Origin: an uncultured Methanocellaceae archaeon
GTDB lineage: Archaea; Halobacteriota; Methanocellia; Methanocellales; Methanocellaceae
Assembly (NCBI GenBank): GCA_963780665.1
Contig: CAWACJ010000005.1
Span: 118,335 to 182,334 of the forward strand
Direction of reading: 5' to 3'
Length of the DNA: 64,000 nucleotides
Shown here: one piece after another, positions 1-64,000 of the stretch
How positions within the stretch are numbered: position 1 is the stretch's first letter
How the letters are laid out: every line of letters begins with the position of its first letter
Notes under the pieces: model-generated
The model's database searches: none
What the model was told of the DNA's origin: nothing
Seen by the model: only the letters and a program-made list of their open reading frames with translations
Made by a program: the position numbers and the translations under genes

Positions 1-1067
1 AGCGCCTTCAGGTAATACTGCCCATAGTATCCCTCGGATAGCGCATATGTGCCCAGCATGATCCTGCGCTTGACCTCTTCGCCGAAGCCCTCGGCCCGGA
101 TGCGGGAGAACGTCGTATGCCAGTTCTCGTCCTTGCCAGTCCTTAGGCCGTAGCGCAGGCCGTCGAACCTGGCCAGGTTCGAGGACGCCTCGCACATGGC
201 AATGATATAATAAGCGGATAGCGCGTACTTCGTATGTGGCAGCGAGACTTTCTTGTAGTCCGCGCCCAGCTTGTTCAGGGTGCTGATCGCATCCCAGACA
301 GCCTTTTCTACTTTTGGGCTGGTGCCTTCGCCAAAATATTCCTCCGGCACGCCGATCGTAAGGCCTTTTACATCATCCACGAGATGATCAGTGTAATGTA
401 CCTTGTCAGCTTCTGCCACGGACGTCGAGTCCTTCGGGTCATGGCCGGCGATGACATCCAGGAGCAGCGCCGCGTCGCTCACGTTCCTTGCTAACGGGCC
501 GACCTGCTCCAGCGAGTTCGCGTACTCGACCACGCCGTACCTGGACACAAGCCCGTAAGTCGGCTTGATGCCGACCACGCCGCAATAGGATGCGGGGCAT
601 CGTACGGAGCCGCCTGTATCGGTACCGAGGGCTATGCGGCACTCTAGTCCTGACACCGCTGCGCCGCTGCCTCCCGAGGAGCCGCCGGCCACACGGGCCA
701 GGTCCCACGGGTTCTTCGTGACGCCGAAATGGCTCGACTCCGTAGAGGAGCCCATGGCGAACTCGTCCATGTTCGTCTTGCCTATGATCACTGCGCCCGC
801 TTTCCTTAAGCGATCCACGACTTCTGCGTTGAAGGGAGGAACGTAGCCTGTCAATATCTTAGAGCCGCAAGTGGTCTGGATGCCCTTCGTGGTAATACAG
901 TCCTTCACGCCGACGGGCATGCCCGCTAACGGTCCGGTAACTTTACCCTCGTCCACTTCTTTTGCGACCTGGACAGCGTCATGCTCGTTCAATGAGATGT
1001 ATGCATTCAGCTTGCTCTTCTTGATACGGTCGAAGACCTTATGGATGGATTCCTCGTACTGGGCCAT
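1..1067 (-). CDS. gatA: Glu-tRNA(Gln)/Asp-tRNA(Asn) amidotransferase subunit A (GatA). The gene continues beyond the window start, so its 3' part lies outside.
   Basis: A minus-strand frame begins at ATG ~1067 immediately after the gatC stop. Its translation contains the amidase-signature stretch ...GGSSGGSGAAV... The track lists no ORF because no stop falls inside the window. Confidence 0.8.
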   Translation of the reverse strand, partial: MAQYEESIHKVFDRIKKSKLNAYISLNEHDAVQVAKEVDEGKVTGPLAGMPVGVKDCITTKGIQTTCGSKILTGYVPPFNAEVVDRLRKAGAVIIGKTNMDEFAMGSSTESSHFGVTKNPWDLARVAGGSSGGSGAAVSGLECRIALGTDTGGSVRCPASYCGVVGIKPTYGLVSRYGVVEYANSLEQVGPLARNVSDAALLLDVIAGHDPKDSTSVAEADKVHYTDHLVDDVKGLTIGVPEEYFGEGTSPKVEKAVWDAISTLNKLGADYKKVSLPHTKYALSAYYIIAMCEASSNLARFDGLRYGLRTGKDENWHTTFSRIRAEGFGEEVKRRIMLGTYALSEGYYGQYYLKA

Positions 1068-1069
1068 GG

Positions 1070-1354
1070 TCACACGATCCTCGGCCCTTTGACGTAGCCT
1101 TTTTCGGTTTTCGGCGCGTTCTTCAGCGACTCTTCCTGGGAAAGCCCCTCGGTCGCCACGTCCTCGCGGAAGACGTTTGTCAGGCCTATCACGTGATACG
1201 TGGGCTCGACATGCTCCGTATTCAGCCCGTCGAGCTCTTTAAAGTAGTCCAAAATCGCATTGAATTGAATTGCGAAGCGCTCCTTCTCCTGCTCGGTTAG
1301 GTCGATGCAGGCGAGGCTCCCGATATGCTCAACGTCTTTCACGCTTATGGCCAT
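1070..1354 (-). CDS. gatC: Amidotransferase subunit C (GatC), ~94 aa
   Basis: The ORF 1070..1492 contains MAISVKDVEHIGSLACIDLTEQEKERF...DVATEGLSQEE, which is a typical GatC. I take the internal Met at 1354 as the true start because the upstream part overlaps the asnB C-terminus. The stop is followed 3 nt later by the gatA start. Confidence 0.8.
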   Translation of the reverse strand: MAISVKDVEHIGSLACIDLTEQEKERFAIQFNAILDYFKELDGLNTEHVEPTYHVIGLTNVFREDVATEGLSQEESLKNAPKTEKGYVKGPRIV

Positions 1355-1355
1355 A

Positions 1356-2705
1356 TTAGAACACAACCTTGTATAATGATTGGAAATAGTCGCCCGTACC
1401 CTTGTAGCCCTCGCTTTTTGCCAGCTTCTCCAGTGTTTTTTGGACACCGGTGCCATACTGAATGGCCTTTTTCGGGGCACTAGCGATCTCATCGGGTAGA
1501 TACTTTTCTGATAAAAATCTTAGAATGTATTTGCGTATATAATCCTTACCGTCAAAATGTACTTTTAGGGAGGTATCGATCCGCTGAGAAATATCTATCA
1601 CGGCAAGGTCCAGGTAGGGCACTCTCATCTCCACGCCATGAGCCATGGCGGCGGCGTCATCCCTTTCCAGGTTATTCCCTGCGATATGTTCGAGGTCATA
1701 CTGGAGCATTTCCCCAAGTTTTGAGGAGCTTGCTGCTTCTTCATAACGGGCATAGCCTCCGAAAAGCTCATCTGCGCCCTGGCCGGAGAGGAGCACCTTG
1801 TAACCGGATTTTCTAGCTTCTCGTGCGAGAATATAGATCGGAAGCGCAATGGAGACCTTCAGCGGGTCGGCGCTTTCGACCGAGTAGATTACGGCCGGCA
1901 GCACTTCGGCAACGTCCTTTTCGCTGAACTCGTAGACAAAATGCTCGGCGCCCATGAGGCAGGCGGCTTTTTTAGCAGCCTTAATGTCGTATGAGCCCTC
2001 GAGCCCGACCGTGCATAGCGGCAATCCTGACATGGCGCCAACGAGAGAGCAATCCACGCCGCCGGAGAAGGCTACGGCAGCGTTCTCGTGCATGCGTAGC
2101 TTGACCGCTTCCTGTAATGCGTTATCAAGCAGTCCGGCAGCTTCTTCGGGATCGGTGATGTCGCCCCGGTAAGGTGGCAGGCCGATCGCATTTTGCTTTT
2201 TGCCGTCGACATATACGCAGCCGGGACAGAGCGCATGGATATCCTGGATACCGATATGCATGAGCGCCTTTTTTTCCGAGGCAAAGCCAAGCCCTTCGCT
2301 ATTTTTTCCATAAAACAGCGGCTTGATGCCGACCGGGTCTCTGGCCAGCATCAGTTTCGCGCCGTCATAGTACGCGAACGCATATTCGCCATCGATCGAA
2401 GGTGCGGCCTTCAGGAAGCTCTCGGCCCCGTTCCGCAGTATGGCATCGGCCAGCGCCATCGTGTCCGAAGTGCCCGGCAGGAACTGCTTAAAATTATAGA
2501 TCTCGCCGTTATAGGCGACTGCTTTATCGCCCGATACCACTGGCTGGCTCACGTCGCCGGTGATCTTTAGATGAGCATGTCCCATAGCGACGGTACCGTT
2601 ATCCCATAAGCTCATGCCGTCCGGCCCGCGATGCCGTATCAGCGCTATCATCCGAGAAGCGTTATGCCGGGCATTATCGCCGACAAATCCTGCAATGCCG
2701 CACAT
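1356..2705 (-). CDS. asnB: Asparagine synthetase (glutamine-hydrolysing), class II glutamine amidotransferase N-terminus
   Basis: N-terminal MCGIAG places the catalytic Cys at position 2. I therefore take the start at the Met preceding Cys (2705), not the ORF-track start at 2717. The gene lies directly upstream of gatC/gatA on the same strand. Confidence 0.75.
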   Translation of the reverse strand: MCGIAGFVGDNARHNASRMIALIRHRGPDGMSLWDNGTVAMGHAHLKITGDVSQPVVSGDKAVAYNGEIYNFKQFLPGTSDTMALADAILRNGAESFLKAAPSIDGEYAFAYYDGAKLMLARDPVGIKPLFYGKNSEGLGFASEKKALMHIGIQDIHALCPGCVYVDGKKQNAIGLPPYRGDITDPEEAAGLLDNALQEAVKLRMHENAAVAFSGGVDCSLVGAMSGLPLCTVGLEGSYDIKAAKKAACLMGAEHFVYEFSEKDVAEVLPAVIYSVESADPLKVSIALPIYILAREARKSGYKVLLSGQGADELFGGYARYEEAASSSKLGEMLQYDLEHIAGNNLERDDAAAMAHGVEMRVPYLDLAVIDISQRIDTSLKVHFDGKDYIRKYILRFLSEKYLPDEIASAPKKAIQYGTGVQKTLEKLAKSEGYKGTGDYFQSLYKVVF

Positions 2706-2802
2706 CTTCGTATGCAATTAACAGAGCGGGGCTATAAAGCTTTCTTTATGGCACGCAGTAAAAGTAATCGAAATAAAATGATGCCATGTCGTGCCATAAG
2801 GG

Positions 2803-3756
2803 CTATTTCGCCCTTAGTACGACGTAGTCCGATAATTTCAATAGCAGCTCTTTGGAACGCCCATCCGGTATAGCCTGTAACGAGTGTTTTGCTTCCAGCG
2901 CTTTTTGTTCCGCGATCCTGCCCGCCTTCGCGATGCAAGGCTCGAGGGCATCATGCAGCTCTTCGGGCGTCATCGAAAGCATATCCTCGCGCTTCAAGCC
3001 GTTATTTTTAGCCAGCAGCATGACCAGCGTCGGGCGGCCCATCTTCAGGTCGATAAAAGTCGGCTTACCCAGCATGTCTTCGTTGGAAGTGAAATCGAGG
3101 ATGTCATCGCGTATCTGGAATGCGGCACCCAGGCTGCGCCCATATAGTTTTAGCGCAGTTACCTGCGCATCGTCCCCTTCGCCCACCAGCGCGCCTGCCT
3201 CTGCGGAGGCGCTGAAGAGCGATGCGGTCTTGCGATCCGCGATCTTATAGTAATCGTCGATCGTATAATCACGTTTTACTAATTCCATGGCTTCGCCTTC
3301 GGCAAGGCTTAACATCGAATTTGAGGCGCATTCGATGACCGATTTTGTAAGCTTTATATCTGTTTTCGACGCTTCGTTTATTGCCAGCGCCAGCAGCACA
3401 TCGCAGGCGATGAGCGCCATGTTGTTGCCCCACTTTGAATTAATAGTCGCCTTTCCGCGCCTTGTCTCCGACACGTCTATGATATCGTCAAGTATGAGCG
3501 ACGTGCTGTGGATCATTTCCACCGCTATGGCCGGCACGATCGATTTTTGTAAGCTGCCTCCTACCGACTCGCAGGATAGCGTGAGCACCGTAGCTCGTAT
3601 CCGCTTGCCTTTTTGCGAGAGCGCGTACCGGACCACTTCAGCCAGCTCGGGAGGGTCAATGGCATATGGTAACAGGCTGAGCTCTTTGTCGATGAGCCCT
3701 GCCCTGTATTCTATGACCTCTTCGATATCCTTTAAGGATATATTCATATTACTCAT
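2803..3756 (-). CDS. Polyprenyl synthetase (geranylgeranyl diphosphate synthase type, IdsA-like)
   Basis: Two Asp-rich motifs are present: LILDDIIDVSETRRGK (FARM) and FQIRDDILDF (SARM). Length is 317 aa. Confidence 0.8.
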   Translation of the reverse strand: MSNMNISLKDIEEVIEYRAGLIDKELSLLPYAIDPPELAEVVRYALSQKGKRIRATVLTLSCESVGGSLQKSIVPAIAVEMIHSTSLILDDIIDVSETRRGKATINSKWGNNMALIACDVLLALAINEASKTDIKLTKSVIECASNSMLSLAEGEAMELVKRDYTIDDYYKIADRKTASLFSASAEAGALVGEGDDAQVTALKLYGRSLGAAFQIRDDILDFTSNEDMLGKPTFIDLKMGRPTLVMLLAKNNGLKREDMLSMTPEELHDALEPCIAKAGRIAEQKALEAKHSLQAIPDGRSKELLLKLSDYVVLRAK

Positions 3757-3905
3757 CCTTTACAATCGCCTGAAACATATAATTGTTATCGTCCACTATA
3801 ATACGCTTGCCCGGCAAATTAAAAATGAAACTATCATATAATAATCCGGAATTTAAAACCCCTATGACGATCTTTAGAGACTCTTAATGGATAATTAAAG
3901 CCCCA

Positions 3906-4679
3906 TTACCGCTTTTTTGCAACAGCGATCAGGTCGTATGTCCGGTTCTTGCCGATCGGAGTCATACGAAAGTCCTCGTAAAAGCTGATGTCCGCAAATC
4001 CGGCCTTTTTCATTAGCCACTTTAGCTTATCCGCCCATAGAGGATTATATTCTACTACGTCTACGCTGAACTTGGGCTCATAATTGCGCTCGATGAGAGA
4101 AAGGATGTTGAAAACTACTTTTTCCTCATAGTAGTCGATGGCAAAGATAAAAGAATCCGTGCCTTCATTCGTACGCCTGTAAACCGATGGGATAAAACGG
4201 TCATGATCCTCGTATAGCAGATCATAATTTTCTATGTGGATCATACAGGTGCCGCCGGCATTGAGAAGCTCATACATATTCCGTAATGCTTCAAGAAGGT
4301 TATCGTCGCCAAACTCATGCGGGAGCGAGTTCCCCATGGAGAGTACGCAGTCATATCTTTTATCGAGCGTAGAAGCAGCCTGCTTTACATCGCATTGTAT
4401 GATATCTGCCTCGATCCCCCGCTCACCCAGGTTTTGCCGTGCTTTCGCGATCATATCGCTGGACATGTCGATGCCGTCTACCCTGTGCCCCATTTCCTGT
4501 AGCATGGCCACGTGAAACCCGGTGCCGCAAAAACAGTCGAGCACTGTGATGTCACTCGCTTGTAATAATTGGCGAAAGAAGTGTTTCTCCCTGGCCATGC
4601 GCTTGTCCCATGGCAGGAAGATATCGTACTTATCCGTAAAGCCTGAGTAGAACTTCGAAAGCGCCTCATCTTTATCCAT
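3906..4679 (-). CDS. Class I SAM-dependent methyltransferase
   Basis: Motif I: VLDCFCGTGFHV...GIDMS. Length is 257 aa. Confidence 0.65.
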   Translation of the reverse strand: MDKDEALSKFYSGFTDKYDIFLPWDKRMAREKHFFRQLLQASDITVLDCFCGTGFHVAMLQEMGHRVDGIDMSSDMIAKARQNLGERGIEADIIQCDVKQAASTLDKRYDCVLSMGNSLPHEFGDDNLLEALRNMYELLNAGGTCMIHIENYDLLYEDHDRFIPSVYRRTNEGTDSFIFAIDYYEEKVVFNILSLIERNYEPKFSVDVVEYNPLWADKLKWLMKKAGFADISFYEDFRMTPIGKNRTYDLIAVAKKR

Positions 4680-4837
4680 GGTATTTGAGATATTGAGCTC
4701 TCCGTAGATATAGAATAGACGCGTTAAAAGATGCTGACGATACGGAAGCCTGCGAATGAGATAAAAAATTCCCGGCTTTGATCCATTGTTACCGCAGTTG
4801 GGAGAAATTGTATGCTCCGTAAAAAAATTAATGAGAG

Positions 4838-4919
4838 CGCCGAAGAGGAGACTTGAACTCCTAAGGCCTTGCGACCGCTGGTTTTCGAGACCAGTCCCTT
4901 ACCGTTAGAGTACCTCGGC
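4838..4919 (-). tRNA. tRNA-Ser (anticodon CGA)
   Basis: The reverse complement folds as a tRNA. The acceptor stem is GCCGAGG paired with CTTCGGC plus discriminator G. The anticodon stem CTGGT/ACCAG carries the loop CTCGAAA, giving anticodon CGA. There is a long variable arm, and the T-arm has GTTCAAGTC. CCA is not encoded. Confidence 0.8.
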
Positions 4920-5309
4920 ATTTTTATTACAAAATGACGTAATCTCTCCTCTTTTTAGATATCATGACTATTTATACCTTGTGCCATGACGGGGATGGAT
5001 ATTTCGACTGCCACATCAATCGGTTTTAAATATTCGATAGGCTATTCCGCATAACGCTTACAAATGTTTTTAACTTATCGAATCATTAATATAATTAAGT
5101 GATACTTATGCCTGGCAAGTTTAGGAAACGAAGCATCGAAAGAAAGGGCACGAAGAAGGAGCAGGAAAAGGACATGATACTTCTGGACAAGAACAAGACC
5201 AGCCTTGCCAAGCCCGAAGTGACCAAGGAAGAGTTCGAAATAGAGACGGCTCCCGTGGAGGAGGGAGAAGTTGAATCCGGCATCTCAGGCCCGAAGGAAG
5301 GAGTTTGAT

Positions 5310-5516
5310 TTGAAAGTATCTGTCAAAATATTCACCGGCGAAGTGAAAAGCAGAGAAGTCGAGCTCCCGGAGGGCTCGGCTTACTATGACCTGCTGGATC
5401 TCTTACATATCAACCCGGAAACCGTCGTTGTTTTTAAAGAAGGCGTACCGGTGGCTTTCGACGCACCTGTCGACATGACGCCACTCGAGATCATGCGAGT
5501 AGTCTCCGGTGGCTGA
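5310..5516 (+). CDS. Small beta-grasp sulfur-carrier / ubiquitin-like protein of the MoaD/ThiS/SAMP family, ending in -SGG
   Basis: The protein is 68 aa from a TTG start, with an AAGGAG Shine-Dalgarno sequence 6 nt upstream. The C-terminus ...EIMRVVSGG is followed directly by a stop, which is the diglycine tail typical of SAMP/MoaD carriers. It sits immediately upstream of a cysteine desulfurase. Confidence 0.5.
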   Translation: MKVSVKIFTGEVKSREVELPEGSAYYDLLDLLHINPETVVVFKEGVPVAFDAPVDMTPLEIMRVVSGG

Positions 5517-5625
5517 AGCCAACTTATTTTAAAGAATGCACTATGAAGCTTTCTCCAAGCTTAGTGTTCTTAGAAATTTCCAAATATTCATTATGTGGTA
5601 GCGCTATACAGATGAGCGAGCGGCC

Positions 5626-6807
5626 ATGTACGACGTATATAAGATCAGAGAGGATTTCAGCGTCCTGAAAGAAGTCATCTATCTGGACAGCGCAGCGACC
5701 AGCCAGAAACCCAGACCCGTCGTCGAGGCTATGAACGATTATTTTTACAAATACTGCGGCTCATATGGCAGAGGAGCACACAAGCTAGCCCGGATCACCA
5801 CGGAGAAATATGAGGATGCGCGAGAATCGGTCGCATCCCTATTAGGTATTCCCGCCAATAAGACGATTTTCACTAAGAACACGACTGAAGGCATTAACAT
5901 GATCGCATACGGGCTCAAATGGAAAGCAGGCGATCACATTATCACAGGGGTCACCGAGCACCATAGCAACCTGTTGCCGTGGCTGCGCCTCAGGGATAGA
6001 GGCGTGGAGGTCACGGTCGTGAACTCGGACGAAAAAGGCGTCATAGATCCTGCCGACATCGAATCTGCTATCACCGATAAAACAAGGCTCATCGCGATCG
6101 GGCATATCTCAAATTTTTTTGCAGCCATACAGGACATTAACGCGTACGCGAATATAGCCAGAAAAAATAATATCATGCTGCTGATAGACGCGGCGCAGTC
6201 AGTCGGCGAGATGCCGCTGAACTTTTCACAGATCGGATGCGATTTCATGTGCGCGCCGGGCCATAAAGGATTACTGGGCCCGCAAGGCACTGGTATTTTA
6301 TATATGAAAGACCCGGAGCAGGTGACGCCCGTATATGCCGGGGGCGGTACTGTGGAATCGGTCACGACAAACGGCTTTAGCTTCGATGAAATACCGTCCC
6401 GGTTCGAATACGGCACGCCCAACATACCGGGCGTAATAGGGCTCGGCAGAGCCGCGGAATATGTAAAAGAGCTAGGCCTGGAGAATATAGAGGCCCATGT
6501 GACAGGCCTATCCGAGCTATGCGCAAAGCGACTTTCGGAGATAAAGGGTGTAGATACCTACGGGCCAAAACACAGAGGCTCGCTGGTATCATTCAATGTC
6601 ACCGACCTCAACTCACATGATGTGGCAATGATCCTGGATGAGACAAAAAAGATCTGTATCCGCAGTGGCGCAATGTGCGCGCAGCCTGCGCTGGCGCGAA
6701 TATGCCTCACAGGTGCCGCACGCGCCTCGTTTGGCTGCTATAATACAAGTGAAGAAGTGGAAAAACTGGCATCCTCAGTCGAGATGATCGCCAGGACACT
6801 TGTGTAA
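5626..6807 (+). CDS. Cysteine desulfurase (class V aminotransferase, NifS/SufS/Csd-like)
   Basis: Length is 393 aa. The PLP-lysine motif ...APGHKGLLGPQGTGILY... is present, and the fold matches class V aminotransferases. Confidence 0.8.
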   Translation: MYDVYKIREDFSVLKEVIYLDSAATSQKPRPVVEAMNDYFYKYCGSYGRGAHKLARITTEKYEDARESVASLLGIPANKTIFTKNTTEGINMIAYGLKWKAGDHIITGVTEHHSNLLPWLRLRDRGVEVTVVNSDEKGVIDPADIESAITDKTRLIAIGHISNFFAAIQDINAYANIARKNNIMLLIDAAQSVGEMPLNFSQIGCDFMCAPGHKGLLGPQGTGILYMKDPEQVTPVYAGGGTVESVTTNGFSFDEIPSRFEYGTPNIPGVIGLGRAAEYVKELGLENIEAHVTGLSELCAKRLSEIKGVDTYGPKHRGSLVSFNVTDLNSHDVAMILDETKKICIRSGAMCAQPALARICLTGAARASFGCYNTSEEVEKLASSVEMIARTLV

Positions 6808-7072
6808 CCACGAAGTTCTCGGAGTCTCGGTTTCAACACGGAGACACTGGATGCGCGAAGTAGCACAAAGTTGTTTTTGTGTAAGCCTCCGGCGGCCAGG
6901 GGATTCTATTTTTATTGTGTAAGCCTCCGGCGGCTTACACAAAAACATTCACCACACACCGCACCTCAAACAAGGTCGCACAGCCGCCGGAGGCTTACAC
7001 AAAAACACCTTAGTGCTACTTCGTGCTCCCAGTGTCTCCGTGGTGAAACCGAGACTCCGAGAACTTAGTGGC
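6808..7072. repeat. Nested inverted-repeat element (MITE-like or large RNA/DNA hairpin structure), ~265 bp
   Basis: The outer arms 6808-6895 and 6984-7072 are reverse complements at roughly 90% identity. The arm sequence is cgaagttctcggagtctcggtttcaacacggagacactgg...ttgtttttgtgtaagcctccggcgg. The centre contains a second perfect hairpin, ttgtgtaagcctccggcggcttacacaa. The module ttgtttttgtgtaagcctccggcgg occurs three times (fwd, fwd/rev, rev). Confidence 0.6.
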
Positions 7073-7147
7073 GAGCTTAAAGAATAATAAACTAACAATA
7101 CGGTCTGTTAAGTGTCGAATTATAGTAAAAAAAGGTATTGGTATGTT

Positions 7148-8032
7148 TTATATACCAAACGCATTTTGAAGGGGTGTAGGCGCATGCACGGCCGTTTCAG
7201 GCCCATGCTCGAGACGTTCCTCGGCCCAGGTGTAGATCAACGTGTAGTATGATATGCGGATGAACATGTTGATCGTGGACACGAGCGATATGGCGGTGAA
7301 TGCGAAGATCAGCGCAACAGCGAGCGCCAGTGTCGTATTTGCATAATTCAGTATCGTGAAGATACCTAAGGCAACGACTATAGATACGATGATGCCTACA
7401 AAGGCGAATATACCGGTCAATATACGGATACCTACTTCGCCGGCCCCGATCAACACAAGATTATTCTTGGCGATATCGAAAGCCTTTTTAAAGGAATCGG
7501 TGAAACCGTAGCCGCCGATCACGACGGTCGGGATCAAAAGCATGCTAGCGATCTTCCAGCCTTCATTTAGTGCATCCGCAAAAACCGTGGCTAAAATGCC
7601 TGCGAGCAAGCCTCTTCTATTACCCTGGTTCTTTAATGACTGGACGATCACGTTGATAATAGCGGCCACAAGCGCGATCATCAGAATAGTAGGCGCCCTC
7701 GCCAGTGCCATGCTAAAAGCCTTATTAAGCGAGGATCTACCGAACTTTACATGTTCATAAACGGCGTATGCCGTAGAAGCCATAAAGATGTAGCTGATCG
7801 CATAGCTCACGAACAGCGCGATAAGCAGGAAACCGCCGAAGATGAAGAAAGCGTTTCCGAACACGTTGAAAAGGACCAGCGCTATGACTACAAAAATGCT
7901 GACGAAAAAGCCGATCGCAACAGAAAGTAGAGACGGAAGCAACAGCTTAGGCTCCTCAATGACCATACGATAGCATTCGACGATATATTTAAACGCCTGG
8001 CCGATTGAATCGAATATTGACAACCACATCAC
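7148..8032 (-). CDS. Polytopic integral membrane protein of unknown function
   Basis: Length is 294 aa with at least six predicted hydrophobic helices. No catalytic motif was recognised. Confidence 0.5.
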   Translation of the reverse strand: MMWLSIFDSIGQAFKYIVECYRMVIEEPKLLLPSLLSVAIGFFVSIFVVIALVLFNVFGNAFFIFGGFLLIALFVSYAISYIFMASTAYAVYEHVKFGRSSLNKAFSMALARAPTILMIALVAAIINVIVQSLKNQGNRRGLLAGILATVFADALNEGWKIASMLLIPTVVIGGYGFTDSFKKAFDIAKNNLVLIGAGEVGIRILTGIFAFVGIIVSIVVALGIFTILNYANTTLALAVALIFAFTAISLVSTINMFIRISYYTLIYTWAEERLEHGPETAVHAPTPLQNAFGI

Positions 8033-8222
8033 CTGATATATTAGCGATTGTATCCTGATAATAAGTATTTAAATGTAATTGATAAGCGATCGAAGGGAAA
8101 TAATTCAACTATAGTTTTATGATGCCAAAAAGGCAAAGTATATTTTTTAAGAGGTTAATGAGGTAAGCACTCAATTAATGGATTATTATTAACATATCCA
8201 GTAAACGATCGATGGTGTCATC

Positions 8223-8858
8223 ATGCATGCGAAAGAAAAAACCCTGGAAATCAAGCAATGTCCCCGGCACGGCTTTTTCAGGGGAGAAGAATGCCAGTGT
8301 GGAAACCAGGGCAGGTTCATACTGTCAGGATATAAAGCTGAAAAGCTCGGAAAGATCATATCCGGAGCGTTACGGCATTTCCCTCAGGAGCTAGGGCTGC
8401 AGATGGATGAACGCGGATGGATCGGCATTGATGACCTGGAAAAGGCCATCAAGGCAAAATACCCGTGGGCTATGCGATATCATATTGATGCAATGTTCGA
8501 TACCGATGAAAAGGGACGCTACGAAAGACTGGAGAATAAGGTACGCGCGCGGTACGGACATTCAGTCAATATTAATCTCGACTATCCCGACTCGAGGCAC
8601 GACATGCTATTTTACGGTACGAGCGAAGAAGAAGCAGACCGTATTTTAGAGATCGGGCTGAAACCTGTGAACCAGCATTATGTGCATTTGAGTAAGTCCA
8701 TAGAAGAGGCCGTAAAAGTAGCCTGTATAAGGACAGAGCACCCGGTGATCATTTCAGTGGACGCACGAAAGGCAAAAGAAAAGGGTATCGTCATACTGGA
8801 TGCGGGGCCTGTTTGTCTGACGACGCAGGTGCCGCCCGAGTTTATTCGCATTGAATAA
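8223..8858 (+). CDS. kptA: RNA 2'-phosphotransferase (Tpt1/KptA) with an N-terminal C4 zinc-ribbon extension
   Basis: The KptA family pattern is present: ISGALRHFPQELGLQMDERGWIGIDDL, ...RYERLENKVRARYGHS..., MLFYGTS, and VHLSKS...A. The N-terminal CPRHGFFRGEECQCGN is a Cys4 ribbon. Confidence 0.8.
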   Translation: MHAKEKTLEIKQCPRHGFFRGEECQCGNQGRFILSGYKAEKLGKIISGALRHFPQELGLQMDERGWIGIDDLEKAIKAKYPWAMRYHIDAMFDTDEKGRYERLENKVRARYGHSVNINLDYPDSRHDMLFYGTSEEEADRILEIGLKPVNQHYVHLSKSIEEAVKVACIRTEHPVIISVDARKAKEKGIVILDAGPVCLTTQVPPEFIRIE

Positions 8859-9849
8859 GCGATCCATTATTTTTTATTATCTCGAATTTTTTACCTAACA
8901 TCTGTTCTACAATACATATATTTGTGGATGTATGGCTTGATATACTACTAGCCAGTATCCGTGAGCTTCCTTTTGCAAGGCCCATGAAAATAATAAGCTG
9001 GTCTGCAAGATGCTCATCTACGGCAGCGCCCGTACTGATCTCATTATACATAATTTTCGCGGCGGCGCGCCCGACAGTTTCTGCCGGAATACCGCGCTCA
9101 CCAAGCGAACTCGCGCCCATGAAGCCACGATATAAAGTAATACTGGAGCCAGTAGATGGTTCCTCCCTGACATCTATAGCTATGTCGCCCACATCCAACC
9201 CTTTAGCTTCTAAATATTCTTTTGCAGCCTTAGCCTGCCTTTCGGTAACATGAGACGGCAGTCTGGAAGAGGCGGATATGCCCATTATTTGTCCCTTTGA
9301 AGGAACACTGATATCAGCTCCATGAATAGCACATGGATCTAATGTGATGATCGCTTTTCCTTCGCCCCTGGGGAAAAACCCTCTGTGTATCAAAGAAGCT
9401 GTAATGTCCAGCCCAAAAAGTTGCAGCGCAGGTAATGTCACATATTTAAAATAATCGTAGGGCGGCGACCACTTCACATCCGTGCCCCCGGTGATCTCGA
9501 GAACGATCTTGCTCGAGGAGAAACATGCTATAGGAAGCACACTTTGCAAAACTAGAGTAATACTGCCTGCCGTACCCATGTAGAGCTTATGATATCCCCC
9601 TGCAATAGCTTCAGGTATAAAACGAACCTCTGTTGAGCCCAATGCAAGCCCTTCGATCCTGGCATTACATAGCTTTCCGGCTAGCTCGATCGATTTGATA
9701 TGCTGTGTGCTAAGGCCTGGCTTTGGACGGCCTTTCCTGATATTTTTAATAGTCACGCCTTTGCCAAGTATGGCTGATATCGCTACGGCTGAGCGGAGTA
9801 TCTGGCCTCCGCCTTCGCCGTAGGAGCCATCCACCTCTATGAGGTTCAT
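8842..9849 (-). CDS. rtcA: RNA 3'-terminal phosphate cyclase
   Basis: Length is 335 aa. The N-terminus MNLIEVDGSYGEGGGQILRSAVAISAILGKGVTIKNIRKGRPKPGLSTQHI is canonical for RtcA. The 3' end overlaps the kptA 3' end by ~17 nt in convergent orientation. Confidence 0.85.
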   Translation of the reverse strand: MNLIEVDGSYGEGGGQILRSAVAISAILGKGVTIKNIRKGRPKPGLSTQHIKSIELAGKLCNARIEGLALGSTEVRFIPEAIAGGYHKLYMGTAGSITLVLQSVLPIACFSSSKIVLEITGGTDVKWSPPYDYFKYVTLPALQLFGLDITASLIHRGFFPRGEGKAIITLDPCAIHGADISVPSKGQIMGISASSRLPSHVTERQAKAAKEYLEAKGLDVGDIAIDVREEPSTGSSITLYRGFMGASSLGERGIPAETVGRAAAKIMYNEISTGAAVDEHLADQLIIFMGLAKGSSRILASSISSHTSTNICIVEQMLGKKFEIIKNNGSLIQCE

Positions 9850-9885
9850 AAAAAATAGTATGGATATTCTACTAGTTACATTTTA

Positions 9886-11376
9886 CTAGAACATGCTACC
9901 GATCGACTTCAGCATATTGTTAATGAGATACGATATGTACGTAAGGCTCAATCCGGGAACGGCAACAAGTTCGACTGTAACGTTCATGTCTTTGCCCGGT
10001 ATCACCTGGAAGGTCCCGGTATTATTCCGGTACCCGTCTCTTGATACGAGATACGTATATGAGCCATCCGACTGGTTCTTCAAGTTAACAGAGCCAATGC
10101 CGATATACTGCCCATTCACATAGATCAGCGAATCGTCCGGGCTTACTGTCATACGCACGTTACCGGTACTTTGAACAAGAGTCTTCGATATGCGGGTAGT
10201 ATTTTCGGCCACTATATTAACCGAAAAGTTCTCATTGTGATAACCGCTCATCTGCAAGCTGACATCATGTACACCGGATTTTACACCGGTAAAGTTGTAT
10301 GGTGTCACCTTACCCATGTCACTACCATCAATGAATATCTTAGCGCCTTCAGGATCAGATTGGATCTGAAGTGCCGAGGAATCTACAAAATCCACGTTCA
10401 TAGAGACCGCATAATCATGTGTGACGTTAAGCATGTTCGGATAATATATCAAGAACTTATCCGATTGTTTTGTATAATCTTTACCATTTAGCTGGTAATC
10501 GAGCTTAACGGTATAATTTTCACTGATCGCGTCCTCACTTACGCCATTGAACTCGTAATAGCCATTCTGCCCGGTCGTTGTTTCCATGACGGTTGACAGG
10601 TTACCATTTGATAGCACCTTACTTAGCTGGATCGAAACTCCGGCAAGAGGCACGCCATTCCTTTGTTCTACGTATCCGTGCACTATGTTTACCTGTGGAA
10701 CCGGCGCAGGATGATACGTTACGTTGGGGTTTAAGGTCAGAGGTACGTATATTGTTTCGGACGAGGTATCGTCACTAGCCACATGGACCGGATATTTTTG
10801 AGATGCGTAGGTCGTATTATTTGAATTATGCTCCGCCCATACTACATAATCACCGGTAGGCAGGTAGAATTGCCACTTACTTCCAACGCCTTCCGTGAAA
10901 TATGTATACATCCCATTGTTAAGATATATTGTCGCGCTTACGGGAACGGCATAATTCTGGTCAGCCGTTACTACTCCTGTCATCCAGCCCATTCCGGATG
11001 GCGGGTACCTGAAGATCACGACATCCTCAGGAACTACCTGTAACTCGTTAACTGTGAAAAATATTGTCTTATCCGAATATGTGTTACCATTGGCGTTCAA
11101 AGTCGCTGATAGCCGATAGGTATGGCCGCCAGGTAAGCTATTAAAAGTGTATGAACCGTTAGCATCGCTGACCGCTGTCCCTAGGTTCTTGAACTCGTAG
11201 TCGACGATCTGCACTTGTGCTCCGCTGACAGGATCTCCGTTCTTATCAAGAACGCGACCGGTCACAGAGCCATAGATAATTGATGAATCATTTTGCGCCG
11301 AAGAAACCGGCATTAATGAAATGAGAATGATGAGAATAATAAATATCGAAATTGGCTTAAAGACCATTTTTAACAT
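9886..11376 (-). CDS. Secreted/surface protein with carboxypeptidase-regulatory-like and PEGA beta-sandwich domains
   Basis: A signal peptide (MLKMVFKPISIFIILIILISLMPVSSA) is followed by Ig-like repeats. The C-terminal PEGA-type motif is DPEGAKIFIDGSDMGKVTPYNFTGVKSGVHDVSLQMSGYHNENFSV. Many NxS/T sequons are present. The track ORF extends to 11433, and I take the internal Met as the start. Confidence 0.65.
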   Translation of the reverse strand: MLKMVFKPISIFIILIILISLMPVSSAQNDSSIIYGSVTGRVLDKNGDPVSGAQVQIVDYEFKNLGTAVSDANGSYTFNSLPGGHTYRLSATLNANGNTYSDKTIFFTVNELQVVPEDVVIFRYPPSGMGWMTGVVTADQNYAVPVSATIYLNNGMYTYFTEGVGSKWQFYLPTGDYVVWAEHNSNNTTYASQKYPVHVASDDTSSETIYVPLTLNPNVTYHPAPVPQVNIVHGYVEQRNGVPLAGVSIQLSKVLSNGNLSTVMETTTGQNGYYEFNGVSEDAISENYTVKLDYQLNGKDYTKQSDKFLIYYPNMLNVTHDYAVSMNVDFVDSSALQIQSDPEGAKIFIDGSDMGKVTPYNFTGVKSGVHDVSLQMSGYHNENFSVNIVAENTTRISKTLVQSTGNVRMTVSPDDSLIYVNGQYIGIGSVNLKNQSDGSYTYLVSRDGYRNNTGTFQVIPGKDMNVTVELVAVPGLSLTYISYLINNMLKSIGSMF

Positions 11377-11437
11377 TTTTACCACACGCGAAAAATAAAA
11401 GGTAAGGGGATTTTTACATCCCCTTAGATTCAAGCGT

Positions 11438-13501
11438 TTAGTTCTCCTTCCTCGCGATCAGGTAGGCTACACCGAGTAAGCCTGCAAGTGCGAACAGAGC
11501 CTCAAAGCCCGGGGTGGGCGTTGCGGTCACGGTCGTGGTTGCAGTTGCGGATGCCTGCGTGGTCGGGGTCGGGGTGACAGTTGGCGTCGGCGTGCTTGGT
11601 GCCATGTATGCGTAGTCGGGTATTGCTATGTTGTGCGTAGCTGTACCGATTTCGCCATTGAAGTTCTTTGCACCAGCGATGCTTGTTGCCGTGTTCGGGC
11701 CGAGTACGAAGACTGCGTAGTATACGTGTCCTTGTTTCTCAGCGGTCACGTTGTATAAGCCCCAGGGGACACGGTAGTAGGTGTACATACCGACTGCTGC
11801 CGTCCTTCCATCGTTGGACTGCTGCGGGTTCTCCGGGATCTTTACAATGCCATTGTTGTCATACTGCTCTGCTACTGTGCCGTTCTGTACAGCATACCAT
11901 AAGGTAACGTTTGCGTAGGGTATACCGACCTTGTTCTGGTCAGTGATGATGCCCGACACAGTGCCCCAGCCTACTACGTAGACTACGGTGCTGTTGGAGA
12001 TGACTTCTCCGTACATGATCGACGAGTTAGCAGTTATGTTGACCATACCGATCGTCTTGTTGGACGTTAAGGGTATTGTCGCCTGACCGTTCAGGTCCGA
12101 TACGTTCGTCTTCACGGCCGGTAAGGTCGCGACGGTGTCGTTGTCCGACGAGAACTGTATCTTAATGTTTGACCTGTGGTACGGCTGACCGTTCAAGTAT
12201 AACTGAGCGGTGATGATCGACGTGTCGCCACCAACCAGGATTGTGGATGGGTCAGCGGTCACATAGATTGCATCGGGAGGCGGTACATGCAGAACAATGA
12301 ATCCCGACGAGGTCGAGGACTTGTTCAGCGAGTAGTTGTTGCTCCTGCCGTAGATCGTCATGTTGTCGGTCAGCTGAGCGCTCGCATCAGCGAATGCCCA
12401 TGCAGTGTCCGGAGTCAGGACGATGTTGTCAAAGACATACAATCCTACGAACGGCTGTGAGCTGCTCGTTGGTGCAGTCATGTTGTAGATTTCGCCATTC
12501 GAGGCGTTCCTGACGTGCAGAGTCACGGTGATGCCACCGTAGCCAGTGCCGTAGGAGTCAACAACGTAGCCAGTCCATGATGCAGTCGGTGCCCTGAAGT
12601 AGATCTTCACGGAGCCGTTGATCGATGGGTCTGCTGCATAGTATGCCCAGATCGTGGTGTTGTTGCCGCCCCTTATGTCAGGTACCCAGCCGTACTGGAT
12701 CGTGGCTGCGCCATCCTTGGTGGATACGTTGCCGGATGTGATACCAGTGCGCTGTGTGAGGCCGCCGATGTTGTTGCCACCAGTCGTGCTGTTGTAACCA
12801 TAGAAGCTACCGTTGTAGTAGTTGGTCGTTCCTGCGCTCATGTCTCCTGTCGGCTTCACGCCACCCCAGCTTGCCTGGTTGGTCATGTTGTCGATTGAGA
12901 AGAAGACCGGTGTGCCATCGCCGACCTTGTTTCCAAGGGCGTCGTAGACATATGCAGTGATCTGTATGTTGTCTGCAGAGTCAGATACAACGTAGTTCCT
13001 CTCGGCCGTTACTGTGATCTTGGCCGCCTTGGTGAATATGACGACTGATGTGGTCGATGTTGCGCTGCTCTGTACGCTGAACGCGTGTGAGTAGCCTTCA
13101 CCGAACGGGCTGAGGTTAGCGTACATCATGTAAGCTTCTCCGGATGCAGGTCCAGATGCTGTTACAGCAGGTGAGACCACGCCCCCGTTAACGGTCGCGT
13201 TAACGCCAGTCATCTGGTAGTAACCCATTGCATCGGCGGTTACGTTAAAGTATTCCTGGCTATTATTCGATGCGTTGACGATCGATACATAAGCCCCACC
13301 GAGACCTACAGTCGTGTTCTGGGTGGTAACCCTACCAGTAACTGAACCCGTGCTCCAAGTAGACGGCATTGCAGGGTAAGAGTTTGCGTTGACACCCGTG
13401 CCGAATGTAGTTGGATACGAGGCAGTTGCGGCTGGTAATGCAACGGCAATAAGTGACATTATCATTATTGCTGCTAATGCTGCCTTAGTATTAGTTTTCA
13501 T
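11438..13501 (-). CDS. S-layer-type surface glycoprotein with a PGF-CTERM archaeosortase sorting signal
   Basis: Length is 687 aa. It has a signal peptide and a Thr/Pro-rich linker (PTPTVTPTPTT...). The C-terminus is PGFEALFALAGLLGVAYLIARKEN, i.e. PGF plus a TM helix plus basic tail. NxS/T sequons are dense, and GGAGGT sits 7 nt upstream of the ATG. Confidence 0.8.
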   Translation of the reverse strand: MKTNTKAALAAIMIMSLIAVALPAATASYPTTFGTGVNANSYPAMPSTWSTGSVTGRVTTQNTTVGLGGAYVSIVNASNNSQEYFNVTADAMGYYQMTGVNATVNGGVVSPAVTASGPASGEAYMMYANLSPFGEGYSHAFSVQSSATSTTSVVIFTKAAKITVTAERNYVVSDSADNIQITAYVYDALGNKVGDGTPVFFSIDNMTNQASWGGVKPTGDMSAGTTNYYNGSFYGYNSTTGGNNIGGLTQRTGITSGNVSTKDGAATIQYGWVPDIRGGNNTTIWAYYAADPSINGSVKIYFRAPTASWTGYVVDSYGTGYGGITVTLHVRNASNGEIYNMTAPTSSSQPFVGLYVFDNIVLTPDTAWAFADASAQLTDNMTIYGRSNNYSLNKSSTSSGFIVLHVPPPDAIYVTADPSTILVGGDTSIITAQLYLNGQPYHRSNIKIQFSSDNDTVATLPAVKTNVSDLNGQATIPLTSNKTIGMVNITANSSIMYGEVISNSTVVYVVGWGTVSGIITDQNKVGIPYANVTLWYAVQNGTVAEQYDNNGIVKIPENPQQSNDGRTAAVGMYTYYRVPWGLYNVTAEKQGHVYYAVFVLGPNTATSIAGAKNFNGEIGTATHNIAIPDYAYMAPSTPTPTVTPTPTTQASATATTTVTATPTPGFEALFALAGLLGVAYLIARKEN
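11550..12510. repeat. Dispersed repeat copy A (~1 kb), near-identical to 52300..53260
   Basis: The protein blocks YNMT...PFVGLYVFDNI...GEIGTATHNIAIPDYAY are about 90% identical between the two surface-protein genes. The antisense spurious ORFs 11668..11907 and 52424..52660 are themselves near-identical, which indicates nucleotide-level conservation. Boundaries are approximate. Confidence 0.5.
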
Positions 13502-13918
13502 TAATTCAACCTCCCATGGTTGTGTCTATCGAGCAGATATCACGTCTGGATAAAACAGTCTTGTTTTATCACCATATGCCAGATCTTCGACATATGCCGA
13601 ACTTGACATCGCTTCAATCAAATCCATAGATACGGATTATTGGACATACATTAGGTTGTACCTTAATAAATCTTTTTTGGTCATTCCCCTATATTAAAAA
13701 CGCTTGTAATCCGATATTAAGATAGATGTACTGTAGCTGTTAGTCATTATTATCCTTGCGGTTTTTGAGCATAATTAATGGTCGGCACAAAAAGTGCTTA
13801 CAAAAGCAGTAAAAATACCATATACGACAATTGACTATTTACAATAAGCAGATCATAGCCAAAGGGAAAATACCATTAAATATATGTGTATTGCAACCCT
13901 CTCGAATCTGCTGATAAC

Positions 13919-15109
13919 ATGAAGTACGCTGTGATTCTAGGGGATGGCATGGCCGACTATCCTGTAAAAGAGCTTGGGGACAGGACACCGCTAATGTGTG
14001 CGAACAAGCCCGGCATGGACTTTATAGCACAAAATGCCGTAAGCTATGGGCTCTGCCAGACCACGGTAGAAGGCTTGCCAGTCGGGAGTGACGTAGCAAA
14101 CCTCTCGGTCATGGGCTATGACCCTACTATATATTATACTGGCCGCGGCCCCCTTGAAGCCGGAAGCATGGGCATACCATTAAAACCCGAAGACATTGCG
14201 TTCCGATGTAACCTCATCACCGTCGAGGATGAGTGCATAAAGGATTATAGCTCTGATCATATCTCAACCGAAGAAGCGCGCCTGCTGATGAAGTTCCTGG
14301 ACGAGCGGCTGGGATCCGATACGATACACTTCTACCCGGGTATCAGCTACAGGCATCTGCTAGTCATGGAGCATTTTAACCCTGACACAATATGTATTCC
14401 TCCGCATGATGTCGTGGGCGGCCCGGTGCAGGATAATTTGCCAAAAGGCGAAGGCTCCGGGCAGCTCATCAAGCTGATCGCGGAATCGCAGGAAATACTC
14501 GAAGACCATCCGATAAATCGAAAGCGAAAAGCTGAGGGCAAAGGCATGGCGAATTCCATATGGCCATGGGGCCAGGGAAAGACGCCACTCATGCCATCGT
14601 TTAAAGATAAGTTCGGGATTGATGGCGCCGTGATCTCCGGCGTAGACTTGATCAAAGGCCTGGGGGTCTTCAGCGGGCTGGAAGTGATCAATGTGCCCGG
14701 AGCCACGGGATACCTGGACACTGATTACGCTGCTAAGGCCGAATACGCGCTTAAAGTACTTGAAGAAAAAGACTTTGTGTTCATCCACGTGGAAGCGCCG
14801 GATGAGGCGGGGCACGAAGGCCTCAGGGACGAGAAGATCCGCGCCATAGAGGAGATCGACAATAAGATCGTTCGCCGGATGCTGGAAGGCATGAAACATT
14901 TCGGCGAGTATCGCATGATGGTCCTGCCGGACCACCCGACGCCGCTCAGCGTGAAGACGCACACCAGGGATCCGGTACCGTATGCCATATACGACTCCCG
15001 GTTCGCAAATAAAAGCGCAAGGACGTATGATGAGCGCTCGATGGCCGACGGTTTGTTCATAAAGCCGGGTCACCGGTTGATGAGCCTATTTATAAATGAA
15101 ATACTATAA
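13919..15109 (+). CDS. apgM: Archaeal-type cofactor-independent phosphoglycerate mutase
   Basis: N-terminus: MKYAVILGDGMADYPVKELGDRTPLMCANKPGMDFIAQNAVSYG...VEAPDEAGHEG. Length is ~397 aa from the internal Met. The track ORF starts 33 nt earlier. Confidence 0.8.
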   Translation: MKYAVILGDGMADYPVKELGDRTPLMCANKPGMDFIAQNAVSYGLCQTTVEGLPVGSDVANLSVMGYDPTIYYTGRGPLEAGSMGIPLKPEDIAFRCNLITVEDECIKDYSSDHISTEEARLLMKFLDERLGSDTIHFYPGISYRHLLVMEHFNPDTICIPPHDVVGGPVQDNLPKGEGSGQLIKLIAESQEILEDHPINRKRKAEGKGMANSIWPWGQGKTPLMPSFKDKFGIDGAVISGVDLIKGLGVFSGLEVINVPGATGYLDTDYAAKAEYALKVLEEKDFVFIHVEAPDEAGHEGLRDEKIRAIEEIDNKIVRRMLEGMKHFGEYRMMVLPDHPTPLSVKTHTRDPVPYAIYDSRFANKSARTYDERSMADGLFIKPGHRLMSLFINEIL

Positions 15110-15120
15110 CAGGTAATCAT

Positions 15121-16005
15121 ATGGATATCGTCAGGGTCAAAGCGTCCGCCACGTCTGCAAACCTGGGGGCAGGTTTCGACGTGCTAGGCATAGCTCTCTG
15201 CGAGCCCTACGATACGATCGAAGTCGAGCCGGCAGATCGGATCACGATAGAGGTAACCGGCCGTGGCGCCGATTCCATACCGCTGCAGCCTGAGATGAAT
15301 ACGGCCGGCCTCGTGGCACTGGAAATGAAACAAAACGTCCGCATCAGGATAAATAATAACATTCGCCCGGGGAGCGGTCTTGGCAGCAGCGCTGCTCCGG
15401 CAGCGGGCACGGCGTTTGCGATTAACGAGCTATTTTCACTGGGCTACACGAAAGAGGAACTGGTGCGCATCGCGGCCAGGGGAGAAGTGGCAGCTGCCGG
15501 AGTGGTCCATGCGGACAACGTCGGGCCATGCATCATGGGCGGCCTGACGATCGTGAATGGCATACATGCGATGAGCGTCGAAATGCCCGAGATGAGCGTC
15601 GTGGCTGTGCTGCCCGACATTATCGTGAACACTAAGGACGCAAGGAACATACTGCCTAAGATGGTACCGCTGGGCGAGATGGTCCAGAACGTAGGCAAGG
15701 CCTGTACGCTAATGGCCGGCGTGGTCAAGAAAGACCCGGTGATGATCGGCAACTCGCTCCTGGACACGTTCAACGAGAAATATAGATCAGCGTTGATAAA
15801 GGGCTACGCGGATGTTAAGTCGAGCGCCATGAAGTGCGGCGCCTATGGCGTGGCCATCAGCGGATCGGGGCCGACAATGATCGCACTCTGCCCGGCGGAG
15901 CGTTCCGATGCGGTCGCCCGAGCCATGGTAGAAAGCTTCGAGAAAGACGGCGTCGGCTGCGAGTCATACCAGACCAGAGTAGGAGAAGGCGTACACATTA
16001 TATAG
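15121..16005 (+). CDS. thrB: Homoserine kinase (GHMP kinase family)
   Basis: GHMP motif PGSGLGSSAAPAAG is present, and the N-terminus ATSANLGAGFDVLGIAL is typical of ThrB. Length is 294 aa. Confidence 0.75.
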   Translation: MDIVRVKASATSANLGAGFDVLGIALCEPYDTIEVEPADRITIEVTGRGADSIPLQPEMNTAGLVALEMKQNVRIRINNNIRPGSGLGSSAAPAAGTAFAINELFSLGYTKEELVRIAARGEVAAAGVVHADNVGPCIMGGLTIVNGIHAMSVEMPEMSVVAVLPDIIVNTKDARNILPKMVPLGEMVQNVGKACTLMAGVVKKDPVMIGNSLLDTFNEKYRSALIKGYADVKSSAMKCGAYGVAISGSGPTMIALCPAERSDAVARAMVESFEKDGVGCESYQTRVGEGVHII

Positions 16006-16051
16006 TTGAAAATGGCCTATATGTGGAATGTGCTGTGACAGGTGAAAAACA

Positions 16052-16663
16052 ATGGAACTGAGGGATATTATTATTGCAATGATCGCCACATTTGTATTTC
16101 TCGTGCTCTTAGCGATCGGCATCACGTTCATCATAGGCAACTCAGCGCCGAGCCCGACACCCACAGTTTCGCCGGATATCTCGGCTACCGCGAGTGTATA
16201 TTCGCCGACGGGCACGTACGAGATAGTCCCTGCTGACAGTACCACGCCTACAAACCAGCCATCCGGTAACCCGAAGCCGGTGCCTACGGCCAGCGGCCCT
16301 GCGATCACTAGCGCTACGATCACGGACCATGGGACAGATAAGGATACTTATAAGAGAGGCGACACGGCGACGGGCTTTGTAGCCCTCAAGAATACTGGCA
16401 ACACTGTCATCAACAACGTGGTCATGGATGTCTCCGTGTCCAAGTCTATCTCATTCATCGGATTTGTAAAAGTCGGAGGGACGACCTACCCGTATAGTAG
16501 TGAGAACATCCGGCCCGGAGAGACACGCAGGATCGAGTTCTCTACGGTCATACCGTCCGACTATAAAGGCATCTCTACGGCCGGCGACTTCGAATTCGAA
16601 GTGACCGTGACGGCGGAAGGCACCAGCGCCGGCAGCTTTACACAGGCGGTAAAGGTGCAGTAA
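16052..16663 (+). CDS. Membrane-anchored secreted protein, paralog A (conserved TDKDTYxRGDTAxGF...IPSDYKG.STAGD block)
   Basis: An N-terminal TM/signal anchor and a Pro/Thr-rich linker are followed by a C-terminal beta-rich domain. That domain is shared with the next gene. Confidence 0.55.
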   Translation: MELRDIIIAMIATFVFLVLLAIGITFIIGNSAPSPTPTVSPDISATASVYSPTGTYEIVPADSTTPTNQPSGNPKPVPTASGPAITSATITDHGTDKDTYKRGDTATGFVALKNTGNTVINNVVMDVSVSKSISFIGFVKVGGTTYPYSSENIRPGETRRIEFSTVIPSDYKGISTAGDFEFEVTVTAEGTSAGSFTQAVKVQ

Positions 16664-16828
16664 TGGCCCTCGCTGAGATCGAGCCTTTTCGGGAGATACT
16701 CGCCCGGCCATAGGCTATTTCTGGAATATGCCGGCACGAAATAAGGCTATTACATTATTTTTTACTTCTGCTTTATCCATCAGACCCATATATTGCGTAA
16801 AAATATGAAATAGATTAAAAACTAAGGA

Positions 16829-17377
16829 ATGAATCCTGTTTTTGTGGGCGTTATGGAAAATTACTATAATCTGATTGTTGCAGTATCGCTGGTCATGTTA
16901 GGCTTTATCATGGCAGCATCTAGCCTGGCGACAGCATACGTGATCCCGACGGAGTTTTCGCCTGACTTGTCTCAGGCGCTGGCCGTGGATATGGTGATGC
17001 CGGTGACTGCGGCGAGCACGATGAATGCAGAGGTCGTCAATTACGGGACCGATAAGGACACCTATAACAGAGGCGACACGGCGAAAGGGTTCATCACGCT
17101 GAAAAATACCGGTGATGCAGACATCAACGATGTGACGATCGGCGTATCCGTGGCAAGGTCCGTGCCCGTGCTTGGCATGATGACGCTGGGCAGCCAGGAC
17201 ATCCGGCTGACGGGCTTGAACATAAAGCCTGGCGAGACAAAGAACGCTGATTATTCAGTGGCAATACCGAGTGATTACAAAGGGCTTTCCACGGCAGGAG
17301 ATTACAAAGTCAGTGGTAAGGTGACCGTGGGCGGTAAAGATGCAGGCAGCTTCAGCAAGTCTATAAAGGTAGTTTAA
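16829..17377 (+). CDS. Membrane-anchored secreted protein, paralog B
   Basis: Shares YGTDKDTYNRGDTAKGFITLKNTGD...NIKPGETK...AIPSDYKGLSTAGDYK...GSFSKSIKV with paralog A and has an N-terminal hydrophobic anchor. Confidence 0.55.
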   Translation: MNPVFVGVMENYYNLIVAVSLVMLGFIMAASSLATAYVIPTEFSPDLSQALAVDMVMPVTAASTMNAEVVNYGTDKDTYNRGDTAKGFITLKNTGDADINDVTIGVSVARSVPVLGMMTLGSQDIRLTGLNIKPGETKNADYSVAIPSDYKGLSTAGDYKVSGKVTVGGKDAGSFSKSIKVV

Positions 17378-17578
17378 GCCCGATCATCAGCTTCCCAATT
17401 TTTGTCTTAATGGCTCAATTCGGAAATAACTGGCACTTTACTTCCGCTTTTATTTATCGTATCTTACGTTTTTATATCGTGTAGTTGAAAACAAAAAACC
17501 CAGTGCATAAAAAAATCACCTAGAAAGATTGGATAACGATTATAACCGCACATGAATATTATTGTAAGGTGATCGTTT

Positions 17579-18833
17579 TTGGGCAATACGGTAGTCATTG
17601 CGCCCACTACTCGTAACGAAGGCCATGGCAAGTTCGTGCTTGAAGTGGATGACGGAGGGATTGTTAAAAAAGGATATTTTATGAGCCTCGTCACGGTGAG
17701 AGGCTTTGAGAAATTTCTTCTGGGCAAGGCCATGGAGTTCGGGCCTATAGCTACCAGCCGTTTCTGCGGGCTATGCCCGCCTACGCATGCGACTGCATCC
17801 TCGGAGGCTATCGAGCATTCCCTCGGCCTGACGCCACCGGCAACGGGGCTGCAGCTCAGGGAGCTATGCAACATCGGCAATCATCTTCATGATCATCCGC
17901 TACAGCAAATACTCATCTTGCCGGACTTCGTAAAGGACGAGGGCAAAGATCCGGGAAGATATACTGCTGATCCAAAAAATGCGGCGCATAGGGCAGTATA
18001 TTTGTGACGTGGTCGGCGGGGAGGCTATTCATTCACCATATATTCGTATCGGGGGCATGCTCAGTAATATAAGCGAATCAGCGAGAAATAAGCTCCTTGA
18101 AGATATGGTCGTGTATAAGAAGTACGCTGCCAAGCACCGCGCATTCATGGAAGAGGCTTTTGACTCCGTCGATGTCCCGGCAGGCTTGGGCGCACATAGC
18201 GAGCAAATGATGGCCACGGACCTTATTTACGGCCGCTCAGACGTGTTCGAGCGCGACTATTACCCCGGCTTCTCGGAAGTGCTGCCCGTCAACTATTATG
18301 GCGAGGCGGTGGGCGCCGAGGCCTGTACGGTCATCCCTATGATCAATGGAAAGATCATCGAGGTGGGACCGCTGGCAAGGCTCCGGAAATTCAAAGGAAA
18401 TAAAGGAAACGGGACGATGGCGCTCAATATGGCCAGACTTGACGAAGTGGACATAAGAGCTGACAGGGCGGTTGAGCTGTTAAAGGGCCTGGACACACGC
18501 GCCAAAACTCTTAACGTACCGACCTCGGGCGGCGACGGCAAGCTGGGTATCGGCGTGAACGAGGCGCCCAGGGGCACGAACGTGCACATGGTACGCGTAA
18601 AGGACGCCAAGATCATCGACTACACGGCCATACCCGCGACCACGTGGAGCATCCCGGTCATGGGCAAGGCCACGGAAGGGTTCCATCACAAGTGGGCGCA
18701 ATGGGTGATGAGGTCGTATGATCCATGTATTTCCTGCGCCACGCACATGATCGTCATGCATGAAGGTAAAGTCGTGGAAGAGCGAGTAATTAAGCCTTCG
18801 GACATTTTAATGCCGCTGGAGGCCACGCGATGA
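17579..18833 (+). pseudogene. frhA: F420-reducing [NiFe] hydrogenase large subunit FrhA, interrupted by a +1 frameshift in an A6 run (~17974-17979)
   Basis: ORF 17579..18007 carries RNEGHG and RFCGLCPPTH. ORF 17979..18833, in another frame, carries ...GQYICDVVGGEAIH... and C-terminal DPCISCATH. Removing one A from ccaaaaaatg joins them into a ~417 aa FrhA-like protein. Confidence 0.6.
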
Positions 18834-19524
18834 AGCCGAAGTTCGCCTACCTTCACCTGGGCGCATGCTCCGGATGCGAGATCTCCATGCTGGATAACTT
18901 CGAGCGCTTTTTAGATATTCTCGACATGGTCGACGTGGAGTACATGATCCTGCTGAAGGATGTGCAGAAAATACCGAAGGTGGACGTCGTTTTCGTCGAC
19001 GGGGCGGCATGCCTGCAAGCAGAAGAAAGCGTGCAAGAGCTTCTTGAGGCTCGGAAGAACGCGGGCTATCTGGTGGCATGGGGAGGCTGCTCTTCGACTG
19101 CCTGCATCACGAATTTTTCCAGAGGCGGGCAGATGGCTCAGCCACAGCATGAATCATATCCGCCCATCAACCGGCTTGTTAAAGGTGGATGCCACTGTGC
19201 CGGGATGCCCGCCAGGTCCGGAGATGGCGTATAACATGGTGAAAGGCTATCGTGGACGGCGACGTTGATTACCTGAAGTACCTGGCGACGGATCACGTAG
19301 GCGGTTTCGCCTGTGGTTGTGATCTGATGAAGGATATCATTGAGAACGGGCTCTGTATCGGCTGCGGTGCCTGTGCAATGTCTTGCCCGACTCGGGCGAT
19401 CTCCATGCACCTGGGCCGTCCTAATATCATGATGGAGCGGTGCGTGAAGTGCGGCGCTTGCTTTGCACAATGCCCCCGGAGCTTTTTGCCATTGCCGGGA
19501 ATGAATAAAATGATGGAGGAATAG
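18830..19524 (+). pseudogene. frhG: F420-reducing hydrogenase small subunit FrhG, split over three reading frames (two frameshifts). The start overlaps frhA by ATGA. No frhD lies between A and G.
   Basis: Frame 2 has MKPKFAYLHLGACSGCEIS. Frame 0 (18960..19268) has ...KVDATVPGCPPGPEMAYNMVKGY. Frame 1 (19252..19524) has the 2x[4Fe-4S] ferredoxin-like C-terminus CIGCGACAMSCP...CVKCGACFAQCP. The shifts fall near ~19170-19185 and ~19243-19252. Confidence 0.6.
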
Positions 19525-19525
19525 C

Positions 19526-20389
19526 ATGGCGTACCAGGGCTTTGGAAAATACAGGGAGGTATTGACTGCACGGTCATCGGACGAGAGCGTCAGGCGCAGA
19601 TGCTCAGGACGGAGGCACAGTGACGGCATTATTGTGCTATGCGCTGGACAACGGCGTCATTGACGGCGCAGTGATGACGAAAAAGGGCAGCGGATGGATG
19701 CCCGAGCAGCATGTGGCGACCACAAAGAAAGAGATCGTCGAATCGGCTGGCAGTATATACGCACTCTCGCCCAGCCTGTTTCAATTAAAAGAAGCCGTGC
19801 GAGAACGCGCACTCGATCACGTAGCATATGTGGGGCTGCCCTGTCAGATACAGGCTTTGCGAAAGATGCAGCTGTACCCGTTCGGCGCAAGAGGCGTAGG
19901 CGAGCGGATCGCGCTAGTGCTAGGCATCTTTTGCTATGAGAACTTCCCGCCCGAAGGGATGAGAGCCGTAGTCGAAGGGCTGTGCAATACACCGCTGAAA
20001 GACGTGGAAAAGATGCGCATCGCCATGGGCAAGTTCAAGAGTCGAGAATGACAAGATATGCGAGGTGCCATTGAAAAAGGCATCGCAATACATACAAGAA
20101 GGCGATCTTGTTTGCCCGGACCTGGTGTGCGGAGTATGCGGACATATCCGTCGGGTCGGTCGGCTCGGAGGAAGGGTGGAATACCGTGTTCATTCGCACA
20201 TCGAAGGGCATGGAGTTTTTCAATAAGGCACGCAAGGCAGGCGTGATAGAGACGAAGGACATCGAGAACGTGAAGCCGGGCCTTAAGGTGCTGGAAAAGC
20301 TGGCGCTTGATAAAAAGGACAGAGCGAAAAAGAACATCGAAAAAAGGAAGAAGCTGGGCCTGTTCGTGACCCGCGACATATATTATTGA
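19526..20389 (+). pseudogene. frhB: F420-reducing hydrogenase beta subunit FrhB (F420-binding), with about three frameshifts
   Basis: Frame 2 starts MAYQGFGKYREVLTARSSDESVRR. Frame 0 reads ...AQDGGTVTALLCYALDNGVIDGAVMT...PCQIQALRKMQ...MGKFKSRE*. Frame 1 reads ...EVPLKK...CPDLVC. Frame 2 (20108..20389) reads [24 protein letters not shown]...[11 protein letters not shown]. These pieces are collinear with FrhB family proteins. Confidence 0.6.
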
Positions 20390-20392
20390 GGC

Positions 20393-21439
20393 TTATACGC
20401 GCTCATAGACTGTGTTGCGCTCCACGGGCACGCGCCCTATGGCTGTAATGTACTGGCAGATCTGTTCCTTTGACAGGTAATCGCCATGTGTAGCGCCGCC
20501 GGCCATGGAGATCTTGTCTTCCATCATTGTCCCGCCGAAGTCGTTTGCACCACAACACAGGACGACCTGGGCCAGTTTCGTACCCATCTTGACCCAGGAT
20601 GCCTGGATGTTCGGTAATTCCCGGCCGAAGATGATGCGGGCGATCGCGTGTACCTTCAAGTCATCCATACCGCTTGCCCCTATCGACTGGTCGCTCAGGT
20701 TATTGTTCTCGTGTAAGAAGGTCAGAGGTATGAACTCAGTAAATCCATGGGTCTTCCGCTGGATGTCTCGTATGATCAGCATATGGTCTATGCGGTCTTC
20801 CCAGGTCTCGATCGTGCCATGCATGATGCTGGAGGTGGTCTTTATCCCCAGCTTATGCGCGTCCATGATGATGTCTATCCATTCCTGGGTGGATACTTTT
20901 TTCGGGCATATCTTAGCCCTGACCGAGTCCACCAGGATCTCGGCGGAAGCGCCGGTCATCGTATCGAGCCCTGCCTCCTTAAAGGCTGCCAGTGCCTGGG
21001 CGGGCGTCACGCCGGAGACTTTCGCCGCATAAGAGACTTCAAGCGGTGACAGCGCATGGAGGCTGATGTCGTACTTCGCTTTTATAGCCCTGAAGAGATC
21101 GCAATAATAATCGACGGTCATGTATGGCATGACGCCGGAAATAAAGCAGACTTCGGTGGCGTTTATTTTTTTGGCCTCGCCGACGCTCTCCATGATCTGT
21201 TCCGGGGTCATCGCATAGCCGATGTGGTTCCTGAAAGAGCAAAATTTACAGCCGATGACGCAATGGTCGGTAATGTCGACGAGCCTGTTGACGACAAAAG
21301 TTACCTCGTCGCCCACGATTTCTTTTCGCAGCCTGTCGGCTGTGTCGAACAGCTCGAAAGGATTGCCGTCCAGTAAGCGCATCGCATCTTCTTTAGTGAT
21401 CTCGCCCTTAAGAGAGCGTTCATAGATGTCTTCCAGCAT
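20393..21439 (-). CDS. Radical SAM protein, CofH-like (FO synthase subunit 2 family), paralog 2
   Basis: Length is 348 aa. CxxxCxxC motif CVIGCKFCSF, a C-terminal GANDFGGTMMED block, and ~50% identity to the adjacent CofH-like gene. Confidence 0.7.
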   Translation of the reverse strand: MLEDIYERSLKGEITKEDAMRLLDGNPFELFDTADRLRKEIVGDEVTFVVNRLVDITDHCVIGCKFCSFRNHIGYAMTPEQIMESVGEAKKINATEVCFISGVMPYMTVDYYCDLFRAIKAKYDISLHALSPLEVSYAAKVSGVTPAQALAAFKEAGLDTMTGASAEILVDSVRAKICPKKVSTQEWIDIIMDAHKLGIKTTSSIMHGTIETWEDRIDHMLIIRDIQRKTHGFTEFIPLTFLHENNNLSDQSIGASGMDDLKVHAIARIIFGRELPNIQASWVKMGTKLAQVVLCCGANDFGGTMMEDKISMAGGATHGDYLSKEQICQYITAIGRVPVERNTVYERV

Positions 21440-21546
21440 AGTTACCCCTGTAAGATGCCTAAATAGTAGGGCTCATAGATAATAAAACGCGCGTTTCAAA
21501 CACCGAATAAATGGAAAAAAGGACTTGCCTGTATTTGCTCACGCGA

Positions 21547-22626
21547 TCATATGAACTTGTACAGGGTAGTGCGCTGCCTGGGGTTGCGCCCGGCCTGCTT
21601 GATAATATCCCGCATCTCGCCAGGCGTCATGCACTCGCCAGACGTAGAGCCCGCGGTCCTCGAGATGCTCTCTTCCATGAGGGTGCCGCCGATATCATTT
21701 GCGCCACAGCTGAGCGCCACCTGCGCCAGCTTGGGGCTGAGCTTCACCCATGATGCCTGTACATTGACCAGGTCCCGGCCGAAGATGAGCCTTGCCAGGG
21801 CGTACATTCGGAGATCATCCAGCCCGCCGGCGCCCGCCTGCTTACCCGCCTTTATGAGCGACTCGCCGAGCGGGTTGTTCTTGCCCATGAAGGTGAGCGG
21901 CACGAACTCAGTGATGCCGTGTGTCTCGCGCTGTATGTCCCGGATGATGAAAAGATGGTCGATGCGATGCGCCCAGGTCTCGATGTGGCCGTACATCATG
22001 GTGGAGGTGGTCGGAATGCCAGTCCTGTGTGCGGTGGACACGACTTCTATCCATTCCTTAGTGTTTAGCTTATCGGGGCATATCTCGGACCTGATCCCGT
22101 CGTCCAGTATCTCGGCGGCGGTGCCCGGCATGGAGCATAGTCCCGCTTCCTTGAGAGCTTTGAGCGAATGCGCAACGGTGACGCCGGAGATCTTACTCAT
22201 GTGGTAGACCTCCATTGGCGAAAAAGCGTGTATGTCGATCTCGTACTTACCTTTGATCGCCTTGAGCATGGAGACATAGTAATCTAAGTACAAATCCGGC
22301 TGTAAGCCGCCCTGGATGCACACCTCAGTGGCACCGAAGCGCTTCGCCCCGTCCACCCGTGCAAGCATCTCATCGGTAGTAAGATGATAGCCGACATTAT
22401 TCCTGAAAGCGCAAAATGTGCATGTTCCCGTGCACTTATCGGTAAAATTGATGTTCCTGTTCACGACATAGGAGACATCGTCGCCGACCAGTTCCCTGCG
22501 TACTGCGTCAGCCGTATCGAACAGCTCGAACGGATTTGCTTTCAGTAGTTCTGCGGCGTCCTTTTTAGTGATCCTGCCCTCGAGAGAGCGTTCATAGATG
22601 TCGTTCAGCACCATATCCATCTTCAC
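21547..22626 (-). CDS. cofH: Radical SAM protein, CofH-like (7,8-didemethyl-8-hydroxy-5-deazariboflavin synthase subunit 2 family), paralog 1
   Basis: Length is 359 aa with [10 protein letters not shown] and [12 protein letters not shown]. It lies immediately downstream of cofG on the same strand, with a small overlap. Confidence 0.7.
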
Positions 22627-23603
22627 CAGCCAGCTTATTGATCAGGCTCTTTACTTTTTCCCCGTACCATCCGCGTTTTACGTATTTTGGATATACCGGC
22701 AGCCTTTCCCTGAGGTCCAGTCCCATGCCGCGTAGCTCGTCAAGCGTGGGCCACCTGCATTCGGGATTTATGTAGTCTTCCGTAAGAGGCGAGATACCGC
22801 CGATGTCTTCGGCCCCGGCCGCCAGGAAATCTTTGAGATGCGTCGTCAGGTTCGGGGGCGCCTGCAGAGAGATATCCTCGGGCAATATTTCACGCGCCAT
22901 CTTTAATACAGTTATCATGTCCTCGACAGTAGGTGGCTCAATGGAGCCCATCCGTGTGTAAGGCTTCGGGACAAAGTTCTGGACGATGACCTCCTGGATG
23001 TGATCGTACTTTTTGTGAATATCCCGTATTGCTTCAAGCGACTTTTTTCTGTCCTCCCAGGTCTCGCCGATGCCCACGAGGATGCCGGTGGTAAAAGGTA
23101 TGTGCAGCCTACCTGCGTCCTCGATGAATTTTATCCTCAGGGACGGCTTTTTTCAAGGGGCTTAACGCGTGAGCGGGAAGCTCGGCCGTGGACTCTAACA
23201 TCAGCCCCATGCTGGCATTGACCGGCGCAAGCTTTTTCAGGTCATCCGTCGAAAGCACGCCTCCGTTGGTATGCGGGAGCACCCCGAGGCTAATGGAATC
23301 CAGGCAAAGGTCGTAAACGTAATCGGTGAGTGATGAGTAGCCAAAGCGGCCCAGGTCTTTCAAGAAATGAGCATCGCCCGGCGAGTCACCATAGGTGAAC
23401 AGCGCCTCGGTACAGCCAAGCTCGGCTGCTCTTGAGAGCATCGCATGTACCGTATCCGGCGACATAATGTAAGCTTCGGGGGAGCCCACATCGCGGCGGA
23501 ACCCGCAGTAGCCGCAATTGTTCCGGCACATGTTAGTCACCGGTATGAACACGTTCCTGGAATATGTGATGAAGCCCGCCATACTTGCAATAGTACAGGG
23601 CAC
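22592..23603 (-). pseudogene. cofG: FO synthase subunit 1 (CofG, radical SAM), split by a frameshift in an A6 homopolymer (~23148-23153). This may be an authentic pseudogene or a homopolymer sequencing error.
   Basis: The N-terminal half (23109..23603) has CRNNCGYCGF and ends ...ALSPLKKAVPEDKIHRGRR*. The alternative frame continues ...PSLRIKFIEDAGRLHIPFTTGILVGIGETWEDR into ORF 22592..23077. Confidence 0.6.
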
Positions 23604-23766
23604 ATATGCTATTTATTTGTATTCATCGATGATTGAATGGACGATTTAAAGCCCTTTGTTCATAATACCCATAAATCGGCAGCCAGCGCTGATGAGCGTG
23701 CCCGCCGGTAAATAAAATAAAATTTGTTTGAAGAAACAAAATTAGAAATAAAAAAAATATGTGTGA

Positions 23767-24705
23767 CTATGCCCGTTTGTTGAGCTTAGCCAGCCTGTCC
23801 ACGAGGATGTCGAACTTGGTAAGGTCTATGTACCTCGATACGCCCATTGCGTATATCATGTACGAGATCGCGGACAGCGTAATGAACAGCGTCCCATAGC
23901 TGGACAGCGCCATTGCCGTGATGATGGAGAAATAGATGTGGGAGAAGCACATGATGCAGGCGCCGATCGCCAGCACGACCTGGGCTTCGAACACACTGCG
24001 GCCAAATGAAATAAGGATCAGGTTGCCAACCATTGCCAGGCATATGATATCCAGCACCGGATACGCGATACTGATCAGTGCCGCCATGCCGATACCATCC
24101 CTGAACAGGTTCGTGAAGGATGCGTAAGCTACGATGATCCCCGCGGTGGCCACGATCGCCAGGAAGACGATCAGCACATTCATCTCTACTTTTACACCCA
24201 GCTTCACGTTAAGCGACTTTGTCATATAATAAATGGCAAAGATGAGCGCCAGCGAGCCTATTACATAAAAAACATCGGCAATCGACGGATATGGTATGGG
24301 CTCTTGCATAGCCATGTTATACCATGTCCAGAAACAGCCGGCTATAAAATATGAGAACGAGCTTACAGTGAATGCCAGTATTCCCGCCCTGATGCGCAGG
24401 TTCTTGGACTTGATATAGCCTACCAGCGATGTGACGAAGAACATGAACGTGCCAAGAATGAGTAGCGAGTCACAAACCACGGTGACCAGGATATCACCGC
24501 TTGGAAGGAAACCCGTATAATTGATAAGCACGTACATCGCCGATACGAAGATGATGATTAAAACTGCGAAATAGTATCCTAGCGGTGAGCCTTTTTCTAC
24601 TTCTGATAACAAGCCGAGCCTGCTATTGCTTACGCCTTCAGCCATTTTTTCGGTCATAATTTGCCCCCATTTTACCCCACTCGATACAAGCGTATAAGCG
24701 GCCAT
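23767..24705 (-). CDS. Polytopic membrane protein of unknown function (paralog of 34214..35164)
   Basis: Length is 312 aa, multi-TM. It shares ...PYPS..D.FYV..., GYPVLD.I.L.MVG.L and GRSVFEAQ blocks with the protein at 34214..35164. Confidence 0.5.
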   Translation of the reverse strand: MAAYTLVSSGVKWGQIMTEKMAEGVSNSRLGLLSEVEKGSPLGYYFAVLIIIFVSAMYVLINYTGFLPSGDILVTVVCDSLLILGTFMFFVTSLVGYIKSKNLRIRAGILAFTVSSFSYFIAGCFWTWYNMAMQEPIPYPSIADVFYVIGSLALIFAIYYMTKSLNVKLGVKVEMNVLIVFLAIVATAGIIVAYASFTNLFRDGIGMAALISIAYPVLDIICLAMVGNLILISFGRSVFEAQVVLAIGACIMCFSHIYFSIITAMALSSYGTLFITLSAISYMIYAMGVSRYIDLTKFDILVDRLAKLNKRA

Positions 24706-24939
24706 TATTTAAAGATTTACCTACTGATGCAAAACGGCTTGATGTAGTGAAAAGCAACCGTTTGTGGTTTTAGTGTCCAATCAAGGCTTGTGTTATTCTC
24801 AGTATGCGGAGTCACCCGGCCGTCGGAGGCATATACGAAAACATCTTTGAGAATATCCGTGAAGTCAGTGTCTCCGTGTTGAAACAGTGAGCTTCGAGCA
24901 TTTTGCGAGCTTAGATATGCATAAAGAAAAAAGCGATTT

Positions 24940-25608
24940 TTATTCGGTGGCGGCGGACTGTCCGTGCATCCGTAAAGCCGCGATACTAGGGCTTTCCGGG
25001 TCGCGGACAACGCGGACGCGTCCCTTGCTTACGTCCAGGGCGGTGAAGGAGCGCAGGTACTTTGCGGCCTCGCCTTTGCCGTGGATATATAGTTCTGTAA
25101 GATCCGAAACTTCGTCGATGTCGCTCGACATGTTAAATGAATCAAAGAACGCGGCTTTTAGCCCCGCATCCTCGGCGATTCGCATGTGATCGAGGTAGCT
25201 GGCACCGTAGTAGTCCACATGGTACCGCTGTGGCAACTTAATGAATTGTACGTTTGTGCCGCCGCCCCTGCCGGGCGATATGACAATATCCGAGGGGTTG
25301 TCCAGCATGTCCCGAACGTTCCTGGCCGTCATCAGCGGAACGTCCGCCATCACGATCATGACCGGCTCATGCTCCGTCTTTAAAAAGTCATTCAGGGCGT
25401 CGTTCAGGTCTTTTTCACTGACCTGCACCTTCGCGTCATACTCGAATGGCCGTGTCGTCAATAAAACTACCTCAAGGCCCGCGTCGCGTAACGTAGCTGT
25501 AATGTCCTGCAGCATGAGCAGCGCGAGCTTAGAGCGCTCGTCAACGGTCAATAATGAGGAAAGCCTGGACTTGGCATTAGCCACTTTAAAGGGGACAACC
25601 GCCTTCAT
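24940..25608 (-). CDS. cofC: 2-phospho-L-lactate guanylyltransferase (F420 biosynthesis)
   Basis: Length is 222 aa. N-terminus MKAVVPFK...SRL and the middle ...GRGGGTN... are typical of CofC / MobA-like nucleotidyltransferases. Confidence 0.7.
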
Positions 25609-25827
25609 CAGAACATATCAAAAGCTTTGCATTATTAAATACTTTAGTAATCCCGAATGCCCCTAAACCGCCATTAGATTGATCGCAGATCGGGCCGATT
25701 GTTCGCCATATCAAAAAATATTATTATATAATATATGATGAATACAAAAACAAGCAAGCCATAATGTCATATTTTCAGTCTCGCGCACATTAGAAAAGGT
25801 ATAAATGATATATGTGTGTTGTAGTTC

Positions 25828-26928
25828 TTGGTGAGGCCCTTGGTCATTTCAAAAGAAGAGATCAATCAAGTCATAAAAAAATACGACCCTAAAAATATCA
25901 CGATGTGTACGATAGCCAGCCACTCTTCGCTACATGTCTTTAGAGGCGCGCTAGACGAAGGTTTCCGCAGGTGCGCCGTTTGCGCGAAGGGAAGAGAGGT
26001 CCCATACCAGCGATTCCACTCGGCGGACGAATATATTGTCGTGGATAAGTTCGCGGATGTGTGCGACGAAAAGATCCAGGAAAAGCTGCGAAAGATGAAC
26101 GCGATCATCGTCCCTCACGGCTCGTTCGTAGCATATGTGGGGCTTGAAAAGATCGAGGACGATTTCCTCGTACCCATGATCGGCAACCGTAACATCCTGA
26201 GATGGGAAGCCGAGCGCGACCGGGTCACGAAGCTGTTCGAGGCGGCTGACATCAGGAAGCCGCTAACGATCAAAGGCCCCGATAAGATCGACCGGCCGTG
26301 CATGGTCAAGTTCCCCGGCGCCAGAGGCGGCAGAGGCTACTTCGTGACCGACACGCCGGCAGGGTTTGACGAAAAGATGAAGCTCATGATCAAAAAGGGA
26401 TGGCTCGAGGAATCGGACAGGGCCAAGGCCCATATCGAGGAGTACGTCGCAGGAGACATCTACTGCATGCACTACTTCTACTCGCCACTGACCAACGAAG
26501 TCGAGCTGCTGGGCATGGACCGGCGCCACGAGGCGAACATCGACGGCCTGGTCAGGATCCCGGCCAAGGACCAGATAGAGGCGAACATACAGCCCACGTA
26601 CGTCGTGACCGGTAATTTCCCGATCGTGGCCCGCGAGTCATTACTGCCGCAGGCATTCGCAATGGGCGACAGGCTCTCCGACGTCGCCAAGAAGATGGTC
26701 CCTCCCGGGCTGCTAGGCGCGTTCTGCATCCAGACCATGTGTACCGATAACCTGGAGTTCGTGGCCTTCGAGATCTCTGCGAGACAGGACGGCGGCACCA
26801 ACACATTCATGAACGGCTCGCCGTACTCGTACCTTAGATACGGAGAAGGCATGAGCATGGGCAGGCGGTACTGCCTGGAAGTAAAGAACGCCATTAAAGC
26901 GAACAGGCTGGAAGACGTAGTTACATAG
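25828..26928 (+). CDS. purP: 5-formaminoimidazole-4-carboxamide ribonucleotide (FAICAR) synthetase, ATP-grasp (archaeal PurP)
   Basis: Length is 366 aa. The N-terminus ...[23 protein letters not shown]... and overall ATP-grasp organisation match archaeal PurP. Confidence 0.7.
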
Positions 26929-26945
26929 ACGGAGCGGCTCTCCGT

Positions 26946-27452
26946 CTACTTTTTATTGTCTGTGTTTTTTTCAGGGTCCGGTTTCAGGGCTCTGCAAATG
27001 CAATATACGCACAGAGAATCTTTTTCTTTTATGTAAACATTTTTAGCCGGGCAATAGTATGCGTTATTTTCCTTCACGATCTTTCTGTTGTCGAAAAATG
27101 CGATATCAGAGGAGTGCAGAGGCCTTTTGGCTACGAAGACTAAATATGTCGATATGATCCGTACGTATTTCTTCAGCTGGTCCTGGCCCGGAGCTTGCGT
27201 GTCCATGTATTGCTCAATTTTTAATGTAAAATCTTCCAGATCATGCCGGTCGATCCTATGACCGGATTCAACGTGATCCAGGCTAAGTATCTCCATGAAA
27301 ATGTCGTGATCATATTTTGACATGGCCTGAGATACGTCGCTGACATCAACGATGTGCTTCCGGGCCTTAGAGATCAGTTCCTCGGGAATGCTTTCTGCTT
27401 CGCGTTTCAATTCGCGAAAAAGCGCCTCTGCATCGATGAATTTACCATTCAT
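26946..27452 (-). CDS. Hypothetical protein with Cys-rich C-terminus
   Basis: Length is 168 aa. It ends CPAKNVYIKEKDSLCVYCIC. No family was recognised. Confidence 0.35.
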   Translation of the reverse strand: MNGKFIDAEALFRELKREAESIPEELISKARKHIVDVSDVSQAMSKYDHDIFMEILSLDHVESGHRIDRHDLEDFTLKIEQYMDTQAPGQDQLKKYVRIISTYLVFVAKRPLHSSDIAFFDNRKIVKENNAYYCPAKNVYIKEKDSLCVYCICRALKPDPEKNTDNKK

Positions 27453-27480
27453 ATATAATACCTGAAGATCGCCAGTATCA

Positions 27481-28017
27481 TTACTGGTACTTCTCGTAGC
27501 TGACGATCTCTTTCGTTGACTTTCTCGGCCTTGCCGGCGGGCTCTCGGCAGGGTAGCCCAGCGGCGTCATCGCGACGACACGTACCTCTTCAGGGACGCC
27601 AAGGGCTTTCTTGACTGCGCCCTCGTCAAAAGCGCCCAGCCAGCAAGTGCCCAGGCCTAATTCCTGCGCCTCCAGTATCATGTATGAAAAGGCGATGGAC
27701 AGGTCCACAGTGTATGAGTACTGGCCACAGGGCATGATGGCCGATGCATCCACGGCGCATCCAACGAGCACCACAGGGGCCTCTGCCACGGAGCTTTGCC
27801 CGCGGGCAGCCGCTACGAGCTGCGCCTTTATCGCCTTATCCTTGACCACTATGAACTTCCATTCCTGCCGGTTCGCGGCAGAAGGTGAAAGCCTCCCGGC
27901 TTCAAGTATCTTTTCGATCTTGTGCTCTTCGACTTCTTTTGCCAGATATTTTCTGACACTTCGCCTGTTGCTGATCGCCGTAAAAACGTCCATGTGGATC
28001 ACACCATGTATCGACAT
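27481..28017 (-). CDS. Nitroreductase-family (FMN) protein
   Basis: Motif ...[10 protein letters not shown]...[22 protein letters not shown]... Length is 178 aa. Confidence 0.7.
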
Positions 28018-28159
28018 CGCTCGATTTTTACCGAACGTGACAAGTTATAGATATGAAGACGATGCATAAATATTGCTGTTAAATATATCGCCCTGGACCT
28101 GGCAATATTCAATTGTAAACGATTTGTCAGACAGCACATGTGTTTATAGAACATGTAAG

Positions 28160-28217
28160 GGAACTTTTATATATGTGCAATTGGCAATATATCTCACGGC
28201 CGGAAGTATACTTCCGG
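28160..28217 (+). promoter_or_regulatory. glnA promoter with an NrpR-type nitrogen operator
   Basis: An AT-rich TATA-like box ttttatatatg lies at ~28166-28176. The perfect palindrome ccGGAAgtatacTTCCgg (28200-28217) matches the GGAA-N6-TTCC operator form. It sits ~25 bp downstream of the TATA box and ~32 bp upstream of the glnA ATG. Confidence 0.55.
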
Positions 28218-28249
28218 TTATAAAATGGTCGAGTTGGTGAATTGTTCTT

Positions 28250-29692
28250 ATGGCATCGGATAAGATAAAAGAAATAAAAAATCTCGTAAAGAGTAAAAAA
28301 ATTAAATATGTCGATTATAAGTTCATCGATGTGCCGGGCATCTGGCAGCATAAAACTCACCCGATCTCAGAGCTTGAAGACGATACATTTGTAAACGGAT
28401 CGGGCTTTGACGGATCGAGCATCAGAGGCTTCCAGGGAATTGAAGAGAGCGACATGCTCCTAGTACCCGACCCGGAAACTGTATTTATTGACCCATTTAT
28501 TACAGAGCCAACGATTTCGCTCATATGCGATGTAAAGGATCCCCGTGGCATGAAGAACTATGCTAAGGATCCCAGGAACATCGCTAAGACCGCTGAGAAA
28601 TACTTAGCATCGACCGGAATAGCGGATACGGCATACTTCGGCCCGGAACTCGAGTTCTTCATCTTTGATGACGTCCAGTATGACGTGCTGACGCCTTACA
28701 AGGGCACCGGCTATTCTATTAACTCAAACGAAGGTATCTGGAACTCCAACTGCAGCTCACAGCCAAACCTGGGACACCGCGTAAGGTTCAAGGAAGGCTA
28801 CTTCCCCGTACCGCCCACCGACTCGCAGGTCAACATCAGGAACGAGATGGTCGGCACCATGAACGATGTGGGCATATATGTCGAGCTACACCACCATGAA
28901 GTCGCGACCGCCGGTCAGGCTGAGATCGACATGCGCTTCGACTCGTTAGTGAACATGGCGGACAAAGTCATGAAGTACAAGTACGTGGTCAAGAACATAG
29001 CCGCAAAGAACGGCAAGACCGCGACCTTCATGCCTAAGCCTTTATTCGGCGACAACGGAAGCGGCATGCACGTCCACCAGAGCTTGTGGAAGAGTGGCAA
29101 GCCCCTGTTCTTTGACAAGAACGGCTATGGCCTGCTCTCAAAGACCGCCCTGTACTACATCGGCGGCCTGCTGAGCCATGCTGATGCATTAATGGCATTC
29201 TGCGCGCCAAGCACCAACTCCTACAAGAGACTGGTACCGGGCTACGAAGCACCTGTTAACCTGGTGTTCTCGCAGAGGAACAGGAGCGCCGCAGTGCGCA
29301 TACCCATGTACAATGATAACCCGAAAGCCAAGCGTATCGAGTTCAGGCCACCCGACGGCACCGCGAACCCGTACCTGGCATTCGCAGCCATGCTCATGGC
29401 AGGTATCGACGGTATCAAGAACAAGATCGACCCGGTCGCAGAAGGCTTCGGCCCGATGGACAAGAACATCTACCACCTGTCTGACGCAGACAAGGCGAAG
29501 ATCAAGTCCGTACCGGGCTCGCTTGGCGAGTCGCTCGCCGCGCTGGAGAAGGACCACAAGTTCCTCACCAAGGGCGACGTGTTCTCCGACAGCTTCATCC
29601 ACGAGTGGATCGACTACAAGCAGACGATGGAGATCGACCCGGTCAGGATCAGGACCCATCCGTACGAGCTGTACCTGTACTACGACGCATAA
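28250..29692 (+). CDS. glnA: Glutamine synthetase type I
   Basis: Length is 480 aa, with the GS beta-grasp and catalytic domain motifs ...[12 protein letters not shown]... and ...[10 protein letters not shown]... Confidence 0.9.
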
Positions 29693-29837
29693 ACCGGTGG
29701 CATATTGCCACCCGTTTTTCTTTTTTAAATTCTAATAAAAGTATTAGGCATTTTATTGATTCGCTAGAGCAATAGCCATAGGGAATTTTATTTCTGGCGA
29801 CCTGCGTCCGATCTCTGAGCTTTTACTGAAAAAGTCG

Positions 29838-30161
29838 CTACGGTTTCTTGCGGATCATCTGCACTTTTTCAGTCATGATGAGCCCGTACTCGACCAGCTT
29901 TTCCACTTCTGGCACGATGGACATGATGCGTTCCTCGGTGTCCACCACGTCGATCACTACAGGTAAATCCAGGGAAAGCCTGAATACATCCACAGTCTTG
30001 AGCTTTTTCTCATGGCCAAATCCCATCATGCCCCGGAACACCGTGCATCCGGGAAACCCCTTGTCCATGAAGTATTCGACCATGTACTTATATGCGGGCC
30101 GGTCATCTATGCTGGCTGTCTCTGAAATGTAGATACGAAGGAGCATCCCGTCTGATAACAT
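29838..30161 (-). CDS. DUF190-family protein (PII-like fold), commonly encoded next to crcB
   Basis: Length is 107 aa. The pattern ...RIYISE...GCTVFRGMMGFG... fits DUF190. It is the last gene after two crcB genes on the same strand. Confidence 0.6.
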   Translation of the reverse strand: MLSDGMLLRIYISETASIDDRPAYKYMVEYFMDKGFPGCTVFRGMMGFGHEKKLKTVDVFRLSLDLPVVIDVVDTEERIMSIVPEVEKLVEYGLIMTEKVQMIRKKP

Positions 30162-30189
30162 ACGTCTTACCTCGTGAATTACCTATTAG

Positions 30190-30516
30190 TTACATCAATA
30201 TCCGATAGCCTAAATAAATTCCCAATAGACCGCCGCCAATATTCAGCAGGATGTTAGTGAGAGCAGTATAATAATCCTTATCTTCCAGCATGCGGAATGT
30301 CTCGAACCCGAACGTGGAGAATGTCGTGAATCCGCCCAGAAGTCCGGTGCAAAGAAATGCATATGTCTCATTATCTGGATTCATAAAGGCGATCGCCGAC
30401 AGCGCGAAGCTGCCTGTAATGTTCACGATCAGCGTGCCAGCGGGAACACCCCTGATCGGGCGTATCTGTGAGATCAGATACCTGAGGATGGCGCCCATCG
30501 TCCCTCCGATCCCCAC
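30190..30516 (-). CDS. crcB: Fluoride ion channel subunit CrcB/Fluc
   Basis: Length is 108 aa. Motifs GTLIVNITGSF and LGGFTTFSTF are present. Confidence 0.8.
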   Translation of the reverse strand: MGIGGTMGAILRYLISQIRPIRGVPAGTLIVNITGSFALSAIAFMNPDNETYAFLCTGLLGGFTTFSTFGFETFRMLEDKDYYTALTNILLNIGGGLLGIYLGYRILM

Positions 30517-30521
30517 GAGAA

Positions 30522-30821
30522 TTATTGCTTCCGTAGCGACCCTCCTGAGAACTTTATGGCCGCGATGCGGCCCAGGAATATGGCAAGCAGGCCAAGTACG
30601 AGGCTCAATACTACGTTAAGGATCGCGGCCTCGGGAGATGAATGGAACGTCTGATAGCTAAATGTTGAGAAAGTGGTAAAAGCCCCGATAAAGCCTACCC
30701 CGTAGACAAGCCTTGTATGAGGGCTGAACGCGCCTATGTAGATGGACTCATACATCAGGAACCCTAGAAGGAAGCAGCCGGCCACGTTTATTAAAAGTAT
30801 GCCGGGAAGGCCCGGTATCAC
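30522..30821 (-). CDS. crcB: Second CrcB/Fluc subunit (heterodimer partner). The conserved N-terminal helix continues upstream to ~30926 without a canonical start codon.
   Basis: The track ORF starts at GTG 30821 (MIPGLPGILLINVAGCFLLGF...AFTTFSTFS). The same frame upstream reads ...LEPYLLIGVGGFAGACARYAVNEV, which is the CrcB first-helix motif, back to a stop at ~30927. No ATG/GTG/TTG occurs in that stretch. Confidence 0.65.
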   Translation of the reverse strand: MIPGLPGILLINVAGCFLLGFLMYESIYIGAFSPHTRLVYGVGFIGAFTTFSTFSYQTFHSSPEAAILNVVLSLVLGLLAIFLGRIAAIKFSGGSLRKQ

Positions 30822-31046
30822 TTCGTTGACCGCATACCTGGCGCAAGCGCCCGCAAACCCTCCGACGCCTATTAAAAGGTATGGCTCAAGTTTGCTGGGT
30901 ATGGCTAAACGCTCCTGTAAGCTTTCTCACTTTCATTGATATGCGAGAACATAATAAGCCTTTTGATATGCCGTATAGCCCAGTATTGAAACTGTATATG
31001 AAAAACAGGTGAAGGGAAATAAAAAAAATAACGAGAAAGATGAGGG

Positions 31047-32963
31047 TTAGACCTTCTCGTTATCCTGTGCCGTACCCTCGGCCGGGACCTTCTCGCTTAC
31101 GACCGTTTTCTCGCTGATCAGCGTCTTCCCGTTACCGTTATTATCGCTCTTGCTGATCCATTTTGCGAGGATCGCGTTGAACAGGCTTGCGCCTTGATCG
31201 CCGCTTCCGGTCACCAGCACGTTGGGCGTGATGACGATCTTGCCGTTGGCGACCTCCTCTATTAATTTGAGCGCAGCAACTCGTTCCGCCCCCAGGACGT
31301 CGGTCTGGGCATGATACGCGGAAGCGATGGCTTTTCCGACCTGTTCCTGCTCATAGGCGCTACCGTCGGCTTTTGTCTTCGTGGAGTCCCTGATACCCTC
31401 GGCTTCTCTTCTCAAGGCTTGTGCGTTATCCGTGGCAATATCGATCGATAGCTTGGCAGCGATGACGTCTGTCTGCTTGTCTGCTCGCGCGGTCTTCTCC
31501 GCGACCGCGATCCGCTGCTCCTGTGCCTTTGCCTCTTCCTCGTACTGCTTCTGCTGCTGGACGGCGATCTCTTTTCTCGTCTGCGTCTCCAGTAATTTTT
31601 CATCTACTTTGATGTAGGCGATGAGAAGGCCCTGGACTTCGACATGATATTTACAGAACTCCCCCCGGGCTTTTTCAAGCGACTGCATCTGAAGTTCAGT
31701 ACGGCTGTGGACAAACTCCATGGCCGCTTTATTTCCCGCCTCGTTCCTGAATGAGCTGTCGATCAGCGGATGGGCGACCTGCTCGATAAGATTCGAGACG
31801 GTGCCGAATCGCGCAATGACGAATGGCGCATTCGCGGGAGGGATACGGATGATCAGCCGGACATCCACGTCCAGCTGGAAGCCGTCCTTCGAAGTGACCT
31901 TGAGCTGGTTGAACTTAAAGAATTCCGCGACCTTTTCAGTCTCCTCCTCCTGTTGCTTCGCGTTGAGCACCTTCGTTTCGGTGACACCGTCGCGCGACGC
32001 CCAGTCTATCGTAATGGCGCTCGTCGGGACGAACTCGGGCTTGTAGGCGATCTGGTTCAGGTTATACTTACCCGGCGCGACCGGATCCTTCAGGATACCA
32101 CGTTCACTCTTGCTCGTTATCAGAAGAGTCTCGACCGCTTCCGGGAGAGTCTGGTCCAGCCCGCCATCCGTGCTAATTAAAGGAGCAATGGCCGGCTTTG
32201 TTAGCTCTTTTCCCACGCTCGAAATGACCACGGCCACATAGCCGGGAGGCACGGTCGCTACATCTGACAGGTTCACCTCGAACAGTAGCGGGTTGATGTA
32301 ATATTCACCCGGCTGCAGCGTCTCCAGTTGAGGGCCGCGATGCCCACTATTATTGATGAATGCCTGGCCATCCTGGAAATGCTTATGGTCGCCCGTCGGA
32401 TCGGGTGCGACGATGTACCCGGAGGGCAGCGGAATACCGTCACGGGCTAGTACGACGCCGACCATCTCCTTTGGTACTTCAGTGGCCCTCATGTCCTTTA
32501 TCTTAAATACCTGAGTGTTAATACGATAAGTTCCAGGCCTGAGCACGGATATCTGCGGCCCTTTACAGCCACCGCTTTCGAGGAAAGCTTTTGCGTCCTG
32601 GAACGCGCTACATTCCACTTCGTCCCCGAGCAGCCTTCCGGTAGAGATCGGCCTGCCGTCTATCGATTCGACGATTCCTATGTTCCCCGGGTTGATACAT
32701 GTGACGGGATACCGCCTGATCTTCCAGATGATCGGTATCCTCCAGTACAGTCCCGGGAGCAAAGTATCTGCCTGCAGCCCGACTTCCCCGTTGGTCGCTA
32801 TGATCTGTCCTTTTTGTAATTTTTTTCCGAGCATATTCTTAGTGACTATACCGACCTCATTATCGCGTATCAGGGCAAATCCCCGCAGGATAAATATTGC
32901 AAGTAATAGGATGATCCCGATCACTAATATGGTAAATAAAATATCTTCGAACATCTCAGTCAC
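31047..32963 (-). CDS. Flotillin-like SPFH/band-7 protein
   Basis: Length is 638 aa. An N-terminal TM helix is followed by an SPFH domain and a long coiled-coil/EA-rich C-terminal region. Confidence 0.75.
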   Translation of the reverse strand: MTEMFEDILFTILVIGIILLLAIFILRGFALIRDNEVGIVTKNMLGKKLQKGQIIATNGEVGLQADTLLPGLYWRIPIIWKIRRYPVTCINPGNIGIVESIDGRPISTGRLLGDEVECSAFQDAKAFLESGGCKGPQISVLRPGTYRINTQVFKIKDMRATEVPKEMVGVVLARDGIPLPSGYIVAPDPTGDHKHFQDGQAFINNSGHRGPQLETLQPGEYYINPLLFEVNLSDVATVPPGYVAVVISSVGKELTKPAIAPLISTDGGLDQTLPEAVETLLITSKSERGILKDPVAPGKYNLNQIAYKPEFVPTSAITIDWASRDGVTETKVLNAKQQEEETEKVAEFFKFNQLKVTSKDGFQLDVDVRLIIRIPPANAPFVIARFGTVSNLIEQVAHPLIDSSFRNEAGNKAAMEFVHSRTELQMQSLEKARGEFCKYHVEVQGLLIAYIKVDEKLLETQTRKEIAVQQQKQYEEEAKAQEQRIAVAEKTARADKQTDVIAAKLSIDIATDNAQALRREAEGIRDSTKTKADGSAYEQEQVGKAIASAYHAQTDVLGAERVAALKLIEEVANGKIVITPNVLVTGSGDQGASLFNAILAKWISKSDNNGNGKTLISEKTVVSEKVPAEGTAQDNEKV

Positions 32964-33603
32964 CCGGGCTTTATCACCCGGCCCTCACCATATAATGCTT
33001 TATTCCTCAACCATATTATACTTTATTTTTTCTAATTAGAAAATTCACTGTATATCTCGCGCGTCCTCAAGACGCACTATAAAAGCCAATATCCGCTATT
33101 AGCCCAATGGAGCCTATAAAAGCATCAGAAAATGCATTTCATGACCTCGGATCTTACCCGGGGACATTCTCATACTGCATTATGTAAGTTCATGGAATAT
33201 ATGATCGAAGAAATATCGACACATCATCGAAGATTTATCGATGTACAAAAAGAACGCCGTTAGACACAAAATAATCAATATATGCCTCGTGGCGCTCGTA
33301 TTTATTATCATATGCCCGTAAATATTGATATAATCTTGTAGACGCAAATTTTTCATTTTTCGTATAAAATCGCATTAATTTTCTTATTTGCCCTATTTTT
33401 ATAATAATAAATTGCATAGCATTATATACCTCTATTCTAATCTTTGTCTAATCAAGCGATGTGTGCATAATAATAAACTGCGCAACGTATCGCATGCCAT
33501 CTGGGGCTAACACAGAAACCCTCTACCGGGGTCTCTGCGAAAAAGGGTGGCGCTACCGGCGATCTCAGTGTAGTTCAGACTAAAAAATGGTGGTGACCGT
33601 CCC

Positions 33604-34197
33604 ATGAGCAGATCGGAATACGTAGGGGGTCGCGAAAGCGATTTTCTTTCTCCCGCAAATAAGATAGGGAACTTCAGCTATCATGATGCCATACCAGTTC
33701 TGTATGACCTGGCTCTGCTGGCTCTAATAGTATATGCGTCGAACCTATTGTATATTATCACGCACGAAATGGGCCATGCTATTCTGTGTAGCGCTACGAG
33801 TGGAAAGGTCCTGAACGTTTTTGTGGATTACCTGACACTGAGTGGTAAGACCACTTTCCTGGGCGGGAACAGTACACTGACCGCGGCCGGCGGGCTCATC
33901 GCCGGAGGCATACTCAGCGTATTTCTTTACCGGTCCGGCATGTGGTCCGCACAGCTCGCATCCGCTGTCATCGCGTTCCGCACGATGAGCGAGTGCGTCC
34001 TGATCATGCCCGGAGCTGACATAACGTTCCTCAAAGGCACTTACATCGCGCCCTTGATCGTAGGCATAGTCATTGTTTGTGGATATATCACCTATTCAGG
34101 CGCGCTAAAAGGCCTGGGAAGAAAAGTGGACCTGATCAACGCGGTCGCTGTTGCCCTAGTCGCCGGCGGAGTCTGTGCCGCATTCATGTTCCTGTGA
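33604..34197 (+). CDS. Membrane-embedded HExxH metalloprotease-like protein
   Basis: Length is 197 aa. ITHEMGHAILCS lies within a hydrophobic context, with several further TM segments. Confidence 0.45.
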   Translation: MSRSEYVGGRESDFLSPANKIGNFSYHDAIPVLYDLALLALIVYASNLLYIITHEMGHAILCSATSGKVLNVFVDYLTLSGKTTFLGGNSTLTAAGGLIAGGILSVFLYRSGMWSAQLASAVIAFRTMSECVLIMPGADITFLKGTYIAPLIVGIVIVCGYITYSGALKGLGRKVDLINAVAVALVAGGVCAAFMFL

Positions 34198-34213
34198 AGG
34201 AACATAAACATTT

Positions 34214-35164
34214 ATGAATCATACCATCCATGCTATTATAAGATGGGGCATGAATGAAAATAAAACAAATCCGACCGATGTAAATAGTCCAAATAAAAAT
34301 CCGAGTATAATCATAAAAAAAGACGAAGGCTCGCATATCGGCTATTATCTGGCGTTCATTTCGATCATTGTGCTGATACTTGCGTATATCATCGTCAAGG
34401 CGTTCAACCTGTTTCCTGAAAGTGCATATGGTACATGGACAGATTCATTCAGTATTCTAGGCGCATTATTCTTTTTTGCCGCCTGCGCATGGGGCTTGAA
34501 CCGCTCGGCGAACCTGAAGATCAGGGACGGCATGGTGCTGTTCTTGCTATGCGCTACATGTCTGCTTTTATATGAGCTGTCATGGGCATACTATAACATA
34601 ATAAATCATAACATGATGCCATACCCTTCGTGGGGCGACATTTTTTATGTTGCCGCCCACGTGCTGATGATCATGGCGATCATACTGGTCACACGAGGCT
34701 TGCGGACTAAGCCGAAGCTAGACTATCCGCTTATTATTCTAATGATAATCGCCTCATGGATCATTTTAACAATCATCGTGCTGACTACTGGCCTTAACCT
34801 GGGCGAGATATATAGCAATGGGCATGTGGACATGGCCATGGTACTCAATATCGGCTACCCGGTGCTTGACGTGATCGCGCTGGTCATGGTCGGCAGGCTC
34901 CTGGAAGTATCCCAGGGCAGGAGTGTCTTCGAGGCACAGATGATGCTGGCCGTGGCAATTTGCATGATCAGTTTCGCCGACATATATTTCTCTATCACTT
35001 CGACTCTCGGCCTTTATGAGATAGGCTCGCTCCCGGACCAGCTATTCATCATCGCATACGTGCTTTTCGGCCTGAGCGTATGGCGATACGTGAACCTGAC
35101 GCGCAGGGACATCGTGAAGGATGTGGCGAACCGGACGACAAGCGGAGATAAAGTAAGTAAATAA
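34214..35164 (+). CDS. Polytopic membrane protein of unknown function (paralog of 23767..24705)
   Basis: Length is 316 aa. It shares ...GYPVLDVIALVMVGRLLEVSQGRSVFEAQMMLA...IYFSI... with the other copy. Confidence 0.5.
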   Translation: MNHTIHAIIRWGMNENKTNPTDVNSPNKNPSIIIKKDEGSHIGYYLAFISIIVLILAYIIVKAFNLFPESAYGTWTDSFSILGALFFFAACAWGLNRSANLKIRDGMVLFLLCATCLLLYELSWAYYNIINHNMMPYPSWGDIFYVAAHVLMIMAIILVTRGLRTKPKLDYPLIILMIIASWIILTIIVLTTGLNLGEIYSNGHVDMAMVLNIGYPVLDVIALVMVGRLLEVSQGRSVFEAQMMLAVAICMISFADIYFSITSTLGLYEIGSLPDQLFIIAYVLFGLSVWRYVNLTRRDIVKDVANRTTSGDKVSK

Positions 35165-35303
35165 ATTCGCTTTGATTAGAGCCAAGGTGAATACGACAAA
35201 TATTTTTGTATAAACCTGCGGCCCCCTAAGGACTCCATCGGAAACTTACCATTTGCAGTTAGCACCGGGTCGCATGGCTGAGTGATGCGCAGATAATAAT
35301 AAA

Positions 35304-35324
35304 CGCCCCCTGGCGTCGGGGGCA
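35304..35324. terminator. GC-rich hairpin between convergent genes (putative bidirectional terminator)
   Basis: gcccccTGGCGTCgggggc forms a 6-7 bp G/C stem flanked by A/T-rich runs, between the +gene ending at 35164 and the -gene ending at 35344. Confidence 0.4.
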
Positions 35325-35343
35325 TAATAAAAACGGGTGTTAT

Positions 35344-35571
35344 CTAGAACTTGAGCTTTTTAAACTCTTCAATGTCGTATGCGAGCCTGCCCAGTTCCTC
35401 ATCCGTGATCTCAACGCGGTTCTTGAGCGCACGTAATTCTGCCGTCAGTTGCTTGATCCTCGCGTACATTACGTACATGATGATAAAGCAGAGGATGATG
35501 CCCACGGAAAGGAGCCCGATAAGAAGCTCAAACAAAGTACTATTAGTATCGAACATATCATACGCCTCCAA
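35344..35571 (-). CDS. Small membrane-anchored coiled-coil protein (last gene of the MinD/PATAN array)
   Basis: Length is 75 aa, with one TM helix followed by an amphipathic/coiled-coil tail. It overlaps the minD-like stop by ~14 nt. Confidence 0.4.
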   Translation of the reverse strand: MEAYDMFDTNSTLFELLIGLLSVGIILCFIIMYVMYARIKQLTAELRALKNRVEITDEELGRLAYDIEEFKKLKF

Positions 35572-36352
35572 ATAGTGACCGTGCTAGACGGTCGATGAAT
35601 CCTTCTTTATTCGACTCTGCGCCTGCGGCCTCCGTGACCATGGCCTTAGAGCCTGCCAGCTTCGCCGCCAGCTTCTTATAGCCTTTTGCTGCCGGGCTGT
35701 CCGGGTACATGACGACGACTGGCGTCTTGAACGCAGCCGCTCTGCGGACACTTGAGTCCTCGGGTATGACCTCGAGCACTTCTGCGCCCATGATCTGACT
35801 GATCTTCTGGCTGGTGAGCATAGTCTTCTCCGCAGATGCCCTGTTCAGGACAATGCCGCCCACTGCACCGCCAACCATCTCGGTCAGTACCTTGATCTTG
35901 ACCGCGTCGGCGAGTGACGAAAGTTCGGGGTTCACCACGAGCAATACCTCATCCGCGATCGCAAGGGGTATTACGCCATCCTTGCTGATGCCTGCCGGAG
36001 CGTCTATCAATATGAAGTCGGCGCCCGTGACAAGCTTGCTCATTACAAACTGCAGCCTGTCCGGGTCGGCGTTCTGAAAGCCCTGTAGCGATATGCCGCT
36101 GGGGACAACTTTCAGCCCTGTCGGCAGCTCGTACACAGCCTGAGAGATATCCGCCTTTCCGGCGAGTACTTCATGCAGTGTGATCTTACTCTTTTCCAGG
36201 CCTAGCACGAGGCCCAGGTTTGCCATGCCTATGTCGGCGTCCAGTATAATGGTACGCTTACCCAATAGCGCCAGGGCGGTACCCAGGTTCGCTGTTGTCA
36301 TCGTCTTCCCTGTGCCGCCCTTTCCAGAAGCGATCGTATATACTTTAGTCAT
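35558..36352 (-). CDS. MinD/ParA-family P-loop ATPase (archaeal MinD-like)
   Basis: Deviant Walker A SGKGGTGKTMTTANLG, followed by ...ILDADIGMANL... Length is 264 aa. Confidence 0.8.
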   Translation of the reverse strand: MTKVYTIASGKGGTGKTMTTANLGTALALLGKRTIILDADIGMANLGLVLGLEKSKITLHEVLAGKADISQAVYELPTGLKVVPSGISLQGFQNADPDRLQFVMSKLVTGADFILIDAPAGISKDGVIPLAIADEVLLVVNPELSSLADAVKIKVLTEMVGGAVGGIVLNRASAEKTMLTSQKISQIMGAEVLEVIPEDSSVRRAAAFKTPVVVMYPDSPAAKGYKKLAAKLAGSKAMVTEAAGAESNKEGFIDRLARSLFGGV

Positions 36353-36407
36353 TCAACACATCCACCTGTATTTTTGCCCCACTGAGCTTGATATTATGAT
36401 AGTCATG

Positions 36408-37316
36408 TTATGCCTTCCTGATCATCTCTATCAGGATCATTCGCCTGATCTCGGCTTCATCGTATACGATGCCGATATCCCTGATATGCTTTACGTACGA
36501 CACCACGTCTTCCTCGTTAGGCCAGGTCTTGTCCGCGAGGAATATCTGGATGTCGTGCAGTATCCAGTCCCTGATCTTATTTTTTCGCTCTTCGATCTTT
36601 GAGTAAACTTTCTCCAGTACAGTATTCTCTTGGAAATAATAGCCTTTTTCCTTCAGGTGCCTGATCACGTCCATAGGGTCTATGGATACGAGCGCGCTAT
36701 TGCCGATGATATCGTCTATTTCGGTGTCAAGGACCTCGCTGCTAAGCGACATGGACTTCGAGGCCTTGCGGATAGTATCCATCGGCTGAGGTGTTCTCGG
36801 CTCTTCCGCAATTTGCGACGGCACTTCTGGCTTCTTGTTGATCTTCGGGGTTGACTTCCCCATCGCCATGCGAATGCGGCGGGCCTCGTTGATGAGGTTC
36901 CGCACCTCCGTAGCATCGGAATCGAAGTATTCGGCGATCTCGTCTTCGCCGTACGCCTGAGTTCCGGCGACGGCGACACTACCTCCTTCGACAGCGACGA
37001 TTTGCTCGCTCACTTCTGCCTCGGCTGGTTCCACGCTCTCGGGAATCGCCGCTTCGAGGTCAGCATACAATTTCGCTTGCTGCTCGTTAGCGATCTCCAT
37101 GTACCTGGCAAGTGTGTTGTCCATGATGGACGATGCCTGCTCTTCGTGGAACACGTCGAGCAGCATGTTCATGAGCCTCGACAGGTCAAGCGATCCGTCC
37201 TGCCCCACTATACCCGATATGGATTCGGTGTCCACGGCTTTATTGAACCTGGCAAGCCCTTCGATGCCCGCCGTGTACAGGATAGAGTTCTGGAGTATGA
37301 CATGGATGTCGCTCAT
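36408..37316 (-). CDS. Hypothetical acidic protein in the MinD/PATAN array
   Basis: Length is 302 aa. No recognisable motif. It sits between minD-like and the PATAN-like gene on the same strand with short gaps. Confidence 0.45.
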   Translation of the reverse strand: MSDIHVILQNSILYTAGIEGLARFNKAVDTESISGIVGQDGSLDLSRLMNMLLDVFHEEQASSIMDNTLARYMEIANEQQAKLYADLEAAIPESVEPAEAEVSEQIVAVEGGSVAVAGTQAYGEDEIAEYFDSDATEVRNLINEARRIRMAMGKSTPKINKKPEVPSQIAEEPRTPQPMDTIRKASKSMSLSSEVLDTEIDDIIGNSALVSIDPMDVIRHLKEKGYYFQENTVLEKVYSKIEERKNKIRDWILHDIQIFLADKTWPNEEDVVSYVKHIRDIGIVYDEAEIRRMILIEMIRKA

Positions 37317-37325
37317 ATGTGGACC

Positions 37326-38540
37326 TCAGTTTTTCTTTTTGTTCTCAGACGTCACCTTAAGGTGTGACAGCTCTAGTCGTTTTAGCAATTCATCCACGTT
37401 GCCCACGAACTCGCTCTCGACCTTTTTTACGAAATCTATGTCCGCGTCCATGTCGCCTTTCATGGTGCTCGAAGACTTCACTTCGGGCACGGGCGTCCCG
37501 AGCCCCTCCACGCTATATGCCTGCCGGTCTGTTCTCTCCAGCAGTGCCCTTGCAGGTATGCCAATTTCATTTCTGGGGCCGTTCTCAGGCATAGGCTGAG
37601 GCGACTCAATGCGACGCGATGGCGTTATCCATGGCTTCATTTCCGGGACAGGCACAGGCTCGGGCTCGGACTTAAACACCGGCGCCGGAATTGAGTACCT
37701 GGGCTGATCCAGGCGAGGCCCGGGCTCCGGCCTGTGCACAGGCTCCGGAGCGGGTGATGTCGATACCCGGGGATTTCCGTGCAGGACTGACAGTATTAGT
37801 GACTCTTCGACACGATAGAATTCCGCATCCCCGGCGTATACCATGAGCGAGTCCAGCAGCGCTTTGCCGATCAATTCCGACTTTTCGGAATAGGCGGCTT
37901 CCGGTTTTCCCCTGATGAGCAGGATGTGGTATTCAGCGAATGCGCTGCCCGTCTTTACGGCAAAGATCACATGCCCCGTCTCATCAGTCCTGGCGCTCAT
38001 GTATGCGCTAAGGCTTTCCACAGTTTCCGACTTCAGGAACTGTCCCCTCACTTCCGGCAGCCTACCCTGCCTGACGGGCGCTTCAGCCCTGGGGCGCCGC
38101 TGCTGCGCGGGCTCCGGCTGGGCTTCGCGCTTCCTTAAGGTCGGCATCATATCGACCCTTTGCGGCTGCACAGGCTGTTGCGCAGCCTGTTGCGCAGGTT
38201 GCTGCGCCTTCAAGGTAAACTCCTTGCAGAAGTCCAGCATGAGGCGTATCTGGCTATCGTTGAATGCGCATAGTTCCAGAATTGCCGCATCCTTAGAAAC
38301 TATTGAAGTGATGAGCTGTAAGTCGCTATCCGGGCGATCGGTGTTGCCGTCTGACGTGAACGCGATCGCCGGCGTGCCCGACTTGTAGACTAAGACGCCT
38401 TCGACGCTCTCGCCGGGCTTGCTTATGAGGGAAGCCCTCAGGTAGCCGGTGAATGTGTTCTTCGCGAGCGATGCATTGATCTCGGCCAGGGACCTTGGCA
38501 GGCCATCACTCTTTACCGGAGTGCCATACGGTAGCTTCAT
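37326..38540 (-). CDS. Protein with two PATAN(DUF4388)-like domains separated by Q/P-rich low-complexity linkers
   Basis: The likely start MKLPYG (38540) overlaps the upstream gene stop as ATGA. The domain pattern SLAEINASLAKNTFTGYLRASL...EGVLVYKSGTPAIAFTSDG recurs as TVESLSAYMSARTDETGHVIFAVKTG...AEYHILLIRGKPEAAYS. The linkers are QQPAQQAAQQPVQPQ and PEPVPVPE. Confidence 0.55.
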   Translation of the reverse strand: MKLPYGTPVKSDGLPRSLAEINASLAKNTFTGYLRASLISKPGESVEGVLVYKSGTPAIAFTSDGNTDRPDSDLQLITSIVSKDAAILELCAFNDSQIRLMLDFCKEFTLKAQQPAQQAAQQPVQPQRVDMMPTLRKREAQPEPAQQRRPRAEAPVRQGRLPEVRGQFLKSETVESLSAYMSARTDETGHVIFAVKTGSAFAEYHILLIRGKPEAAYSEKSELIGKALLDSLMVYAGDAEFYRVEESLILSVLHGNPRVSTSPAPEPVHRPEPGPRLDQPRYSIPAPVFKSEPEPVPVPEMKPWITPSRRIESPQPMPENGPRNEIGIPARALLERTDRQAYSVEGLGTPVPEVKSSSTMKGDMDADIDFVKKVESEFVGNVDELLKRLELSHLKVTSENKKKN

Positions 38541-39286
38541 ACCATGTCCCTCACTGTATTCTGCACATTCTTGATGCTTAATCGCACGAGACCCAGGTTC
38601 CCATCCGCCTTGGCCAGCACGCACAGGAACATATCATCGATCGGAGCTATGATCACCTTATATTCGGGCGTCTCCAGGATGATCTGCTCGGCGCTGCCCA
38701 GCTGGAGCTCCGTCGCGATCCTCGTGCCCGAGCGCACGATGTCCTCGGTTGCGACTGCAATGTGCTCAAAGTCCACCTGCTGCTCGCCTTTCTGGAATAT
38801 AGGGAAGCCATCTGCGACGAGAGCTGCCGCGACCACGCCAGGGAGAAGCAGGACCGTGGAAAGCATCGACTCGTACGGTACTGCCTGTCTTTCAATGGGG
38901 CCATCCGATGCTTCGACGGCTTCTTCTTCCAGTATGCCTTCGGGCTTTTCGTTGTTCATTGCCTGTCCGACAATGACCGAGTCGGGATAGGATTCCAGCA
39001 GCTCGGACTTTTCTTTTTCACTGTATGAATAGACCTTGAGTCGCGTCTCGTTAAGCGAAAGCATGCGCTCCAGCGCGTTCATCTGATACAGCGTGATCGT
39101 GCTCAGCATGTTGTACGCCGATGCAAGAACATTCCCGTCTTCTATCAGGATGAAGCCTTCGCTGACCCTGCCGTCTTCCACCCGGAAAACGTGTATGCAC
39201 CCGCGGAAATTTTTACTGTATTCTCGCAGTACGTCCGGTATGGGCTTTTTCGTTTCGGCTATGAAGTTACCGTATGGGAGTTTCAC
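38537..39286 (-). CDS. PATAN(DUF4388)-like N-domain fused to a Roadblock/LC7 C-domain
   Basis: The N-terminus MKLPYGNFIAETKKPIPDVLREYSKNFRGCIHVFRVEDG...GFILIEDGNVLASAY is paralogous to the downstream gene's N-terminus. The C-terminus ...LLLPGVVAAALVADGFPIF... has a Roadblock-like pattern. Confidence 0.55.
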   Translation of the reverse strand: MKLPYGNFIAETKKPIPDVLREYSKNFRGCIHVFRVEDGRVSEGFILIEDGNVLASAYNMLSTITLYQMNALERMLSLNETRLKVYSYSEKEKSELLESYPDSVIVGQAMNNEKPEGILEEEAVEASDGPIERQAVPYESMLSTVLLLPGVVAAALVADGFPIFQKGEQQVDFEHIAVATEDIVRSGTRIATELQLGSAEQIILETPEYKVIIAPIDDMFLCVLAKADGNLGLVRLSIKNVQNTVRDMV

Positions 39287-39334
39287 TGATAGACGTCCTT
39301 GTTCGGATGTTCAATGCGCAATATCTGGTGCGAT

Positions 39335-39682
39335 TCAAAGTGCTGCAGTTATGCGATCCTTGTTCTTTTTCACTTCATACCGTATCCTGCCTATGTTCGC
39401 GCCGGATTCGGCGACGATGGCAAGGATCTCATTTTCCGTTACCAGGGAAAGGATGATCGGGCCTTTCTCCAGCTCGACGATTACCTGCTCGAAGTTACCC
39501 TTGCCCAGCTCTATGCCCATTGCTTCCGACGTACCGACGCTGGTAGAAGCCATAGCTCCCAGGGCGTCCACGTCCATCTGGATGTTGGCCACGTGCTCGA
39601 TGATGAACCCGTCCCGGCCAACGATCGCTGCGGCGTTAACGCCCTCGACCTTTGTCAGGTCGCTTAAAATCCTGTTTAGCAT
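39335..39682 (-). CDS. Roadblock/LC7 (MglB-like) domain protein
   Basis: Length is 115 aa. The pattern ...GVNAAAIVGRDGFIIEHVA...NIGRIRYE is present. The start overlaps the hydrogenase large-subunit stop. Confidence 0.7.
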   Translation of the reverse strand: MLNRILSDLTKVEGVNAAAIVGRDGFIIEHVANIQMDVDALGAMASTSVGTSEAMGIELGKGNFEQVIVELEKGPIILSLVTENEILAIVAESGANIGRIRYEVKKNKDRITAAL

Positions 39683-41085
39683 CTTTCAACCTCACGAACG
39701 ATTTTTCCCTCAGAATCCATTACCCTTAGAACGAAGGGCATCTTACCAATCGCGTGCGTTGCGCACGACACGCATGGATCATAGGCCCTGACGACCATCT
39801 CGATGCGGTTGAGCAATCCCTCGTTCACATTATCCCCATGGATGAGCTTTTGTGATGCTTGTAGCACGCCCTTATCTATTGCACGGTTATTATGGCCCGT
39901 AGCCACGATAAGGTTTGCCTTGGTGATAAAGCCCTTGTCATTCACCGTATAGTCGTGAATGAGCGTGCCCCTGGTCGCCTCGACTACGCCTACGCCTCGC
40001 GTGTTCTTTACGCCGGTGACCTCCGTGCGGATATTCTTGCCAGTGATAGCCGGGTCCTGCAGAAGTGTGAGAGCAATCTCGCTGGCCGCGGTATACTCGA
40101 TGACGCGCGCCAGGTGATACATCATGGATCCCTGCGGCGCCCTGCCGAACCTGGAGCGGAACTCGGCAAGCATCTTGTCCGCTTCCGGAGTGCCCATGGA
40201 ATCGACCACGTTAACTCGCGCTAGCGGCCCTACACGATAGAATCCGCTGCCTTGCTTGAGCTTCGTGAACTTCATGTAGGAATATGACTCTGCCATTTCC
40301 TCGATGTAATTCAAATAGTCGGCACCCTGAAAATCACATATCTGTGCAGCGTTTCCATCCAGCACCCTGAGGTTGCCGTCATAGGTCTCCCACTTGCCGC
40401 CGCTGGTCATACCCATGAAATCAGACTGCATTAGACCCAGCCCATTGAAGATATCCGGATATTTATCGAACTGCTGCATGACGATTGGCCATGAGGCTTT
40501 TGATATCTCGACTGAGCGTTTTGCCATTACTTCCAGTTCAGCGCGCTTCTCGTTAGAGAGAGCAAATGCCATGCCGCCCGGAATGGCAGATATGGGGTGT
40601 ATGGGCTTTCCGCCTATCTCCTCGGTGATGCGCTGGCCGATCTTCCTGGCCTCGACTGCCTGCGTTGCCAGCGTTGCGTTAGCCTTGACCAGCCCGGCGA
40701 CATTCCTGAGCGCCGGATCCGAGTCCGGGCCGAGCAGGAAGTCCGGCATGGCCAGGTAGAATAAATGCAGCGAATGCGAGCCGATGAACTGCCCCATGTC
40801 CAGTAATTTTCTGAGCTTGATGCCCGTCTCCGGCACCTGGACTCCGAAAATGGCATCCACAGCCTTGGCCGACGCTAAATGATGTACGGTCGGGCAAATC
40901 CCACAAATCCTCGGGGTGATACGCGGCGCTTCTTCCACTGCCGCACCTTCGAGGAACTTTTCGAAGCCTCTCAGCTCCGTAGCGTGGAAGTGCGCATCCG
41001 CGACTTCGCCCTTATCATCCAGGTCCACGGTCACTGAGGCGTGGCCCTCGATCCTCGACAATGGTGAAATGGTGATCTTTTTCAT
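39676..41085 (-). CDS. [NiFe] hydrogenase large subunit, group 3 (MvhA/Vhu-like), intact
   Basis: Length is 469 aa. Motifs are RIEGH, RICGICPTVHH, and C-terminal DPCVSCATHA, followed by a cleavable extension. Confidence 0.8.
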   Translation of the reverse strand: MKKITISPLSRIEGHASVTVDLDDKGEVADAHFHATELRGFEKFLEGAAVEEAPRITPRICGICPTVHHLASAKAVDAIFGVQVPETGIKLRKLLDMGQFIGSHSLHLFYLAMPDFLLGPDSDPALRNVAGLVKANATLATQAVEARKIGQRITEEIGGKPIHPISAIPGGMAFALSNEKRAELEVMAKRSVEISKASWPIVMQQFDKYPDIFNGLGLMQSDFMGMTSGGKWETYDGNLRVLDGNAAQICDFQGADYLNYIEEMAESYSYMKFTKLKQGSGFYRVGPLARVNVVDSMGTPEADKMLAEFRSRFGRAPQGSMMYHLARVIEYTAASEIALTLLQDPAITGKNIRTEVTGVKNTRGVGVVEATRGTLIHDYTVNDKGFITKANLIVATGHNNRAIDKGVLQASQKLIHGDNVNEGLLNRIEMVVRAYDPCVSCATHAIGKMPFVLRVMDSEGKIVREVERC

Positions 41086-42002
41086 AGGTGTCTCTCCTTG
41101 ATGATGTCGGGTATCTTAGACACCGACTTGTTCTCCATGATCTTGCTGCCCATGACGAACGGGTATATCGTGTGCGGCACGTCATAAAGCTCTTTTTCGA
41201 TTTCCGCCTGCGGCAGATCGGTCAGGTGCTGGATGCGCATGACCAGTATATTATATAGATCTCTACAGGGCTCGCGCAACACGTCTAGCGAGGGGCCGCC
41301 ACAGCCATGGCACGCTACTCCGTGGTGCGTGCAGGTTGCATGGCATCTTCCGAAAGTCACTGACCCAAGGCATATGTAGCCCTGGCCCAGCAGGCACTTA
41401 CCCTCTTCCGGCGTGCCTTCGTACCTGCGCTTGATCTTCCAGTCCTTTACCAGTTCCATGTTGCGGTCGCATTCCGAGCAGACCGACTTTTTGGCCAGTT
41501 CCGGCACGTTTCCTTCTAGGAGAGGCAGCAGTATCTGCCTCAGGAACGCTTCCTTCGGCGGGCATCCGGTAATATAATAGTCCACCTTGACCACGTCGCC
41601 CACTGCGTAGCCCCTGTATAATAACTCGGGTATGTCGTCCTTGGGTATCGTTTTAGACGTCAGCCCCGCGCTTTCGGTGTACACGCCGTTCAGGATCTCG
41701 TCCCTGCTGTGTATGATCGACAAGCCGGACACACCGCCATAACAGGCGCAGGTGCCGAACGCGATGAGTATTTTAGCGCGCTGCCGAAGCTTTTTCACGC
41801 GCTCCATATTCTCCTTGTTCCTGATGGCGCCCGCCACTATGGCAATATCGATGTTCTCGGGCGGTTCCTTTACGTCCATGAGTATGGGGGAATAGACGAT
41901 CTCGGCTTTGCTTAATAGCTGTAGGATATCCTCGTGAATGTCCAGGAGCCCCATATGGCAGCCTGCGCACGATGCTAATGGTTCAGTTGCGAGCTTGATC
42001 AT
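41082..42002 (-). CDS. [NiFe] hydrogenase small subunit (MvhG-like), intact
   Basis: Length is 306 aa. Motifs are SCAGCHM, FGTCACYGGV, and ITGCPP, plus distal-cluster cysteines. Confidence 0.8.
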   Translation of the reverse strand: MIKLATEPLASCAGCHMGLLDIHEDILQLLSKAEIVYSPILMDVKEPPENIDIAIVAGAIRNKENMERVKKLRQRAKILIAFGTCACYGGVSGLSIIHSRDEILNGVYTESAGLTSKTIPKDDIPELLYRGYAVGDVVKVDYYITGCPPKEAFLRQILLPLLEGNVPELAKKSVCSECDRNMELVKDWKIKRRYEGTPEEGKCLLGQGYICLGSVTFGRCHATCTHHGVACHGCGGPSLDVLREPCRDLYNILVMRIQHLTDLPQAEIEKELYDVPHTIYPFVMGSKIMENKSVSKIPDIIKERHL

Positions 42003-42006
42003 GTCC

Positions 42007-42561
42007 TCACCTCAAAATGAGCTTTTTTAAGCATGTGTTGGGGCCGACGTGTACGATCTCCAGCTTTCCGCGCTTGCCCGTGATCTCCTCGACCGCGCCG
42101 ACCATGTAGCCGTACAGGCTCTGGCACAGCGGGCCTTTCTGGGACATTCCCTCGTGCCTCAAAGTTTGCCGGACGAGGCAATCCCTGAACACGAGATATA
42201 TGAACGTCTCGCCATTTTCCGTGATGATATAAGAGTCCTTGTCCTTGGGCTTCCACAGCTCGAAGTTATACTGCCTGCCGAGTATCTCGGATAACTCCTT
42301 CAGTGCCTTCTCGACGTTATCGGTCTTGGGGAAGAACTTAGCCGTCTCGTGGCCCATCTTATTCCCGGCCCTGTAGACGACCGCATTGGCGCCGCTCCGG
42401 GCGATCTCCTCGAGCGAGCGTATGATCGTGGCGTTCAAGACCATCAGGCCGTGGAGCGCCTCCTCGTAATCGTAGATGTTGCCTTCGCAGTGCATCGGCA
42501 TCTCTTCGGGCTTAACGGAGTGTTCCATCGACATTATACGAACCTCCGCAGCATAGAGCAT
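42007..42561 (-). CDS. V4R-like (vinyl-4-reductase-type) domain protein encoded upstream of the hydrogenase subunits
   Basis: Length is 184 aa. ...CLVRQTLRHEGMSQKGPLCQSLYGYMVGAVEE resembles the V4R Cys-containing region. No MvhD-like [2Fe-2S] motif was found. Confidence 0.4.
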   Translation of the reverse strand: MLYAAEVRIMSMEHSVKPEEMPMHCEGNIYDYEEALHGLMVLNATIIRSLEEIARSGANAVVYRAGNKMGHETAKFFPKTDNVEKALKELSEILGRQYNFELWKPKDKDSYIITENGETFIYLVFRDCLVRQTLRHEGMSQKGPLCQSLYGYMVGAVEEITGKRGKLEIVHVGPNTCLKKLILR

Positions 42562-42779
42562 ACGTCCAGGTCGACGTAAAGGCGTCTCGATAAGTAGATG
42601 TCCTGGTGCTCTATCGCGTTTGCCGGGCAGATCTCATGACATGACAGGCACATCATGCAATCGTCCGGGTTCACTACACTGGAGCGCCCGTCTTTCAGCT
42701 CGTATACCTTCATCGGGCAATCGTGCACACACAAGCCGCATCCAATGCACACATCTTTGTCCAAGATAATGTTTACCAT
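42534..42779 (-). CDS. 2x[4Fe-4S] ferredoxin
   Basis: Length is 81 aa, with CIGCGLCVHDCP and CMMCLSCHEICP. Confidence 0.7.
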   Translation of the reverse strand: MVNIILDKDVCIGCGLCVHDCPMKVYELKDGRSSVVNPDDCMMCLSCHEICPANAIEHQDIYLSRRLYVDLDVCSMLRRFV

Positions 42780-43519
42780 CTTTTTTCCCCATCCTCAACG
42801 GTTGGTAATTCTGTAATAGCCAGATATATAAGAAATAAATGATAGATTACTTAGATATATATCTATTCCTGATGCGTGGAAATTATTTCGCTGAAAATGA
42901 TAAGTTAAATAAATAATTGACGATTTTCAATTAATTTATAGCTTAATAAGCGATGAAATGATAATTTTGTTCAAAATATTTATTAAAGATCATTCATTCA
43001 TGCCATTTCAGGTCCCGTCGCTCTGGAGTAGCCCATATGCCATTTCCGGGATAATATTAATGTGCTATTTACGTTCACGACTCATCAATAGTTCGCGCCC
43101 GAAATCCGTTGTTTCATTTTTAGTGGCTGCTTTGTTGTCTGTACGTATGGAGAGACAACAAACCAACAACAAAACAAAGAGCTTACGATATAACCATGGA
43201 ACAAGTGATCTCCGTGGAGAAAAGCGGTGCATTTCGAGAATCTCGTGGCGAATTTGGCCTGATCCTTGCCGAAACGTTGCTAGTTATTTTCAGCTTCTCA
43301 TTTTTTTACTGAAGTGAAAATTAAATATTTTAATGTTAATTTTAGCAAGTAGTATACGACAAAGTTAATAAACCAGCCCAAATTATCTATGTTTCGCGGT
43401 CATGTATATCAAACAGCGGTGACCGGTATTCGTTTAAAAACGCGTGAAAACACCTAAAAACAGGGCACATACACGCTTTGACTTCATGAGAACGGTGAAA
43501 GCCGTAAACGGGTGAGTGA

Positions 43520-44200
43520 ATGGAAAACGATGTAGCGAAGATGCAGGCCATAAACGAATATCTTAGCGATTCGAGGGAACGTTTCGTAAACATAAATCAG
43601 GATTATTTCGATAACCGTATCCCGGACATTATGCTGCGTATCAGCGACCGGCTCTACAGCCGTATCGGGTATGCGCATAGTAATCCGCTCGGTATTGTTC
43701 TATCTTACCGGTATTTGGAGAAATATGGCTGGGAAACCCTGGATGAGGTACTGAGGCACGAGATCGCACACATATATGCTTTTCACTTTTATGGAGAGCG
43801 AGGCCACCGCGGGAGCCATTTTTTAGACGCCTGCCGCAGGATGGAAGTGTCGCCCTCCGCGCGTACGAACGAATTATTCGTCGAGCGTCAAAAGTGGTTT
43901 TATCGCTGCAGGAAATGCGGTGAAGCGGTCGCTACCTACAGGCCTTTGAGGAAGGTGGAGTATTGTGATTGCTGCGAGCCCTGCGATGATAATATGCTCA
44001 TCAAGGTAAACCCGGACCAGATGAACATGCCGCTCAACGAGTTCAGGGCACACGTAATGCCTAAGATCTCCATCTATGTATGCACGCAGTGCGGCCGCGA
44101 AGTACGCCGCTATAAGCGCTGGGGGGAGAAGCATTCATGTGCGATCTGCCACCCGGATGTGTTCGATGAAAAATGCCTGATGACGCTGGTCAAAGGCTAA
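43520..44200 (+). CDS. SprT-like zinc metalloprotease with C-terminal zinc ribbons
   Basis: HEIAHIYAF (HExxH) lies in an SprT-like context, with CRKCGEAV...CDCCEPC and CTQCG...CAICH ribbons. Confidence 0.6.
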   Translation: MENDVAKMQAINEYLSDSRERFVNINQDYFDNRIPDIMLRISDRLYSRIGYAHSNPLGIVLSYRYLEKYGWETLDEVLRHEIAHIYAFHFYGERGHRGSHFLDACRRMEVSPSARTNELFVERQKWFYRCRKCGEAVATYRPLRKVEYCDCCEPCDDNMLIKVNPDQMNMPLNEFRAHVMPKISIYVCTQCGREVRRYKRWGEKHSCAICHPDVFDEKCLMTLVKG

Positions 44201-44320
44201 AATTTTTTTTTGCCAGCCAGGCGGGGGCCTTTATTCCATCGTACCATCGCAAATTGAAAACAGCCTCCGGCGGCTGAACTATTACGAACATTTTGTTTAG
44301 GGCGATTTCGTCTTGCGCTT

Positions 44321-44623
44321 ATGCAGGCATATACCCATATCGATGCTCTACTTTACATTTATCATATGGACTTTTTAGGGTTCGTGGAAAAGTATGGCGA
44401 AGCGACGACGAGATCAGCTCTCATGCTGGTGGTCGGCCGCATCAGGGGCATAATAAAAGAAAAGGTCGCCAGAGCTGCGGCCACGGACGGCATAGTGACA
44501 CTTTCTATAGATGAGCTGAGATGCGATGTCGCAAGCGTAGCTCACGTGCTTAATGAGTTTCCCTTTTCACCTGAAGAAAAAAACATACTACTCCATAAGG
44601 CATGGGAGATCGTGTCTCCATAA
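44321..44623 (+). CDS. Hypothetical protein
   Basis: A 100-aa ORF in an otherwise empty region. No motif was recognised. Confidence 0.3.
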   Translation: MQAYTHIDALLYIYHMDFLGFVEKYGEATTRSALMLVVGRIRGIIKEKVARAAATDGIVTLSIDELRCDVASVAHVLNEFPFSPEEKNILLHKAWEIVSP

Positions 44624-44665
44624 AGAAACTATTTTTAATCGCCGCGCATTATCAGTCAGCGTCAT

Positions 44666-45673
44666 ATGAAGAAGATCATCAAGGATTTCGAGTGCGCCAT
44701 GTGCGGCCAGTGCTGTGCCAGCCAGGATCTCGTGCAGTTGACGACCTTCGAGCTGTATAAGCTCGCGGACCATTTGCACCTGAAGCCTGCTGATTTCTTT
44801 AATCAGTATTGTGAGCTTGGAGCTACGAATTTAACCCCGACCCCGCACCTGTATATTAAAACAAATAACGGCGCCTGCCCGTTCCTAAAGGAGAACAAAT
44901 GCAGCGTTCATGGGGCTCGACCGTATGCCTGCAGGGCATATCCGCAGCGTGCCTACTGGGTGCCGGTTGCGGACATGAAAGGCTTCGTGCGCACAAAATA
45001 CCCGACGCTCGAGGCTTCGTGCAGCCTTTTTACGCTTAAGGACCGGGACGTGCTGATCGGCGATTTTGATCTTCTGGCGAAGCAGACCATATCGTACTGG
45101 GTGGATGACGCGTACTTCAGCATGGCTGGTGACCAGGTGGATCTCTCGGTGCCTTATAAAGTAGCCGTTCATTACATCCATGATAAAGATATGCGAGAGA
45201 CTGCAAAGCGCTATGTGGTAAACGCTCAGCATGGCCCGTCGGCTTTTAGCGCGGAACGCGCATATGCGCAGATATCTCTTACTTTAATGGCATACGCCTG
45301 GGGTGCCGTAACCTCATTCGTGCCTGTGCATTCGCAAGTCATCAAAGAGGACGAGCGTATCGGTAAATTCCTGCTCTTCAAGACGGACGCGAACTCGGCA
45401 ACAGCGATGAAAATGCTCGTAGAGGGCGGCAAGATGGACGTGGCAAGGACGCTGGTGGCAGACTCGAAGACATATCCGGACCGTCATATCGTCAGTGCCA
45501 TCCATGGCTCGAGTGCCGATGGCATCACGCTGGGATTTCAATTTGACCTGGATAGCGCTACGATGGCGGTGCTCACGAGGAACGGGACGCAGCCGGTCTA
45601 CGCCTTCTTCGTGCCGGAGAGCGGCGAAGATACGAAAATGGTCGGGTTTAAGTTGAGCATAAAGCCCTTTTAA
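44666..45673 (+). CDS. YkgJ/UPF0153-type CxxCxxCC putative Fe/Zn-binding protein with a large C-terminal extension
   Basis: N-terminus: ...FECAMCGQCCAS...GACPFLKENKCSVHGARPYACRAYP... Confidence 0.5.
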   Translation: MKKIIKDFECAMCGQCCASQDLVQLTTFELYKLADHLHLKPADFFNQYCELGATNLTPTPHLYIKTNNGACPFLKENKCSVHGARPYACRAYPQRAYWVPVADMKGFVRTKYPTLEASCSLFTLKDRDVLIGDFDLLAKQTISYWVDDAYFSMAGDQVDLSVPYKVAVHYIHDKDMRETAKRYVVNAQHGPSAFSAERAYAQISLTLMAYAWGAVTSFVPVHSQVIKEDERIGKFLLFKTDANSATAMKMLVEGGKMDVARTLVADSKTYPDRHIVSAIHGSSADGITLGFQFDLDSATMAVLTRNGTQPVYAFFVPESGEDTKMVGFKLSIKPF

Positions 45674-45829
45674 GGCGAAAACCAATATGAGGATGCACGA
45701 GTAATATAGCTTGGTAACGACCTGTCATGCGCGAAGAAGATAAGAAGAACGAAGAGATCGTGAGGATCTATGCTCATTCGGGTACTTTTGAGTATATACC
45801 TCGAGCGACTCCTGCAGGATGAAAATGTA

Positions 45830-46168
45830 ATGGCGAAGCCGGTCGCTCCTCCGAAGTGCGTGATCTGTGGCAAGACGGAGCCCGAGCCTTTCGAATGCGA
45901 GCACTGTGGGAAATATTATTGCGACGAGCACCTGGCGCCCGAGAAGCATAAATGCACGTATGAGAAGGACAAGCTAGAGGAACGCAAGCAGGAAGAGCTC
46001 GCCCTGAAGATGTCGTTGATGTCAAAGCTGGAAAATATTAGCGCGCAAAGGCCGGATATCTACATGCTGATCGACCAGGCATCCGCAAAAGAGCTGAAGG
46101 AGATGCTCATGCATATAGATGCGCTGGAAAAGTTACTGGCGAATGTCAATAAGGACGACTTAGAATAA
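45830..46168 (+). CDS. AN1-type zinc finger protein
   Basis: CVICGKTEPEPFECEHCGKYYCDEHLAPEKHKC is followed by a coiled-coil tail. I take the internal Met as the start; the track ORF begins at 45770. Confidence 0.55.
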   Translation: MAKPVAPPKCVICGKTEPEPFECEHCGKYYCDEHLAPEKHKCTYEKDKLEERKQEELALKMSLMSKLENISAQRPDIYMLIDQASAKELKEMLMHIDALEKLLANVNKDDLE

Positions 46169-46247
46169 AGTGCGGCTATATTATTTACGTAACCGGAAAA
46201 TATTAAATAGTATCAGTAGAAATTAGAGCGTCAGGCATTTCTTGATG

Positions 46248-46330
46248 TCGCGGTATCCAAGCCTGGTATGGAGCAGGTTTGCTAAACCTGTGTTCGAAAG
46301 GACTCCGGAGTTCAAATCTCCGCCGCGGCG
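46248..46330 (+). tRNA. tRNA-Ser (anticodon GCU)
   Basis: The acceptor stem is GTCGCGG paired with CCGCGGC plus G. The D-arm is UCCA/UGGA. The anticodon stem CAGGT/ACCTG carries the loop TTGCTAA, giving GCT. There is a long variable arm, and the T-arm is CGGAG-TTCAAAT-CTCCG. Confidence 0.8.
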
Positions 46331-46393
46331 CTGAAGCAGGTGTATCCGGGCCTTCTGGCTTGGATACATGATTTGTTTTTAATGGTTTTCTTT

Positions 46394-46503
46394 GTTTTCG
46401 CGGGTGCGACGATATAGAAGAAAATATAGTTTATCACCATTTTCGCGGGTGCGACGATTAAAGAAGAAAATATAGTTTATCACCATTTTCGCGGGTGCGA
46501 CGC
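46394..46503. repeat. Tandem direct repeat, ~46-47 bp unit x ~2.4, followed by GC-rich low-complexity sequence
   Basis: ttttcgcgggtgcgacgat[at/ta]a[g/a]aagaaaatatagtttatcaccat is repeated, and a third partial unit follows. The intervening sequences are identical, so this is not a CRISPR. Downstream lies gctcgc/cttcgc-rich sequence and the hairpin cgtgccgacatgacggcacg. Confidence 0.7.
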
Positions 46504-46816
46504 TCGCTCTCTTCGTTCGCTCGCTACTCGTCGTTTTGGGTGCTTCGATGTCCGGGCCGGGCTCGCACCCTCGCTCGGCTTCGCTTCGCTCGCCTCGCTC
46601 CGCAAGCCCTAAGCAGCGTGCCGACATGACGGCACGCTCATTGCCCGGCCATCTACGCATCGGCCTTCGGCCGACTGATGCCCAAAACGCCTCGCCGACT
46701 GCGACCGTCGTAATTATTATGTCTGTTTTTTAAAATACTTTCAATAAACTATAACCTCAAATTAATATTGATAACTGAATAATCGATTGTATAAGATAAT
46801 CCGGGAGGATAATTTG

Positions 46817-47200
46817 ATGTTTAGTGAATGTGAGATCAAGAAACAGCCGGCCCAGCCGGTGATGTCTATACGTGCGAGAACGTCTGTGCAGAATCTGCCC
46901 ATGGTTCTTGGAAAAGCTTTCGGCGACGTGGCAATGTATATCGGCGAGCAAGGCCAGCAGCCACAGGGTCCGCCCTTTGTTGCATATTATAATATGGACA
47001 TGGAAAATCTTGACATCGAGATAGGTTTCCCGGTCTCGAAAAAGTTACCAGGTAGAGGCGAGGTCAAGGCGAGCGAGATACCTGCGGGTAAGGTGGCCAC
47101 CTGCGTATATACCGGGCCGTATGGCGAAGAAATGAAGGCGGCTTATGAGGCGCTCGGCAAGCTGGTGGAGGATAAAGGGTACGTACCGACGCCAATATAA
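46817..47200 (+). CDS. GyrI-like / AraC-effector-binding-like small-molecule-binding domain protein
   Basis: About 127 aa from the internal Met. ...FVAYYNMDMENLDIEIGFPV...GKVATCVYTGPYGE... fits GyrI-like patterns. Confidence 0.5.
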   Translation: MFSECEIKKQPAQPVMSIRARTSVQNLPMVLGKAFGDVAMYIGEQGQQPQGPPFVAYYNMDMENLDIEIGFPVSKKLPGRGEVKASEIPAGKVATCVYTGPYGEEMKAAYEALGKLVEDKGYVPTPI

Positions 47201-47275
47201 AATTTTTTAAAGGCTTGCGGAAAACTTTTTGAAAAAAGTTTTCCTGCTATGTTATATATAATTTTAAAGTTTATA

Positions 47276-47587
47276 TTACAAACCAGTTTGGAGCGCCGAG
47301 CCGATACCGTTGCACCGGAACTCCGGGCACACATATAGGGCGACCAACCACGGGCAAAGATCCTGCCGCGATAGGATATCTGCCCGCGAGAGCCCGACAG
47401 TGCCAGTCGGCGTGCCGTCGACGAACGCAACGTAGATCATTGGAAAATCGGTGTTCCTACAATGCGCGACCAGACTGCGCCAAAATTCGACGTTCTTCGG
47501 TGTACCAAAGCTCTCACAGAGCCAACGGATTATCAGGTCTTTGAGTTCCGGATGCTCGGCCACATCGTAGAATTCAATTGCGTTCAT
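47276..47587 (-). pseudogene. GNAT acetyltransferase fragment (truncated after motif A)
   Basis: ...VALYVCPEFRCNGIGSAL is motif A, but the ORF stops ~15 aa later. Motif B and the remaining ~40 aa expected for GNATs are absent. Confidence 0.45.
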
Positions 47588-47734
47588 AACCTACCCATAT
47601 CGGTTACTTCTATAATAAAATTATCAATATAGCCAAAGAACACCTATATACCAAGCATTAGCCTACAACCACTCACACAACAATCCATTACCAAAATTCA
47701 ACACAGCATCAACGAAGTCAATGTATCAAGAAAT

Positions 47735-48160
47735 TTTTATGAAAATATTCTAGCGCAGAAGGTCGCGTTTGATCATGGCGAATGTGTGACTTTTTCAGCC
47801 GGATTCGCTATAATGCTCAGGAGCTTCGCGCATAAGATCATATTTAACGGACAAAATATTGAGACGTCATCCGAACAAAACACCGGTGTCGAGCTATATT
47901 TTGAAACGGACGATATTGTAGGTGTGCGGGACTCATTTCTGAAACGAAGAGTGGAATTTATTCATGATATTTTTGAACAGCCATGGGGGTAGCGTGTGTT
48001 CAGGATATATGACCCGGACAAGTACATCGTTGAATTTGGAGAGCCCATGGATATAGTGATAAAAAGGTATATTGGACAGGGAATGTCAGCAGAAGAGACA
48101 GCGATCAGGACTTCGATGCCATTAGATATCGTAAGTCAGGTGGAAAAGAAGATTCGTTAA
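47735..48160 (+). pseudogene. VOC/glyoxalase-family gene remnant with an in-frame TAG (47990-47992) and no canonical start
   Basis: A single frame reads ...FYENILAQKVAFDHGECVTFSAGFAIML...ELYFETDDIVGVRDSF...EQPWG*RVFRIYDPDKYIVEFGEP... The stop replaces the conserved Q of the WGQR motif, and upstream there is no ATG/GTG/TTG giving a full domain. Confidence 0.5.
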
Positions 48161-48201
48161 ACGGCAGGCTCAAAGATCACAACATTTTACTAATTAAACG
48201 A

Positions 48202-48639
48202 TTAATAATTGGGCCCGAACTCTATTTTGTGTAGCAGTTCTTTGTCCGCTTCCGTCATCTTCGCATCCGAGCATATATGATATAGACATACGGGACTTCG
48301 TAGCTCTCGTGGTATGATACATCCCCGATCATCCCGGCAGAACCCGTCCCTGGCGTCGCAATATTCGGCCATCTTTCTTGCGGAGTCTTCGTCCAGCATA
48401 TGCTCTTCTCTTTGCCAGTGCCCGCAGGTATCGACGCAATCCGAGCAGCATCCTTCGGGCTTTACATCACTGTATCTGCAAAAGCTCTTGCCGTCGCTGC
48501 AGTCAAAATCAATGCCTTCGGTCTGCTTGGCCAGCGCTCGATAAGTGTCGACATCATAGCCGCGTATACTCCTGACATCCTTTGGAACGATGGTGATCTT
48601 TAATTTAGAAAGTAAATGCTCGAATTCATCATAACGCAT
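48202..48639 (-). CDS. Cysteine-rich hypothetical protein
   Basis: About 146 aa from MRYDEF. It has many Cys in C-x-x-C-like spacing: CSDGKSFC, CCSDCVDTC, CIIP...C. Confidence 0.35.
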   Translation of the reverse strand: MRYDEFEHLLSKLKITIVPKDVRSIRGYDVDTYRALAKQTEGIDFDCSDGKSFCRYSDVKPEGCCSDCVDTCGHWQREEHMLDEDSARKMAEYCDARDGFCRDDRGCIIPRELRSPVCLYHICSDAKMTEADKELLHKIEFGPNY

Positions 48640-48902
48640 GATTATCGCCTTTTCTCGGCTATTATCCGATGCCCGCCTATTTATGGATATACCTGATGTC
48701 ATAGTTAATTTATCTGTTTAGAATTGTCCCGGATGATTAATAGTCACCCAGCATGCCGATCTCATCGTGAACGCCTGTAGCGATTTGCCCGAGACCGTTC
48801 GAATTATTCGGGCCTTATGTAGCTGGCAAAGGGTTTTACATAATCGGGAATAAGCGTATAAGGCGGGCATAAGGCGCGTCTGGTAAAGGGAGTTGTTTCA
48901 GC

Positions 48903-50174
48903 GTGAAAAAAGAGATAGTCCTAAAAGCATTGAAAAGCGAGATCGAGCGATCAATAGGATGCACTGATCCGGGCGCCGTGTGCCTGGCTGTATATCGCGC
49001 TACACAAGCGCTAGGGCGGAAGCCCGAACGTGTGGCCGTCACAGTCAGCTCCAATGTGTACAAGAACGGGATCAACGTCTGCGTGCCGGGCACAGGTATG
49101 CGGGGGTTGCATATCGCGGCAGCGCTGGGCGCGGTCCTGGACCACGGCGACGGAGGGCTGGCGATGCTCGACCAGGCCACTGAGAACGATATTAAGAGTG
49201 CTACATTGCTGGTATCAACCAGCAATATCACCATAGAACATACGGAAACAACTGACCCGCTATATATCAAAGCGCTGGCCATAGCTGGCGAAAATAACGC
49301 TTACGCTATCATTACCGGCGATTATACGAACATCGTAGAAGTGGCACTTAATGGTAAAGTCATCTATTCTTCGCCGGCGATAAGAACCGAGGCGGCTCAG
49401 GCATCACTGAAAGGACATACGCTGGCAGAGCTATTCGCTACCATCGATACGATGACGATTAGCGATCTGGCATTTTTACTTGAGGCTGCGGAGATAAACA
49501 GGCAAGCGGCTTATGCCGGGCTGGCCAGCCCATCTTCCCGGCTGGGCAAGGCGCTTTCGAGCATGACAGAGGATATGCCTGCACCATTCGCCGCATATAC
49601 CCATGCGCAACAGCTGACCGCCGCAGCCTGCGAGGCAAGAATGGCAGGTATGCAGGTGCCCGTCATAGCCATCGCGGGAAGCGGCAACCACGGGATCGCG
49701 AACTTCCTCGGCGTCCTCGCCGCGGCTGAGGCGCTGGACAGCCCTCGCGACAAACTGGCGAAAGCACTGGCGATCAGCTCGCTCGTGACCGTCGTGATCA
49801 AAGGCTATTCCATGCGTTTATCTGCGTTCTGCGGCTGCGCAGTATCGGCCTCCGCTGGCGTGGCGGCCGGCGTAACCTATTTGCTGGGCGGAAATTATGA
49901 GGATTCAGTCCACGCCATGCAGTCGGTCATCGGAACCCTGGCAGGCATGGTCTGCGACGGGGCAAAAGAGTCCTGCGCCTTCAAGCTGAGCTCTTCCGTG
50001 GCGTTAGCGGTCCAGTTCAGCTATCTTGCATTGGATGGCGCATACATCCCGTCAGGCATGGGAATGCTTGGCAGCACGATAGAGAAGACCTTCGAGAACC
50101 TGGGGCAGCTCAACAATCCCGGTATGGTGACCGCAGACAGGCTGTTGCTGCAAATGATCGCTGAGCGCATCTAA
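48903..50174 (+). CDS. UPF0597 / serine-dehydratase-alpha-like protein (L-cysteine desulfidase family)
   Basis: Length is 423 aa. The N-terminus ...ERSIGCTDPGAVCLAVYRA resembles the GCTEP motif of the YhaM/CdsB family. Confidence 0.5.
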   Translation: MKKEIVLKALKSEIERSIGCTDPGAVCLAVYRATQALGRKPERVAVTVSSNVYKNGINVCVPGTGMRGLHIAAALGAVLDHGDGGLAMLDQATENDIKSATLLVSTSNITIEHTETTDPLYIKALAIAGENNAYAIITGDYTNIVEVALNGKVIYSSPAIRTEAAQASLKGHTLAELFATIDTMTISDLAFLLEAAEINRQAAYAGLASPSSRLGKALSSMTEDMPAPFAAYTHAQQLTAAACEARMAGMQVPVIAIAGSGNHGIANFLGVLAAAEALDSPRDKLAKALAISSLVTVVIKGYSMRLSAFCGCAVSASAGVAAGVTYLLGGNYEDSVHAMQSVIGTLAGMVCDGAKESCAFKLSSSVALAVQFSYLALDGAYIPSGMGMLGSTIEKTFENLGQLNNPGMVTADRLLLQMIAERI

Positions 50175-50297
50175 TTTTAATATCAAAATTTTTTCTCCAT
50201 GGCTTGATCCGACAATGATCGCTTTTTAATGAAAAGTATCTCCGATAAGCGGATACTGTAGTACATAAATATGTGAATGCGATAAAGATCATATGAG

Positions 50298-50723
50298 GTG
50301 CGAGGAATGAGCCGGGGAAGTTTTACCGATAAGATCAAAAAGCCTTCTGAGGACGAAGTGTTCGCATCATTGTCTCGATCCCGGGCTTTATGGGACGAGA
50401 TCATTCTTTTTATAGAAAATAACTACCGCACAAAGAAGGCCTACAAATTCTACGGCAGGAATTACGGCTGGGCACTACAATTTAGTAAATCCGGTAAAGC
50501 GCTAGTCTCTTTATATCCTGGCCGCGGTGAATTTGTCGTGCAGATCATCCTGAATAAGGATCAATGCGAAAAAGCCTTAAAATCCGGGATCGGAGACGAA
50601 ATCGGGGATTTGATCAGGCTGACACCTGAGATACACGAAGGTAAATGGATATTTGCCAGTATTAAGACTAAAAAAGATATCGAAGATATAAAAAATCTGA
50701 TCTCAGTCAGGGCGACTGCCTAA
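50298..50723 (+). CDS. Hypothetical protein (DUF3788-like)
   Basis: 141 aa. No catalytic motif was recognised. Confidence 0.35.
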   Translation: MRGMSRGSFTDKIKKPSEDEVFASLSRSRALWDEIILFIENNYRTKKAYKFYGRNYGWALQFSKSGKALVSLYPGRGEFVVQIILNKDQCEKALKSGIGDEIGDLIRLTPEIHEGKWIFASIKTKKDIEDIKNLISVRATA

Positions 50724-50732
50724 TTGTCGATT

Positions 50733-51674
50733 TTATATCATGCTGGTCGCGATGAACACCAGTGGAATTGTGACCAGGCTAGCCAGCGTGGTGACAAAGA
50801 TGATCTCGGTCGCATATTCCACATCTGACTGGTAGTTCGAGGCTATCATGGCAATCGTGGTCATACCCGGAAGCCCTACGATCAACGTGAGGATCGTTCT
50901 TGGTTCAGATGGAAGGAAAAATCCCAGCAGGAAAAATACAATGATGGGCAATGCCAGCATTTTAACTACGGTCAGGATCAGGATATTGGACTTTGTGGAT
51001 ATTTTGGCGAGCGAAACATAGGCAAGGACGCCGCCAATATAGATCAGCGTCAGGTACTTGCTCGTGTTCCCCACCCCCGAGATCGTGCCCATGAGCAGGT
51101 CCGGCACAGGAAACCTGACAGCCATCACGACGAACCCGACAGCCAGCGCGACCGTCGTAGGATTTATGATATTTTTAATTGCACTCAGCGGGTTAGAATT
51201 GTCCTGATGCCTGCTGCATAAGTATACCCCGTATGTCCACAGCAGTGCCATGTCAATGACCGTGTACACGGCGATGCATACCTGTACGACCGGGTCTTTA
51301 AAGATCCCGAGCAGCAGCGGTATTCCCATGAATCCCATGTTGCCGAAGGTCGCGAGGCTCATGTAAATGTTCGCGGTCTTACCCTCGAGCTTCAACAATC
51401 TGCTCATCACGATACCGGATACAATGAGGAGCGTGTAGCAGAGCGCCACCCCGATGGCGTAGGCGCCATTGGCTAAAAAATCAGCTATCGTGATCCCGGT
51501 GCCGGCTATGATGCTGAAGATCAAGGCGGGAAGAATGATCATCACGATCAGCTTTGACAGCGCATTTAACGAATCTTTAGTCAGCGCCTTAGCTTTAACC
51601 GCAATAAACCCGATGGCCATAAGTATGGCAAATATTATGATCTGGTTGATAACAATGTCTAGTTGTACGGCCAC
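50733..51674 (-). CDS. Auxin-efflux-carrier (AEC) family membrane transporter
   Basis: Length is 313 aa with ~10 TM helices in two repeated halves and an N-terminal pattern typical of AEC/malate permease-like proteins. Confidence 0.65.
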   Translation of the reverse strand: MAVQLDIVINQIIIFAILMAIGFIAVKAKALTKDSLNALSKLIVMIILPALIFSIIAGTGITIADFLANGAYAIGVALCYTLLIVSGIVMSRLLKLEGKTANIYMSLATFGNMGFMGIPLLLGIFKDPVVQVCIAVYTVIDMALLWTYGVYLCSRHQDNSNPLSAIKNIINPTTVALAVGFVVMAVRFPVPDLLMGTISGVGNTSKYLTLIYIGGVLAYVSLAKISTKSNILILTVVKMLALPIIVFFLLGFFLPSEPRTILTLIVGLPGMTTIAMIASNYQSDVEYATEIIFVTTLASLVTIPLVFIATSMI

Positions 51675-51702
51675 CTGTCAGCACCCACTTTAGCCCTACT
51701 TT

Positions 51703-52044
51703 TTATGGTACGGGCTTGTAGTCTTCTCGGACGGGCGAGAACACTTCTATGGCCACGGAGTCTTCCATGATCTGAGCGCCGTGATCGACATTCCCGGGGA
51801 TGGACCAGCTGTCGCCTGGCTTCATATCATGCGGTTTTCCATCGATGGTCAATATCATATGGCCTGATACAAGATAGCCCGTCTGTTCATGCGGATGCTT
51901 GTGCATGAGTAGTGTTTTACCGCCTTCCAGCATAAATTCAGTTAGCAGTGTATTATCTCCATAGACCAGTGTTTTGCGCCTTATGCCTTCCATGACATTG
52001 ATATAGCCATGCTTGCTAGCATTTGTTACCATATAATTAGCCAA
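51703..52044 (-). CDS. Cupin-domain protein
   Basis: ...HKHPHEQTGYLVSGH...PGDSWSIPGNVDHGA... are the two-His cupin motifs. Confidence 0.6.
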   Translation of the reverse strand: MANYMVTNASKHGYINVMEGIRRKTLVYGDNTLLTEFMLEGGKTLLMHKHPHEQTGYLVSGHMILTIDGKPHDMKPGDSWSIPGNVDHGAQIMEDSVAIEVFSPVREDYKPVP

Positions 52045-52202
52045 GATAGTTCACTGGTGTACAATAACGTACAAGTATTAGATAAGTTTTTTGAGCCTTA
52101 AAGGCTTAAGCCATTATTCCTGAGGATCGAGCATGCCATAATATCGGCTATCCATGTCCCGAGTGATATCTTTAAGGTCCGGCCAAAATAGAAGAATAGC
52201 GC

Positions 52203-54131
52203 TTAATTTTGCTTCCTTATAGTCAAATAGGCGACACTAAATAAGCTGACAAACGCGAATATTGCCTCAAACCCCGGCGAAGGTATCATAGAAGGAGTCG
52301 GCACTGTTGAGGCAGCCGGTACTATCGTGGAAGGCGTCGGGGTCACATCGCTCGGGAGTGGTGCAAAGTATGCGTAGTCGGGTATGGCGATATTATGCGT
52401 AGCTGTACCGATCTCGCCGTTGAATGCCGCCACACCTGTCGCCGAACCCGGACCCAGAGCGAACACGGCATAATAGATATGTCCGTCCTTCTCAGCGGTC
52501 ACGTTGTATAAGCCCCATGGGACACGGTAGTAGGTGTACATACCGACTGCTGCCGTCCTTCCATCGTTGGACTGCTGCGGGTTCTCCGGGATTTTTACGA
52601 TGCCGTTGTTGTCATACTGTTCAGCCACGGATGAATTCTGCACAGCATTCCACAGAGTAACGTTTGCGTAGGGTATACCGACCTTGTTCTGGTCAGTGAT
52701 GATGCCCGACACAGTGCCCCAGCCAACAACCTTGACCAGAGTGCTGTTCGAGACATTAGTACCATACATGATATTAGTGCTCGCAGTCACGTTGACCCAG
52801 CCGTATGAACGATTGGACGTTAAGGGTATTGTCGCCTGACCGTTCAGGTCAGATACGTTCGTCCTCACGGCCGGCAAGGTCGCTACGGTGTCGTTGTCCG
52901 ACGAGAACTGAATCTTAATGTTTGACCTGTGGTACGGCTGGCCGTTCAAGTACAGCTGAGCGGTGATGGTCGACGTGTCGCCACCAACCAGGATCGTTTG
53001 CGGATCAGCGGTCACATAGATTGCATCGGGAGGCGGTACATGCAGAACAATGAATCCCGAAGACGTTGAGGACTTATTCAAGGAATAATTATTACTCCTA
53101 CCGTAGATCGTCATGTTGTCGGTCAGCTGAGCGCTCGCGTCAGCGAATGCCCATGCAGTATCCGGAGTCAGGGCGATGTTGTCAAAGACATACAATCCTA
53201 CGAACGGCTTTGATGTACTCGTTGTCGTGGTCATATTATAAATCTCGCCATTCGAGGCGTTCCTTATGTGCAAGGTCACGATGATGCCACCGTAGCCGGT
53301 GTCATAAGAATCGACGACATAGCCGGTCCACGAGGAAGCCATCGGCATGAATCGTATAGCCACGGAGCCGTTTATGTTCGGGCTGTTTGCAACATATGCA
53401 TGGATCGCCGTGTTATTCCCGCCCATCGTATCCGGCACCCAGCCAAAATCGACGGTCGCTACGCCACCTTTTGTAAACGCGGTAGCGTTGTTCACGCTGT
53501 TATACCGGCTGAAGCTGCCGTTATTTTGGTTCATCGGCGTGCCATTCGCATATGTCCACGACGGAAGGCTTGACATGTCCCCGATAGTGAACCATACTGC
53601 CGTGCCGTCGCCGACAGCATTGCCGAAGACGTCATAAACACGGGCAGTCACCTGGATATTGTCCGCACTATCTGCTAAGATATAATTACGCGCTGCCTGA
53701 ACATTGACGCTGGAAGCATTGAGGAAAATGATGACCGAAGTGGTCGAAGTGGCGCCGGGATTAATGCCGAACGCATGGGAGAACCCCTCGCCGTACTTAG
53801 TGAGATTGGCGTATATCATATATGAGTTGTCATCGAGCGTCGCGTTGACACCGATCATCTGGTAATAGCCCTGCGAATCTGCGGTAACGTTAAAATACTC
53901 TACACTATTGTTTGAGGCATTAACGATCGATACGTAGGCCCCGCCAATACCTTGTGTCGTGTGCTGCGTCGTCACCCTGCCAGTCACCTGGCCGGTCATC
54001 CATCCCGATGGCATTTGTGGATAATGGCTGCCGAAGCTGGTCGGATACGAGGCTGTAGCCGGAGGGATGATAATTGCCATGATCGATATGATCATCATAG
54101 CTGCAATGGCAGCTCTGGTAGTACTTTTCAT
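52203..54131 (-). CDS. S-layer-type surface glycoprotein with PGF-CTERM, paralog of 11438..13501
   Basis: Length is 642 aa, with a signal peptide. The C-terminus is PSPGFEAIFAFVSLFSVAYLTIRKQN. The C-terminal ~320 aa are about 90% identical to the other copy. Confidence 0.8.
   Translation of the reverse strand: MKSTTRAAIAAMMIISIMAIIIPPATASYPTSFGSHYPQMPSGWMTGQVTGRVTTQHTTQGIGGAYVSIVNASNNSVEYFNVTADSQGYYQMIGVNATLDDNSYMIYANLTKYGEGFSHAFGINPGATSTTSVIIFLNASSVNVQAARNYILADSADNIQVTARVYDVFGNAVGDGTAVWFTIGDMSSLPSWTYANGTPMNQNNGSFSRYNSVNNATAFTKGGVATVDFGWVPDTMGGNNTAIHAYVANSPNINGSVAIRFMPMASSWTGYVVDSYDTGYGGIIVTLHIRNASNGEIYNMTTTTSTSKPFVGLYVFDNIALTPDTAWAFADASAQLTDNMTIYGRSNNYSLNKSSTSSGFIVLHVPPPDAIYVTADPQTILVGGDTSTITAQLYLNGQPYHRSNIKIQFSSDNDTVATLPAVRTNVSDLNGQATIPLTSNRSYGWVNVTASTNIMYGTNVSNSTLVKVVGWGTVSGIITDQNKVGIPYANVTLWNAVQNSSVAEQYDNNGIVKIPENPQQSNDGRTAAVGMYTYYRVPWGLYNVTAEKDGHIYYAVFALGPGSATGVAAFNGEIGTATHNIAIPDYAYFAPLPSDVTPTPSTIVPAASTVPTPSMIPSPGFEAIFAFVSLFSVAYLTIRKQN
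52300..53260. repeat. Dispersed repeat copy B (~1 kb), near-identical to 11550..12510
   Basis: See copy A. Boundaries are approximate. Confidence 0.5.
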
Positions 54132-54476
54132 TCTTCGGCCCCGGCGTCCGGTATTACCCGAGATGCGAAAATATAGGTCATCGGATTTACCAGATCATGT
54201 AAAAAATTTTTTATTCTCGTAAAAAAGCTTGTTTTATAGATATATAAGGTTATCCGGCAATCGATTGTATATAAGGGGCCTGTACAAATGAATTGAATAA
54301 ATTTCGAGGCTAAATAAGCCGTATTATCAAAATTAATTTACCATATCCCTGCGGTAATATCGCTCTTAAAAAGTTGATACCTATTACAATTATAACATCC
54401 AAAGATCATAACGATAAAGTGCCAATAACTTTTTATCTTACATAAGGGGAAATTAACAATCCAGGCTATTCGGTGC

Positions 54477-55727
54477 ATGACGATGTTCGATGAAAAATAC
54501 AAGTTCACCTGTGTTGAGCGGTTCTTACGATACGTGAAATACGATACGCAATCCGATGATAATGCCACTTCGTTCCCAAGCACGGAAAAGCAAAAGATCC
54601 TGCTGAAAGATCTTGCAGGAGAGCTAAAAAAAGAGGGCCTAAACGACGCTCACATGGATGAGTGGGGCTATGTGATCGGGACGCTGCCGGCAAACTCGGA
54701 TAAAAATGTCCCCACGATCGCTTTTGTCGGCCATGCGGATACTTCGCCGCAGGTATCCGGGGAAAACGTTAACCCAATTATCAGGAAGAACTATCGGGGA
54801 GGAGACATCCCGCTCGAGAATGGCCTGGTCATCAAGGAAAGTGAAAATCCGCCCATGAAGGACATGATCGGGTTCGACATCATCACTACGGACGGCATGA
54901 CCCTGCTGGGCGCGGACGACAAGGCGGGTGTCGCGGAGATCGTCGATGCGTTACATTATTTAGCCATGCACCCGGATGTGAAGCATGGAGCTATTGAGGT
55001 CTGCATCACACCGGATGAGGAAACTGGCCGGGGGACAGAAAAGCTGGACCTGAAAAAGCTCAAGGCAAAATATGCCTACACGGTAGACGGCTCGACCAGA
55101 GGCGAGATCGAGGCTGAGACGTTCAGCGCGGATGCGGCGGCCATAAAGTTCCATGGAAAGAACATCCACCCGGGATATGCGAAAAATAAGATGATCAATT
55201 CGGTAAAAATCGCGGCTGTATTTTTGGACAGCCTGCCTAAAGAGACTTTATCTCCCGAGACGACAGAAGGAAGGGAAGGCTACGTGCATTGTGTTTCCCT
55301 GAATGGGACGGAAGAGTTGACCACTGTAAAGTTCATCGTCAGGGACTTCAGGACGGAAAAGTTGAAGGAATACGAGAGCCTGCTGGAAAAATTGGCCCAT
55401 GAGGCCACAGCGCAGTTCCCGGGCTCGAAGATGGATTTCGAAGTCACCGAACAGTATCGAAACATGAAAGAAATATTGGATCAGCACCCGAAGGTGGCCG
55501 CATATGCAGTAGAGGCGATGAAAAGGCTGGGCATGAAGACAAAGGAACACTATATTCGGGGCGGCACCGATGGGGCGAGGCTATGCTTTATGGGCTTGCC
55601 GACCCCCAACATTTTCGCCGGCTCGCAAAGCTACCATTCTCCATTGGAATTCGTCGCCGTACAGGACATGGAGATGGCCGTGAAGACCATTGTCGAGATC
55701 GCGAAGATATGGGAAGAAAAAAGCTAA
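54477..55727 (+). CDS. pepT: Peptidase T (tripeptide aminopeptidase, M20B)
   Basis: Length is 416 aa, with ...IAFVGHADTSP... and ...GADDKAGVAEI... Confidence 0.8.
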   Translation: MTMFDEKYKFTCVERFLRYVKYDTQSDDNATSFPSTEKQKILLKDLAGELKKEGLNDAHMDEWGYVIGTLPANSDKNVPTIAFVGHADTSPQVSGENVNPIIRKNYRGGDIPLENGLVIKESENPPMKDMIGFDIITTDGMTLLGADDKAGVAEIVDALHYLAMHPDVKHGAIEVCITPDEETGRGTEKLDLKKLKAKYAYTVDGSTRGEIEAETFSADAAAIKFHGKNIHPGYAKNKMINSVKIAAVFLDSLPKETLSPETTEGREGYVHCVSLNGTEELTTVKFIVRDFRTEKLKEYESLLEKLAHEATAQFPGSKMDFEVTEQYRNMKEILDQHPKVAAYAVEAMKRLGMKTKEHYIRGGTDGARLCFMGLPTPNIFAGSQSYHSPLEFVAVQDMEMAVKTIVEIAKIWEEKS

Positions 55728-55752
55728 GGTAAAGATAAAAACGAGGCAAGCC

Positions 55753-55959
55753 TTAGTCAAGCTTGTATATTTTCCCTTTGAATTCCTTTGCTTTTTCCTC
55801 CGCCGCTTCCACGCGGCGCATCAGCCCTACGCTTCCCAGGATAGCGCCGCAGGGCATCTTGACTTCAGCATTTTCTTTGATTTCCTTGACGCTGACCCGG
55901 TGTAACTTCCGGCATGAAGGGCATGGAACTATAATATCATTGATCTCGGCTGGCATCAC
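55753..55959 (-). CDS. Small zinc-ribbon protein (hypothetical)
   Basis: Length is 68 aa, with CPSCRK...MPCG. Confidence 0.3.
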   Translation of the reverse strand: MMPAEINDIIVPCPSCRKLHRVSVKEIKENAEVKMPCGAILGSVGLMRRVEAAEEKAKEFKGKIYKLD

Positions 55960-56040
55960 TATAGTGTATGCACGGTTTACTTTATTATTTTACTTGTCGC
56001 ATTCATGGAATGTGAAATAGTCAGGTGAAGGTTTATTTTT

Positions 56041-56772
56041 ATGAAAGACCTGTTATTTACCATGCATCTGGATGAAAGCCTAAAAAGATTTGCCGTGACG
56101 CATGGCGCTGACTTCTACGGCGTGGCTGATCTTGCACTGGCGAAAGAGGCTATAGCCGATCAGGGCGGCCCTGATATTGCTGCTTATCCCAGGGCAATAT
56201 CGATCGGCATCAGGCTCATGGACCCGATCGTCGACCGGCTGCCACAGCGCAGCGAGAGAGCAGTTTCAGTGAGCTATAAGACGCACTGCTATGACGTGAT
56301 CAATGACCGGCTAGACCTGGTCATATCCGAATTAAGCAGCCTGATACAGCGCGAAGGATATAAAGCGTACCCGATACCCGCATCCGAGCGCGTGGACGAC
56401 CGGCGTATCTGCGCATTATTTTCCCACAAGATGGCTGCACATCTGTCCGGACTTGGATGGATCGGAAAAAGCTGTCTGCTGGTAACACCTGAGGCGGGGC
56501 CCAGGGTGCGATGGGCGACAATATTGACAGATGCTCCGCTGAAAGCGGGAAAGCCCATGGAACAGCGATGTGGCACCTGCATGGAATGCACGGACATATG
56601 CCCGCAACATGCATTCACGGGAAGGAATTTCGATGAGTCTGAGCCTCGCGAAGCACGCTATGACGCGCTAAAATGCCAGGAGTACCTTCGGTCCCTGGAA
56701 AAAACGACCGGGTATGGCGTATGCGGCATGTGCCTGTATATATGCCCGCATGGCAGGCATAAGCTGCATTAA
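56041..56772 (+). CDS. 4Fe-4S cluster protein, QueG/DUF1730-like
   Basis: Length is 243 aa. It has a C-terminal [16 protein letters not shown] plus additional Cys pairs. Confidence 0.4.
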
Positions 56773-56941
56773 TGGCGTTAAGAACTGGCGATCGCCGGAG
56801 AAGATACTAAAACAGGTTCTCATCATCAGATGTCTTCTTAGCTTTTCCAACAATTTTATTCTCGGATTATTATCGCGATGCTCTGTCAAAAGGTTTATGT
56901 CCGCCCGTTGTCATTAGCAGGAAGCTTGAAAAATAGGAGAG

Positions 56942-57373
56942 ATGCCGTTGGACCATATTGTATACCTGGATTCGTCCGCTAAAGAGCTACAAAAGATATT
57001 GAGCGGTGAAAAGACCATGATCATCCGCGCCTCGATGGGAAAAGCCAGGCCGTACGGCAAAGTCGACGAAGGCGATACGCTGTTCTTCGTTAACATCAGC
57101 TCGCCCTGGAGAGTAAAAGCCATGGCGGACGTCAGAGACGTCCATAACTCGGAAAAAATGACGGCGGAAGAGTCCGTCGAGCTGATCAAAGAGCACCAGG
57201 AACAGCTGGGCCTCTCGAAGGAAGAAAAAGCGCGCTATAATGGTAAGAGATACGTCATCCTCATAGGCATCGAGAACGTTCGCAGCATCGTGCCATTCTC
57301 TATCAGCGATAGCATCCACGGTGGGCTGGACGACTGGCTCGTTGTGGACAGCATCGATGAAGTGATCAGTTAA
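56942..57373 (+). CDS. Hypothetical protein (possible ASCH/PUA-like fold)
   Basis: 143 aa. The assignment is weak. Confidence 0.3.
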   Translation: MPLDHIVYLDSSAKELQKILSGEKTMIIRASMGKARPYGKVDEGDTLFFVNISSPWRVKAMADVRDVHNSEKMTAEESVELIKEHQEQLGLSKEEKARYNGKRYVILIGIENVRSIVPFSISDSIHGGLDDWLVVDSIDEVIS

Positions 57374-57590
57374 TCTCTATTTTTTAGATTGATGCCATTC
57401 AAACATTAACCGTACGATCTGTTGAATATTTTTTTAAAGTCCAGTTTTATTGCCGCCTAAAAACTGAATTTAACAGCATTGTCCTCATACTATTTCCAGC
57501 AACCATATAATCCGGGATACTAACCACATATCTGGATTACGATCATAGGCTGCTTTAAGGCTGACAGCTTCCCGTATGGGGGTATAACAG

Positions 57591-58721
57591 TTGGAAAAGA
57601 GAAATATAGCCATATTTGCGCTGGCTTTTCTTTTAATCATGCTTGTAGCGATGGCGCTGTTACATATGGTAAGTGCCGATAATCAAAAACTACCGCTGGA
57701 CAAGATCAAGCTTCCGCCGGGATTCAAGATCGATCTTTATGCCTCTCCTGTGCCGGGTGCGCGTTCCATGACGATGAGCCCCGACGGGACGTTGTTCGTC
57801 GGGACACGGGACGAGGGTAACGTCTATGCGATACAGGACACGAACGGGGACGGGAAAGCGGACGAAGTCATTACGATAGCGAAAGGCCTGCACATGCCGA
57901 ATGGAGTGGCATTCCGCAACGGCTCTCTATACGTGGCGGAGGTGAACCGTATCATACGATATGACAACATCGAGTCACGCTTACATGATCCGCCGGATCC
58001 CGTAGTCGTATATGGTGGTCTTCCGGACGATGAATGGCATGGCTGGAAATTCATTCGATTTGGCCCCGACGGCAAGCTCTACGTGCCGGTAGGCGCCCCG
58101 TGTAATATCTGCGAGCCGACCGACCCGCACGCGACGATCATGCGCATGAACGCGGACGGTACCGGACTTGAGATCTATGCGAGAGGCATTCGAAACAGCG
58201 TAGGTTTCGACTGGGACCCTCGCACGAATGAATTGTGGTTTACGGATAATGGCCGTGATTATCTGGGCGATAATTCCCCGCCCGACGAGCTAAACCACGC
58301 ACCGGTCATCGGGATGGATTTCGGGTTCCCTTACTGTCATGGCACAAACATTTCCGACCCTGAGTACGGCTGGAAACATAATTGTTCGGAGTTCACTCCG
58401 CCGGCCATGGAGCTAGGCCCGCACGTCGCCGCTCTTGGAATGCGGTTCTATACGGGTTCCATGTTCCCCGCCGGATATAACGATCGGATATTCATCGCCG
58501 AGCACGGCTCCTGGAACCGCAAGGACCCAATCGGCTATCGCATCACGATGGTACGGCTTGAGAATAATACTGCCAAAGACTACACGGTCTTTGCCGATGG
58601 ATGGCTACAGGGAAGCCAGGCATGGGGCAGGCCCGTGGACGTTGAAGTCATGCAAGACGGCTCATTACTGGTGTCTGACGATAAGGCTGGCGTGATATAC
58701 AGGATCACTTACGGAGGCTAG
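57591..58721 (+). CDS. Secreted PQQ-dependent sugar dehydrogenase family protein (soluble glucose/sorbosone dehydrogenase beta-propeller)
   Basis: Signal anchor, then ...LPPGFKIDLYAS...PDGTLFVG...HGGRI.F.PDGKLYV...WFTDNGRDYLGDN.PPDELNH...GFPYC. This matches the GSDH family pattern. Confidence 0.65.
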   Translation: MEKRNIAIFALAFLLIMLVAMALLHMVSADNQKLPLDKIKLPPGFKIDLYASPVPGARSMTMSPDGTLFVGTRDEGNVYAIQDTNGDGKADEVITIAKGLHMPNGVAFRNGSLYVAEVNRIIRYDNIESRLHDPPDPVVVYGGLPDDEWHGWKFIRFGPDGKLYVPVGAPCNICEPTDPHATIMRMNADGTGLEIYARGIRNSVGFDWDPRTNELWFTDNGRDYLGDNSPPDELNHAPVIGMDFGFPYCHGTNISDPEYGWKHNCSEFTPPAMELGPHVAALGMRFYTGSMFPAGYNDRIFIAEHGSWNRKDPIGYRITMVRLENNTAKDYTVFADGWLQGSQAWGRPVDVEVMQDGSLLVSDDKAGVIYRITYGG

Positions 58722-58727
58722 ACTTCA

Positions 58728-59483
58728 CTAAATGCCGAAAATCCTTCTGGCGTTCAGCTCGCTCACGCTGGCGATGACTTCTTCGTTTATACTGCCAAGC
58801 TTCATCAGATGTACTGTCCTTGGCACGCCCAAAATATCGGTAGGATTTGAGGATGCATCGGTGTTCAGCACTAGCATGTGTTGGTCCTGACTTTTTATGA
58901 TCTCTATCGCCTCGCGAGGCGTAAGCTTAGAAGGCTGTATGGTCAAGCCGGCAACGAATCCCCTGTCCACTATCTGCTTTGCAGTCACTGCATCCGCGTG
59001 ATCGACAACGATAGAGGTTCTATCAAGTGAAAATGAGAGAAGGACGTTCAGGATCTCTCGTGTCATGGCCGCTTTATTTTTACGGGGCGTGTGTACGATG
59101 ATCGGCAGGCGGTATTTGATAGATAGCTCGACCTGGCGCTGCAGCATGTTAATCTCGAAAGCATCTCCGGACTCCATGCCAGTCTCGCCGATGGCCGTGA
59201 CATTTTTATTCTTAAGGTAAGACTCCAGTAATTCCAGGCATGCCTCGATGTCGTTCGGCCTGATGCGCGGATGCAATCCCAGACATACATGCAGCTTGAC
59301 ACCATTCTTTTCAACGCGGTCCCGCTCCATAAAGAGCCTCTCGAAATGATCACCGACCACGATGCTACAGCTCATGCGCATGGGGTCGTGTGCTAGCGTC
59401 AAAATATCGGTGATCCCGGCGAGAGACATCGCCTCGAAGTCTTCATGTGGACGGGTATCGGCGTGTACATGTGTATCGATCAT
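58728..59483 (-). CDS. TatD-family metal-dependent hydrolase
   Basis: MIDTHVHAD...and the overall TIM-barrel TatD pattern. Length is 251 aa. Confidence 0.75.
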   Translation of the reverse strand: MIDTHVHADTRPHEDFEAMSLAGITDILTLAHDPMRMSCSIVVGDHFERLFMERDRVEKNGVKLHVCLGLHPRIRPNDIEACLELLESYLKNKNVTAIGETGMESGDAFEINMLQRQVELSIKYRLPIIVHTPRKNKAAMTREILNVLLSFSLDRTSIVVDHADAVTAKQIVDRGFVAGLTIQPSKLTPREAIEIIKSQDQHMLVLNTDASSNPTDILGVPRTVHLMKLGSINEEVIASVSELNARRIFGI

Positions 59484-59665
59484 AGTGAACCCTTAACATA
59501 TGATTGGCCGTTAAGCGCATTAAAATTACTATGGTCTCGTGATATTTTGCATCCGCCACAAGCCGGGCGTAATATATTTACATTAACATCATGATGATTA
59601 GCAATCGATTTTATTACCGTTCATACTAATATGATAGATCAGATAAAAGTTTTGAGGGTATACGC

Positions 59666-60439
59666 ATGCTGACGGAACAGTGGCTATTGTGGGCAGGGGC
59701 CGGTGCTTTTTTGCTTTTTGCCGCCTCATCGGTATTCAGGATGAAAAAATGGCCCACGTATGTAGCATTTGCCGGATGCCTGTGCATTATCGCGGTCATG
59801 CTGCTACGCTGGTACACGTCGGGCCGGGCACCGTGGGCTACGCTTTATGAGACGGCGGCATTGCTGTCACTGGTCACGGGAGTGGCTGCGTCCTACGCAT
59901 ACAGGAGAAAAGAATCCCGGGCCATGTACCTGACACTCGATGCGATCACACTCATCTTGCTCGTATTCTCGGCGTCATCCTGGGAAGAAAAAGCGGTGAT
60001 CTCACCGGCCCTCCAGAGCAGCTGGCTACTCGTGCACGTCCCCATATTGATACTTGCCTATGGCATGTTCGCTGTTTCCTTCGCCGCATCCGCCGGGTTC
60101 ATGGTGTTAAGGGTTTTAGGGAAGAAGGATAATGTCGCTTTTAAGCGGCTTGACAGGGCGTCATACATGAGCGCGATCGCCGGCCTGGTGCTATTGATAG
60201 TGGGCATCATTCTCGGCGCGATGTGGGCAAAAATAGCATGGGGTACCTACTGGTCATGGGACCCGAAGGAGACGTGGGCACTCATCACGGCCGCTATATA
60301 TGCCGTTTATTTAATAGCGAGGGGAATGGGCATGAAAGCTGAGGACGCAGCGTTCATTTCGATCCTCGGGTTCATCTCGGTCATATTCACGTACATCGGC
60401 CTGTCATACATAATGCCAGTAGTACACGGCTCTGCTTAA
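59666..60439 (+). CDS. ccsA: Cytochrome c-type biogenesis protein CcsA/ResC-like (heme-handling W-rich motif)
   Basis: Multi-TM protein with WGTYWSWDPKETWAL and conserved His residues. Confidence 0.65.
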   Translation: MLTEQWLLWAGAGAFLLFAASSVFRMKKWPTYVAFAGCLCIIAVMLLRWYTSGRAPWATLYETAALLSLVTGVAASYAYRRKESRAMYLTLDAITLILLVFSASSWEEKAVISPALQSSWLLVHVPILILAYGMFAVSFAASAGFMVLRVLGKKDNVAFKRLDRASYMSAIAGLVLLIVGIILGAMWAKIAWGTYWSWDPKETWALITAAIYAVYLIARGMGMKAEDAAFISILGFISVIFTYIGLSYIMPVVHGSA

Positions 60440-60472
60440 AAAAGTAGCTGATTATTAAAAAAATTGGTCGTG

Positions 60473-61012
60473 TTAGCTCATGACCGCTTCGAGTGCCCGC
60501 CCTTTGGCGAGTACTGCCTTTGACTCCTCCACTTTGCCCATGGAGTGTAAGATCACGGCCTTATTGATGTACGCATCCGGATAGCGCTTATCGAGCGCGA
60601 TGGCACTGTCGACACATTTTAGCGCGTCGCCCTCGCGGCCCAGGTAGTGAAGCGAGATCGCCTTATTATTTAACGCCTCTTTGTCTCCCGGGTTTAGCTT
60701 TAAGAGACGGTTGAAATACTTTAGGGCATCAGCGTATTCATCCATACCTACGAGCATCATTCCCATATAATTTAACGCATCCATATTGTCAGGGGCGATC
60801 TTAAGGATCGCCTCCAGAAGCTGGATCGTCCCTGCGAAGTCCAGCGACTCGCTTCGGGATACTGCTTCCTTGAAGAGGCTGTCGAGGTTCTCTTTATCGC
60901 TCTTGACCGGCGTTTTTTTACCCTTTGCGGCCGGAGCTTCTGTCTTTTTAACTGTCGTCTTTTTCTTTTCCGACGTCATTGTCACTACTCTTTTTATCGT
61001 TGCCATCTTCAT
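60473..61012 (-). CDS. TPR-repeat protein with Lys-rich N-terminus
   Basis: Three to four TPR units: ...ALNYMGMMLVGMDEYADALKYFNRLLKLNP... Confidence 0.6.
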   Translation of the reverse strand: MKMATIKRVVTMTSEKKKTTVKKTEAPAAKGKKTPVKSDKENLDSLFKEAVSRSESLDFAGTIQLLEAILKIAPDNMDALNYMGMMLVGMDEYADALKYFNRLLKLNPGDKEALNNKAISLHYLGREGDALKCVDSAIALDKRYPDAYINKAVILHSMGKVEESKAVLAKGRALEAVMS

Positions 61013-61287
61013 ACCTCGCGATAACGTATATACGGCGCTATCGTGTATAAAACTTACTTGTTGCTTACGGTTTAGGTTGAAAGCCGCTCGGTCGCCAATG
61101 GCTTACCGATTCTAACATATTTAGATGGCAAATATAGGTATATAAAGAGCTTAAAACCTCTTTAAATATTAGATTATGAATTTTAAACCCTGTCCATGCC
61201 CGTTTTAGCATAACATTTATATAGAGCGGTTTTTAACTTATGTATAATCTAAATACACCGTATTTTCGTTGGAGGAGGTGGAAAATG

Positions 61288-61497
61288 ATGAAAGAACTTC
61301 CCGTTGCATCCGTTGACAGGATAATAAGGAATGCTGGCGCAGACAGGGTAAGCGAAGACGCAAAAGAGGCCCTGGCGACCATTCTCGAGGATTTCGGTAT
61401 GAAGGTTTCCGTGGAAGCCATCAAGCTCTGCAAGCATGCAGGCCGAAAGACCGTAAAAGAAGAGGACATAAAGCTAGCTTCACAGAGATTACATTAA
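61288..61497 (+). CDS. Archaeal histone (HMf-like histone fold)
   Basis: MKELPVASVDRIIRNAGADRVSEDAKEALATILEDFGMKVSVEAIKLCKHAGRKTVKEEDIKLASQRLH is collinear with HMfA/B. I take the internal Met; the track ORF starts at 61240. Confidence 0.8.
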   Translation: MKELPVASVDRIIRNAGADRVSEDAKEALATILEDFGMKVSVEAIKLCKHAGRKTVKEEDIKLASQRLH

Positions 61498-61551
61498 AAC
61501 AAAAGGGACAGGGTCGCTCAAGCGATCCGTTGTCCTTCTCTTTGTTTAGAA

Positions 61552-61983
61552 TTATCGGCTTTTTTCTAGCGGCGCCCCGCAGTTGGGACATTTGCTTTCC
61601 GTCGAATCGACCCATGAGCTGCACTGCTCGCACATGACCTTTTCGGCACTTCGTATCGCCTTTAGCGTTTCGTGCTCCTGCGGCCGCTCCGGCTCATACC
61701 GAGTCCCGTAATTCGTAGGCGGCCTCCTCCTTGAGTTGCCCACCCTGAAGACAACGCCACCCCTGGCGATGGAATATAGAAATAATGCAATGAAGAAGAC
61801 AAAGGCTGCGATACAGCAGCAGCTGCAGGTGACGAAGAAGCTGTGTAAAACGGACTGTGCGCCCTCTTGAAATGATGCGAGTAACATGATCAGGCCTTGT
61901 AATAATTCATAAGATGCTATTCTGGATAACACGCTCTCTTTAAAAATTTTTTGTTCATACATGGCAGGGACAAAATTGCCCAT
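61552..61983 (-). CDS. Membrane protein with C-terminal zinc ribbon (hypothetical)
   Basis: Two or three TM helices, then CEQCSSW...CPNCG. Confidence 0.35.
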   Translation of the reverse strand: MGNFVPAMYEQKIFKESVLSRIASYELLQGLIMLLASFQEGAQSVLHSFFVTCSCCCIAAFVFFIALFLYSIARGGVVFRVGNSRRRPPTNYGTRYEPERPQEHETLKAIRSAEKVMCEQCSSWVDSTESKCPNCGAPLEKSR

Positions 61984-62059
61984 AATTTTTGCTTGCCATG
62001 TGAACGCTTTTATACCAACGCAACTTTAGTTTATCAAAATCAAGTTAACTGGTATAGCT

Positions 62060-63529
62060 ATGTCCGCGAATGGCAATACAAAATTCATAGCAGTGCTCGG
62101 CACACAGTCACATGTTGGAAAGAGCGTTATCGTGACCGCGTTATGCCGTATCCTAAAGAATCACGGCTACCATGTCGCGCCTTTTAAATCTCAAAACATG
62201 AGCCTGAACTCCTGGATCACGAGGGATGGTAAAGAGATCGGGATCGCTCAGGCTATCCAGGCATTTGCCGCCGGCGTGGAACCGTCCGCGGATATGAACC
62301 CTGTACTATTAAAGCCTAAGGGAAACATGACATCGCAGGTCATCGTGCTCGGCGTGCCCCTGGGTGACCGTAAGGTGGGGGAATACTATACGACCACGGA
62401 TGAGATGATGGCCGTAGCCACAGGCGCCATAGGGCGGCTGTCCGGGATATATGAGGTCATCGTCATGGAGGGCGCCGGTGGTGCGGCCGAGATCAACCTT
62501 TACGACAGGGACATAGCGAATTCCAGGATGGCAAAGGCCGTCAACGCCCCCATCATACTTGTGGGCGATATCGAGCGAGGCGGCGTTTTCGCGAGCCTGT
62601 ACGGGACGCTGGCCCTGCTACCGGAAGAGGATCGGAAGCTCGTGAAAGGGATCATCATTAATAAGTTCCGCGGCGACCCGTCTTTACTGACTCCCGGGAT
62701 TGAGGCTCTGGAAAAAATGACTGGCGTGCCGGTGCTAGGGATCATCCCCTATGAGTATTTAACGATACCCTCGGAGGATTCCGTATCGATAGACGATAAG
62801 CGTTCTATCGGATTGCTGGATGTCGATATTGCCGTCGTCAGGCTGCCACTAATATCTAACTTTACGGACTTCGAGCCGCTCGAGCGGGCGGCGAGGGTCC
62901 GCTATGTGCCGCTCGATGGGGAGCTCGGGACCCCCGATCTTATTATATTACCAGGAACGAAGAATACCGTGAACGACCTGAAGGCACTTTCTGCCTCTTC
63001 GCTATCCAGAGAGATAAAAACGCTCGCTTTGGGAGGAGTGCCTGTTATCGGCATCTGCGGCGGATATCAGATGCTAGGCAAGCGTATCACGGATCACTGC
63101 ATCGAGGGCGACTGTGAGGAAACGCTTAAAGGCCTTGAGCTGCTGCCTGTTGAAACAGTCTTTGAAGCTTATGAAAAGACTACGAGACAGGTCGTGAAGA
63201 AAGTAACGGGCAACGGTCCCATATTAGGGCCGCTGATGGGCTCGACAGTCAAAGGATATGAGATACATATGGGCAAGACACCGTCCCGCAGTCCCGCTTT
63301 CGAGGACGATGGCTGCGTCGACGTATCCGGCACTATCATAGGCACGTACTTGCACGGCCTCTTCGAGAACGAGCTGCTCACAAAATCACTCTTATCTTAC
63401 GCGTGCAAGAGAAAAGGCATCGAGTACACGGCGGATATAAAAAGTAAAGACCCCTACGAAGAACTGGCTCGCATCGTGGAGTCAAGCCTGGACATGCGCA
63501 AATTCATGTCGATACTGGAGAATGAATAA
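62060..63529 (+). CDS. cobQ: Cobyric acid synthase (CobQ/CbiP)
   Basis: Length is 489 aa. The N-terminal dethiobiotin-synthetase-like P-loop GTQSHVGKS and the C-terminal GATase-1 domain (...ICGGYQMLG...) are both present. Confidence 0.85.
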   Translation: MSANGNTKFIAVLGTQSHVGKSVIVTALCRILKNHGYHVAPFKSQNMSLNSWITRDGKEIGIAQAIQAFAAGVEPSADMNPVLLKPKGNMTSQVIVLGVPLGDRKVGEYYTTTDEMMAVATGAIGRLSGIYEVIVMEGAGGAAEINLYDRDIANSRMAKAVNAPIILVGDIERGGVFASLYGTLALLPEEDRKLVKGIIINKFRGDPSLLTPGIEALEKMTGVPVLGIIPYEYLTIPSEDSVSIDDKRSIGLLDVDIAVVRLPLISNFTDFEPLERAARVRYVPLDGELGTPDLIILPGTKNTVNDLKALSASSLSREIKTLALGGVPVIGICGGYQMLGKRITDHCIEGDCEETLKGLELLPVETVFEAYEKTTRQVVKKVTGNGPILGPLMGSTVKGYEIHMGKTPSRSPAFEDDGCVDVSGTIIGTYLHGLFENELLTKSLLSYACKRKGIEYTADIKSKDPYEELARIVESSLDMRKFMSILENE

Positions 63530-63550
63530 GCGAGCCTGTGGGGCTCGTCA

Positions 63551-63784
63551 TTAATGCTTTTTCGACTTTTTGCGTGCGATATGCTCGATGTTCTCCTCAT
63601 CCTCGACCCGGGCCCATACCGCTATGATCTTGTTGATGGCGATGTGCGTGTATAATCCTTTCTTGGTCTCCAGCGTAAGAACGCCGTCCGCACATGCGGC
63701 AACGATCCCTTTGAACTTGTCTGAGCCGCCACAATAGACGTCGACACTTTTACCTAAAAGATGCCCGGTAATGAAGTTTTCCAT
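63551..63784 (-). CDS. Small hypothetical protein, possibly Sm-like fold
   Basis: Length is 77 aa. ...LLGKSVDVYCGGSDKFKGIVAACADGVLTLE... loosely resembles Sm/LSm. Confidence 0.25.
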   Translation of the reverse strand: MENFITGHLLGKSVDVYCGGSDKFKGIVAACADGVLTLETKKGLYTHIAINKIIAVWARVEDEENIEHIARKKSKKH

Positions 63785-64000
63785 AATGATCTTACCTTAA
63801 TTTTGCTTATTAAATATATTAATTGTCTTTTAATATTAAACGATCGCCGTACATCATATAAATTCGTAATAACAGATCAATAGATAATAGGTTCACATTT
63901 TTTCAAGTTCAGCATGGACCTATTATCGACCCAGGCGCTTCTCGATACCTTTTACCAGCCCTGTGATCGTGTCATTCACCGGCGTCGCGATCCCTTCTTT

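Follow-up and report, generated by a model that had tools for sequence, protein, structure and literature searches.

A Methanocellaceae family of probable MITE-type elements, one copy of which abuts the stop codon of a cysteine desulfurase gene

[quoted passage not shown] When transcribed they form long hairpins, and they can supply the terminators or promoters of neighbouring genes. Surveys of prokaryotic MITEs are given in PMC11602168 and PMC10969869, the former a 2024 census with 18,091 unnamed archaeal MITEs that may include the family described here. All of these traits recur in a family of inverted-repeat elements from Methanocellaceae, the copies of which measure 190-640 bp and have no coding interior. 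Unlike typical prokaryotic MITEs, however, this family has unusually long (90-190 nt), internally repetitive arms and no known cognate insertion sequence. Literature searches, both with the module sequence and for MITEs of Methanocella, returned no description of it.

The copy from which we started lies in a 64-kb stretch of Methanocellaceae DNA, hereafter the window. We read it as a non-autonomous MITE-type DNA transposon of a Methanocellaceae-specific family, with a probability of roughly 0.8. That it is a mobile, non-autonomous, inverted-repeat element is a conclusion we hold with high confidence from its multi-copy distribution and its presence or absence at corresponding sites in relatives. 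The family is a new member of a well-known kind, is unsurprising as such and changes no general concept.

An inverted-repeat search of the window returned two 89-nt arms, 92% complementary and separated by 86 nt (Table 1), as its sole long local inverted repeat. These arms agree with those that a first-pass annotation, made from the letters alone, had placed at 6808-6895 and 6984-7072 with ~90% identity. An additional perfect hairpin had been proposed for the core and is present as a 28-nt palindrome; likewise, a 25-bp module said to occur three times is found exactly at 6871-6895, with 92% identity at 6909-6933 and inverted with one mismatch at 6984-7008, while the remaining half of that central palindrome is a fourth half-copy. 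Of the extent first given, 6808-7072, the left start holds, but the right limit does not, as element-derived sequence reaches ~7099-7110 (the BLAST alignment to the related locus L031 runs to 7099), and the size of the element is accordingly 264-303 bp. The 18-nt module core gives 5 hits against 0.05 expected in the window and is present four times in the element, and the 36-nt outer arm matches twice against 0 expected; since these counts are far above expectation and were reached by none of 100 shuffles, the repeats of arm and module are not due to chance. The predicted RNA fold has -183.5 kcal/mol compared with -78.7 +/- 5 for shuffled sequences (z = -21). The lack of coding capacity was confirmed as well: overlapping open reading frames (ORFs) comprise only 57 and 65 aa, and a search with an 86-aa read-through translation across the whole element, intended to detect spurious ORFs in other copies too, gave no relative among 5.8 billion proteins.

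Table 1. Element parts, flanking genes and relics in the 64-kb window (positions in the window; a dot marks features given without a strand)
Feature	Position	Strand	Details
Cysteine desulfurase (class-V aminotransferase) gene	5626-6807	+	Pfam Aminotran_5, E = 3.5e-123
Left arm	6808-6896	+	Terminus CCACGAAGTTCTC..., CACNAAG-type repeats, module 1 TTGTTTTTGTGTAA-GCCTCCGGCGGC, core 6885-6896
Central perfect palindrome TTGTGTAAGCCTCCGGCGGCTTACACAA	6915-6942	.	Left-end and right-end inner modules fused inside the 12-nt core 6923-6934
Spacer, right-end inner to outer module	6943-6982	.	Long-spacer version, ~60 nt core to core
Right arm	6983-7071	-	Core 6983-6994, GCCGCCGGAGGC on the + strand; terminus ...GAGAACTTAGTGG
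Outer right piece	7072-7110	.	CGAGC, TTAA (7077-7080), AGAATAATAAACTAACAAT...; homologous to the L031 outer right piece
DUF6159 membrane protein gene	7148-8032	-	Pfam DUF6159; own T7 run 7128-7134 outside the element
Degenerate solo arm	24806-24921	-	Core GCCGTCGGAGGC, one mismatch; spacer between a 312-aa ORF and CofC, upstream of CofC
Relic	44250-44345	+	Exact core 44263-44274 and degenerate inverted module GCAGGCATATAC; intergenic spacer

As first annotated, the element is located between convergent genes, here an Aminotran_5 gene on the + strand, whose homologues in Methanocella are named cysteine desulfurase, and a DUF6159 gene on the - strand. Judged by the neighbouring genes and the best protein matches, the window belongs to an uncultured Methanocellaceae member, ~70% identical to Methanocella species. 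With 393 aa the desulfurase is as long as in relatives, indicating that the insertion left the protein unaltered. Its stop codon, TAA (6805-6807), abuts the element directly, with a gap of 0 nt; because the element starts at the stop codon, the desulfurase transcript must enter it. Every module is flanked on either side by outward-facing T5 tracts (6873-6877 and 6910-6914, each with its mirror image), and since the first of them follows 66 nt into the element, the element probably provides the terminator now. Judged from this layout, it would probably act as the 3' untranslated region of the desulfurase gene, supplying the first oligo-T tracts and a long 3' hairpin. The final 8 nt of the gene (6800-6807, TTGTGTAA) exactly match the sequence on the 5' side of the element's module, where TTGTGTAA precedes GCCTCC. 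Both differences from the 94% identical relative in this octamer (GTA TGA there) are synonymous, and the match is probably a coincidence.

Within the source genome the copy census covered the 64-kb window, and with related loci added it revealed ~10 further copies or relics: two relics in the window, which hence holds one intact copy and two relics, and others in related metagenome-assembled genomes (MAGs) and in a single metagenome. With two arm profiles, nhmmer recovered the solo arm of the window at E values of 6.5e-17 and 3.6e-26; this arm shows a 76% inverted match to 6825-6906. The other relic holds an exact 12-mer core, a sequence expected ~0.008 times per window. Scans of genome collections used exact patterns only. 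Among 185,579 species genomes (one per prokaryotic species), an 18-mer was found at 11 loci, nine of them chance matches in unrelated bacteria and two on different contigs of one Methanocellaceae MAG (L006 and L007). Both of the latter carry the ~90-nt end known from the window, CACTAAGTTCTCGGAGTC..GGTTTCAACACGGAGAC..CACGAAGTAGCACAAA.TTGTTTTTGTGTAAGCCTCCGGCGGC. The L006 relic consists of one full arm and inner modules. The L007 copy, in turn, is ~570 bp long with ~190-nt arms; in L031, which is the full L007 locus, its inverted repeats measure 104 and 61 nt, and a short variant is present in addition, placing copies or relics at two sites of this locus. A scan of metagenomes with the 18-mer returned only two short contigs, L012, which ends inside the repeat, and L013, which carries a partial copy. 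Searching with the arm profile (nhmmer) added the solo arm in the window and two members each in L019 and L023; those of the L019 locus, part of a related MAG, are diverged, measure ~215 bp (L019A) and ~385 bp (L019B) and have inverted repeats as well. Throughout, family copies are located in intergenic DNA in unrelated contexts and orientations, some of them between tandem or divergent genes.

Comparison of orthologous sites revealed that these copies come and go between relatives. In L014, where the desulfurase is 94% identical and the gene order (desulfurase, convergent DUF6159, Tpt1) is the same, the spacer between desulfurase and DUF6159 genes spans 98 bp as opposed to 340 bp in the window. 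This short spacer has no significant similarity to the element, and we rejected the idea that it keeps a relic of it, as 903 of 2000 shuffles reach the alignment score. In L030, an 85% relative, the 55 nt that follow the desulfurase stop codon lack the element as well, as do the sequence after the stop codon in 75% relatives (L015-18) and the 144-bp spacer of 71% relatives (L024/L025). The comparison of orthologous spacers proposed at the outset thus yielded absence at 94%, 75% and 71% protein identity, and instead of a single copy conserved in position we found a multi-copy family that varies at orthologous sites. The 71% relative L024 has a small hairpin in its spacer (11183-11326), CACAAAGACACGAAGA...TCTTCATGTCTTTGCG, which weakly resembles the heptamer-repeat arms of the family (16 of 2000 shuffles reach the score).

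Complementarily, a second site displays the insertion itself. The copy in L031 occupies 639 bp, inserted exactly between TAG and the sequence CGTG (CGTGTTATT), which adjoin each other directly in L019 and L023, which are 95% (neighbour gene) and 85% identical, respectively. At a third site, between GH15 and glycosyltransferase genes, L019 has a full copy and L023 a half copy. The same site in L031 (11762-11840) contains only a 19-nt hairpin, CCACGGCATGTTGCCGTGG, which looks like element termini joined after internal collapse or excision. Variable presence, together with decay by internal deletion as described below, indicates the behaviour of a mobile element and not that of a conserved functional locus. 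Of the candidates put forward by the first-pass annotation, a MITE is therefore supported, by the multi-copy family, the presence or absence at orthologous sites and the lack of coding capacity, while a structured RNA and a protein-binding array lack support as primary explanations. Four hallmarks of a MITE were observed, namely small non-coding size, terminal inverted repeats, dispersed copies and insertion polymorphism.

Alignment of 12 arms and 20 modules showed that the ends follow a common plan. Read from outside to inside, they usually start with TTAA, followed by a GCTC-CAC(G/T)AAG-type terminus and by ~65 nt rich in CAC(G/T/A)A(A/G), on a single strand and 9-11 nt apart. Next comes module 1, TTTTnGTnTAA-GCCTCCGGCGGC-YnnGnGA (~30 nt), then a spacer of 38 or ~60 nt and finally module 2. 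CACNAR motifs number 2-7 per arm, compared with 0.1-0.5 expected, and are essentially lacking on the opposite strand; the CAC(G/T/A)AAG repeats are spaced by roughly one helical turn. The left arm of the window element can be aligned with the arms of L006, L007/L031, L012, L013 and L019. The 38-nt module spacing of its left end also occurs in L007-R and L019B, and the 59-62-nt spacing of its right end in L007-L/L031-R and L006. At both ends the modules point inward, with the core reading GCCTCCGGCGGC at the left end and GCCGCCGGAGGC at the right end. This 12-nt core is a dyad except for two positions, at which the asymmetry is preserved. In contrast to the invariant core, arms from different subfamilies are only 68-79% alike. 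Judged from architecture, the modules and probably the heptamer array would be binding sites for the mobilising protein, and we see even odds that the modules are bound by a transposase.

The conservation of the core also bears on a different view, in which GCCTCCGGCGGC is an operator or nucleoid-protein site of the host and the elements are a domesticated repeat, kept or spread for its sake. A dimeric binder would suit the dyad symmetry, the core shows no variation at 21 sites despite a divergence of the arms to ~70%, and L019B and L023, which are copies at one site, agree in three cores at 35 of 36 positions, compared with ~75% overall. Yet all 21 sites found in 243 kb of Methanocellaceae DNA are within family elements or relics and none stands alone at a promoter; the strict inward orientation at both ends resembles transposase sites, cores accumulate mutations in relics (24819 in the window, 7875 in L007, 3101 in L023), and presence varies between close relatives. 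We consider a host binding array very unlikely. There is a somewhat better, albeit still small, chance that the invariant core and the maintained arm complementarity at re-used sites mark something less ordinary, either a novel archaeal transposase type (TTAA-linked and duplication-poor in its integration, with several recognition sites per end) or host-used, site-renewed protein-binding or hairpin modules of 3' untranslated regions.

Returning to the MITE reading, the central hairpin of the window element can be traced to a longer form. BLAST aligned window positions 6809-6934 with L031 9343-9468 (87%) and positions 6923-7099 with L031 9760-9935 (76.5%). The two collinear alignments overlap exactly on the 12-nt core 6923-6934, from which we conclude that the window copy is a deletion derivative with its ends fused in the inner core; the perfect central hairpin results from this fusion of the two ends. 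In L031, the corresponding inner cores occupy 9457-9468 on the left and 9760-9771 on the right, with 291 nt between them, and both copies share the asymmetric spacing of 38 nt at one end and 60 nt at the other. As the core is identical to its own complement at 10 of 12 positions, two inverted cores also constitute a direct repeat, albeit a short one. A ~600-bp form could thereby have lost ~290 internal bp through slippage from one inner core to the other. The window copy, which lacks the interior and one outer piece, is probably immobile.

Such a history would also be expected if the family represented the fused ends of a larger, internally deleted element with long terminal inverted repeats, such as a provirus, a linear plasmid or a casposon-like element. 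The ends are indeed long and complex (~125-190 nt), the window copy is demonstrably the product of an internal deletion, and the junctions in L031 have no clean short duplication. However, the ~10 known copies remain within the size range given above and none has a coding interior. Blastn against plasmid and phage records gave no similarity to the element, and a search of 2.9 million viral contigs with two module variants gave no matches or chance matches only. Casposons produce target duplications of 14-15 bp and insert next to tRNA or EF-2 genes. No such duplication was seen at any copy and the sites are assorted intergenic spacers, which led us to reject a casposon origin in particular; a larger parent of any of these kinds appears very unlikely.

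Under the MITE reading, the termini should reveal how copies integrate, and here the data are mixed. Of 12 independent ends, 8 have TTAA immediately outside the terminus, compared with a background of 0.9% in these spacers, and further ends show it with one mismatch, namely GTAA (left end in the window), TCAA (left end of L019A) and ATAA (left end of L031). The solo arm in the window has CTAA a few nucleotides outside its terminus. In GTAA, the TAA part is the desulfurase stop codon; the stop context in the 85% relative L030, ACT TAA AA, contains TTAA. A duplication of TA, TAA or TTAA fits four of five complete copies, with TTAA imperfect on one side in three of the five. At the sole precisely bounded insertion, that of L031 compared with L019 and L023, there is no clean duplication at TAG/TATTATG...TTCTCTA/CGTG, and the spacers of window and L014 and of L020 and L021 are too diverged for precise duplication calls. 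Moreover, similarity between window and L031 persists for 20-35 nt past the right TTAA (window 7077-7099), and the local alignment score of this outer right piece with L031 9896-9947 was reached by 0 of 2000 shuffles. The outer pieces of L031 are weak inverted repeats of each other, and the window element lacks the left outer ~30 nt present in the longer form. Either a TTAA-bounded MITE tends to be nested in an older palindrome of small size, or TTAA is internal and the true ends extend further out. For TA/TTAA-linked integration of an IS630/Tc1-like or IS5-like kind, we regard the case as evenly balanced.

Comparison with well-described transposons points to similar plans but to no exact counterpart. 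The ends resemble the IR-DR ends of the IS630/Tc1-mariner group (Tc3, Sleeping Beauty) in having long inverted repeats with two directly repeated sites each, and, where this group inserts at TA, a TA (within TTAA or TAA) flanks four of five complete copies at the start of the conserved arms. In contrast to IR-DR ends, where the outer binding site is at the terminus, the modules are situated at least 65 nt inside; the termini read AGCTCAC... rather than CAGT..., and the empty-site comparison for L031 gives no TA duplication. The piggyBac superfamily, which is TTAA-specific and eukaryotic, shares the TTAA next to most ends and the asymmetry of the ends (38 versus ~60 nt), but homology within our family continues beyond TTAA. 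We rejected a piggyBac-like origin on account of the inexact TTAA duplication (the left-end variants in the window, L031 and L019A listed above) and of termini that read GCTC/CCAC and not CCC...GGG; we know of no piggyBac-like transposase in archaea. CACTA (En/Spm) and hAT/P-type transposons of eukaryotes have ends of many short, oriented repeats, similar to the CACNAAG every 9-11 nt found here, and in those transposons the sub-terminal arrays are multiple transposase-binding sites. Some termini of the family even read CACTAAG; the likeness, across domains of life, is one of architecture only. With the PATEs derived from IS200/IS605 and with REP/BIME sequences the family has in common a non-coding, intergenic nature, imperfect palindromes and no obvious target duplication. 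Those sequences lack terminal inverted repeats and have hairpins in the same orientation, while here whole ends and modules are inverted, and we rejected this origin for that reason. An integron attC reading was considered and set aside.

From the terminal inverted repeats and the sub-terminal site arrays, mobilisation in trans by a DDE-type transposase appears probable. Such an enzyme, supplied in trans, would bind the sub-terminal modules and repeats, pair both ends and cut near the TTAA-adjacent termini, after which the element would re-insert into AT-rich, TA- or TTAA-containing intergenic DNA. In the case of the window copy, the landing site would have been exactly the desulfurase stop codon. 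ORFs of the window and of neighbouring loci were checked for a transposase and proved to be housekeeping genes only, and an autonomous partner, that is a transposase gene with the same ends, was not found in the checked window genes and ~180 kb of related loci.

The stability of the predicted fold, and the start of the element directly behind a stop codon, where it is probably transcribed, would equally be expected of a structured non-coding RNA gene or of a cis-acting hairpin selected for its fold, for example one that stabilises or processes the 3' end of the desulfurase mRNA. A further argument in this direction comes from the spacer between AsnC and histone genes, where L031 (18981-19273), L019 (19079-19595) and L023 (10321-10936) each have a different variant of the family: arms are 86-89% complementary within a copy, compared with 69-74% alike at the same site between genomes. 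Nevertheless, no Rfam 15 family comes near its threshold. The best hit reaches 18.6 bits where the gathering score is 72, the best matches of the element are miRNA models with 15-19 bits against thresholds of 72-108, and over the whole 64-kb window only a tRNA passes. Four sets of relatives lack the element in the corresponding spacer, its copies occupy unrelated contexts and orientations, and solo arms and half copies persist although they cannot fold. Transversions make up five of the seven mismatches between the two arms in the window, showing that pairing is not kept through wobble-compatible changes, and such a fold would be expected of any inverted-repeat transposon. We thus judge selection for an RNA structure to be highly improbable.

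The AsnC-histone site has its own bearing on the history of the family. L023 has an extra module there, which favours a hot spot with repeated insertion or replacement as the simplest reading; arm-to-arm conversion or selection for pairing could also produce the pattern, which is at odds with a purely neutral picture. We rejected L019B and L023 as a simple orthologous pair in neutral decay, as L031, the 95% relative, has another variant at this position.

Finally, although oligo-T is an archaeal termination signal and the outward T5 tracts flank every module, a primary role as bidirectional terminator between convergent genes is hardly credible, because in relatives both genes end at simple T-runs within element-free spacers of 98-144 bp, the DUF6159 gene retains its own T7 run outside the element, and other copies are found between tandem or divergent genes.

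Further repeats were noted in the same sequences. L020 contains a different inverted-repeat element of ~675 bp (9240-9914) with ends TTAA/GCTCACTAATG and CACNAA-rich arms, without the GCCTCCGGCGGC core; L021 lacks this element in its 122-bp spacer. A MITE of a third kind, with ends CCGCCTGTCGGGTATCACAGAG, is nested in the ~675-bp element at L020 9403-9695 and stands alone at L020 14643-14941. More long intergenic inverted-repeat elements are located at L019 16770-17270 and L021 20894-21174, one of them containing numerous copies of CACTAA. Several MITE-like families appear to be abundant in these Methanocellaceae MAGs. In the window, after a tRNA-Ser(GCT) gene (46247-46331), TTTTCGCGGGTGCGACG occurs three times (46413-46502, a tandem duplication of 46 nt), and the next ~2.5 kb (to 48900) have no ORFs other than short ones that resemble fragments (GyrI-like, GNAT, glyoxalase-like); the stretch 46247-48900 may be a decayed element integrated at a tRNA gene. 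Two paralogous ORFs on the - strand, 11438-13501 (687 aa) and 52203-54131 (642 aa), are ~40.7 kb apart and share stretches of 86-91% nucleotide identity.

Methanocellaceae are important contributors to the methane that rice fields and wetlands release. To this lineage, whose mobilome is barely described, the family adds defined mobile elements, and its invariant core and oriented heptamer arrays offer a handle for tracing the transposase responsible. It also shows how a long palindrome decays by deletion at a quasi-palindromic core. In practical terms, its insertions serve as strain-level markers of presence or absence, and its repeats explain breaks in metagenome contigs such as L012. For the organism itself, an element that probably acts as the 3' untranslated region of the desulfurase gene could affect termination or mRNA stability.

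What the first reader, a model, noticed from the sequence alone, without database searches (positions are those of the whole stretch)
11438..13501. Two PGF-CTERM S-layer-type glycoprotein paralogs 40 kb apart share a near-identical ~1-kb 3' block (gene conversion?)
Genes 11438..13501 and 52203..54131 are both on the minus strand. Each encodes a signal peptide, Asn-sequon-rich Ig-like repeats, a Thr/Pro linker and a PGF-CTERM archaeosortase signal.

Their N-terminal ~300 aa are moderately similar. The C-terminal ~320 aa (about 11550-12510 versus 52300-53260) are ~90% identical. Even the spurious antisense ORFs 11668..11907 and 52424..52660 are near-identical, which shows nucleotide-level conservation.

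The upstream regions and ribosome-binding sites differ. The mosaic pattern points to recent gene conversion or recombination between cell-surface genes. This is a classic route to surface variation and a hazard for assembly collapse.
Basis: seen in the sequence. Interest (0 to 1): 0.55.

Follow-up and report, generated by a model that had tools for sequence, protein, structure and literature searches.

The report
Old patchy gene conversion, S-layer paralogs
Two genes 40 kb apart in an uncultured Methanocellaceae methanogen, encoding candidate cell-surface (S-layer-type) glycoproteins, have had parts of their 3' halves overwritten by one another through gene conversion; this is real but old, shared with sister species, and an ordinary kind of event.

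Summary
Genes A (11438..13501, -) and B (52203..54131, -) are intact paralogs with a signal peptide, about 2.4-fold excess of N-glycosylation sequons, five predicted beta-sandwich domains, a Thr/Pro linker and a PGF-CTERM tail.

Nucleotide identity is 65% in the 5' 950 nt. It is about 90% and 88% in two 3' tracts (A 12062-12544 and 11702-11965). A 96-nt island at 61% separates the tracts, and a diverged tail (67%) follows.

The mosaic is not just protein constraint. At 4-fold sites of conserved codons the paralogs differ by 0.68 in the N block and 0.19 in the tracts (p=2e-13). Three of four ortholog pairs tested (A1-A2, B1-B4, B1-B5) show no significant drop; A1-A3 does (p=3e-4).

Block-wise trees from five or more related species put A and B in deep clades for the N block, island and tail. 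In the tracts the A/B split collapses.

So gene conversion is supported, but it is neither recent nor near-identical. Tract divergence (K4 0.21) is about half the divergence from sister species. The same mosaic is present in independent assemblies, which excludes an artefact. The exchange homogenises the conserved half and does not diversify the variable N-terminal half.

This is a known kind of process. Interest is modest.

The parts
11438..13501 (-). Gene A. 687-aa PGF-CTERM surface glycoprotein. It is the ancestral, positionally conserved copy and the positional ortholog of the predicted Methanocella S-layer protein.
   Evidence: ORF. PF18204 and TIGR04126 above cut-off. The A locus (GHMP kinase-apgM | A | PEGA | RTC) is conserved in all sampled Methanocellaceae. 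A is 46% identical over its full length to P0051 = UniRef100_Q0W2X2, which is listed as a predicted S-layer protein in bioRxiv 10.1101/2024.05.28.596244.
52203..54131 (-). Gene B. 642-aa paralog and a lineage-specific dispersed duplicate. It sits between an M20 peptidase gene and a cupin gene.
   Evidence: ORF. Pfam PGF-CTERM above cut-off, TIGR04126 below. The B-type locus is found only in the G1-G5 species group. N-block dN/dS between B orthologs is 0.11-0.16, so B is under purifying selection.
12545..13501 (-). A N block (signal peptide plus predicted domains D1-D2 and the first strand of D3). It is paralog-specific and old. The B counterpart is about 53298..54131.
   Evidence: 64.6% nt and 53% aa identity to B. 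dS 2.86. 4-fold p 0.68. A and B clades each have 100% bootstrap. Orthology sites dominate.
12062..12544 (-). Conversion tract C1 (rest of domain D3 plus most of D4). The B counterpart is 52815..53297.
   Evidence: 89.9% nt identity. dS 0.39 against 2.86 in the N block. The A/B split collapses in trees. A1-B1 differences switch from dense to sparse at about 12545-12530.
11966..12061 (-). Unconverted island (last two strands of D4). The B counterpart is 52719..52814.
   Evidence: 61.5% nt identity and dS 1.94. A and B clades have 89% and 99% bootstrap. A orthologs are 88-96% identical here. Small A-type patches occur inside the island of B_G2, B_G5 and L026.
11702..11965 (-). Conversion tract C2 (most of domain D5). 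The B counterpart is 52455..52718. It contains the longest exact A/B match (11766-11839).
   Evidence: 88.3% nt identity and dS 0.54. 74-nt exact match. A fragment at 11838..11768 is shared by most copies.
11438..11701 (-). Diverged tail: end of D5, Thr/Pro linker and PGF-CTERM (aa 663-685 = nt 11447-11515). It includes a small 88% patch at 11597-11662. The B counterpart is 52203..52454.
   Evidence: 67.1% nt identity and dS 1.54. The patch is D5.
9886..11433 (-). Co-oriented gene 4 nt downstream of A. It encodes a CarboxypepD_reg + PEGA domain secreted protein and is the conserved partner of A throughout Methanocellaceae. B has no such partner.
   Evidence: Pfam. Synteny.

Best explanation
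A and B are paralogous genes for PGF-CTERM-anchored, heavily N-glycosylated, multi-beta-sandwich surface proteins of an uncultured Methanocellaceae methanogen. They belong to the family predicted to form the Methanocella S-layer.

A is the ancestral copy at a locus conserved family-wide. B is an old dispersed duplicate that exists only in a group of at least five related species.

After the copies had diverged to synonymous saturation, ectopic homologous recombination without crossover (gene conversion) overwrote two stretches of the 3' half, covering domains D3-D5. The direction was most probably A to B. A 96-nt island, the linker/anchor tail and the whole N-terminal half stayed paralog-specific.

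This happened in at least two episodes. One was at or before the radiation of the five species. A later one was in the lineage of the window genome and its two sister species. Short patches (about 20-100 nt) typical of heteroduplex repair were added later. The last exchange is old: about 10% nucleotide and about 20% 4-fold-site divergence.

Shown: the mosaic, the synonymous-site contrast with ortholog controls, the tree incongruence, the recurrence in independent genomes, and synteny.

Inferred: the direction, the number of episodes, the S-layer role, and that conserved function of the D3-D5 module lets converted alleles persist.
For: 1. Mosaic identity with sharp edges inside the ORFs and unalignable flanks.

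2. Synonymous contrast. NG86 dS for A1-B1 is N 2.86, C1 0.39, island 1.94, C2 0.54, tail 1.54. For orthologs it is A1-A2 0.53 vs 0.46 and B_G1-B_G4 0.71 vs 0.84. At 4-fold sites of conserved codons, A1-B1 differ at 64/94 in N and 22/118 in C1+C2 (Fisher p=2e-13). A1-A2, B1-B4 and B1-B5 are not significant.

3. Block-wise NJ trees of nine genes. A and B clades have 89-100% bootstrap in N, island and tail. The tracts give a star-like tree (42-76% support), also with third positions only.

4. Quartet sites (A1, A2, B1, B2). In the 5' half there are 182 orthology sites against 8 and 4. Inside the tracts the orthology signal is lost except in the island.

5. More than one episode. In C1+C2 A1-B1 (third-position p 0.23; K4 0.21) is closer than B_G1 is to its own orthologs B_G4 and B_G5 (0.39-0.40; K4 0.69-0.73). 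B_G1 and B_G4 have equal distance to the outgroup.

6. Calibration. Flanking-gene K4 is 0.48 for G1-G2, 0.41 for G1-G3 and 0.74 for G1-G4.

7. A permutation (GENECONV-style) test finds short paralog-shared fragments, for example A_G3-B_G2 over 97 nt with p<0.0005. A/B patches are visible in the island.

8. Independent local homogenisation in other Methanocella paralog pairs. In MCL-LM, 4-fold differences are 11/53 in alignment columns 360-480 against about 0.6 elsewhere. In the SRP302447 MAG they are 2/27 in columns 420-480.

9. Polarity. The A locus is conserved across the family and B only in G1-G5. In the tracts A copies are basal with short branches. A to outgroup distance is the same in N and C (third-position 0.49 vs 0.48).

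10. Precedent for domain-limited gene conversion in methanogens, including M. arvoryzae: PMC4632066.
Against: - Among A orthologs of G1-G3 the tracts are also less diverged at 4-fold sites (K4 0.14-0.27) than flanking genes (0.41-0.48). Intragenomic conversion cannot produce this. It needs inter-lineage recombination or some local synonymous constraint, and either would blur the dating.
- Within-genome and cross-genome A-B distances are the same on average in G1-G3 (about 0.31). So there is no sign of ongoing genome-specific conversion.
- Direction and event number rest on NJ distances from short blocks.
- The B genes of G2 and G3 carry single-base indels that may be long-read errors.
- All genomes are MAGs or metagenome contigs, and no reads were available.
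- N-block 4-fold divergence of A to B (K4 1.8) exceeds A to outgroup (0.71), although protein trees place A and B as sisters. The age and origin of B's N block are therefore uncertain.
Confidence: 0.8

Rival explanations
1. There was no recombination. A and B diverged uniformly in time, and the 3' half simply evolves more slowly because domains D3-D5 are under stronger purifying selection.
For: Family-wide, the C-terminal block is more conserved than the N-terminal one, for example 65% vs 48% aa identity to distant homologs. dN/dS is lower in C1/C2 (0.04-0.17) than in N (0.10-0.21). Many invariant residues lie in D3-D5.
Against: Synonymous and 4-fold-site divergence differ about 8-fold between blocks for the paralogs (K4 1.79 vs 0.21, p=2e-13). 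They do not differ for A1-A2, B1-B4 or B1-B5. Third-position trees also collapse the A/B split. The island inside the conserved region keeps deep divergence.
Confidence: 0.03
2. Reverse polarity. B is a young full-length duplicate of A (age equal to the tract divergence). Its N block, island and tail were later replaced by DNA from a divergent homolog (xenologous or allelic replacement), or B is a fusion of a foreign 5' part with A's 3' part.
For: B's N block is more diverged from A at 4-fold sites (K4 1.79) than the outgroup ortholog is (0.71), and it is saturated against the outgroup (2.28). B sits on a long stem in N-block trees. There is evidence of inter-lineage recombination in this group: the A-side locus is 86.7% identical between G2 and G3 and the B-side locus 92.3%.
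Against: It needs three separate replacements (N block, 96-nt island, tail) against two tracts for conversion. No candidate donor lineage exists among 70 homologs, and A is the closest relative of B's N block (53% aa against at most 44% for any other). The B-type N block, island and tail are stably inherited in five species. Mechanistically it is still ectopic recombination, so only the history differs.
Confidence: 0.1
3. Assembly or polishing artefact. One copy's 3' half is a chimera or a consensus contaminated by reads from the other copy.
For: The tracts are repeats of about 0.9 kb at 86-90% identity. One short-read contig (L026) is a B-5'/A-3' hybrid that continues into the A-locus flank and switches in the most identical stretch. 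B genes of G2 and G3 carry indels.
Against: The same mosaic, with the same boundaries and island, is seen in the window, in G2 (two contigs of 322 and 338 kb), in G3 (both copies 44 kb apart on one 477-kb contig) and in B genes of G4 and G5 from other samples. The copies differ at about 10% of tract positions and share at most 74 identical bases. Both window ORFs are intact.
Confidence: 0.02
4. A programmed surface-variation system (silent-cassette recombination, invertible promoter or diversity-generating retroelement) in which B serves as a donor of variant sequence to the expressed A gene.
For: These are surface glycoprotein paralogs. The conserved block could serve as a recombination handle. 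L026, if real, places a B-type N block at the A locus.
Against: The variable N block shows essentially no A/B exchange across five species. The island is stable, not hypervariable, with A orthologs 88-96% identical. B has its own start, signal peptide and purifying selection with dN/dS 0.11-0.16. No inverted repeats flank either gene. The genes are in direct orientation, so a crossover would delete 40 kb rather than switch.
Confidence: 0.02

Closest known systems
Domain-limited concerted evolution of mtrA-1/mtrA-2 in methanogens (Wang et al. 2015, G3, PMC4632066), with a putative further case in Methanocella arvoryzae
   Same: Old paralogs in methanogenic archaea. One domain is repeatedly homogenised by gene conversion while another part stays paralog-specific. 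Detection rests on tree incongruence and Ks.
   Different: The mtrA copies are adjacent in one operon and encode an enzyme subunit. Here the copies are 40.7 kb apart and encode surface proteins. Conversion here is patchy with an unconverted island. It looks episodic, with the last event at about half the sister-species divergence, rather than continuous.
Predicted S-layer protein of Methanocella (Q0W2X2 of M. arvoryzae, D1Z1E7 of M. paludicola; bioRxiv 10.1101/2024.05.28.596244)
   Same: A and B are full-length homologs of Q0W2X2 (A is 46% identical, E 2e-145). A occupies the conserved locus shared with the MCL-LM ortholog that clusters with Q0W2X2.
   Different: The S-layer role is itself a computational prediction. 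Nothing shows which of A or B, or both, is in the lattice of this organism.
Haloferax volcanii S-layer glycoprotein Csg with PGF-CTERM/archaeosortase A anchoring (PDB 7ptp; PMC5867893)
   Same: Signal peptide, a string of Ig-like beta-sandwich domains, many N-glycosylation sequons, a Thr-rich linker and a PGF-CTERM tail. 7ptp appears among the fold hits.
   Different: There is no detectable sequence homology. The fold match is weak and generic (rank 45, TM 0.21). The domain number is five, not six. ArtA was not looked for.
Recombination among bacterial surface-protein paralogs (Campylobacter fetus sap cassettes, Neisseria pilE/pilS, opa) - from general knowledge
   Same: Homologous recombination between dispersed paralogs of a surface protein that share a conserved block.
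   Different: In those systems exchange moves the variable part into an expression site and creates variation, often at high frequency. Here the conserved part is homogenised, the variable part is not exchanged, both copies look independently expressible, and events are rare on an evolutionary scale.

Membership tests
PGF-CTERM / archaeosortase A substrates (PF18204, TIGR04126) | HMM match at the extreme C-terminus above the curated cut-off | tested here: met
   A scores 36.4 bits on PF18204 (cut-off 18.8) and 34.4 on TIGR04126 (cut-off 24.5). B scores 24.7 on PF18204 (met) but only 16.7 on TIGR04126, which is below the cut-off.
PGF-CTERM / archaeosortase A substrates (PF18204, TIGR04126) | Pro-Gly-Phe motif, then a hydrophobic helix, then basic residues, preceded by a Thr/Pro-rich linker | tested here: met
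   A ends ...TPTPGFEALFALAGLLGVAYLIARKEN. B ends ...IPSPGFEAIFAFVSLFSVAYLTIRKQN. The model has a disordered linker at 631-662 and a helix at 667-686.
PGF-CTERM / archaeosortase A substrates (PF18204, TIGR04126) | The genome encodes archaeosortase A (ArtA) | not tested
   Window ORFs were not scanned for ArtA, and the rest of the genome is not available.
Archaeal S-layer glycoprotein | Homology to a protein shown or predicted to form the S-layer | tested here: inconclusive
   A and B are homologous (46% identity, full length) to Q0W2X2, which is only a predicted SLP. No sequence match to any solved S-layer protein. The fold match to 7ptp is weak and generic.
Archaeal S-layer glycoprotein | Secreted and heavily glycosylated: signal peptide and sequon excess | tested here: met
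   N-terminal hydrophobic helix ending in ATA|S. 27 and 25 sequons against about 11 and 10 expected. Glycosylation itself is not shown.
Archaeal S-layer glycoprotein | Abundant envelope protein forming a 2-D lattice | not testable with these tools
   Needs proteomics or cryo-electron tomography.
Ectopic gene conversion between paralogs (concerted evolution) | A discrete tract of raised identity bounded inside otherwise diverged paralogs, with non-homologous flanks | tested here: met
Ectopic gene conversion between paralogs (concerted evolution) | Synonymous divergence in the tract significantly below that of the rest of the gene, with uniform divergence in ortholog controls | tested here: met
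   (Fisher p=2e-13; controls A1-A2, B1-B4 and B1-B5 not significant). Exception: A1-A3 also shows lower tract divergence (p=3e-4).
Ectopic gene conversion between paralogs (concerted evolution) | Phylogenetic incongruence between the tract and the flanking parts of the gene | tested here: met
Ectopic gene conversion between paralogs (concerted evolution) | Recent or ongoing: within-genome paralogs closer than between-genome paralogs | tested here: not met
   Mean third-position A-B distance in the tracts is about 0.31 both within and between genomes G1-G3. Only G1 (0.23) is somewhat lower.
Cassette-type or DGR-type programmed surface variation | Exchange or hypermutation of the variable region; invertible or silent donor architecture | tested here: not met
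   The N block is never exchanged in five species. The island is stable among orthologs. No inverted repeats near the genes. B is under purifying selection.

The most novel reading that the evidence does not exclude
The repeatedly homogenised D3-D5 module is the lattice-forming, membrane-proximal part of the Methanocellaceae S-layer. Selection favours conversion because it keeps A and B able to co-assemble into one lattice, or to replace each other in it, while displaying different outer N-terminal domains. This would be a two-isoform S-layer whose compatibility is maintained by concerted evolution. The shared block would also act as a handle for swapping N-terminal halves between loci or lineages, as the hybrid contig L026 would show if it is real.
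Probability: 0.15. Interest if true: 0.55.

Novelty: new member of a known kind. Interest (0 to 1): 0.3.

Why it matters
- It gives a clean, controlled example of domain-bounded concerted evolution in archaeal surface-protein genes. Ortholog comparisons act as an internal control for mutation rate.
- It identifies A as the conserved candidate S-layer gene of Methanocellaceae and B as a lineage-specific isoform.
- The about 0.9-kb shared block is a real hazard for short-read metagenome assembly and binning of these abundant soil and rice-field methanogens. One public contig is a B/A hybrid.
- It does not reveal a new mechanism.

Tried and rejected
- A profile search against PDB sequences gave only a weak Ig-domain hit.
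- Foldseek gave generic multi-Ig and macroglobulin hits with TM 0.1-0.2, which is uninformative about function.
- Rfam and tRNA scans found nothing in or near the two genes.
- Purifying selection alone was rejected on 4-fold sites.
- A young duplication with fast protein evolution of B's N block was rejected because synonymous sites there are saturated.
- DGR or cassette variation was rejected (see membership test).
- L026 was at first attractive as proof of a longer conversion tract. Its downstream flank is the A-locus PEGA gene, so it cannot be told from an assembly chimera or a deletion recombinant and was not used as evidence.
- I considered that B is a decaying pseudogene rescued by A, because of damaged B copies in G2, G3, G4 and L026. 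However, B's N block has dN/dS 0.11-0.16 and the window copy is intact. The indels lie at different positions in long-read MAGs and may be errors.
- The literature search found no experimental work on the Methanocella envelope protein.
Full report
OBSERVATION

Both ORFs are present exactly as stated: A = 11438..13501 (-), 687 aa, and B = 52203..54131 (-), 642 aa.
- Both proteins start with a hydrophobic signal-like segment ending in ATA|SYP.
- They contain 27 and 25 N-X-S/T sequons, against about 11 and 10 expected from composition. Neither has a cysteine.
- Both end in a Thr/Pro-rich linker followed by PGF, a hydrophobic helix and basic residues.
- The PGF-CTERM HMMs match. A is above both curated cut-offs. 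B is above the Pfam cut-off but below the NCBIfam one.

A nucleotide alignment with 800-nt flanks shows that homology is confined to the ORFs. The flanks are about 52-54% identical with many gaps. Within the ORFs identity is strongly mosaic:

| Block | A coordinates | nt identity to B |
|---|---|---|
| N block | 12557-13501 | 64.6% |
| C1 | 12062-12556 | 89.9% |
| Island | 11966-12061 | 61.5% |
| C2 | 11702-11965 | 88.3% |
| Small patch | 11597-11662 | 88% |
| Tail overall | 11438-11701 | 67% |

The antisense ORFs are 59% identical as proteins. 'Near-identical' and 'one ~1-kb block' are overstated.

ORGANISM AND FAMILY

All 70 database homologs are PGF-CTERM proteins of Methanocella/Methanocellaceae. 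Related loci were recovered as follows.
- G2 (ENA sample ERZ25039467): a syntenic A ortholog and a syntenic B ortholog on contigs of 322 and 338 kb.
- G3 (MAG MFD09286.bin.2.135): both copies 44 kb apart on one 477-kb contig.
- G4 and G5: B orthologs.
- L025: a further A ortholog.

Flanking DNA is 86-93% identical between the window and G3, and between G2 and G3. Flanking-gene 4-fold divergence is K4 0.48 (G1-G2), 0.41 (G1-G3) and 0.74 (G1-G4). These are therefore distinct species of one genus-level group.

The A locus (GHMP kinase-apgM | A | CarboxypepD_reg/PEGA protein | RTC) is conserved in every sampled Methanocellaceae genome. The B locus (M20 peptidase | B | cupin) exists only in G1-G5. 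The second paralogs of Methanocella sp. MCL-LM and of another MAG lie elsewhere.

Homolog P0051 is UniRef100_Q0W2X2. The supplement of bioRxiv 10.1101/2024.05.28.596244 lists it as the predicted S-layer protein of M. arvoryzae.

An AlphaFold model of A (pLDDT 79.7) shows these elements:
- five beta-sandwich domains: D1 about 50-157, D2 about 160-303, D3 about 305-405, D4 about 408-510, D5 about 511-625
- a disordered linker
- the C-terminal helix

Fold matches are generic strings of Ig/macroglobulin domains. The Haloferax S-layer protein 7ptp appears only at rank 45 with TM 0.21. No solved structure is a sequence homolog. 'S-layer-type' is therefore a reasonable label but an unproven one.

A third paralog class of about 305 aa shares only the D4-D5-linker-PGF module.

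IS THE MOSAIC CONSTRAINT OR RECOMBINATION?

Family-wide, the C-terminal half is more conserved than the N-terminal half (65% vs 48% aa to distant homologs). Differential constraint was therefore a serious rival. Synonymous sites decide against it.

NG86 dS by block:

| Pair | N | C1 | Island | C2 | Tail |
|---|---|---|---|---|---|
| A1-B1 (paralogs) | 2.86 | 0.39 | 1.94 | 0.54 | 1.54 |
| A1-A2 (orthologs) | 0.53 | 0.46 | | | |
| B_G1-B_G4 (orthologs) | 0.71 | 0.84 | | | |

I then restricted the count to 4-fold sites in codons whose amino acid is conserved.
- A1-B1 differ at 64/94 sites in N and 22/118 in C1+C2 (K4 1.79 vs 0.21; Fisher p=2e-13).
- A1-A2, B1-B4 and B1-B5 show no significant difference between blocks.

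Neighbour-joining trees of nine genes give A and B clades with 89-100% bootstrap in N, island and tail. In C1 and C2 the A/B branch collapses, also with third positions only.

Quartet-informative sites for A1, A2, B1 and B2 are 182 orthology-type against 8 and 4 in the 5' half. Inside the tracts the orthology signal disappears except in the island.

The same 5' boundary and the same island are visible for A2-B2. An artefact of one assembly is thus excluded. The best explanation is non-reciprocal homologous recombination between the two dispersed, directly oriented paralogs.

WHEN, HOW OFTEN, WHICH DIRECTION (INFERRED)

In the tracts, third-position distances between any A and any B are 0.23-0.38 within G1-G3 and 0.36-0.41 to B_G4/B_G5. 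In the N block they are about 0.6.

B_G1 is closer to A_G1 (0.23; K4 0.21) than to its own orthologs B_G4 and B_G5 (0.39-0.40; K4 0.69-0.73). B_G1 and B_G4 are equally far from the outgroup. One event before the five-species radiation cannot explain this. At least one further event occurred in the G1-G3 lineage.

Mean A-B distance is the same within and between genomes of G1-G3 (about 0.31), so there is no continuing homogenisation. The window pair is about 10% diverged, roughly half the flanking-gene divergence from sister species.

Fine-scale patches exist:
- Fragments are significantly shared between paralogs of different genomes, for example A_G3-B_G2 over 97 nt with p<0.0005.
- A1-B1 differences are clustered.
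- A-type patches of about 10-25 nt lie inside the B-type island of B_G2 and B_G5.

The direction A to B is favoured for three reasons:
- A is the ancestral locus.
- A copies are basal and short-branched in tract trees.
- The A to outgroup third-position distance is equal in N and tracts, 0.49 vs 0.48.

Independent local drops of 4-fold divergence occur between the paralogs of MCL-LM (11/53 in alignment columns 360-480 against about 0.6 elsewhere) and of another MAG (2/27 in columns 420-480). Conversion in the central and C-terminal domains therefore seems a recurrent property of this family.

The 5' edge of C1 (A about 12545-12530, aa about 320) lies about 15 codons into D3, close to the D2/D3 boundary. 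The island is the last two strands of D4.

WHAT DOES NOT FIT

- A orthologs of G1-G3 are less diverged in the tracts (K4 0.14-0.27) than flanking genes (0.41-0.48). For A1-A3 the N vs C contrast is itself significant (p=3e-4). Intragenomic conversion cannot do this.
- G2 and G3 are much closer at the B locus than at the A locus: 92.3% vs 86.7% nt, and third-position 0.09 vs 0.35 in the N block. Together these point to homologous recombination between lineages, or to composite MAGs. Either limits the precision of the dating.
- A-B 4-fold divergence in the N block (1.79) exceeds A to outgroup (0.71), although protein trees put A and B as sisters. B's N block may be older than the outgroup split, or of foreign origin.

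THE HYBRID CONTIG

Metagenome contig L026 (2.5 kb) has these parts:
- a B-type N block
- B-type diagnostic sites down to A coordinate about 12251
- mostly A-type sequence from about 12080
- an A-type tail
- the A-locus PEGA gene downstream
- an in-frame TAA in place of the invariant Tyr339 codon

This is what a crossover between the direct repeats would give, deleting the interval of about 40 kb. It is also what a B to A conversion of the N block would give, or an assembler switching paths in the most identical stretch. It cannot be resolved without reads and was not used as evidence.

COMPARISON AND VERDICT

The closest described case is the domain-limited concerted evolution of mtrA paralogs in methanogens, with a putative case in M. 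arvoryzae (PMC4632066).

Bacterial surface-antigen cassette systems (general knowledge) differ in a key way. Here the conserved half is homogenised and the variable half is never exchanged. B carries its own start and signal peptide and is under purifying selection (dN/dS 0.11-0.16).

The finding is real, and the gene-conversion reading is supported. 'Recent', 'near-identical' and 'route to surface variation' are not supported. This is a new example of a known process in a little-studied archaeal family, and interest is modest.

Noticed in passing
L026:1-2526 (JGI Ga0187810_10017883): A B-5'/A-3' hybrid gene followed by the A-locus PEGA gene. The main switch is at A coordinates about 12251-12080, with A/B patches in the island. 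An in-frame TAA replaces the invariant Tyr339 codon (L026 904-906). It is either a real recombinant or deletion product, or an assembly chimera.
   Followed up: partly
window 6808-7071: A near-perfect inverted repeat with 89-nt arms (92% complementary) that folds at -183.5 kcal/mol (z = -21). It lies between convergent ORFs 5626..6807 and 7148..8032. The orthologous interval in G3 is about 215 nt shorter (window 6804-7126 against L005 12268-12376), and a 76% related arm lies at 24809-24890. It looks like a MITE-like insertion.
   Followed up: partly
window 46395-46502: Three exact copies of TTTTCGCGGGTGCGACG at about 46-nt spacing, starting about 65 nt after tRNA-Ser(GCT) at 46247-46331. A GC-rich, low-complexity stretch follows up to about 46700. 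It may be an integration-site remnant. The Rfam gathering search did not report this tRNA, although ARAGORN did.
   Followed up: partly
L002:9400-11380; L014:5950-7935; L003:5232-7106: B orthologs are often damaged. B_G2 and B_G3 each carry two single-base insertions at different positions. B_G4 (P0004) has a 1-nt insertion that ends the protein at ...PSPGL*, removing the PGF-CTERM helix. These may be long-read errors or genuine decay of B. The window's own B is intact.
   Followed up: partly
L016-L023 (e.g. L018:5809-6717): A third paralog class of about 300-340 aa in many Methanocellaceae genomes. It has a signal peptide, a short N-terminal part, a homolog of A residues 428-634 (D4-D5), a linker and a PGF-CTERM-like tail, and is 47-55% identical to A. 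No copy is present in the window.
   Followed up: partly
L001 vs L005 and L002 vs L014: Genomes G2 and G3 are 86.7% identical around the A locus but 92.3% around the B locus. Third-position distance in the N block is 0.35 for the A genes and 0.09 for the B genes. This suggests recombination between lineages, or composite MAGs.
   Followed up: no
window 16331-16446 / 17045-17160 and 21260-21438 / 22432-22610: There are two pairs of tandem paralogous genes with 71-84% identical segments. They are ORFs 16052..16663 and 16829..17377, and 20393..21439 and 21547..22626. The second pair corresponds to the two radical-SAM CofH_C genes seen in L001.
   Followed up: no
L010/L012 (Methanocella sp. MCL-LM) and L011/L015 (MAG SRP302447_co3_415): Independent paralog pairs of the same family show local collapses of 4-fold-site divergence: 11/53 in alignment columns 360-480 and 2/27 in columns 420-480, against about 0.5-0.6 elsewhere. 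This indicates separate conversion events in other Methanocella lineages.
   Followed up: partly

Follow-up and report, generated by a model that had tools for sequence, protein, structure and literature searches.

In the 64,000-nt window (the whole stretch of DNA analysed, from an uncultured Methanocellaceae archaeon), ten tightly packed ORFs occupy positions 35344-42779 of the minus strand, each at the coordinates given in Table 1. The gene order, common orientation and short gaps or overlaps, described in an earlier note on this DNA, agree with our reading of the sequence. The ferredoxin gene overlaps g2 by 1 nt (TAATG), a 4-nt gap separates g2 from the small-subunit gene, the two subunit genes share an ATGA overlap, and the large-subunit stop overlaps the Roadblock start by 7 nt (ATGCTAA), as claimed. 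After a gap of 48 nt comes g6, which starts with GTG and is joined to its paralog g7 through the ATGA reported before; g7 and g8 are 9 nt apart, and g8 and the MinD gene 55 nt apart. The overlap proposed between the minD stop and g10 exists only with the TTG start at 35571, whereas the ATG start at 35556 leaves a 1-nt gap.

Table 1 Features of the hydrogenase–Roadblock locus
Feature	Position	Strand	Evidence
Candidate archaeal promoter, AT-rich with TATA-like boxes	42780..42870	-	read from sequence
g1: 81-aa 2x[4Fe-4S] ferredoxin, first gene of the operon	42534..42779	-	Pfam Fer4/Fer4_10, E ~1e-12
g2: 175-aa V4R/TRAPPC3/H-NOX-fold protein	42007..42534	-	fold-level match
g3: 306-aa [NiFe]-hydrogenase small subunit, MvhG-like	41082..42002	-	Oxidored_q6 3e-29
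g4: 469-aa [NiFe]-hydrogenase large subunit, MvhA-like	39676..41085	-	NiFeSe_Hases 3e-34
g5: 115-aa stand-alone Roadblock/LC7 protein	39335..39682	-	Robl_LC7 1.1e-14, 54 bits
g6: 249-aa DUF2226 (PATAN-like)–Roadblock fusion	38537..39286	-	DUF2226 25 bits; Robl_LC7 4e-6
g7: 404-aa double DUF2226/PATAN-like protein	37326..38540	-	alignment A4 and hhalign
g8: 302-aa acidic orphan protein, pI 4.65	36408..37316	-	Methanocellales only
g9: 264-aa archaeal MinD-type ATPase	35558..36352	-	TIGR01969 minD_arch 315 bits (cut-off 202)
g10: 70-aa single-TM and coiled-coil protein, last gene of the operon	35344..35556	-	sequence
Likely terminator: T5 run 35329-35333, then GCCCCC...GGGGGC hairpin and T-rich tail	35300..35333	-	sequence; inferred role

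The T5 run lies directly past the g10 stop, beside the GC hairpin. No other stretch of at least five T occurs on the sense strand of 35200-43000, where about two would be expected by chance (a rough estimate with an assumed T content). This lone run at the cluster end is weak evidence that fits one transcription unit. Upstream of g1, the TATA-like boxes are TTCTTATATATC at 42822-42833 and ATAGATATATATC at 42853-42865.

The ferredoxin occupies the equivalent position in 47 related loci, also in Methanobacteriaceae (52-57% identity). The most highly conserved protein of the cluster is g2, which matches the V4R sensor domains of PoxR/DmpR as well as H-NOX, so that its previous V4R-like label is confirmed at the fold level, and which has the invariant site Cys119/Cys137/His162/Cys168.

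Both hydrogenase subunits retain every catalytic and FeS ligand. The small subunit, with 14 Cys residues, aligns over residues 1-283 with MvhG (PDB 5odc_E, 259 bits), the Cys ligands being kept, scores 238 bits against the VhuG model, under its cut-off of 450, and has no Tat signal, the N-terminus MIKLATEPLASCAGCH containing no RR motif. The large subunit carries the motifs RICGICPTVH (C61/C64) and DPCVSCATH (C438/C441) and a 25-aa C-terminal maturation extension; among PDB sequences it matches 7t2r_D (414 bits) and MvhA 5odc_F (407 bits) best, and its VhuA score of 436 bits is under the cut-off of 800. The earlier description of an energy-converting hydrogenase has to be abandoned, as the enzyme is of the cytoplasmic Mvh type (group 3). 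Canonical mvhDGAB is present in Methanobacteriales. In M. paludicola there are two Mvh sets, only one adjoining mvhD/hdr, and the genes of the present cluster were counted as the second Mvh in the genome paper (PMC3146512). Because M. paludicola and Methanobacteriales have a second, canonical Mvh set, the cluster hydrogenase is a paralogue and not the housekeeping Mvh.

The g5 protein contains no cysteine and is 79-100% identical inside Methanocellales and 56-63% identical to Methanomicrobiales sequences. In g6, a disordered linker (107-135) connects a DUF2226 domain (residues 1-100; cut-off 22 bits) to the Roadblock domain at the C-terminus; profile searches of the kind proposed earlier thus gave significant Robl_LC7 matches for g5 and g6 and a significant DUF2226 match for g6. 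The g7 protein had no match in Pfam; its domains span about residues 1-110 and 160-265, its linkers are rich in Q and P, and a short helix at its C-terminus is conserved. Consistent with its description as a double-PATAN-like protein, both domains are in register with the g6 N-domain (alignment A4), and hhalign gave probabilities of 98.8% for g7 against A4 and 96.8% against a 207-aa Methanoculleus protein, which has the C-terminal motif in common with g7. The PATAN label itself holds only as remote homology, the g6 N-domain profile retrieving both DUF2226 and DUF4388 proteins; the domain, however, is DUF2226, and no protein in the window reaches the Pfam DUF4388/PATAN threshold.

The g8 protein, acidic as previously noted, has no match in Pfam, NCBIfam or PADLOC and no relation to the other cluster proteins by hhalign, and its orthologues are confined to Methanocellales loci, with identities of 26-43% except for the near-identical MAG L009 (89%). 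The g9 protein, which has no cysteine, also matches CbiA/ParA/AAA_31 and, weakly, the NifH, Mrp and ApbC models. It carries a deviant Walker A (SGKGGTGKT) and a C-terminal amphipathic EGFIDRLARSLFGG motif (membrane-targeting helix), both kept in 42 of 42 cluster-linked MinD orthologues. In g10, with only weak Pfam matches, the hydrophobic stretch LFELLIGLLSVGIILCFIIMYVM is followed by a heptad-like helix, and orthologues of 56-72 aa come after MinD in all Methanocellales loci.

The core of ferredoxin, V4R protein, small subunit, large subunit and Roadblock is common to Methanocellales, Methanomicrobiales and Methanobacteriaceae. In the first two, the fusion of DUF2226 and Roadblock comes next, and the order from ferredoxin to g6 is unchanged in 41 of the 45 informative loci, namely those with enough flank (one additional locus is a frameshifted draft), with g6 identities of 28-62%. 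In Methanobacteriaceae, the first four genes are followed by that of a Roadblock fusion protein. The junction between large subunit and Roadblock is at most 25 nt in 56 of 57 loci. Since the core is kept across these groups, the hydrogenase–Roadblock adjacency, whose conservation had been put forward as a check, is not accidental, and identities of 30-60% would argue against the related loci being recent horizontal copies of one island.

The MinD, PATAN-like and TM genes lie downstream in Methanocellales and Methanofollis and upstream in Methanoculleus, and at least eight well-flanked loci, as well as Methanobacteriaceae, have no MinD gene within 10 kb but keep Roadblock. Of the MinD partnership suggested earlier, presence in the cluster therefore stands and constancy does not, whereas Roadblock is always present. 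Gene content, folds, operon-like packing and linkage across three orders are those of a conserved coupled module of hydrogenase and Roadblock/PATAN-like/MinD genes, as the earlier note had supposed, and apparently an undescribed one, as no description of the hydrogenase–Roadblock linkage was found in the searchable literature.

In 12 Methanomicrobiales loci the same-strand run goes on with a possible PATAN-like gene, a PilB3-like gene and pilC, plus a second pilC where the contig reaches far enough, and in Methanogenium-type loci Hyd–Robl–PATAN-like–PilB–PilC–PilC is uninterrupted. These pilB3-like and pilC-like genes, which were not visible to the earlier note, are the most telling neighbours of the module. 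No pilB or pilC was found within 10 kb in the window or in any Methanocellales or Methanobacteriaceae locus, and no pilin or cytochrome genes in the clusters examined. In three MAG or draft loci (L019, L025 and L049), the Roadblock/PATAN-like/MinD/pilus genes persist with the hydrogenase gone, L025 retaining a 57-aa large-subunit remnant. This persistence suggests that they form a self-standing module to which the hydrogenase is an add-on, which fits a role as input.

We tentatively suggest, with confidence a little short of even, that the Mvh-type paralogue feeds H2 or redox information into a switch made of Roadblock, PATAN-like and MinD proteins, and that this switch controls a type IV filament or some other machinery at the membrane; among the readings offered before, the evidence favours a "hydrogenase-sensing polarity system". 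The ten genes would form one operon encoding a regulatory module responsive to H2. In it, the paralogue, which has a small ferredoxin of its own and, replacing MvhD, a subunit of V4R/H-NOX fold, may report H2 availability or a redox state set by H2. The signal would reach a Roadblock platform of g5 and the g6 Roadblock domain, whose synthesis, given the overlapping genes, probably keeps pace with that of the enzyme, and then, through this platform and the DUF2226/PATAN-like domains (g6 N-terminus and g7), the membrane-binding MinD g9 together with the TM protein g10. In relatives the platform and these domains may have a PilB3/PilC motor for type IV filaments under their direct control, and the outcome would be a surface filament or other membrane-sited machine assembled or placed according to H2 supply. 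The physical complex, the signalling direction and the output of the module are what we infer. PATAN domains have been described as output domains binding PilB1 and PilC, often encoded beside MglA/MglB (bioRxiv 10.1101/2021.06.11.447907).

The H2-input reading is strengthened by the sensor fold of the accessory subunit g2 and by the survival of the linkage through rearrangement, the shuffling neighbours keeping one functional theme. It is weakened because pilB/pilC are not nearby in the window or in the Methanocellales and Methanobacteriaceae loci, and because the cluster has no MglA-type NTPase, in line with the earlier remark that no GTPase is present. We know of no demonstration that Roadblock and MinD proteins interact. 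Group 2b sensory hydrogenases have no C-terminal extension; the ligands and the maturation extension of the cluster enzyme are intact, so that nothing marks it as a sensor as opposed to an enzyme, which weakens the sensor reading. The hydrogenase–polarity/pilus-type link in three methanogen orders nevertheless makes the module a good candidate for methanogen H2 sensing, and we know of no identified sensor for the H2 control of archaellum synthesis. Such control, by H2 partial pressure, has been reported for a methanogen (PMC10117864).

Carboxysomes and chemoreceptor arrays are cargoes positioned by ATPases of the ParA/MinD family, and the hydrogenase could similarly be one, namely a working H2:ferredoxin or H2:Hdr-feeding Mvh isoenzyme tethered by Roadblock/PATAN-like adaptors via MinD to the membrane or a cell site. 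The fully intact, Mvh-like enzyme, its counting as a second Mvh (PMC3146512), the conserved membrane-targeting helix of MinD with a TM protein gene next to it, and the gene overlaps, which suggest stoichiometric complexes, speak for this. We nonetheless consider it rather unlikely, as Roadblock is retained in the loci and Methanobacteriaceae where MinD is missing within 10 kb, the adaptors outlast the supposed cargo in L019, L025 and L049, the cluster has no MvhD or Hdr genes, and the run into pilB/pilC is left unexplained. A quite improbable role for MinD and Roadblock is in hydrogenase assembly or the insertion of its Ni or Fe-S clusters: MinD is a SIMIBI NTPase like HypB, CooC and Mrp/NBP35, g9 weakly matches the NifH, Mrp and ApbC models, and NTPase regulation is established for Roadblock proteins (MglB, Ragulator). 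Against it, g9 is well over the minD_arch cut-off, has a membrane-targeting helix and, having no cysteine, cannot bind a bridging metal or cluster in the manner of CooC, Mrp and NifH; moreover, the linkage does not need MinD, and the Roadblock/PATAN-like genes survive hydrogenase loss, located in pilus operons.

The unbroken run from hydrogenase to PilC in Methanogenium-type loci would also fit a hydrogenase that directly powers or gates a type IV filament, for instance by exerting redox control over a conductive filament or over the uptake of extracellular electrons, but this is highly improbable given a cytoplasmic enzyme with no Tat signal, clusters with no pilin or cytochrome genes and a window with no pil genes, and no precedent is known to us. 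That two unrelated operons simply abut, with functionally meaningless read-through, is scarcely credible: the 48- and 55-nt gaps could conceal internal promoters, yet three orders keep the linkage although protein identities drop to about 30-55%, it outlives at least three different flanking-gene rearrangements, and the large-subunit stop codon overlaps the Roadblock start codon.

Among known systems, Mvh (MvhAGD, of the Mvh–Hdr complex) is similar in that both cluster subunits align with MvhA/MvhG end to end (407/259 bits) and belong to a cytoplasmic enzyme with all Ni and FeS ligands. The cluster differs in having no MvhD, polyferredoxin MvhB or hdr genes, in the small ferredoxin and V4R-fold protein ahead of G and A, in subunit scores under the NCBI equivalog cut-offs, in co-existing with a canonical Mvh in M. 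paludicola, and in the Roadblock genes that always come after. In the Streptomyces conservons (CvnA–D), a sensor, a Roadblock protein and an NTPase are encoded together (PMC10933270). The cluster resembles them and the eukaryotic Ragulator/TRAPP in this combination but has no histidine-kinase-like CvnA or small GTPase; the presence of V4R (TRAPPC3-like) and Roadblock folds in a single cluster is a likeness to Ragulator/TRAPP at the fold level only and does not indicate a TRAPP-like GEF made of g2 and the Roadblock proteins.

The MglA/MglB and PATAN polarity modules (Myxococcus; cyanobacterial PatA-type PixE/PixG), which sort the type IV pilus motor, share PATAN-related domains with the cluster and a PilB/PilC gene neighbourhood with its relatives. 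The cluster, however, has no MglA-type GTPase or REC domain, its NTPase is a MinD ATPase, its domain is DUF2226 and not bona fide DUF4388, and a hydrogenase forms part of it. TadZ/CpaE and archaeal MinD4 are MinD/ParA-family ATPases placing Tad pili, archaella and chemosensory arrays; g9 is likewise a MinD-family ATPase with a deviant Walker A and a weak CpaE-homologue match (2.5e-10), and MinD is encoded beside pilB/pilC in Methanofollis and Methanoregula loci. Its best match is nevertheless the archaeal MinD subfamily and not TadZ, the window has no nearby pilus genes, and we know of no Roadblock or DUF2226 partners for TadZ or MinD4. In the group 2b regulatory hydrogenases (Cupriavidus HoxBC–HoxJ; HupUV–HupT), an H2-reporting [NiFe]-hydrogenase forms a complex with a small alpha/beta signalling domain protein, and the likeness to the cluster would lie in this concept. 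Those systems are bacterial, with a PAS histidine kinase as transducer and transcription as output, whereas the archaeal cluster combines an enzyme of another hydrogenase group, with its C-terminal extension present, with Roadblock, PATAN-like and MinD proteins as putative transducers, and its likely output is positioning or assembly.

Ten ORFs, numbered g1 to g10 in the order of transcription, make up the operon under study (see the table), and their common orientation, together with the gene junctions described in the earlier note, was borne out. They code for a ferredoxin (g1), a V4R-fold protein (g2), the small and large subunits of a hydrogenase (g3 and g4), a Roadblock protein (g5), a fusion of a PATAN-like DUF2226 domain with Roadblock (g6), a protein with two DUF2226-like halves (g7), an acidic protein (g8), MinD (g9) and a 70-aa TM/coiled-coil protein (g10). 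The sole sense-strand T5 run in 7.8 kb is located directly 3' of g10 beside a GC hairpin, and an AT-rich stretch with TATA-like boxes lies 5' of g1, which is consistent with one transcription unit though no proof of it. PADLOC gave no defence-system match, and no Rfam RNA family was found between positions 33000 and 45000 of the window. The genes at 20393-32963 are housekeeping context, and the window ORFs scanned did not include any hyp, archaellum, pilus or che gene.

Coordinates of the features in the window and in loci (L) of related archaeal genomes, each in its own numbering
Sequence	Feature	Coordinates	Strand	Basis
Window	CofH/CofG-like radical SAM genes, two	20393-22626		
Window	PurP-like gene	25828-26928		
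Window	Glutamine synthetase	28250-29692		
Window	Band 7/SPFH protein, 638 aa	31047-32963		
Window	g1-g10 operon	35344-42779	minus	ten ORFs, profile searches
Window	SprT-like gene	43520-44200		
Window	CxxCxxCC-domain gene	44666-45673		
L001 (Methanocella)	Group-4-like hydrogenase/Complex I module	850-6270		
L003 (Methanocella)	Group-4-like hydrogenase/Complex I module	617-6035		
L001 (Methanocellales)	NYN + OST-HTH protein gene	14152-14916		
L004 (Methanocellales)	NYN + OST-HTH protein gene	15849-16631		
L004	FeoB, FeoA, iron-dependent repressor and ferritin genes	1-7073		
L019	FeoB, FeoA, iron-dependent repressor and ferritin genes	6071-8592		
L065 (Methanobacteriaceae; also L066)	385-aa DUF2226 protein gene adjoining SepF	1-2937		
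L065	Roadblock fusion protein gene	12123-13367		
L067	Roadblock fusion protein gene	12146-13462		
L025 (Methanogenium MAG)	Large-subunit remnant	9362-9532		
L049 (Methanoregula)	REC–PAS response regulator gene	6016-6765		

In two Methanocella loci the genes lying divergently upstream of the operon code for a group-4-like hydrogenase/Complex I module with a 49-kDa/30-kDa fusion, NADHdh, Oxidored_q6, Fer4 and a CCG (HdrB-like) protein; the corresponding place in the window is taken by the SprT-like and CxxCxxCC-domain genes. In L004 and L019, which are unrelated loci, iron genes are found just 5' of the module; their proximity may be due to chance. The NYN + OST-HTH protein gene which follows the last operon gene in two Methanocellales is not present in the window.

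The earlier note had spoken of an energy-converting hydrogenase. This was not upheld, as g3/g4 is a cytoplasmic Mvh-type (group 3c-like) enzyme and not a group 4 one by its Ni motifs, the alignment with MvhG, the lack of a Tat signal in g3 and the solved relatives of g4. The large subunit, which matches PF00374 in a profile search, carries the N-terminal RxCGxCxxxH motif as RICGICPTVH (C61/C64) and the C-terminal Ni-binding motif DPCxxCxxH as DPCVSCATH (C438/C441), with a C-terminal maturation extension of 25 residues beyond the histidine of the latter. Residues 1-283 of g3 align with the MvhG chain of a solved Mvh–Hdr structure (5odc_E, 259 bits) with the FeS-cluster Cys ligand columns kept, and the nearest solved relatives of g4 among PDB sequences are the large subunit of a bifurcating NiFe-hydrogenase (7t2r) and MvhA (5odc, 9sw2). 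The closest models in profile searches are VhuG/MvhG for g3 (Oxidored_q6 small subunit) and VhuA/MvhA for g4 (NiFeSe_Hases). Both subunits miss the cut-offs of the NCBI equivalog models (g4 436 bits against 800 for VhuA, g3 238 bits against 450 for VhuG), and the enzyme is a divergent relative. The genome of M. paludicola possesses two Mvh sets, one of which adjoins mvhD/hdr, while the other, MCP_2492-2493, was paired there with a distant mvhD (PMC3146512). The latter set is taken to be the orthologue of g3/g4 as matched by gene content; with two sets in M. paludicola, g3/g4 is therefore a paralogue, until now booked as an Mvh isoenzyme.

According to profile searches, g1 is a 2x[4Fe-4S] ferredoxin. 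For g2 they returned no family match, nor did the profile of its family match any PDB sequence; its relatives were identified by a fold search, which placed it in the V4R domain (PF02830)/TRAPPC3/H-NOX superfamily. The family extends to Methanobacteriaceae, and g2 contains a conserved Cys/His candidate metal site. H-NOX folds are ligand sensors. V4R folds are ligand sensors as well (PMC10933270, for V4R/TRAPPC3).

The Robl_LC7 and MinD/ParA assignments of the earlier note were both recovered by profile searches. PF03259 matched g5 and g6 above its gathering score, the Roadblock fold being present, and g9 was recognized as archaeal MinD (TIGR01969, 315 bits against a cut-off of 201.75). Roadblock proteins (MglB, Ragulator, conservons) act on NTPases as regulators and also serve as scaffolds. 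The Roadblock genes were also correctly said to have no GTPase partner: no MglA-type small GTPase occurs among the ten genes or in related clusters, and the sole GTPase met nearby is FeoB, in two loci. All 42 linked MinD orthologues share the deviant Walker A motif SGKGGTGKT and the C-terminal amphipathic motif EGF[IV]DRLAR[SA]LF, which we take to resemble the bacterial MinD membrane-targeting helix, so g9, a protein with zero cysteines, is described here as archaeal MinD with a predicted helix of this kind. To our knowledge, archaeal MinD has no MinE; MinD/ParA relatives, TadZ/CpaE among them, serve to position pilus machines.

The PATAN-like call made previously probably stands as remote homology, without a match to PATAN/DUF4388 (PF14332) at the gathering score of 25 bits for g6 or g7; homologues reach 15.5 and 17 bits (E 0.018 and 0.006), below that score. 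The N-terminal domain of g6 matches DUF2226 (PF09987) with 25.1 bits against a gathering score of 22, and g7, for which, as for g8, profile searches gave no match, is DUF2226-like by profile-profile comparison only (98.8%). The profile of the domain shared by g6 and the g7 halves retrieved just 64 of 1.84 billion representative proteins, and the 59 scanned include 34 with DUF2226 and 13 with DUF4388/PATAN. Because it retrieves both, 'PATAN-like' probably holds as remote homology, the formal Pfam membership being DUF2226. The N-terminal domain of g6, both halves of g7 and a 207-aa protein encoded upstream of the hydrogenase cluster in Methanoculleus are one domain family. The 171-aa TM protein encoded next to the latter was considered as a candidate for a Roadblock-like C-terminus, for which no support was obtained (hhalign probability 0.3%). 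Neither BLASTP nor hhalign linked g8 with this TM protein, with g7, with Roadblock or with the C-terminal domain that the Roadblock fusion of Methanobacteriaceae carries, and it remains an orphan. Full-text literature searches turned up no paper mentioning DUF2226. SepF is the archaeal FtsZ anchor, and its adjacency to a DUF2226 gene in Methanobacteriaceae gives a hint of a role for DUF2226 proteins in division or positioning; the same loci (L065, L066) contain an isolated Roadblock gene (115 aa) some 6 kb upstream of the ferredoxin–V4R–hydrogenase–Roadblock cluster.

By its homologues the window belongs to Methanocellaceae. Most proteins of the MAG contig L009 are 98-100% identical to those of the window, with 85-89% for g7 and g8. 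A scan for the g6 family in one genome per species yielded 57 loci, every one of them in Methanocellales or Methanomicrobiales. The full set of ferredoxin, g2, small subunit, large subunit and Roadblock is found in the same order in 41 of the 45 loci whose upstream flank is 3.8 kb or longer, and one further locus among the 45 is a frameshifted draft. The small and large subunit genes overlap by 4 nt (49 of 50 loci), the large subunit and Roadblock genes are at most 25 nt apart (56/57), and Roadblock is mostly followed by g6 at 4-5 nt. In Methanobacteriaceae the order is ferredoxin, g2, small and large subunit and then a protein of 414-439 aa, in which a Roadblock domain at the N-terminus is joined by a long, acidic linker of low complexity to a helical C-terminal domain of about 130 aa without a family match. 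What stays constant in all three orders is therefore the hydrogenase, the ferredoxin, the V4R protein and Roadblock. With the hydrogenase–Roadblock adjacency, whose conservation in relatives the earlier note had left to be seen, kept in all three orders, an accidental neighbourhood is scarcely credible. MinD, regarded in the earlier note as a partner, is downstream in the window and its relatives (Methanocellales and Methanofollis), but its position is variable: in Methanoculleus it is found 5' of the cluster in the order 207 aa–171 aa–MinD, and in at least eight well-flanked loci it is absent within 10 kb.

No T2SSE match was found in the window. In 12 Methanomicrobiales loci the same-strand run extends past g6, with a gap of 35-45 nt in the Methanogenium-type ones, into genes coding for a 203-208-aa protein, whose N-terminus is suggestive of a DUF2226-like domain (hhalign 38%), a PilB3-like T2SSE ATPase and a PilC-like T2SSF protein; a second T2SSF gene follows in eight of them, the other contigs ending first or showing none. 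In Methanofollis both MinD and pilB/pilC come after g6. Three loci contain no hydrogenase: L049 and L025 retain Roadblock, PATAN-like or MinD genes and pilB, and L019 retains 207-like, 171-like, Roadblock and g6 genes, with no MinD or pilB match within its flanks. The 57-residue remnant in L025 (large-subunit residues 400-456), situated directly 5' of intact Roadblock, g6 and pilB, indicates in-situ hydrogenase loss. As the set persists in these three loci, the Roadblock/PATAN-like genes, with MinD and/or pilus genes where present, are likely to form a self-standing module to which the hydrogenase is attached in most lineages. The REC–PAS regulator gene of L049 adjoins MinD–TM–PATAN-like genes and may represent an alternative input to the module.

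Our leading interpretation, which we hold tentatively and at somewhat short of even chances, is that the hydrogenase unit would report H2 or redox state to a Roadblock–PATAN-like–MinD switch, and that this switch would have a type IV filament or some other membrane-sited machine under its control. This is suggested as the most economical account because Roadblock regulates NTPases, TadZ/CpaE places pili, V4R/H-NOX folds sense ligands and PATAN binds PilB1/PilC. PATAN domains have been described as output domains binding these two proteins and are commonly encoded beside MglA/MglB (bioRxiv 10.1101/2021.06.11.447907). We infer the direction of information flow and, since the window holds no pil genes, the output in Methanocellales. 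A more specific version, which is rather doubtful, is that in the three orders a duplicated Mvh would serve as a dedicated H2 sensor, read by the V4R subunit and a Roadblock heterodimer and relayed, with neither a two-component kinase nor a small GTPase, to PATAN-like adaptors, MinD and the PilB/PilC motor, so that pilus-mediated adhesion or movement, e.g. towards H2-producing syntrophic partners, would track H2 supply. On this version an archaeal MinD would also gain its first regulator.

No sensor-specific degeneration was detected in the g3/g4 enzyme, and it is conceivable, though improbable, that a catalytic hydrogenase is itself positioned as cargo. That the accessory proteins of the operon are maturation factors is quite unlikely given that MinD is free of cysteines and predicted to be membrane-targeted and that the module survives without the hydrogenase. 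Direct redox coupling of the hydrogenase to the filament, whose motor genes are linked to the cluster in Methanomicrobiales, is considered marginally less probable still.

H2 is the energy source of hydrogenotrophic methanogens, and we know of no sensor identified for the control of archaellation by pH2, nor of any resolved account of how these organisms perceive H2. In a methanogen, H2 partial pressure controls archaellum synthesis (PMC10117864). The operon, tying an Mvh-like hydrogenase to Roadblock, PATAN-like and MinD genes and in some genera to pilB/pilC, provides candidates for an H2-sensing pathway. Should the reading of the hydrogenase as an input be true, it would link the 'eukaryote-like' platform folds Roadblock and V4R to a MinD-class ATPase and would bear on the regulation of archaeal MinD. 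Metabolic reconstructions would then have to reconsider the 'second Mvh' found in Methanocellales and the 'MvhAG' that is the only one in Methanoculleus, and such Mvh sets may not feed heterodisulfide reductase.

Unlike canonical Mvh (group 3c), the g3/g4 cluster is without MvhD and HdrABC genes, no MvhD/Hdr genes being found among the ten operon genes or in the orthologous clusters examined. It differs from the group 2b sensory hydrogenases in the C-terminal extension of g4, which the group 2b large subunit is without, and in that profile searches found no PAS histidine kinase of the HoxJ/HupT type in the cluster. Compared with TadZ/CpaE-like type IV filament systems, the MinD–pilB/pilC linkage is absent in the window and present in the Methanofollis and Methanoregula loci. 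Full-text literature searches turned up no published linkage of a hydrogenase to Roadblock, V4R, PATAN or MinD genes. The components are of known kinds, and the module is akin to regulatory hydrogenases and to MglB/PATAN/pilus polarity modules; it is the combination of a hydrogenase with Roadblock, PATAN-like and MinD proteins, along with its implication, that looks new.
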